Shown: in pieces, positions 1 through 35,324 of the stretch
How positions within the stretch are numbered: position 1 is the first letter of the stretch
Layout: every line of letters begins with the position of its first letter
DNA from: Octopus bimaculoides
Taxonomy: Eukaryota
NCBI RefSeq assembly: GCF_001194135.2
Contig: NC_068985.1
Location: forward strand, 49,331,422-49,366,745
Direction: 5' to 3'
Length of the DNA: 35,324 bases
Made by a program: the position numbers and the translations under genes
The notes under the pieces: generated by a model
Databases searched by the model: none
Told to the model about the DNA's origin: nothing
The model's input: the letters and a program-made list of their open reading frames with translations, nothing else

Positions 1-11640: not shown

Positions 11641-12500
11641 CTTAATCTCAAGTTAGCAATGATCCAGCAGGCCCATGATCAAAGAGGTTTCACTGTATCT
11701 GCAACATTATTTATCTTTTTTATACTTTTTTTTATCTTTCAGTCATGAAGGAAGGCAATGCCTGTGGCCCCTTTACAGAGCCCCCATCCCACCCCCGAAC
11801 TAGTAGGAAGGAGGAAGGTATCCTTAAACTGGAGACCTATCCCAAATGTTTGCAGTAAAGCAGACACTACCAAAGACACCCAGGGTGCCATGTGACAGAT
11901 AAAGTCTATCACCCAAGAAGGCCATGGTGGGAATTGAACTCCGAACACAACTCTTACAATACTACAAGGCATTCTACCCTCACTGATGCTCTAACATTTT
12001 TGTTAATCCACTACCTGGAACTGGTACTTTATTTTCGCATGTTATTCATGATGATGATAATGATGATGTCCTACATTCTTGAAGGTTGTGATATGAGGGA
12101 AATTTGGTTTCTATTTCTAACAGGTTGAGCAAGGCATTTAAAGGCTCCATAATTTGCTGAGTTGTTCTTGTTTTTTGTTGCAGTAGCAACAGTAGTGGTG
12201 GTGTTGGTGATGGTGATTGTCATGGTTGTGATGGTGGTGGTGATTGTAGTGATGGTAGTAGTGGCGGTAGTAATGACAGCAGCAGTACACTTCTTAATAT
12301 TAGTCTTGTCACACTGTAAACCAGAAGAACAACCAATTAATTGTAGTTAACTGTTCTTTGTAAAGACCACAAACTCCTTAACAAGGGTTGAAAATATAGT
12401 ATTACATTGTACTTCTTCACTCTCCTGTCTTGTCTGCTTGCTAAGCCATAGTAATCCAATTACTGAACAATTGAAAACTATTTGTAGTCGTCAATTGCAC

Positions 12501-12781
12501 CTTTTACTCTCTTTTACTCTTTTACTTGTTTCAGTCATTTTGACTGTGGCCATGCTGGAGCACCGCCTTTAGTCGAGCAAATCGACCCCAGGACTTATTC
12601 CTTGTAATCCTAGTATTTATTCTATCAGTCTCTTTTGCCGAACCGCTAAGTTACGAGGACGTAAACACACCAACATCGGTTGTCAAGCGATGTTGGGAGG
12701 GACAAACACAGACACACAAACATACACACACACATACATACATACATGTGTGTGTGTATGTATATATATATATATATATAC
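12501..12781 (-). mobile_element. 3' half of SINE family C with (AAAAGAGT)n tail and internal (TG/TA)n microsatellite, running into a gap
   Basis: Tail (cttttact)x3 at 12501-12525; body aligns with 33020-33135 and 34965-35165; CpG-rich, so relatively young. Confidence 0.85.
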
Positions 12782-13292
12782 NNNNNNNNNNNNNNNNNNN
12801 NNNNNNNNNNNNNNNNNNNNNNNNNNNNNNNNNNNNNNNNNNNNNNNNNNNNNNNNNNNNNNNNNNNNNNNNNNNNNNNNNNNNNNNNNNNNNNNNNNNN
12901 NNNNNNNNNNNNNNNNNNNNNNNNNNNNNNNNNNNNNNNNNNNNNNNNNNNNNNNNNNNNNNNNNNNNNNNNNNNNNNNNNNNNNNNNNNNNNNNNNNNN
13001 NNNNNNNNNNNNNNNNNNNNNNNNNNNNNNNNNNNNNNNNNNNNNNNNNNNNNNNNNNNNNNNNNNNNNNNNNNNNNNNNNNNNNNNNNNNNNNNNNNNN
13101 NNNNNNNNNNNNNNNNNNNNNNNNNNNNNNNNNNNNNNNNNNNNNNNNNNNNNNNNNNNNNNNNNNNNNNNNNNNNNNNNNNNNNNNNNNNNNNNNNNNN
13201 NNNNNNNNNNNNNNNNNNNNNNNNNNNNNNNNNNNNNNNNNNNNNNNNNNNNNNNNNNNNNNNNNNNNNNNNNNNNNNNNNNNNNNNNNNNN

Positions 13293-13360
13293 CATAGCAA
13301 TGGGCGAAATACCACTAAGTATTTCGTCCAACGTGCTAACAATTCTGCCAGCTCACCATC
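13293..13360 (-). mobile_element. 5' head of SINE family D (rest in gap)
   Basis: gcgaaataccactaagtatttcgtccaacgtgctaacaattctgccagctcacc aligns with 14300-14360. Confidence 0.75.
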
Positions 13361-13365
13361 TTTAC

Positions 13366-13561
13366 AATAATAATAATAATCTTTACTACTCTAGGTACAT
13401 TTTGGAGGAGGGCGGGGGCAATCGATTAGACTCCAGTATGCAACTGGTACTTAATTTATCGACCCTGAAAGGATGGAAGGCAAAGTCAACCTTGGTAGAA
13501 TTTGAACTCAAGAGTGTAAAGACAGACAAAATGCTGCTAAGCATTTTGTCCAGCATGCTAC
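13366..13561 (-). mobile_element. SINE family D copy lacking its 5'-most ~25 bp
   Basis: Minus B box gagttcaaattc; central gactttgccttccatcctttcagggtcgataaattaagtaccag; (ATT)n tail; aligns with 14146-14360. Confidence 0.85.
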
Positions 13562-14145
13562 CAAGCCTTGGTGCAGTACCAGGCAGTGGCTCTCATGGCT
13601 TCTGGTCTTAACTGATTGGAAGTGTTATCATGTACGTGTTTTGTTTTGGTATAAAAGACGGGCTACATCAAATATTCTGCTCAATACCACAGATTTGCTT
13701 GTCAGTTGCTTGACCATGACCAGTTAAGCATGTCCCTTAGTGGATGATGAAATGTGCATCTCTGATCATGTGCAAAAGTAGTGGGGGAGAAATCATAGCC
13801 ATGTGTTCTGAGGGATTCTTTAGGGTTTGAATAATTAACCCTTAGAAACATAGGTATTTCGTTCATCGTCCTTAAACAAACCTTATTCAGGAACCTTTTG
13901 AGTGAGATAGGCTGCTTGACCTAAAGAAAATTCTAGCTAGGCTCCCACCTGCAAGGTCATGTGCTGTTTATCTTGATATGAGGTTACCATGTTGTGCACA
14001 TATGGTTGTGATGCATGTGCCTAATTTACTCTTATTAGATAGGTAGTCATGACGGTTATATTGGGTTTCATATATTTGTACCCCAGCATCACTTTGATGG
14101 CATGTGCTGCTTTCTCACTCAATAATGATAATAATAATAATAATA
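13562..14145 (+). mobile_element. Unclassified ~580-bp element ending in an (AAT)n tail, probably a LINE 3' region
   Basis: Higher-GC block abruptly replacing the head of a SINE and ending ctctcactcaataatgataataataa. No ORF and no second copy in the window, so the class is inferred. Confidence 0.45.
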
Positions 14146-14360
14146 ATCGTTTCTACTAAAGGCACAAGGCCTGAAATTTGAGGGAGGGGACTAGCCGATT
14201 ACATCGATCCCAGTGTTTCACTGGTACTTAATTCATCAACCCTGAAAGGATGAAAAGCAAAGTCAACCTCAGCAGGATCTGAACTCAGTACGTAAAGATG
14301 GGTGAAATATTGCAAAGCATTTCGTCCAGCATGCTAACGATTCTGCCAGCTCACCGCCTT
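14146..14360 (-). mobile_element. Full-length tRNA-derived SINE family D
   Basis: Minus strand A-box-like TGGCAGAATCG and B-box-like GAGTTCAGATCC, central ctttgcttttcatcctttcagggttgatgaattaagtacca, flanked by (AAT)n. Confidence 0.88.
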
Positions 14361-14527
14361 AATGATAATAATAATAATAATAATATGATTAACAATAATG
14401 ATTTCCTTTCTTTGCCACAGGATGTCCGATGAGGGAAACATTTACAAGGATAGTTTATAATTTGTGTGAAGAAAAGAGAGCATAAAAAGAGAAATGTGTA
14501 CAAAGTATTGGAAAACATGTATGAAGC

Positions 14528-14611
14528 ACATTATTTACATTATTTACATTTGACGGATATTTGTCCACATCTTGACAAATATCCGTCAAATGTAAATAAT
14601 GTAAATAATGT
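14528..14611. repeat. Perfect 38-bp inverted repeat with 8-nt loop
   Basis: acattatttacattatttacatttgacggatatttgtc (14528-14565) is the exact reverse complement of 14574-14611. Confidence 0.97.
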
Positions 14612-14987
14612 ACATAATTCTTCATTTCTTGAGTATAGAAATGTATGATGCAGTCTTCCTGACACAAGAGGTCTCCAACAAAGGCCAATCAAGGACCCCC
14701 ATCCACCATAAACTAAGGATCACCCTGACTAATAAGGGCATAAGCCTTCACCTAAGCTGTTGTTCTCCACATAGTTGTAGTAATTTCTAACATAGGCACA
14801 AAGCAGAAAATTATTTGTTGGGAGGGGAATAATTGATTATATGGATCCCCACTACTTGAACAACAGTAAGAACCACCAAACCAAAGTTCTGCATATTTGC
14901 AAAAGCGTAAAACTGCACCCAGTAGTGCAGTGAAATTACGCAATAGAAATAACATTATTGAAATGATGGTGATGATGATAATGATGG

Positions 14988-15021
<34 letters not shown>

Positions 15022-15946
15022 GGTGGTGGTGGTGGTGGTGATGGTGATGATGATATAAAAATGTTTACTACTACCACTACCACCAATTCTCCTTCAAAAT
15101 GAAGATATCTTGAGANNNNNNNNNNNNNNNNNNNNNNNNNNNNNNNNNNNNNNNNNNNNNNNNNNNNNNNNNNNNNNNNNNNNNNNNNNNNNNNNNNNNN
15201 NNNNNNNNNNNNNNNNNNNNNNNNNNNNNNNNNNNNNNNNNNNNNNNNNNNNNNNNNNNNNNNNNNNNNNNNNNNNNNNNNNNNNNNNNNNNNNNNNNNN
15301 NNNNNNNNNNNNNNNNNNNNNNNNNNNNNNNNNNNNNNNNNNNNNNNNNNNNNNNNNNNNNNNNNNNNNNNNNNNNNNNNNNNNNNNNNNNNNNNNNNNN
15401 NNNNNNNNNNNNNNNNNNNNNNNNNNNNNNNNNNNNNNNNNNNNNNNNNNNNNNNNNNNNNNNNNNNNNNNNNNNNNNNNNNNNNNNNNNNNNNNNNNNN
15501 NNNNNNNNNNNNNNNNNNNNNNNNNNNNNNNNNNNNNNNNNNNNNNNNNNNNNNNNNNNNNNNNNNNNNNNNNNNNNNNNNNNNNNNNNNNNNNNNNNNN
15601 NNNNNNNNNNNNNNNNNNNNNNNNNNNNNNNNNNNNNNNNNNNNNNNNNNNNNNNNNNNNNNNNNNNNNNNNNNNNNNNNNNNNNNNNNNNNNNNNNNNN
15701 NNNNNNNNNNNNNNNNNNNNNNNNNNNNNNNNNNNNNNNNNNNNNNNNNNNNNNNNNNNNNNNNNNNNNNNNNNNNNNNNNNNNNNNNNNNNNNNNNNNN
15801 NNNNNNNNNNNNNNNNNNNNNNNNNNNNNNNNNNNNNNNNNNNNNNNNNNNNNNNNNNNNNNNNNNNNNNNNNNNNNNNNNNNNNNNNNNNNNNNNNNNN
15901 NNNNNNNNNNNNNNNNNNNNNNNNNNNNNNNNNNNNNNNNNNNNNN

Positions 15947-16252
15947 GTGAGTGTTTATTGAGCGAAAACACCTAAAGCTCCACAAGGCTCCGGCAGGGGA
16001 TGGTGGCGAACCCTGCTGTACTCTTCCACCACAACTTTCTCTCACTCTTACTTCCTGTTTCTGTTGTGCCTGTAATTCAAAGGGTCAGCCTTGTCACACT
16101 GTGTCACGCTGAATATCCCCGAGAACTACGTTAAGGGTACACGTGTCTGTGGAGTGCTCAGCCACTTGCACGTTAATTTCACGAGCAGGCTGTTCCGTTG
16201 ATCAGATCAACTGTAACGCTCAACGTCGTAAGCGATGGAGTGCCAACAACAA
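15947..16252 (+). mobile_element. tRNA-derived SINE, core type B with tail Y (5' end in gap), (CAA)n tail
   Basis: Near-identical to 28237-28538, 27052-27341 and the reverse complement of 31429-31816. Confidence 0.9.
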
Positions 16253-16399
16253 TACATGTTGGTGGTGGAAATGTTTAACTCCAGGTCTTGATCTAATAAA
16301 CTTAATAATCAAATGTGTTGTAATTATGACTATCCGATTTTATTTATCTATTTTTTTTTTCAAGTGGTTTATCAAGTGCTACATTACCAAATGTTTCCT

Positions 16400-16690
16400 T
16401 CCACATTTTATTTTTGAGAAGTGTGATTTAGAGGCGATTTAGCTGCTATTTCTAATAATTCTGGCAATAGTAAAGTTGTTTTCTCATTGGGTTGTGAAAA
16501 TATAGTTGTTTTTTTTCTTGTTTAGCCTTGGGTCATCTTTGATCAAGCACATTTATAATTCAAAGCGTTCCATTTATGGCCATCCCATACTTTTAAGAGT
16601 ATCTAAGATTGCATTGCCCAATGTGTTTTTCTTTGTTTAAGACAGTGCTACATTTGACCTGAGACAGATATGACCACTATTTTCTAGTAG
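16400..16690 (+). repeat. Old unclassified dispersed repeat (family E)
   Basis: Motifs gattt(a/g)gctgctatttcta and ctatga.caaag..ttcca.ccatg.ccatcc recur, heavily diverged, at 238-420, 1935-1965, 11640-11700, 20110-20185, 25380-25650 and 34030-34100. Confidence 0.45.
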
Positions 16691-17254
16691 GGAATGAAAA
16701 GGTTCAGAAGGAAAATACACTCAACTAAGATATCAATGAAGAAAGAGAAGCTCACGAATAGAACAACATTGGAGAAAACCTTAGAGTGTGTAGGGTGTAA
16801 CTAAGTGGATCACAATATGTATAACTAACATCATTGTAAAGATACATCACAGTTATAGATAAATAGTCAGGTAGACTTAGTGAACAACAGGGAAGTCATC
16901 TTCAGGTATATTGGTGCTGATTAGTTAGGGTTTCAATCTTGTGTAAGTAACGTATGGTATTAGACAGCTTACAAGACATATGAGCTTATATGATGTATTT
17001 CAATTTTGACAGATCCTTTCCTGAACCACCTCTTGCCAGTAATCCAATTTTTTATCTTGTATTTATAAGACATAGATTGATGTTCTGGAGCATTTGGAGA
17101 TGGGGAGATTGGTGCAAATTGTGGGTTGTATAAGCCATGAAATATGTTAATCATAGAGATATACAATAATTATATAATTTGACGTCCATTTTCCATGCTG
17201 AGAATGTGTTGAAGAATTTGACACCATTCAATAGTCCCAAGAATTATACTAGGC

Positions 17255-17350
17255 TTACTGGTATCTCTGGCATGGTTTCTGTGGTGAGATGCCCTTCATA
17301 ATGCCAAACACTTTACAATATGTACTGGGTGCTCTTTTGTGCCCCCAGTA
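17255..17350 (-). mobile_element. Highly diverged RTE 3' UTR fragment
   Basis: ggtttctgtggtgagatgcccttcataatgccaaacactttac..gggtgctcttttgtgcccc resembles 19250-19330. Confidence 0.55.
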
Positions 17351-17858
17351 CAAGTGAGGTTGCCTTGCATCTTCCAAGACAACAAACCCTGAGAGAGGCA
17401 ACTTTATACTAGGAGTTGAGGGGTTAAAGTTTGAGAGAGGAAACCAGAGCAGAACAGGTTTTATGTGGTAGAGGGGCTTTATGATTACTCTCATTTTAGA
17501 AGAAAGGAGGAATGGGTGATCAGGGTAGAGCAGGGAAGAGATGAAATAGTGGTGCTGAGGTGTCCATGTGAACCCTCAAGGTATGAAGTGAGTAGAAGTG
17601 AAAGGGGGAAGAAGAACTAGGAGTGTGAATGGGTAGTGGTTGAATGGGAGATGAGTGGGTGAGGAGGAAAATATAATGAATGAAGAACAAGTGTGCGTGT
17701 GTGTGTGAAGGGGTGGATGATAAGTGGTAGAAGTTGGTGGCACCTGTAAAATTGGAAAAGGTTGAGGGGTGGATGTAATGAGTAGTGGATAAGAGAGGGT
17801 ATGACCAGTGATGCATAGGGGTGAAGAGTAGTAAGACAGTAATGATAATGATGTAGAT

Positions 17859-18119
17859 CAGTTGTTCTCAACTGGGGTCCATATGGCCCTTAGTGGTTCA
17901 TATAAGATTTTGTTGTTAAAATGTGTACATGCAATAAATAGGTTAGGCTTCTACAATACACAAAATAATTTAACAATTTTTGTTATTCAATTCCTCATAA
18001 TATTGTATTATAAAAATACCATAGGATTTTTCTAAATGTTAAAAGGTTATAAGGGTCCACCTGAGTAAAATAGCAATCAAAGGGGTCCATTGATTTTTTA
18101 AAATGGTTGAGAACCACTG
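17859..18119. mobile_element. hAT (Charlie/MER5-type) MITE, 261 bp
   Basis: TIRs CAGTTGTTCTCAAC and GTTGAGAACCACTG; 8-bp TSD ATGTAGAT (17851-17858) and ATGTAGAC (18120-18127), matching the Charlie nTnTAGAn preference. Confidence 0.9.
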
Positions 18120-18134
18120 ATGTAGACAGAGAAA

Positions 18135-18169
18135 GGAAGAGAGAGGGGGGGAAGAGAGAGAGGGGGAGG

Positions 18170-18215
<46 letters not shown>

Positions 18216-18240
18216 GACAGACAGACAGAGACAGACAGAC

Positions 18241-18297
<57 letters not shown>
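18135..18297. repeat. (GA)n/(GACA)n microsatellite
   Basis: Direct reading. Confidence 0.96.
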
Positions 18298-18299
<2 letters not shown>

Positions 18300-19126
18300 T
18301 AGTAAGTATGAGCCTTATTATTTGAAGGCAAAGTTGACTTTATCAGGATTTGAAATCGGAACAGAGAAATGGAATAAATTACATTAAAGCATTCTGTTTG
18401 ACACTTCGATAATTCTAATGAAGTTAGCTTACTGTTTCTTACATATGTGGTGTTAATAGTAGAGAGGGTAATAATAACAGTACTCTTGAGGGTATGCTGG
18501 CCAACTCAGTTAAATTTTGTTATAAATAGCAGAAATACTGTATTGAATCTGTCTTCAGAAATGAAGTTTATAATAAACTTGGAAAATTAAAAATAATATC
18601 ACAAAAATGGAAATGAATTCTGACAGTTTCTGCCAGCTTTGAATATTGGAATTGCACAAAAAAAGTAAAAACATTTTCTATTTCTGGATCAATATATTCA
18701 GTGTAAATTGTCCTACATAGCTGGAATTCTGAAGAGGAAAAAAACTTGATCTTCTGTCATTGATGAGAATGAAGCTAAATTACTATTCATCAAGAATTTT
18801 AAAAACTTATTTGCATTATTGGATTGATTTGGGGGTTTTACTTTTCTTTCTTTTTTTTTTTTTGGTGAGTTTCCAGATTTTCACATATTTTTAAAAACAA
18901 AAGAAACTATAGAAAGTGTTGAAATCTAAATATTTATATCTAGCTTGCATATATATTTTTTGTATAATAAAGGCTGTACTTAATTACTGGTAACATGTGA
19001 GGAGTTAAGTGATTTCACTTACAACACAAGTGATGAAAATGAATTAAAAAAAACAATTTGGATACTAATATTGTAGACAGATTACTGGTCAAGGTTAATA
19101 TAGCCCTTGAAATATATATATATATA

Positions 19127-19445
19127 TCATCATCATCATCATCATCATCATCGTCGTTTAACGTCCGCTTTCCATGCTAGCATGGGTTGGACGATTAGAC
19201 TGAGGACTGGTGAAACCAGATGGCTACACCAGGTTCCAATCTAATTTGGCAGAGTTTCTACAGCTGGATGGCCTTCCTAACGCCAACCACTCCAAGAGTG
19301 TAGTGGGTGCTTTTATGTGCCACCAGCACGAAGGCCAGTCAGGCGGTACTGGCAGTGGCCACGCTCAAAATGGTGTATTTTACGTGCCACCTGCGCAGGA
19401 GCCAGTCCAGCGGCACTGGCAACGATCTCGCTCGAATGACTTTTC
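19127..19445 (-). mobile_element. Young RTE-LINE 3' UTR/tail copy, continuing into a gap
   Basis: (CAT)n then gtttaacgtccgctttccatgctagcatgggttggacg is the reverse complement of 9100-9140; CpGs retained. Confidence 0.88.
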
Positions 19446-19922
19446 NNNNNNNNNNNNNNNNNNNNNNNNNNNNNNNNNNNNNNNNNNNNNNNNNNNNNNN
19501 NNNNNNNNNNNNNNNNNNNNNNNNNNNNNNNNNNNNNNNNNNNNNNNNNNNNNNNNNNNNNNNNNNNNNNNNNNNNNNNNNNNNNNNNNNNNNNNNNNNN
19601 NNNNNNNNNNNNNNNNNNNNNNNNNNNNNNNNNNNNNNNNNNNNNNNNNNNNNNNNNNNNNNNNNNNNNNNNNNNNNNNNNNNNNNNNNNNNNNNNNNNN
19701 NNNNNNNNNNNNNNNNNNNNNNNNNNNNNNNNNNNNNNNNNNNNNNNNNNNNNNNNNNNNNNNNNNNNNNNNNNNNNNNNNNNNNNNNNNNNNNNNNNNN
19801 NNNNNNNNNNNNNNNNNNNNNNNNNNNNNNNNNNNNNNNNNNNNNNNNNNNNNNNNNNNNNNNNNNNNNNNNNNNNNNNNNNNNNNNNNNNNNNNNNNNN
19901 NNNNNNNNNNNNNNNNNNNNNN

Positions 19923-19956
<34 letters not shown>

Positions 19957-19958
<2 letters not shown>

Positions 19959-20095
19959 CAGGCTTCTTTCACCCACAAGGATTTGGTCTGCCCAGGGCTA
20001 TAGTAAAAGACACTTGCCCAAGGTGCCATGCAGTAGGATTCAATCCAGAACCAAGAGGCTAGGAAGCAGACTTCTTACCCCATAGCCATGCTTGC
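19957..20095 (-). mobile_element. 5' part of SINE family C (internally deleted), adjoining its (TG)n
   Basis: Minus strand gcatggctatggggtaagaagtctgcttcc..ggttctggattgaatcctactgcatggcaccttgggcaagtgtctt. Confidence 0.8.
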
Positions 20096-20294
20096 ATCTC
20101 TATCTAAAAAGATTGGATGGGCATGGCAGGAACACCTTTGTTCATAGGATAACTTGGTTAGGATTGACTTGAGGTTAAACAACAATACTAATATCAACAG
20201 AATAAAGAAGCTAAAATCGCCCTAAATGAGGTCAAGTCTAATTTAGTGGATGAATAGAATGTAAACACAAAATAATCAACATCAATTAGCCTAA

Positions 20295-20320
20295 TCTATA
20301 TATATAAAAATGAGAATGTG

Positions 20321-20371
<51 letters not shown>

Positions 20372-21461
20372 GTGAATCCCTAAAACTCGAGAACTACGCA
20401 ACCAATTTCATTCAAATTTTACAGATGCCTTACTTAGGGTTCCAGTTGTGTTTTAGTCAACTAACTGAAACAATCACATTTCGATACTGTAATGACAGAT
20501 ACTTTCAGAGAAAGAGAGAAAGAGAGAGAAAGAGATGTATATGTACACGTATATGCATAGATATATATATATATAGATATAGATCTATATGCATACATGT
20601 ATATGTATACACATGTGTAGATGTATATATATATAGATGTACNNNNNNNNNNNNNNNNNNNNNNNNNNNNNNNNNNNNNNNNNNNNNNNNNNNNNNNNNN
20701 NNNNNNNNNNNNNNNNNNNNNNNNNNNNNNNNNNNNNNNNNNNNNNNNNNNNNNNNNNNNNNNNNNNNNNNNNNNNNNNNNNNNNNNNNNNNNNNNNNNN
20801 NNNNNNNNNNNNNNNNNNNNNNNNNNNNNNNNNNNNNNNNNNNNNNNNNNNNNNNNNNNNNNNNNNNNNNNNNNNNNNNNNNNNNNNNNNNNNNNNNNNN
20901 NNNNNNNNNNNNNNNNNNNNNNNNNNNNNNNNNNNNNNNNNNNNNNNNNNNNNNNNNNNNNNNNNNNNNNNNNNNNNNNNNNNNNNNNNNNNNNNNNNNN
21001 NNNNNNNNNNNNNNNNNNNNNNNNNNNNNNNNNNNNNNNNNNNNNNNNNNNNNNNNNNNNNNNNNNNNNNNNNNNNNNNNNNNNNNNNNTTCAGATATAC
21101 TTACATTGTGATTTCTGCAATGTGGTGCATAAATTGTCAAGTAAATGAGACGCATCTTTACCTCCACTGATTCACTTGCAAAGTGTTGAGTAAAATTATT
21201 TCGTTGCAGACCTCCTTTGGGTCTTTTTATTATCACTACGACACACATAGTCCCCAGTTGGTAACATTGATTTCAAGGCCCTCCTAGATGAGAGACTGGC
21301 ATTCCACTTAATGTCTATGTTCCATGCTGGCATGGATTGGAGAGTTATTAATGTAGAAATATGGTATCGTAGCTACTAACAGTTGAGGGTTGCATAGTCT
21401 AGACGGCGTTTTTAGATTTCATTATTCTCTTAACCCGGGCAAAGCCGGGTATTTCTGCTAG
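20295..21461 (+). mobile_element. Non-autonomous Helitron
   Basis: 5' A|TCtatatatataaaaatgag followed by (GTCT)n and aaccaatttcattcaaatttt. 3' GC hairpin acccgg-gcaaag-ccgggt (21433-21450) 7 nt upstream of CTAG|T (21458-21462). A|T target, no TSD. About 450 bp of the interior is N. Confidence 0.72.
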
Positions 21462-22112
21462 TTATCTATATTTCCCTCTGCATTTCTTTTTGAACGTTAG
21501 AGTCCCTAATTATTTTCAATTACATTTCTGTAAATAATAACTTCTAATATAGGCACACTACCACAAATTGGGGTGGTGTGGGAGTAGTTAATAGTTAATT
21601 AAACCCCCCCCCCCCCGTTTCCCCCACGTACATATCTAGTATATTTATCAGCCTCTAAAGAATGAAAGGTAAAGCTAATCTTGGTACAGTCTGAACTCAG
21701 AACAAAGAGAGACTTAACAAAATACTACAAGACGTTTTGTCTTGTAGTATTCTGATACTCTCTTAATTCTGCTAATCTACAAATCTTAAATAAATGTGCA
21801 TAATTTTTAGACTAGAACTGAATACATGAATATATATTTGTTTCCACAAGGTTCAACATTTTTATTCACAATAAGAGCACAAACTGGAAGGACAGAATGG
21901 ATTGTAAGATATTTAAATAAAAAATATATATATATGTAACTTAGGACAAGAGACATTAGCCACTCTATTTGACATGGTTGATTGAATTTTCATAAAGTGT
22001 AAGGCATGGTAGGAGAGAGATAAAGATAAATCAAAGATGACTCATATTAATTAGACATTAAAAAGTTCAGTCTCATAGTGGAAATGACACAGGATCAGAG
22101 GACACCATACCA

Positions 22113-22202
22113 TTTCATAAATCATCCGTTTCTTTCTAAATACACACACGTCCGTGTGTGTATGTGTGTGCATTTAGATAGAAAGACGGATGATTTATAA
22201 AA
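22113..22202. repeat. Imperfect fold-back inverted repeat
   Basis: ataaatcatccgt (22117-22129) pairs perfectly with acggatgatttat (22186-22198); ttctttctaaat pairs with atttagatagaa; inner tacacacacg/cgtgtgtgta. Confidence 0.85.
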
Positions 22203-22716
22203 TATGGATTGATGACTAATATATCCACATATTCAAAAACAAACATGATTTTATTTGTGGATATGTGTAAGCACAAGTGGGTACAAAACTTTATAAGTAG
22301 CACCATATATGTATGTATGTATGTATGTGTCAAAACATCTGCATCCGGATCTGCAAATCCTGGACAGGCCTGAATTCCCACAGGAAACATCATGCCAAAT
22401 CATCAGACTTAGAACATTGTGCAGCAGTATCATACCGAACCCTCATTTATCAAAGCAATCAAAGAGTACAATACATATGTTTGTAGTTCTACTTTGCCAA
22501 GGACTTTTCAACCCACAAGTAAATGCATATAGTACACTCTATAAAGTGGTTAGTGAGAAGAAGGACAACCAGTCATAGATGCCAAGACAGAATACTGTGC
22601 ATGAACAATCTGAGAACAAGAGTCCCCAATAAGAAATGAATCAGACTATGACAACCTGTCCAACCCATGGTAAGATGGAATGGCAGACATAAAAGGATGA
22701 TGATGATATGTTGATA

Positions 22717-22894
22717 TAGGCAACGTTGTATAGTTGAGAAATTTGTTTTGCAGCAACATGGTTTGAGGCTTGATTCCATTGTGCAGCACCTTGGATAAGT
22801 GTGTTCTGCTATAAGCCTTGGGCTGACCTGCCTTGTGAATAAAATTTGATTAATGGGAACTGTATGGAAGCCTGTCATGTGTGTGTGTGTGTGT
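22717..22894 (+). mobile_element. 5' part of SINE family C (diverged) ending in (TG)n
   Basis: catggtttgaggcttgattccattgtgcagcaccttggataagtgtgttctgctataagccttgggctgacc aligns with 32840-32930. Confidence 0.78.
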
Positions 22895-22932
22895 GCATAA
22901 ACATGGCTATCACTTACAAGCAAGTATAACTT

Positions 22933-23130
22933 GGTAGTTTGTGTCATGCTCTTGCAAATTGTTGTAGGTGACTTGCAAACAACTCGCACATGCAAGTGCT
23001 ACCAGTCGAGAACTCCGCATACCGGAAGCCAGCAAGTGTATGGGGTAATCGGGAGAGAATGTGTGACATTTCGGGGCCTACCTCTCGACGGCGGTAGTTT
23101 GTGCCATGCTCTTGCAAATTGTTGTAGGTG
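22933..23130. repeat. 38-bp direct repeat x2 (37/38 identical, period 160)
   Basis: ggtagtttgtg(t/c)catgctcttgcaaattgttgtaggtg at 22933-22970 and 23093-23130. Confidence 0.97.
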
Positions 23131-23820
23131 CCAATATATAGAAACCTACAACTGCAAAGCTATATTGCTGTGACCAGACATAAATGCTTTCTCCAGGTCA
23201 GCCTTGACTAAGGCTGTGAAAGCTGGAAGGAGAGAAGACTGCATCAGCAGTCAATTGGTAAGTACTTCAATTAAGTAAACTGGAGCAACATCAAGTGAAG
23301 CGCTTTGCTCATGTACATAACATTCAAGTCCAATAATTGAAATCACATTACAATTGTCAGCCCTAGTCACAAAGCCACATGCACTGTATGTGCTTATGAT
23401 CTGTGCATCATAATCAACACATGCAGCATTAGTTCTACATGCGAGCATGTAGGATGAAAATACCTAGTATGAAAATTGAACAAGGGTTTGTATTAGGAAG
23501 GGCTTGAAAAAGCAATATAGTGAAAATGTCAATTAAACGACATCCTATAATTTAATGAGCATGACAGAAAGAGGGGTCACTATCTTGTACGTAATAACAA
23601 GAAAATAGGAATTCGCAAGACGTCTGTAATAAGTCATAACATATTTATTACTGGAGGTAACGTGTTAACATATAAGGTTAATTGAAGGAAAGGCTTGTAA
23701 CATTACATGAACATATTCCTTTTTGCAATCACGTCTCCAAGTAAGTGAGGTGAATGTACGCGTGAGCGGGCATGTATGTGGTGGCCTGACTCAATGCCGG
23801 TCTAAGACTGGACAGACAAT
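22933..23820 (-). ncRNA. Putative heat-shock-inducible structured non-coding transcript (3' extent unknown)
   Basis: Lies directly downstream of the HSE/TATA/Inr promoter. First AUG gives only a 14-codon ORF (MPAHAYIHLTYLET*); no recognisable long ORF; many hairpins. Transcription is inferred, not shown. Confidence 0.35.
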
Positions 23821-23822
23821 GA
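23817..23822 (-). promoter_or_regulatory. Initiator-like element, predicted TSS at 23820
   Basis: Minus strand TCATTG with the A exactly 30 nt downstream of the first T of the TATA box. Confidence 0.6.
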
Positions 23823-23842
23823 GCGTATTTAGAATGCTTCGC

Positions 23843-23850
23843 TTTATATA
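23843..23850 (-). promoter_or_regulatory. TATA box (TATATAAA)
   Basis: Plus strand tttatata equals minus TATATAAA(G); 38 bp from the HSE, at -30 relative to the Inr. Confidence 0.8.
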
Positions 23851-23887
23851 AGGGATGAACCAGAAGTCCCTGACTTCCATGTCAACC

Positions 23888-23922
23888 GGAAGCTTCTAGA
23901 ATGTTCGAGAACTTTCTAGAAG
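23888..23922. promoter_or_regulatory. Heat-shock element: 7 contiguous perfect alternating nGAAn units
   Basis: gGAAgcTTCtaGAAtgTTCgaGAActTTCtaGAAg; GAA at 23889, 23899, 23909, 23919 and TTC at 23894, 23904, 23914. This is the canonical HSF-binding arrangement. Confidence 0.95.
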
Positions 23923-24273
23923 GTTGAGGGAGATTACTCTCATTAAATCCCTTTTCCGTTTTGCTTTCCTGCTTGACCACCAGGGTTCACAATAGCAAGC
24001 TTAAAAACGATAATGATATAGCTTACAAAAGTTTATAGTTTCTTGAAGAATGTGAATGTGTGGGTGTGTGTGTATGATGAAAACGGTGAGTCTAGTGAAA
24101 GTATTATTTCATTTGAGAACACATTAGTAGCCTTAACATGTTTCCCTGAACAAGTAACCCCAGGTGGGTATATTATTACTTAAAATTATTATCAGTTAAG
24201 CTATGATATGTAATCTTTGCAGATTTCACTCTGCTTGAAAAGTAGTAAACACACACCCACACACACGCATGCA

Positions 24274-24316
<43 letters not shown>

Positions 24317-24440
24317 CTGGTATTTAATCATTGATAGATCTATTCCAGTCTCTGTTTCCTCTGTGCTGCTAGTGTAATGGTGTTTGTTCTTCAGATCAAG
24401 TTAGTCTTCTACAACTCAGACTCAAGCGCTCTTAACTCAC

Positions 24441-24563
24441 TTGCCTTGTTATCTCTCATTACCCATGTTGTGTCCAATTCCACCAGATTCCACACTAACA
24501 ATGCTAATCTTTCCTCCCCATAATAATAAACTCTCTGGAACTCATTCCTTGTCCATGTCTTTT
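24441..24563 (-). CDS. Weak candidate internal exon (phase 1-1, 123 nt), product unknown
   Basis: Acceptor cctacag| and strong donor CAA|GTGAGT; open frame EKTWTRNEFQRVYYYGEERLALLVWNLVELDTTWVMRDNKA. No homology recognised. Confidence 0.18.
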
Positions 24564-25315
24564 CTGTAGGTTTCAGCTTACAGTAATTTAAGCAGAACAT
24601 TAAGGACATAGATCTCACTGGCCTTGGAAGGCCTGTGAAGACCTAGCAATTAAGACACACACACACACACAAGCATGCGTGCGCACACAGACATGCACAC
24701 ATGCACACATGCATGCACACATGCATGCACACACATGCATGTACGTGCACACACATGCACACACACACTCTCTCTCTCACACACACACCCACACGCACTC
24801 ACACACACATACTCATATCATTCGTTCATTGCTTTTGCAGTGTTTTTTCCATACTAGCTAGCATGGGTTAGATGAATATATATATATATATATCAGTGAA
24901 GTATTGTTTAACAGCTGGATGGTCTTCCTGCCATTAACTCTTACTTGTTATTCAAGTAAAGGAGTTTTCATTCTACAGGTGCCCGGAAATGTCATCATAT
25001 AACAATGTCTGTAGTGCAGCACAGAATGTAAATATCCCCCCACACACACACACACACAAAATACATGCACTTACAAATTTAAATTAGTAAGTATATGTTG
25101 CAAATTAATACTAATGCATCCAAAGCCAGGAATGCTGCTGCTGCTAATGATGATGGTGATGATGATGTTTTAATATTGAGCATGTAAGGAGTGGTTTACA
25201 ACTGATAAAGCCGCAATCAACACTATAAAAGAGTGACATGGAGTGGGGGAGTAAAAGATGAGTGTTAATTCTACAATGGTGTACTTTACATAACATAAAA
25301 CACACCACCACCACC

Positions 25316-25354
<39 letters not shown>

Positions 25355-26084
25355 GCTATTATTTCTCATACACACACACATACACACACCCCAACAAGTT
25401 GATGAGAGCCTCTATGTGGACAATCAAACTTCTAGAAAGAGCAGCTAATTCTCCCTTAAATCACATAGCTCAGTCTTCTCATATGAAGGACACACGCATT
25501 TGAAAAAAAATACGGGCTGATCACAATCAAAACAGGTCTAATTGGATCAAGACTTACCTAGGGCTAAACAATAACAGCATATATAAAATTTTAAAAATTA
25601 GGCACTTCTGTGTGGTCACTCATACTGCTAGAAATATCAACCAAATCTTTAAGTCACACTTTAATATGACATGCTCATTCCATCCTTTTCTGAAAAATGA
25701 AAAAGCCTCTAAAATGGAAGCCACGTCTCCTAGAAATTTCATTGTAATGTAGAGAAAGGATACCATGTAGCTGATGATAAAGATAGATATGATGGTCATG
25801 GCTGGAACGATTTTGATGACAGATTTGCTTGGTTAGAACTGACTTGGTCTAAACAACAAGTTACATACATAAATGCCTTCTCTTCTCCCTTCTGTTGTCT
25901 GTCTCTCAATATATAGTTAGCTATGTGTACATGTGTAGAGAGAGAGAGAGACAGACATACAGACAGACAGACGGGAAGAGAGAGACAGACATACATTCAT
26001 AGATACATATTACATGCATACATGACACATATACATAGCACAAATTTAACCAGCACATACCTGCATATTAGGACACATACATTT

Positions 26085-26156
<72 letters not shown>

Positions 26157-26519
26157 AAAACTACAATAACAGCAACAATAACAATCTGAGCCATCGTTAC
26201 ATGTGGTGCCTCAATCAATTAAACAACCTTCGTTGCTGCTCTACCCTCAGCATCCCCACCATTACGCCATCCAAATATTCAAATTAGATGCCTCTAGAAC
26301 ATCTGATACCCATATTGATGAAGTGACAGAAGATCACTGGGGATTAATCACATCATGCCCCACTCCCTCCTCATTGCCACACCCTTCCCTCCATCCAACT
26401 CCCACAATCTTTAGCACACCCTCCACCACTTCATTTTCCTCCACCTCCTCCATCTTCAGACCTGTCACTGAGCAACAGCAATAAATTCTAGAGATCGAAA
26501 TCGATTCCTGATTTGTGGC

Positions 26520-28236
26520 ATAGCATGACATGGTATGTAAGGGGCGTTTGCTGAGATTATATATGAGGTGGTGTATGGTGTATATTTTGGGGTATGCTTG
26601 GTAAGTACTGTGAGATATGTATGGCATTTATCTGGGTATATCTAGGTATGCATGGTATGTTATCTGAGGTATGCATAATATGTTATCTGTAGCATGATAG
26701 TATNNNNNNNNNNNNNNNNNNNNNNNNNNNNNNNNNNNNNNNNNNNNNNNNNNNNNNNNNNNNNNNNNNNNNNNNNNNNNNNNNNNNNNNNNNNNNNNNN
26801 NNNNNNNNNNNNNNNNNNNNNNNNNNNNNNNNNNNNNNNNNNNNNNNNNNNNNNNNNNNNNNNNNNNNNNNNNNNNNNNNNNNNNNNNNNNNNNNNNNNN
26901 NNNNNNNNNNNNNNNNNNNNNNNNNNNNNNNNNNNNNNNNNNNNNNNNNNNNNNNNNNNNNNNNNNNNNNNNNNNNNNNNNNNNNNNNNNNNNNNNNNNN
27001 NNNNNNNNNNNNNNNNNNNNNNNNNNNNNNNNNNNNNNNNNNNNNNNNNNNAGCAAAAACACCTAAAGCTCCACGAGGCTCCGGCAGGGGATGGTGGTGA
27101 ACCCTGCTGTACATTTCACCACAACTTTCTCTCTCACTCTTACTTCCTGTTTCTGTTGTGCCTATAATTCAAAGGGTCAGCCTTGTCACACTGTGTCACG
27201 CTGAATATCCCTGAGAACTACGTTACGGGTACACATGTCTGTGGAGTGCTCAGCCACTTGCATGTTAATTTCACGAGCAGGCTGTTCCGTTGATCGGATC
27301 AACTGGAACCCTCGACGTCGTAAGCGATGGAGTGCCAACACATGTATGGGACGTTACCTGGAGTATGATGATATGTTAGCTGGAGTATGATTGCATGTTA
27401 TCCTGGGGTGTGTATGGAATGTTTTCCATCAAGGACTGGATGGTTTACAACAGCATGACCCCGTGACCCTGCTATGCATGACAGAGAACAGAGATAGCTT
27501 GACTGCAAAATCATCTAGAGTGGCACCCCCCCCCCCCNNNNNNNNNNNNNNNNNCTCGAATGACTGGCTGCACCAGTGAAGAGTACTTGATGATGATGAT
27601 GATGAGGATGATGATGATGACAGGGGTGCTGGTATGTTATTCTGGATATTTATGGAATGTATAACACCTAGGTTGTGTATGGTGTGTTATCTGGGGTATA
27701 TAATAATCCAAGCCAGATAGAAGCAACATGATGTGATACAGTTCACTTAGAGATAACAAAGACTTAGAGGTGAAGCAAGTGACAAAAGATGTTTTGTTAA
27801 CTATTGTTGCTGTTGTTGTTGCAGTGGTGGTGGTGGTGGTAATGGTATGGTGGTGGTGATGGTAATGGTGGTGNNNNNNNNNNTATGAGGTGGTGTATGG
27901 TGTATATTTTGGGGTATGCTTGGTAAGTACTGTGAGATATGTATGGCATTTATCTGGGTATATCTAGGTATGCATGGTATGTTATCTGAGGTATGCATAA
28001 TATGTTATCTGTAGCATGATAGTATGTTATTTGGGGTGTGATGGTATGTCATCCGAAGTCATCATCATCAGCATCAGCATCATTTAACATCCGTTGTCCA
28101 TACTGGTACGGTGTATGGTATATTATCTGGGATAAGTATGGTATATTTAGAGTATGTATGACATATTACCTGGGAGTATGTAGGGCTTGTTATTTTGGAT
28201 ATGCATTGTATGTTACCTGGGGTATGTATGGGACGT
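26520..28236. repeat. Degenerate ~21-22-bp minisatellite (consensus approx. ggtatgttatctggggtatgtat), interrupted by SINEs, gaps and GGT tracts
   Basis: Variants recur throughout 26520-26703, 27342-27430, 27630-27700 and 27884-28236. Confidence 0.75.
27052..27341 (+). mobile_element. SINE core B/tail Y (5' end in gap)
   Basis: Identical to 28332-28538 over the overlap; followed by ATGTATGGGACGTT (27342-27355). Confidence 0.92.
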
Positions 28237-28538
28237 TGTGGAGGCACAATGGCCCAGTGGTTAGGGCAGCGTACTCACGGTCATAGGATCGCAGTTTTGA
28301 TTCCCAGACCGGGCGTTGTGAGTGTTTATTGAGCAAAAACACCTAAAGCTCCACGAGGCTCCGGCAGGGGATGGTGGTGAACCCTGCTGTACATTTCACC
28401 ACAACTTTCTCTCTCACTCTTACTTCCTGTTTCTGTTGTGCCTATAATTCAAAGGGTCAGCCTTGTCACACTGTGTCACGCTGAATATCCCTGAGAACTA
28501 CGTTACGGGTACACATGTCTGTGGAGTGCTCAGCCACT
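28237..28538 (+). mobile_element. SINE head/core B/tail Y (3' end in gap)
   Basis: A box TGGCCCAGTGG, B-box-like GTTTTGATTCC; preceded by ATGTATGGGACGTT (28224-28237). Confidence 0.92.
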
Positions 28539-29341
28539 NNNNNNNNNNNNNNNNNNNNNNNNNNNNNNNNNNNNNNNNNNNNNNNNNNNNNNNNNNNNNN
28601 NNNNNNNNNNNNNNNNNNNNNNNNNNNNNNNNNNNNNNNNNNNNNNNNNNNNNNNNNNNNNNNNNNNNNNNNNNNNNNNNNNNNNNNNNNNNNNNNNNNN
28701 NNNNNNNNNNNNNNNNNNNNNNNNNNNNNNNNNNNNNNNNNNNNNNNNNNNNNNNNNNNNNNNNNNNNNNNNNNNNNNNNNNNNNNNNNNNNNNNNNNNN
28801 NNNNNNNNNNNNNNNNNNNNNNNNNNNNNNNNNNNNNNNNNNNNNNNNNNNNNNNNNNNNNNNNNNNNNNNNNNNNNNNNNNNNNNNNNNNNNNNNNNNN
28901 NNNNNNNNNNNNNNNNNNNNNNNNNNNNNNNNNNNNNNNNNNNNNNNNNNNNNNNNNNNNNNNNNNNNNNNNNNNNNNNNNNNNNNNNNNNNNNNNNNNN
29001 NNNNNNNNNNNNNNNNNNNNNNNNNNNNNNNNNNNNNNNNNNNNNNNNNNNNNNNNNNNNNNNNNNNNNNNNNNNNNNNNNNNNNNNNNNNNNNNNNNNN
29101 NNNNNNNNNNNNNNNNNNNNNNNNNNNNNNNNNNNNNNNNNNNNNNNNNNNNNNNNNNNNNNNNNNNNNNNNNNNNNNNNNNNNNNNNNNNNNNNNNNNN
29201 NNNNNNNNNNNNNNNNNNNNNNNNNNNNNNNNNNNNNNNNNNNNNNNNNNNNNNNNNNNNNNNNNNNNNNNNNNNNNNNNNNNNNNNNNNNNNNNNNNNN
29301 NNNNNNNNNNNNNNNNNNNNNNNNNNNNNNNNNNNNNNNNN

Positions 29342-29822
29342 TGGTGGTGGTGGTGGTGGTGGTGGTGATGGTAATGGTGGTGGTGGTGGTGGTAGTGGTG
29401 GTGGTAATGGTATGGTGGTGGTGGTGGTGGTGGTAATGGTATGGTGGTGGTGATGGTAATGGTGGTGGTGGTGGTCTATGCTTCAAGGATTGTGGAGGTG
29501 ATAACAGTAACATGGTAATAGTGGTGGTGTTGGTTGTGGTGATAGTGGTTTATGGCGCATGGTCCTGGTGTTGTTATGTCAGTGGTACGTGTATGAAAGA
29601 ATTTGATTTAGTTTTCTTCTGCAATGATCATCATAGTGGCATAGTGGTTGTTGTAGTAGGAGTAGTGGTAGTGGTGGTGATAGTAGTGATTCATACTTCC
29701 TTGGTGGATGGTAGTGCAGGTAGTGGTATTGGTGTTGCTGTTGTTCATACATCGGATGATGGCTATTTATGCTAGCTGTAGTAGTACTAAAGGTGATGAT
29801 GGTAGTTGTGGAGGTGTTGTTG

Positions 29823-29854
<32 letters not shown>

Positions 29855-30426
29855 GGTGGTGGTGGTGGTGTGATTCATACTCTTATGATAGTGCTTGTGA
29901 TTCACACTCCTTGTGGTACTTATTTATGATACGTACAACAGTAATGGTGATGGTGGGAGCAGTGGTAATGGCAAAGGAAATATTAATTAAGATGCTGGAG
30001 AGAAGTACAGAATATGTAGTGATTTTGATAATGGTACTGGCGGTAGTGGTNNNNNNNNNNNNNNNNNNNNNNNNNNNNNNNNNNNNNNNNNNNNNNNNNN
30101 NNNNNNNNNNNNNNNNNNNNNNNNNNNNNNNNNNNNNNNNNNNNNNNNNNNNNNNNNNNNNNNNNNNNNNNNNNNNNNNNNNNNNNNNNNNNNNNNNNNN
30201 NNNNNNNNNNNNNNNNNNNNNNNNNNNNNNNNNNNNNNNNNNNNNNNNNNNNNNNNNNNNNNNNNNNNNNNNNNNNNNNNNNNNNNNNNNNNNNNNNNNN
30301 NNNNNNNNNNNNNNNNNNNNNNNNNNNNNNNNNNNNNNNNNNNNNNNNNNNNNNNNNNNNNNNNNNNNNNNNNNNNNNNNNNNNNNNNNACTAAAGGTGA
30401 TGATGGTAGTTGTGGAGGTGTTGTTG

Positions 30427-30458
<32 letters not shown>

Positions 30459-30500
30459 GGTGGTGGTGGTGGTGGTGATAATGGTGGTGGGTGACAATAG
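29342..30500. repeat. (GGT)n/(GTT)n low-complexity region with an ~85-bp block repeated at 29787 and 30391
   Basis: Direct reading. Confidence 0.9.
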
Positions 30501-31240
30501 TAGTGAAGGAGAGTGTAGCAATGGCAATAATAGTTTATAGTCCTAGTTTTGTGTAGAACTCCTGTAGTCTTGGAGACACACAGCAGTGTTGCATAGAAAA
30601 AGGGTGTGGTAATATTGTGGTTTGTGAAGTAAAATTGACTGGGGGTAGGGTGTAGTTAATAATGAAAATTTGTGGTGGCATTCAAGAAATGGCAACAGGG
30701 GTATTGGTGTAGGGGTCAGTTGTAGTGGTAATAATGATCCTTAAGGTTCCCTTTATTTCTGCCATTATAATAAACTGTTTAAAAGACGAGAGAGACAGGG
30801 AAAATTCTTAAATACCATGGCACCAGCACAGAGTTGTGTGAGGTCAGAGTGAGGAATGGAATGTGTGATGTTGTCCCATGTGTGCCAGAACAAAAGAAGC
30901 GGAACTATTTAGAAATTCTAGCCTCCATTTGATGCACCAGACATGTATTGGAGAGGAATATAGGAAGCCTTAAAGAATGCGCTGAAATGCCTGCTGTTTA
31001 TAAAACAACACAGGATAACGGGGGCCAAAGGTCAGATGTTTAATTGACACTGTTAGAGCAGAAGGAACTGTTCCTGGCTTATTCCCAGTTTTGATAGGCT
31101 TATGATGTTGTTTGGGACCAGAGGAAATTCCAATATTTTTATGCAAGGGATTGGCAGGAACAAAGAAGCAAGCATGCATGCACGCATACTTTAGTGACAC
31201 ATTCATCCTTACTCATATTGTTATGAGTGAGTGAATATGT

Positions 31241-31271
<31 letters not shown>

Positions 31272-31428
31272 AGAGTGTGTGTGTATACATACAGAGAAAG
31301 ATAGAGAGAGAGAAACACAGACAGACAGACAAAAAGGGGTGTGTGTATCAATGCCTTCTTTTTTGTGTCCAAGCACACACACATATATGTTCATATGCAC
31401 AAATGTACATACACACACGCACACACAA

Positions 31429-31816
31429 TGTTGGCACTCCGTCGGTTACAACGACGAGGGTTTCAGTTGATCCGATCAACGGAACAGCTTGCTTGTGAAA
31501 TTATCGTGCAAGTGGCTGAGCACTCCACAGACACGTGTACCTTTAACATAATTCTCGGGGGAGATGCAGTGTGACACAGAGTGTGACAAGGCTGGCCCTT
31601 TGAAATACAGATACAACAGAAACAGGAAGATAGAGAGAGAGAGAAAGTTGTGGTGAAAGAGTACAGCAGGGTTCGCCACCACCTGCTGCCGGAGACTCAT
31701 GGAGCATTAGGAGTTTTCGCTCAATAAACACTCACAACGCCCGGTCTGGGAATCGAAACCGCGATCTTACAACCACGAGTCTGCTGCCCTAACCACTAGG
31801 CCATTGCACCTCCACA
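31429..31816 (-). mobile_element. Full-length SINE head/core B/tail Y
   Basis: Minus A box TGGCCTAGTGG and B box GGTTTCGATTCC; candidate TSD GCACACACAA at 31419-31428 and 31818-31827 (low complexity). Confidence 0.92.
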
Positions 31817-31925
31817 TGCACACACAAACACATGGAAGGTGTGTCCATATATTTCAAGACCCTATTGATTAGTATGGAAAGGTTTTCTTCAAGGGAGACC
31901 ATGGTAGGGCTATTTTTTTCTTTAC

Positions 31926-32036
31926 CTTTTCTAAGAAAGCCCAGCAGTTTCCCATGCATGCAAGTTTCCCTCTCCATGTCACTTATGTTGTCCAAGGAAA
32001 CAGCAAGGGCCAGTACAAGTGTTCTTGTAGCCATTG
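31926..32036 (-). CDS. Candidate coding exon (111 nt), product unknown
   Basis: Acceptor ctctttgcattttgacag| and donor AAG|GTAAAG; GC-richer than the flanks. Frame reads MATRTLVLALAVSLDNISDMERETCMHGKLLGFLRK with ATG in GCAATGG context. No homology recognised. Confidence 0.33.
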
Positions 32037-32306
32037 CTGTCAAAATGCAAAGAGCTGAAACAGTGACCACAAGTATTTCCTCTCATACTTTAACAGTGCT
32101 ACCATTCTTCAACCCAAGACTGGTATTTTATTCATTAATCTTGAAAGAAAGAAAAACAGAGTTAATCTCAGAAGGATTTGAACTCAGGAACCCAAAATAA
32201 ATGCCACATGTTACTCTATCCAATACTCTAACAATTTTACCAATTTACAATCATGATTTATGTATACATGCACACACACACTCACACACACATACACACA
32301 TATACC

Positions 32307-32807
32307 CAACAAGCCAAGTGAGATCCTAGCTGTGGCCTGTACCAGTGTCGCATAACTGGCCCATTTAAGAGTACCCTTCAATCGTTGGGTAATATATTGT
32401 GCTTGAGAAGACCTGTTGAGTCAAGTGAAATTGTTGTTGTTGCCAATGTCAGTAGTGCCTGACTGGTACCCATGCCAGTGGCACATAAACATCACCATCT
32501 GTGTGTGATTGATGCCAGTGCTGCCAGACTGGCTCCCATATCAGTGGCACATAAAAAGCACCATACAAGAGTAGTCAATGCCAATGCCACCTGACTGGCC
32601 CCCATGTTGGTGGCACATAAAAAGCACCCACCACACTCTTGGAGTGGTTGGTGTTAGGAAGGGCATCCAGCTGTAGAAACCTTGCCAGACTAGATTGGAG
32701 CCTGGTGCAGCCTCCTGGTTTGCCAGTCCTCAGTCAAACCATCCAGCCCATACCAGCATAGAAAGCGAATGTTAAACAATGATGATGACGATGATGATGA
32801 TGATGAT
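32307..32807 (+). mobile_element. RTE-LINE 3' UTR copy with three tandem units and (GAT)n tail
   Basis: Colinear with 8685-9150 (aagtgagatc, gaagacctgttgagtcaagt, gagtggttggtgttaggaagggcatccagctgtagaaac). Confidence 0.88.
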
Positions 32808-32812
32808 ATATT

Positions 32813-33135
32813 AGTCATGGTTGTGTGGTAAATAACCTGATTTCCAATAACACATTTCTGGGGTCAGCCACATTGCGTGGTACTTTGGACAAGTGTCTTC
32901 TATAGGCCTGGGTTGACCAAAACCTTGTGAGTGAATTTGATAGATGGAATCTTAAAGAAGCCAGTTGTGTGTGTGTGTGTGAGCATACATGCATGCATGT
33001 GTCGGTGTGTGTCTGCGTCTTTGTGTTTGTTTCCCACCACTGCTTGACAACTGATATTAGTTTCTTTACATCCTCACAACACAGCTGTTCAGCAAAAGTG
33101 ACTGATAAAATAAATCACAGCCTTAGAAAAAATAT
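32813..33135 (+). mobile_element. SINE family C, 5' half + internal (TG)n + part of 3' half (diverged)
   Basis: Links the 5' module seen at 19957 and 22717 to the 3' module seen at 12501-12760. Confidence 0.82.
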
Positions 33136-33225
33136 AATAACTGCTAAACACTTCAAAGCAATCTAATGACTAATACAAAATAGAAGATAAAAAATATACA
33201 TATACATACATACATAGTACTAAAT

Positions 33226-33269
<44 letters not shown>

Positions 33270-33292
33270 GAAAGAATATATATATATATATG

Positions 33293-33552
33293 CTGAGACC
33301 CCTTTCAGTCATGACAGACCATGGGATTGCACCTAGAAAGTTACCCTCCCAGGCATAAGTCCGGGCAAGGTTGTTTGTGGAAGACCAGCAGTCACTCATG
33401 CATACTGGCCTCTCCTCTCCACCTCACCAGTGTTATCCAAGGGAAAGGTAAAGGGGCCGATACAGCTTGGCACCTGTGACGTCGCAACTCATTTTTACAG
33501 CTGAGTGAACTGGAGCAACGTGAAATAAAGTGTCTTGCTCAAGAACACAGCA
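33293..33552 (-). mobile_element. SINE core type A joined to a third tail (Z); head missing
   Basis: 33487-33552 actcatttttacagctgagtgaactggagcaacgtgaaataaagtgtcttgctcaagaacac matches 2467-2530 and 8001-8065; 33293-33486 is unrelated to tails X and Y. Confidence 0.8.
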
Positions 33553-33839
33553 TGAATATATATATATATACATGAATATANNNNNNNNNNNNNNNNNNNN
33601 NNNNNNNNNNNNNNNNNNNNNNNNNNNNNNNNNNNNNNNNNNNNNNNNNNNNNNNNNNNNNNNNNNNNNNNNNNNNNNNNNNNNNNNNNNNNNNNNNNNN
33701 NNNNNNNNNNNNNNNNNNNNNNNNNNNNNNNNNNNNNNNNNNNNNNNNNNNNNNNNNNNNNGGTGGTAGGGGATTCACAAAATGCCTCTGTAAACAACCA
33801 AGATGCATTTCCTTTCTCAACATTTTTCTTCAGTATGTC

Positions 33840-33894
<55 letters not shown>

Positions 33895-34733
33895 TTCCTC
33901 ATACCAGATAACCTGCCAGACATACTCCAAATACATAAGCAGTTTAGTTCTTTAGAAATATGGTCGCAAAAGAGATTTCTGTTTTAGCCTTAAGAAAGCA
34001 TTAAATAATGTACTATTTGATATACAAAATAACAGGATGGCCACGGCTGGAAAGACTTCACTATAAATCTATTCTGTCAAGCCTGATTAACACTAGAACT
34101 AAACGAGAGCAACAACAGCAACTACAAGAAGTGTATAGCTTTGCAAGTGATTCTGTATAGTTATATTAGTGAGTTTATGCACATGTTCATATATGTGTGT
34201 ATTTGTATATGTGTATGTGTATGCAAGAGAGTGTGTGTATGCACATGTATGTATGTATGCATGTGTACTTAATACAGATATCTAATCACTGAAACTAAAC
34301 GGTTTTCACAGCTGATTAGTAGGGTAAATTAGGTGATGTAAGAATAATCCTTTTTTTTTTTTTACTGACGAACCAAGACCTGCTGAGCTTAAGCAGCTGA
34401 AATACAGTCCACAACAACACTGTTATTAGCTCTACTATATGTCATTATATAATGTTAAACCATTGTCCAGTTAAACACCACTTCAACCTAACTACCCTTG
34501 AATATCTTTTGCAGAGCCTATTCTTTTGGAAGTGTTTGGACTAGGTCGCTTGTTTGAAGATATACCATGATCCATGGTTTATTTTACCCATCCACCTTCC
34601 ACCAGACTCAGTGTTCATTTATTTATTTAAGTGATCAACCAATTTCTTTGGTATTGTGTCAGAGGAAATCAGTGTATGGTTGAACAATTACTAGATAAGT
34701 ACTAGATAAAGTACTAGATAAACAGTATTCAAA

Positions 34734-34771
<38 letters not shown>

Positions 34772-34964
34772 ACACACACAGAGCAACAGCTGAATAACCT
34801 GTCTGAAGACCAGTCAATCTCAGCAAAAATGAGATTCTAAAGAATATCATTTATGTCTTTACTTCGACACTCAACCTACTCTGTCAAGCCTTTCCTAACA
34901 GCTCATCTTCCTAACAACCATCCTTTCGTCACTCTCCTAACTACAGAACTACTCATTCAGGTCT

Positions 34965-35165
34965 TCCACCACCATTTGACAACCAGTGTTTACATCCTCG
35001 TAACATAGCGGTTCAGCCAAAGAAACTGATAGAATATGCACCAGAATTTAAAAATAAAAAAAATAGGTACGAGGGGTAATTAATTCATTTGACTATAAAT
35101 TCTTCACAGAAGTACCTCTGCATGACTGCAGTCTTATGATTGAAACAAGTAAAAGAAAAAAAAAA
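34965..35165 (+). mobile_element. 3' half of SINE family C (diverged)
   Basis: ttgacaacc..gtgtttacatcctcgtaacatagcggttcagccaaag..tgattgaaacaagtaaaaga matches the reverse complement of 12510-12690. Confidence 0.78.
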
Positions 35166-35268
35166 TAATAAAAGATACACACACAAATACATATGCATAT
35201 ATATGCTTGCATAATCATGCATATACATGCATACGTATACATACATATATGTATATATGTACATACAC

Positions 35269-35324
<56 letters not shown>

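What the first reader, a model, noticed from the sequence alone, without database searches (positions are those of the whole stretch)
22900..23820. What the heat-shock promoter drives: an ORF-less unique region, candidate stress-induced lncRNA
Seen: from the predicted TSS the minus strand gives only a 14-codon uORF. There is an AATAAA at +172 (23644-23649) and an ATTAAA at 23551-23556, then ~500 nt of hairpin-dense sequence. Possible donors include AG|GTATTT (~23463), AG|GTAGGC (~23080), CG|GTATGC (~23022) and TT|GTAAGT (~22917). Three readings compete: (a) a heat-induced non-coding RNA functionally analogous to Drosophila hsr-omega; (b) a non-coding first exon spliced to a distant chaperone or other gene, as in hsp90/hsc70 genes, with coding exons in gaps or beyond the window; (c) a solo LTR (U3 with HSE, TATA, R with AATAAA), analogous to the heat-activated plant retrotransposon ONSEN. 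I looked for TG..CA ends with a matching TSD (e.g. 23625 and 24027) and found none, which weakens (c).
Basis: partly seen in the sequence, partly recalled or inferred. Interest (0 to 1): 0.75.

Follow-up and report, generated by a model that had tools for sequence, protein, structure and literature searches.

The report
Orphan heat-shock promoter in an octopus genome
A textbook heat-shock promoter sits in a repeat-rich stretch of octopus DNA with no protein-coding gene detectable for 24 kb downstream, so it probably makes a short non-coding RNA or arrived as a mobile or duplicated promoter module, but only expression and copy-number data can decide.

Summary
On the minus strand there are seven contiguous perfect HSF-binding units (23888-23922), TATATAAA at -30 and an initiator with A at 23820. 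They are followed by a 14-codon uORF, AATAAA at +172 and ATTAAA at +265, and no ORF longer than 65 codons in 921 nt.

Only the HSE array exceeds chance (about 1e-8 expected per window). The poly(A) hexamers, splice-donor look-alikes and hairpins all occur at background rates in controls.

The window is octopod DNA, not arthropod: its interspersed repeats match exonised copies in Octopus bimaculoides proteins.

Pfam scans found no coding exon on the minus strand across the window or on the plus strand from 19923 onward. A homology search of non-repeat minus-strand fragments at 1-22900 also found none.

New here: the promoter lies in a 420-bp islet that keeps its CpGs (observed/expected 0.8-1.0, from -137 to +283). 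The window overall is CpG-depleted (0.28). The islet is therefore either a long-protected promoter or a young insertion.

LTR-style ends with target duplications exist but are chance-level, so the solo-LTR reading is neither supported nor refuted.

I favour a short unspliced polyadenylated heat-inducible non-coding transcript (0.35). The rivals are a TE-borne or duplicated promoter module (0.30) and a leader exon of a distant gene (0.25). The locus does not have hsr-omega architecture.

The parts
23888..23927 (-). Heat-shock element array: 7 contiguous perfect nGAAn/nTTCn units (23888-23922) plus an imperfect eighth unit (23923-27). It spans -68 to -108 relative to the predicted TSS.
   Evidence: It is the only perfect array in the window; about 1e-8 are expected by chance.
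23843..23850 (-). TATA box, TATATAAA, at -30 to -23.
   Evidence: read directly from the sequence.
23815..23822 (-). Initiator-like TCATTG. The predicted TSS is the A at 23820.
   Evidence: The position is inferred from the TATA spacing and the Inr consensus, not measured.
23729..23773 (-). 14-codon upstream ORF (MPAHAYIHLTYLET, then stop), starting at the first ATG at +48.
23644..23649 (-). AATAAA at +172, followed by a CA about 20 nt downstream and a U-rich tract. Candidate poly(A) site 1.
   Evidence: The hexamer frequency is at background level.
23551..23556 (-). ATTAAA at +265. Candidate poly(A) site 2. It lies 13 nt upstream of the last CpG of the islet (23538, +283).
23538..23957 (.). 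CpG-retaining islet: 15 CpG in 420 bp. In 300-bp windows the observed/expected ratio is 0.89-0.98. It covers the HSE, TATA, TSS and the first ~283 nt of the putative transcript.
   Evidence: The whole window has o/e 0.28 (median 0.23). The 23501-23800 window ranks second of 297.
22900..23537 (-). It is ORF-poor and CpG-depleted apart from the insert below, and has no other copy in the window.
22933..23130 (.). Two 38-nt direct repeats (22933-22970 and 23093-23130, 37/38 identical) bracket a 122-nt CpG-rich segment (22971-23092, 9 CpG). That segment holds the two best donor-like sites.
   Evidence: Its nature is unexplained.
22521..22899 (+). Copy of an interspersed repeat family ending in (GT)n.
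   Evidence: 64% identity to 32620-32987. Relatives lie at 9082-9154 and 19135-19192.

Best explanation
A genuine HSF-dependent core promoter in an octopod genome drives a short, unspliced, polyadenylated non-coding transcript. The promoter consists of a 7-unit HSE at -68 to -102, a TATA box at -30 and an initiator. I expect a transcript of roughly 0.2-0.3 kb ending after AATAAA (+172) or ATTAAA (+265), with possible read-through to about 0.9 kb. This would be a stand-alone heat-inducible transcription unit, not a chaperone gene.

Proposed mechanism: on proteotoxic stress, HSF trimers bind the contiguous inverted nGAAn units cooperatively and recruit or release Pol II at the TATA/Inr promoter. 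The RNA has 29 ATGs that all open short ORFs, so it would act as RNA, if it acts at all, or be a by-product.

Shown: the promoter sequence, the absence of coding capacity and the local CpG retention. Inferred: the TSS, the termination sites, heat inducibility and any function.
For: - The HSE array is perfect and cannot be chance. TATA-to-Inr spacing is canonical.
- No ORF exceeds 65 codons in 921 nt.
- No Pfam domain was found in minus-strand fragments across the window (1-24000, 24000-25900 and 25900-35324) or in plus-strand fragments of 19923-35324.
- No homologue turned up for fragments of 22900-24000 on either strand, or for 81 non-repeat minus-strand fragments from 1-22900.
- No strong donor lies in the first 400 nt.
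- Two poly(A) hexamers with U-rich downstream tracts sit at +172 and +265. The CpG-retaining islet ends at +283, close to the second one.
- An undecayed 21-base HSE core and CpG o/e of 0.9-1.0, in a window at 0.28 whose repeat copies are 64-88% identical, argue that the module is either maintained or young, not a decayed relic.
Against: - There are no expression data of any kind.
- The poly(A) hexamers are at background frequency.
- There are no comparative data, so conservation is untested.
- Strong multi-unit HSE/TATA promoters are classically attached to chaperone genes. Octopus introns are long (own knowledge), and 5.4 kb of the window is N.
- The negative homology searches used chimeric queries, and the database evidently holds few octopus ORFs. 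The only named matches were two UniRef O. bimaculoides entries.
Confidence: 0.35

Rival explanations
1. A young TE-borne or duplicated promoter module. About 450-500 bp (roughly 23490-23990), carrying HSEs, TATA, a short R-like region with AATAAA and a U5-like tail, arrived recently. It could be a solo LTR (ONSEN- or copia-like heat-responsive U3) or a promoter-plus-leader fragment copied from a heat-shock gene. Any RNA it makes would be a by-product.
For: - The U3-R-U5-like order, with TATA and AATAAA 200 nt apart.
- CpG retention is confined to 23538-23957 in a CpG-poor background. The only other comparably CpG-rich windows include copies of an interspersed repeat family, e.g. 16101-16400.
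- One TG..CA candidate, 23982-23489 with the 5-bp TSD AACCC, encloses the whole islet.
- The HSE is undecayed. The surroundings are dense with transposable elements and simple repeats.
Against: - TG..CA plus TSD pairs are at chance level: 77% of random anchors have one.
- There are no terminal inverted repeats beyond TG/CA.
- No second copy exists in the roughly 30 kb of sequenced window.
- No gag, RT or integrase domain lies on the minus strand on either side, so only a solo copy is possible.
- No paralogous ORF turned up in the protein database (a weak test).
Confidence: 0.3
2. A non-coding first exon of a heat-inducible protein-coding gene. The coding exons would lie beyond the window's left end (more than 23.8 kb away) or inside assembly gaps. 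This is the arrangement of leader-intron genes such as Drosophila hsp83, hsc70 and hsp90.
For: - Promoter strength and layout are those of classical chaperone genes.
- Oyster cytoplasmic HSP70 is reported to have one intron (PMC11268181).
- The octopus genome is large with long introns (own knowledge).
- Five gaps (2.7 kb of N) lie between the TSS and position 10861, and ten (4.3 kb) between the TSS and the left end of the window.
- The low CpG o/e of the whole window would fit a methylated gene body.
Against: - No chaperone or other Pfam domain and no protein homologue was found anywhere downstream in the window.
- The best donors in the first 400 nt are only at the 87th-90th percentile; the good ones are at +740 to +904.
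- The leader is 29% A and has a uAUG at +48 with A at -3. Heat-shock leaders are A-rich and free of uAUGs (own knowledge).
- Rapidly induced heat-shock genes are typically intron-poor, because splicing is impaired by heat (own knowledge).
- The gaps are flanked by simple repeats, so they more likely hide repeats than exons.
Confidence: 0.25
3. An HSF-binding enhancer or silent relic: the HSE array acts at a distance on another gene, or is not used at all, and the TATA/Inr match is incidental.
For: In Drosophila most active HSF sites are associated with non-heat-shock genes (title of PMC3021535, listed; the paper was not read here).
Against: - TATA at exactly -30 from an Inr-like TCATTG, 40 nt below the array, is the canonical promoter geometry.
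- A relic should have decayed like its surroundings, but the HSE is perfect and the CpGs are retained.
Confidence: 0.1

Closest known systems
Drosophila hsr-omega (93D) heat-inducible lncRNA
   Same: An HSE-driven Pol II promoter, no long ORF, only a very short translatable ORF near the 5' end, and a polyadenylated product expected.
   Different: hsr-omega has a 10-20 kb nuclear transcript with a long 3' block of ~280-bp tandem repeats and a conserved intron (own knowledge). Here TRF reports no tandem array between 20642 and 24249, no convincing intron signals were found, and the predicted unit is about 0.2-0.9 kb. There is no sequence relationship, and Rfam gave nothing.
HSF1-activated non-coding transcription in mammals (satellite III and others; review PMC9032817, seen, abstract only)
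   Same: HSF binding to non-genic DNA drives non-coding RNA on stress.
   Different: SatIII arises from megabase pericentromeric satellite arrays without a classical TATA/Inr promoter (own knowledge). This is a single compact TATA/Inr unit in interspersed-repeat DNA.
Heat-responsive LTR retrotransposons (plant ONSEN/ATCOPIA78; Drosophila copia) and HSE-carrying Helitrons of C. elegans
   Same: HSEs in a U3-like position upstream of TATA, with a poly(A) signal about 170 nt after the TSS. It sits in a TE-rich context and shows signs of youth (retained CpGs).
   Different: No demonstrable termini or TSD, no other copy in the window, and no internal retroelement domains nearby. No such element is known to me in cephalopods.
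Leader-exon heat-shock genes (Drosophila hsp83, vertebrate and invertebrate hsc70 and hsp90)
   Same: HSE/TATA promoter followed by a non-coding first exon.
   Different: No donor of good quality lies near the TSS, and no coding exon was found within 23.8 kb.

Membership tests
Canonical HSF-dependent (heat-shock) Pol II promoter | At least 3 contiguous inverted nGAAn units. | tested here: met
   7 perfect units at 23888-23922. About 1e-8 expected by chance.
Canonical HSF-dependent (heat-shock) Pol II promoter | HSE within about 40-150 bp upstream of a TATA box, and TATA about 25-31 bp upstream of an initiator. | tested here: met
   The HSE ends at -68, TATATAAA lies at -30 to -23, and TCATTG places A at 23820.
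Canonical HSF-dependent (heat-shock) Pol II promoter | Heat-induced, HSF-dependent initiation. | not testable with these tools
   No RNA or ChIP data are accessible.
hsr-omega-type stress lncRNA gene | Long 3' block of tandem repeats within a transcript longer than 10 kb. | tested here: not met
   TRF reports no array between 20642 and 24249. Within 22900-24248 the only notable non-SSR direct repeat is one 38-nt pair.
hsr-omega-type stress lncRNA gene | Absence of a long ORF, with a small 5' ORF. | tested here: met
   A 14-codon first ORF; the longest ORF is 65 codons. This is also what random non-coding DNA gives.
hsr-omega-type stress lncRNA gene | Single intron with conserved junctions; nuclear speckle (omega speckle) function. 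| not testable with these tools
   Donor-like sites are at background density. No transcript data are available.
Solo LTR of an LTR retrotransposon | TG...CA termini flanked by a 4-6 bp target-site duplication. | tested here: inconclusive
   Six candidates were found, the best being 23982-23489 with TSD AACCC. The same test succeeds at 77% of random anchors.
Solo LTR of an LTR retrotransposon | U3-R-U5 order: enhancer/TATA, then TSS, then poly(A) signal within a few hundred bp. | tested here: met
   HSE, TATA, TSS at 23820 and AATAAA at +172. The hexamer itself is at background frequency.
Solo LTR of an LTR retrotransposon | Multiple dispersed copies in the genome. | not testable with these tools
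   No octopus genome is searchable here. No second copy exists in the window, and the protein database gave no paralogous ORF (weak).
Solo LTR of an LTR retrotransposon | Adjacent internal region (PBS, gag-pol, PPT) if not solo. | tested here: not met
   No retroelement Pfam domain on the minus strand on either side. If it is an LTR, it is solo.
Chaperone gene with non-coding leader exon | Downstream same-strand exons encoding a chaperone domain (HSP70, HSP90, HSP20, DnaJ and so on). | tested here: not met
   No Pfam hit in minus-strand fragments of 1-24000 and no protein homologue. Exons in gaps or beyond the window are not excluded.
Chaperone gene with non-coding leader exon | Good 5' splice site closing a short leader exon. 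| tested here: inconclusive
   The best sites in +1 to +400 are at the 87th-90th percentile of all GT sites. Better ones lie at +740, +799 and +904 (approximate PWM).

The most novel reading that the evidence does not exclude
This is a host-maintained, stand-alone HSF-driven non-coding RNA gene of cephalopods. Its promoter would have been kept unmethylated and intact by selection inside an otherwise methylated, decaying region. That would make it a lophotrochozoan counterpart, in function only, of hsr-omega and SatIII stress RNAs.
Probability: 0.15. Interest if true: 0.65.

Novelty: new member of a known kind. Interest (0 to 1): 0.4.

Why it matters
HSF-driven non-coding transcription is known from flies and mammals. 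To my knowledge it has not been described in molluscs or other lophotrochozoans. A verified stand-alone unit in an octopus would extend it to a third major animal branch.

If the module instead proves to be TE-borne, it would be an animal example of heat-responsive promoters being spread by mobile DNA, as in ONSEN and the C. elegans Helitrons.

There is also a practical use. The roughly 150-bp module of HSE, TATA and Inr is a compact candidate for a heat-inducible promoter in cephalopod transgenesis, whatever it drives in nature.

Tried and rejected
- I first took the window for a penaeid shrimp scaffold because it is rich in simple repeats and gaps. I rejected this when the window's repeats matched Octopus bimaculoides UniRef proteins at 75-91% amino-acid identity.
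- Exact-sequence look-ups of 11 ORF variants from 22573-24183 found none in the collection, so no other contigs could be fetched.
- One metagenome DNA scan with an HSE...TATA pattern gave a single hit, L001 (JGI24699J35502). It shares only the generic HSE and TATA words and is not homologous.
- Rfam gave nothing over the whole window at gathering threshold, and nothing real over 22000-24600 at E<=5. The sub-threshold miRNA-like hits belong to the 22112-22203 foldback. No tRNAs were found.
- A pri-miRNA reading of the hairpins at 23121-23152 and around 22960 was dropped. The stems are about 16 bp and the fold z-scores are ordinary.
- A second, proximal HSE (GGAAG...CTTC at 23877-23863) was rejected. 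The GAA and TTC cores are 12 nt apart, out of phase with the array and with each other.
- Literature searches for octopus or cephalopod heat-shock promoters and lncRNAs found nothing specific.
- I did not scan genome contigs or viral contigs. They hold prokaryotic and viral DNA, and a negative would say nothing.

Full report
**What the window is.** The 35,324-base window has 15 runs of N totalling 5,434 bases. It carries dozens of microsatellites and several interspersed repeat families. I first assumed a decapod crustacean. That was wrong. A protein search with repeat-derived fragments returned two UniRef Octopus bimaculoides entries and two unnamed metaclust entries. These contain exonised copies of two of the window's repeat families at 75-91% amino-acid identity. 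A LINE reverse-transcriptase tail at 8279-8668 also matched. The window is therefore a draft scaffold of an octopod; O. bimaculoides is the only named match.

**The observation.** On the minus strand the features run as follows.
- Seven contiguous perfect nGAAn/nTTCn units occupy 23888-23922, with an imperfect eighth at 23923-27.
- TATATAAA is at 23850-23843.
- TCATTG places a likely +1 A at 23820, so TATA sits at -30.
- The first ATG (23773, +48) opens a 14-codon ORF.
- AATAAA is at +172 and ATTAAA at +265.
- All 29 ATGs in 921 nt open short ORFs; the longest is 65 codons.

**What is beyond chance and what is not.** The HSE array is decisive. About 1e-8 arrays of this kind are expected per window, and 300 first-order Markov simulations never exceeded four units. 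It is the only perfect array in the window.
- The two poly(A) hexamers together occur about once per kb on this strand.
- Three donor-like sites reach the 95th percentile in 921 nt, against 3.3 per kb expected. None lies in the first 400 nt, where the best are at the 87th-90th percentile. The good ones are at +740, +799 and +904 (the PWM was written from memory and is approximate).
- The three 300-nt fold z-scores are -1.06, -2.06 and -1.79. A quarter of 28 control segments from the same window match or beat them.

**Is there a gene downstream?** I translated all stop-free fragments and scanned them against Pfam.
- The scans covered the minus strand at 15947-24000, then at 1-15116 and 24000-25900, then at 25900-35324, and the plus strand at 19923-35324. 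Plus-strand 1-19400 was not scanned.
- No real domain appeared. There was no chaperone domain and no retroelement domain; the only hits were low-complexity matches below threshold.
- A homology search with every fragment from 22900-24000 on both strands found nothing.
- A homology search with 81 non-repeat minus-strand fragments from 1-22900 also found nothing.
- Rfam and tRNA scans were empty.

Caveats: the queries were chimeric, exons shorter than about 28-38 residues are missed, and the database holds few octopus proteins. In addition, ten gaps (4.3 kb of N) lie downstream of the TSS within the window.

**A new observation: CpG.**
- The window is strongly CpG-depleted, with observed/expected 0.28 overall and a median of 0.23 in 300-bp windows.
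- Against this background, 15 CpGs cluster in 23538-23957. In 300-bp windows the ratio there is 0.89-0.98, ranking second and fifth of 297.
- The islet therefore runs from -137 to +283, ending 13 nt past ATTAAA.
- The next 445 nt downstream hold only two CpGs.
- In O. bimaculoides, methylation is mosaic and concentrated in gene bodies, while intergenic CpGs are comparatively unmethylated (PMC9476566).
- My inference is that the window as a whole has a history of germline methylation, perhaps as the body of a large gene.
- The promoter module then has either been protected from methylation, as active promoters are, or is too young to have decayed. Both readings agree with the undecayed 21-base HSE core in a neighbourhood whose repeat copies are 64-88% identical.

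**The LTR question.**
- Six TG...CA pairs with 4-5 bp flanking duplications bracket the promoter. The best is 23982-23489 with TSD AACCC, and it encloses the CpG islet.
- The same search succeeds at 77% of 928 random anchors in this repeat-rich window.
- The termini therefore carry no information either way.
- No retroelement domains flank the module, so only a solo copy is possible.
- There is no second copy in the window.
- Genome-wide copy number is the decisive datum and could not be obtained.
Exact-protein look-ups for local ORFs found nothing.

**Interpretation.** The promoter itself is as good as sequence evidence can make it. What it drives is unresolved.
- **Short non-coding transcript, about 0.35.** I rank first a short unspliced polyadenylated non-coding transcript of about 0.2-0.3 kb. 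There is no usable donor near the TSS. The leader is not A-rich and has a uAUG. Two poly(A) sites with U-rich downstream tracts follow at +172 and +265. The protected islet ends at the second of these.
- **Young TE-borne or duplicated module, about 0.30.** This explains the same features and the sharp CpG boundaries. It is not exclusive of heat-induced RNA being made.
- **Leader exon of a distant gene, about 0.25.** This is weakened inside the window but cannot be excluded in a genome with long introns.
- **Enhancer or silent relic, about 0.10.** The exact TATA/Inr geometry and the lack of decay argue against it.

**Comparison with known systems.** Functionally the nearest are HSF-driven non-coding RNAs, namely Drosophila hsr-omega and mammalian SatIII (review PMC9032817, abstract seen), and heat-responsive TE promoters such as ONSEN, copia and the C. 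elegans Helitrons. Membership in the hsr-omega type fails on its defining tandem-repeat body. Membership in the LTR class is untestable here on copy number and inconclusive on termini. Membership in the class 'canonical heat-shock promoter' is met on every sequence criterion.

**One unexplained detail.** A 122-nt CpG-rich segment (22971-23092, 9 CpGs) lies exactly between two 38-nt direct repeats that are 37/38 identical. It contains the two best donor-like sites. I could not classify it.

**Verdict.** This is a real and unusually clean heat-shock promoter with no detectable gene, in an octopus genome. The 'lncRNA' label is plausible but unproven, and the hsr-omega analogy is only functional. 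Interest is moderate. A single BLAST against a chromosome-level octopus assembly, plus inspection of existing RNA-seq, would settle it.

Noticed in passing
window 26562-27258 and 27884-28538: 26562-26703 is 100% identical to 27884-28025, and 27052-27258 is 100% identical to 28332-28538. Both pairs abut N gaps. The 655-bp block 27884-28538 looks like the sequence that belongs in gap 26704-27051. This would be an assembly redundancy, not a biological duplication.
   Followed up: partly
window 22933-23130: Two 38-nt direct repeats (37/38 identical) bracket a 122-nt segment with 9 CpGs in an otherwise CpG-poor stretch. There is no tail, no Rfam or tRNA hit, and no other copy in the window. It may be a young insertion with an unusually long duplication, or a local assembly or haplotype artefact.
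   Followed up: partly
whole window: CpG observed/expected is 0.28 overall, while GpC is 0.91. Given mosaic gene-body methylation in O. bimaculoides (PMC9476566), this suggests the 35 kb may lie inside a historically methylated gene body, such as a long intron.
   Followed up: partly
window 8279-8668 (+): C-terminal remnant of a LINE reverse transcriptase, 42-50% identical to RT proteins carrying Pfam RVT_1. A 59-residue piece is 75% identical to part of an O. bimaculoides 'helicase' gene model, that is, an exonised TE.
   Followed up: yes
window 7816-8003, 15947-16253, 27052-27351, 28237-28538, 31409-31735: A SINE-like family of about 300 bp, present in five copies at 83-95% identity. Translated pieces occur in several O. 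bimaculoides gene models.
   Followed up: partly
window 5347-5582, 8717-9153, 17166-17354, 19113-19438, 22521-22899, 32359-32987: A second interspersed family whose copies often end in a microsatellite.
   Followed up: partly
window 22112-22203: A 92-bp foldback with 38-nt arms, 74% complementary. Rfam gives only sub-threshold miRNA-like matches (best 38 bits against a gathering score of 81). It is probably a small inverted-repeat element.
   Followed up: partly
L001 (JGI24699J35502_11056040) 207-273: An unrelated eukaryotic HSE-TATA promoter on a 1.7-kb metagenome contig, picked up by the generic pattern. It is not homologous to the window outside the pattern words.
   Followed up: yes

What the first reader, a model, noticed from the sequence alone, without database searches (positions are those of the whole stretch)
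23817..23922. Orphan maximal heat-shock promoter: 7-unit perfect HSE + TATA(-30) + Inr on the minus strand
Seen: gGAAgcTTCtaGAAtgTTCgaGAActTTCtaGAAg, seven uninterrupted inverted pentamers. With 21 fixed bases, a rough composition-based estimate is about 1e-12 per position. TATATAAA follows 38 bp away, with TCA(+1)TTG exactly 30 nt further. The area is locally CpG-rich, with ETS-like CCGGAAG (23886) and AP-1 TGACTCA (23787). Established: HSF trimers bind three or more inverted nGAAn units, and long arrays just upstream of a TATA box mark strongly inducible chaperone promoters such as Drosophila hsp83. Inference: this is a functional HSF1 target promoter in otherwise repeat-filled DNA, with no hsp coding sequence visible in the 23.8 kb downstream.
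Basis: partly seen in the sequence, partly recalled or inferred. Interest (0 to 1): 0.9.

Follow-up and report, generated by a model that had tools for sequence, protein, structure and literature searches.

The report
Heat-shock promoter inside a repeated element
The perfect seven-unit heat-shock element with its TATA box is real, but it is not a lone gene promoter: it sits inside a 479-base mobile-element copy, most likely a solo retrotransposon LTR, present roughly 100-200 times in this genome and in two sister species, and this copy shows no transcription in the RNA data available.

Summary
The sequence is as described. There are seven uninterrupted inverted nGAAn units at 23888-23922. On the minus strand TATATAAA lies at 23850-23843 and TCA(+1)TTG has its A at 23820. 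Chance does not explain the array (about 1e-12 per position; none in 100 shuffles).

It is not an orphan single-copy promoter. DNA runs show single-copy depth in the flanks, but 40-200 times that depth across 23516-23994, in this species and two relatives. The element is 479 bp with sharp ends and is flanked by a 4-bp duplication (GCAA). Read on the minus strand it runs TG-start, HSE array, TATA, Inr, AATAAA, end. That is the U3-R-U5 layout of an LTR.

The HSE array is the family consensus, not a peculiarity of this copy. One transcribed paralogue has a polypurine tract just upstream of the element. No matching primer-binding site was found, so "LTR" is probable, not proven.

The insertion is shared by all three species. 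This copy shows no reads in three deep RNA runs and no copy-specific words in about 15 others. No chaperone coding sequence lies downstream.

Transposon-borne HSEs are known (ONSEN, Caenorhabditis Helitrons). This is a new member of a known kind. Heat inducibility is untested.

The parts
23516..23994 (-). Whole repeated element, 479 bp, read as a solo LTR. The minus strand starts TATTGTGAACC (family consensus TGTAGTGAACC) and ends TTTTCACTATA.
   Evidence: DNA contig depth jumps from single-copy (13.7/26.6/23.9/6.65) to hundreds or thousands between about 23516 and 23990 in four runs of three species. Loose ends beyond both termini are random, apart from a family 'TACA' at 23991-23994. There is no second copy in the window.
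23512..23515 (.). Left copy of the putative 4-bp target-site duplication GCAA
   Evidence: Read directly from the sequence. A 4-bp match could be chance, given a few bases of freedom in placing the boundary.
23995..23998 (.). Right copy of the putative 4-bp target-site duplication GCAA
   Evidence: Read directly from the sequence.
23888..23922 (.). HSE array of seven perfect inverted nGAAn units. It contains a 20-bp internal direct repeat (23889-23905 / 23909-23925).
   Evidence: for the array; (D4, I1) for the internal repeat. Family reads agree with this copy at most core positions.
23843..23850 (-). TATA box, TATATAAA on the minus strand
23815..23822 (-). Initiator-like TCA(+1)TTGTC with A at 23820; inferred U3/R boundary
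   Evidence: No RNA 5' ends were seen, so the start site is inferred only.
23821..23994 (-). Inferred U3 (enhancer/promoter part), 174 nt
   Evidence: Inferred from the order of motifs. This is the high-copy, well-conserved half of the element.
23625..23820 (-). Inferred R. Its CpG-rich first 100 nt is the most diverged part among copies. It contains the AP-1-like TGACTCA (23787-23793).
   Evidence: Depth is only 5-20 times single-copy at 23716-23843 at the 80% threshold. CpG o/e is 0.96.
23644..23649 (-). AATAAA polyadenylation signal, 171 nt downstream of the putative start. It is followed by a CA about 19 nt on and a T/GT-rich stretch.
   Evidence: read from the sequence. No polyadenylated reads were observed.
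23516..23624 (-). Inferred U5
   Evidence: Inferred; high-copy region.

Best explanation
The HSE-TATA-Inr module is the internal promoter of a mobile element, not of a host gene. Positions 23516-23994 are one old copy of a 479-bp interspersed repeat. It is most likely a solo LTR of an LTR retrotransposon, left after recombination between the two LTRs of an inserted element. Read on the minus strand, U3 carries a seven-unit HSF-binding array 37 nt upstream of a TATA box. Transcription would start at the Inr (23820). R carries AATAAA, and U5 ends the element. In the active parent element, heat-activated HSF trimers bound to the array would drive element transcription, the strategy used by ONSEN in Arabidopsis. 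This copy entered before the three sampled species split. It has kept the array by descent, which is no more than neutral decay would allow, and it is silent in the RNA data available. Shown: the repeat nature, copy number, boundaries, shared insertion, motif order, and the absence of a downstream gene or of transcripts. Inferred: LTR identity, the start site, HSF binding and heat inducibility.
For: Copy number: flanks are at single-copy depth while 23524-23715 and 23844-23990 are at 40-200 times that depth in organisms A, B and C. There is still tens-fold excess at >=95% local identity. Raw DNA reads pile to 55-75 deep at about 1-2% sampling.
Boundaries: termini are sharp with random flanks. 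The family end is ...CACTACA and the start TATAGTG, a 6/7 inverted repeat, flanked by GCAA|GCAA.
Motif order on the minus strand is HSE, TATA, Inr, AATAAA.
The array is the family consensus. No majority variant falls inside 23888-23922, and most core positions show under 12% variants.
Contigs of organisms B and C cross the left junction, 23300-23580.
Nearly all RNA reads crossing the 23990 end come from one paralogue. On the element strand its flank reads ...GAGGAGGGAGTTAC|GTAGTG, a polypurine tract next to the element start, as expected for a 3' LTR inside a transcribed full-length element.
No tRNA or Rfam family was found.
No chaperone motif or Pfam domain was found downstream.
This copy had zero reads in three deep RNA runs at 97% likeness. 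Its copy-specific words were in none of about 15 RNA-type runs.
Precedents for HSEs carried by transposons: PMC13602373, PMC8376061, PMC6927752, PMC6649756.
Against: No full-length element with two LTRs, gag-pol and a primer-binding site was recovered. Flanks at the U5 end give no consistent PBS. The element ends ...TA rather than the canonical ...CA. The 4-bp duplication rests on this one copy and could be chance (roughly 1 in 50, allowing for boundary freedom). Family-level RNA covers U3 and R-U5 alike, in both mate orientations, with no pile-up of starts at the Inr. There is therefore no direct evidence of promoter use. None of the RNA runs is known to be from heat-shocked animals. HSE core positions are no better conserved among copies than the rest of the element (5/21 against 23/114 variable, p=0.77).
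Confidence: 0.6

Rival explanations
1. It is a repeated mobile element, but not an LTR. It would be a non-autonomous DNA transposon (MITE-like, with 7-bp terminal inverted repeats and a 4-bp target duplication) or another short composite element that happens to carry a captured heat-shock promoter.
For: Short terminal inverted repeat TATAGTG/CACTACA and a 4-bp duplication. Most copies have random flanks on both sides and no PBS consensus was found. There are about 100-200 short copies of uniform length.
Against: The ordered TATA, Inr, AATAAA layout on one strand fits an LTR. A polypurine tract abuts the element start in the transcribed paralogue, and similar flanks recur in DNA reads. TGT...start termini with 4-bp duplications are typical of Ty3/gypsy-type LTRs (my own knowledge).
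Confidence: 0.25
2. One reading: a functional, unique HSF1-driven host promoter for an unannotated gene or non-coding RNA on the minus strand. Alternatively, this particular copy has been co-opted as such a promoter.
For: The array, the TATA at -30 and the Inr spacing are perfect in this copy. High CpG o/e (0.81 against 0.28) could mean an unmethylated, active region. The insertion is retained in three species. No heat-shock RNA data could be examined, so inducible use is not excluded.
Against: The module is the inside of a repeat of about 100-200 copies. There were no reads on 23100-24010 in three deep RNA runs. Copy-specific words were absent from about 15 RNA-type runs. Exact low-depth contigs run straight across the TATA and start site (23718-23856). 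There is no ORF, chaperone motif or Pfam domain downstream. At about 5% divergence from the consensus, keeping all 21 core bases has a neutral probability of about 0.3, so retention needs no selection.
Confidence: 0.07
3. The HSE-like array has no HSF function. It would be a by-product of tandem duplication of a 10/20-bp palindromic unit (TTCTAGAA) inside the element, carried along passively.
For: A 20-bp internal direct repeat and overlapping palindromes. Some copies carry extra inserted units after 23892. Core triplets are not better conserved than the rest of the element. No expression evidence links the family to heat.
Against: Duplicating a unit preserves whatever it already was. A contiguous run of inverted nGAAn at exact 5-bp phase placed 37 nt upstream of a TATA box is the canonical architecture of HSF-driven promoters (established knowledge). 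Spacer positions vary more than cores (8/14 against 5/21, p=0.075), though register shifts in alignment could also cause this.
Confidence: 0.2

Closest known systems
ONSEN (ATCOPIA78) LTRs of Arabidopsis, heat-activated through HSEs bound by HsfA2 (PMC13602373, PMC8376061)
   Same: A retrotransposon-type terminal repeat that carries heat-shock elements in its promoter part. It is multi-copy, and copies can be silent under normal conditions.
   Different: ONSEN is a plant Ty1/copia element with proven heat activation and proven full-length copies. Here the host is an animal, the superfamily is unknown, LTR status is inferred and heat response is untested. The array here is longer and more regular (7 perfect units) than the ONSEN HSEs described.
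HSE-bearing Helitrons of Caenorhabditis (PMC6927752)
   Same: A transposon family that spreads many HSF-binding sites through an animal genome and can rewire the heat-shock response.
   Different: Helitrons have 5'-TC...CTRR-3' ends, insert without target duplication and carry no TATA-to-polyA layout. This element has TGTAGTG-type inverted termini and a 4-bp duplication, so it is not a Helitron.
Canonical metazoan heat-shock gene promoters (Drosophila hsp70/hsp83 type)
   Same: Contiguous inverted nGAAn units within about 100 bp upstream of a TATA box and an Inr-like start.
   Different: There is no chaperone gene downstream. The module is repeated about 100-200 times as part of a discrete 479-bp element with its own polyadenylation signal.
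Drosophila TE families contributing stress-response transcription factor sites (PMC6649756)
   Same: Animal transposable elements that carry HSF and other stress-factor motifs and sometimes act on neighbouring genes.
   Different: Those are catalogued insertions with functional assays. No neighbouring gene or function is shown here.

Membership tests
Interspersed repeat / transposable element family | Many dispersed copies with common, sharp boundaries and unrelated flanks | tested here: met
   Depth is 40-200 times single-copy within 23516-23994, flanks are single-copy, and loose ends beyond both termini are random.
LTR of an LTR retrotransposon (solo LTR) | Terminal dinucleotides TG...CA and a short inverted repeat | tested here: inconclusive
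   The family start is TGTAGTG (this copy TATTGTG). The end is CACTATA, so it begins with TG but ends in TA. The 7-nt inverted repeat matches 6/7.
LTR of an LTR retrotransposon (solo LTR) | 4-6 bp target-site duplication | tested here: met
   GCAA at 23512-23515 and 23995-23998. This rests on one copy only. No empty site is available, because the insertion is shared by all three species.
LTR of an LTR retrotransposon (solo LTR) | U3-R-U5 order on one strand: enhancer/TATA, start site, polyadenylation signal | tested here: met
   HSE 23922-23888, TATA 23850-23843, Inr 23820 and AATAAA 23649-23644 on the minus strand. This is sequence-level only; no mapped 5' or 3' RNA ends.
LTR of an LTR retrotransposon (solo LTR) | Full-length relatives: two direct copies flanking PBS, gag-pol and PPT | tested here: inconclusive
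   A PPT-like GAGGAGGGAG lies next to the element start in the one transcribed paralogue, and similar flanks occur in DNA reads. No PBS consensus was found at the other end. There is no second copy in the window. The genome could not be searched with these tools.
HSF-dependent heat-shock gene promoter | Three or more contiguous inverted nGAAn units close upstream of the core promoter | tested here: met
   Seven perfect units, 37 nt upstream of the TATA box.
HSF-dependent heat-shock gene promoter | Drives a chaperone or other stress gene downstream | tested here: not met
   No ORF of >=70 aa with chaperone character. No HSP70, HSP90, DnaJ or sHSP signature in any frame. No Pfam domain in minus-strand open segments from 1 to 23900. 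Caveat: N gaps.
HSF-dependent heat-shock gene promoter | HSF occupancy and heat-induced initiation | not testable with these tools
   Run conditions are coded and none is known to be heat shock. Basal transcription of this copy is absent.
SINE | Head derived from tRNA, 7SL or 5S RNA with a pol III promoter, and an A-rich or simple-repeat tail | tested here: not met
   No tRNA, no Rfam match, and no A-rich tail at either end.
Helitron | 5'-TC...CTRR-3' ends, a 3' hairpin, and insertion between A and T without duplication | tested here: not met
   The termini are TATAGTG...CACAATA with a GCAA duplication.

The most novel reading that the evidence does not exclude
A whole family of about 100-200 LTR-like elements, each armed with an unusually long and regular HSF-binding array plus a core promoter, has been kept in at least three related animal species. 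If the family is truly heat-inducible, it would be an animal counterpart of ONSEN. It would also be a dispersed set of heat-responsive promoters or enhancers able to rewire the host heat-shock regulon, as Helitrons do in Caenorhabditis.
Probability: 0.3. Interest if true: 0.55.

Novelty: new member of a known kind. Interest (0 to 1): 0.3.

Why it matters
It removes a false lead: there is no hidden heat-shock gene or unique orphan promoter here. It leaves a modest true lead. A transposon family that carries a textbook HSF-driven promoter would tie element activity to thermal stress. It would also scatter some hundred potential heat-responsive regulatory modules through the genome. This matters for how transposons shape stress regulons in animals, where the known examples are few (Caenorhabditis Helitrons, some Drosophila insertions). 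The practical lesson for scans is that a motif array too perfect for chance can still be ordinary if it is inherited by copying. Copy number should be checked before function is inferred.

Tried and rejected
- A second copy of the element in the window, which would indicate a full-length element, was not found.
- A tRNA- or Rfam-derived origin (SINE, or the hammerhead of Penelope-like or retrozyme elements) gave no match.
- A PBS at the U5 end: four contigs gave ...GGCAGGGTAACCATTT|, which on the element strand looks like TGG 3 nt after the end. A second run of the same species gave a different consensus at 0.56-0.57 agreement, so I rejected it as noise.
- Isolating the orthologous copy in organisms B and C at >=95% likeness, to ask whether the HSE is kept there, failed. 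Short family contigs swamp the region.
- Selection on GAA/TTC cores: they vary less than the spacers (p=0.075) but no less than the rest of the element (p=0.77). Alignment register shifts can explain the spacer excess, so no claim is made.
- Organism identity through an exact-protein look-up of the LINE-like ORF found nothing on record.
It was redone with open segments joined by X.
- An alternative boundary reading (element 23518-23990 with AATA duplication) was rejected. The family consensus keeps TACA/TATA at these positions, so they belong to the element.
- Paper searches for cephalopod or mollusc TE-borne HSEs found nothing relevant.

Full report
**Observation.**
The + strand at 23888-23922 reads GGAAGCTTCTAGAATGTTCGAGAACTTTCTAGAAG, seven uninterrupted alternating GAA/TTC units. 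On the minus strand TATATAAA occupies 23850-23843, with 37 nt between it and the array. TCATTG follows with its A at 23820, 30 nt from the first T of the TATA box. CCGGAAG (23886) and TGACTCA (23787) are present.

The perfect array occurs once in the window, against none in 100 dinucleotide-preserving shuffles. Composition gives 1.3e-12 per position. The region is CpG-rich: o/e is 0.81 for the element and 0.96 for its middle, against 0.28 for the window.

**What it is.**
The decisive result came from laying DNA runs of the same species (X21, X24) and of two related species (X33, X34) on 23300-24240 at 80% likeness.

- The flanks (23300-23491, and 24004 onward) sit at single-copy depth: 13.7, 26.6, 23.9 and 6.65.
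- 23524-23715 and 23844-23990 reach 570-2700 and 1100-2500 in X21, with proportionate values in the other runs.
- That is roughly 40-200 times single-copy depth.
- The middle part, 23716-23843, is at 5-20 times. Some contigs run collinearly through it at about 84% identity, so it is present in other copies but more diverged, as expected for its CpG content.
- At a stricter 95% local likeness the HSE segment is still tens-fold above single copy in all three species.
- Raw DNA reads, sampled at 1-2% of three runs, pile to 55-75 deep.

The HSE-TATA module is therefore the inside of an interspersed repeat with on the order of 100-200 copies. The contig depths behind that figure are crude.

**Boundaries.**
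- Alignments of other copies stop at about 23516 on the left and 23990 on the right.
- Beyond 23990 all runs agree on four more bases (TACA) and then become random.
- Before 23516 the flanks are random, and other copies begin TATAG(T/A)G.
- The family unit is thus TATAGTG...CACTACA, a 6/7 inverted repeat. This copy reads TATAGTG...CACAATA and spans 23516-23994 (479 bp).
- It is flanked on both sides by GCAA (23512-23515 and 23995-23998), a candidate 4-bp target-site duplication.
- No second copy lies in the window.
- Contigs of organisms B and C run from the unique left flank into the element (23300-23580, 3.6-4.6% different). The insertion is therefore shared and predates the split of the three species.

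**Anatomy and mechanism.**
On the minus strand the element reads as follows:

- a TG-type start (family consensus TGTAGTGAACC);
- the seven-unit HSE at 73-107 nt from the start;
- the TATA box, then the Inr at 175 nt;
- a CpG-rich leader;
- AATAAA at 23649-23644, 171 nt downstream of the putative start, followed by a CA about 19 nt on and a T/GT-rich stretch;
- about 110 more nt to the end.

This is the U3-R-U5 layout of a long terminal repeat. With the 4-bp duplication and the TGT-type terminus, it makes a solo LTR the best reading.

Further support comes from RNA. In three deep RNA runs, family-level reads that cross the 23990 end almost all come from one paralogue. Its flank, read on the element strand, is ...CTCATCTGAGGAGGGAGTTAC|GTAGTG. 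That is a polypurine tract next to the element start, as expected for the 3' LTR of a transcribed full-length element. The same paralogue forms a 377-nt contig at depth 366 in run X5. A similar flank shows through in DNA reads.

Against this, I found no primer-binding-site consensus at the other end. The element ends in TA, not CA, and I could not search the genome for full-length copies. I put the LTR reading at about 0.6 and another kind of short mobile element at about 0.25. SINE and Helitron readings fail their defining features.

**The HSE is a family property.**
- No majority variant among copies falls inside 23888-23922.
- This copy differs from the family consensus mainly at decayed CpGs outside the array, at 23880 and 23925.
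- Most core positions carry under 12% variants.
- A 20-bp internal direct repeat (23889-23905 / 23909-23925) shows that the array grew by duplicating a four-unit block.
- Some copies carry extra units inserted after 23892.

Core triplets vary less than spacers (5/21 against 8/14, p=0.075). They vary no less than the rest of the element (23/114, p=0.77), and register shifts can explain the spacer excess. I therefore claim no selection. This copy is about 5% from the consensus, so keeping all 21 core bases has a neutral probability near 0.3.

**Activity.**
- At 97% likeness there are no reads on 23100-24010 in three RNA runs of about 12 million sampled reads each.
- Copy-specific words from 23690-23850 are absent from about 15 RNA-type runs. 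They are present only in two runs of unknown type.
- Exact low-depth contigs cross the TATA box and the start site without a break (23718-23856).
- Family-level RNA covers U3 and R-U5 alike, in both mate orientations, with no pile-up of starts.

There is thus no evidence of promoter use. None of the runs is known to be from heat-shocked animals, so inducibility is open.

**Downstream gene.**
No chaperone-like ORF was found. No HSP70, HSP90, DnaJ, sHSP or HSF signature appears in any frame. No Pfam domain appears in the minus-strand open segments from 1 to 23900. N gaps leave a small loophole.

**Comparison with what is known.**
HSEs carried by transposons are established in several systems:

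- ONSEN LTRs in Arabidopsis (PMC13602373, PMC8376061);
- Helitrons in Caenorhabditis (PMC6927752);
- several Drosophila TE families (PMC6649756).

The present element works like ONSEN on paper: an HSE-armed terminal repeat. It is in an animal, its superfamily is unknown, and its heat response is untested. It is not a Helitron. Searches found nothing on such elements in cephalopods or molluscs.

**Verdict.**
It is a new member of a known kind, of modest interest.

Noticed in passing
window 21200-21500, 22220-22420, 22832-23137: Very high-copy repeats, at hundreds to thousands times the depth of neighbouring sequence in the RNA-type runs. Many contigs join 22330 directly to 22877 (skipping 546 bp), as if a high-copy element here is split by a later 546-bp insertion.
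   Followed up: partly
window 15947-16248, 27052-27340, 28237-28538, 31429-31816 (reverse), 7816-8003: A dispersed repeat family of about 300 bp with five copies in the window at 84-94% identity. It is probably an abundant SINE-like element, though no tRNA or Rfam head was detected.
   Followed up: partly
window 8717-9153, 32359-32795, 19122-19427 (reverse), 5392-5550 (reverse): A second dispersed repeat family of about 440 bp at 75-82% identity. The copy at 32444-32628 contains a 66-bp tandem repeat.
   Followed up: no
window 28332-28538 = 27052-27258 and 27884-28025 = 26562-26703: Blocks that are 100% identical and lie next to N gaps look like assembly duplications in a draft scaffold. The window has 15 N gaps.
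   Followed up: no
window 8432-8647 (+): A 71-aa ORF ending ...RQLRWYGHVLCMDEDSCVRK...GRGRPRRTWDEV resembles the C-terminal tail of non-LTR (LINE) reverse transcriptases, judged from memory. An exact-sequence look-up found no record.
   Followed up: partly
paralogue of window 23842-23990, seen in runs X5, X1, X3, X6-X8: One family copy (variants 23887T, 23906T, 23926A, 23958A) is transcribed and reaches contig depth 366 in run X5, against 3-6 in X1 and X3. The transcript runs from outside the element through the polypurine tract into U3. It appears not to continue into the well-conserved 23546-23700 part, where depth is about 5. The reason is unexplained.
   Followed up: partly
window 23516-23994 against the whole window: CpG o/e of the element is 0.81 against 0.28 for the window, although the insertion is older than the split of three species. 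Either the element is poorly methylated in the germ line, or the window figure is depressed by its many simple repeats.
   Followed up: no
window 24036-24099: A short TG-rich stretch just outside the element is also repeated, at 25-40 times single-copy depth. It attracts many partial RNA reads that join it to 22895-22898, apparently low-complexity cross-matches.
   Followed up: no
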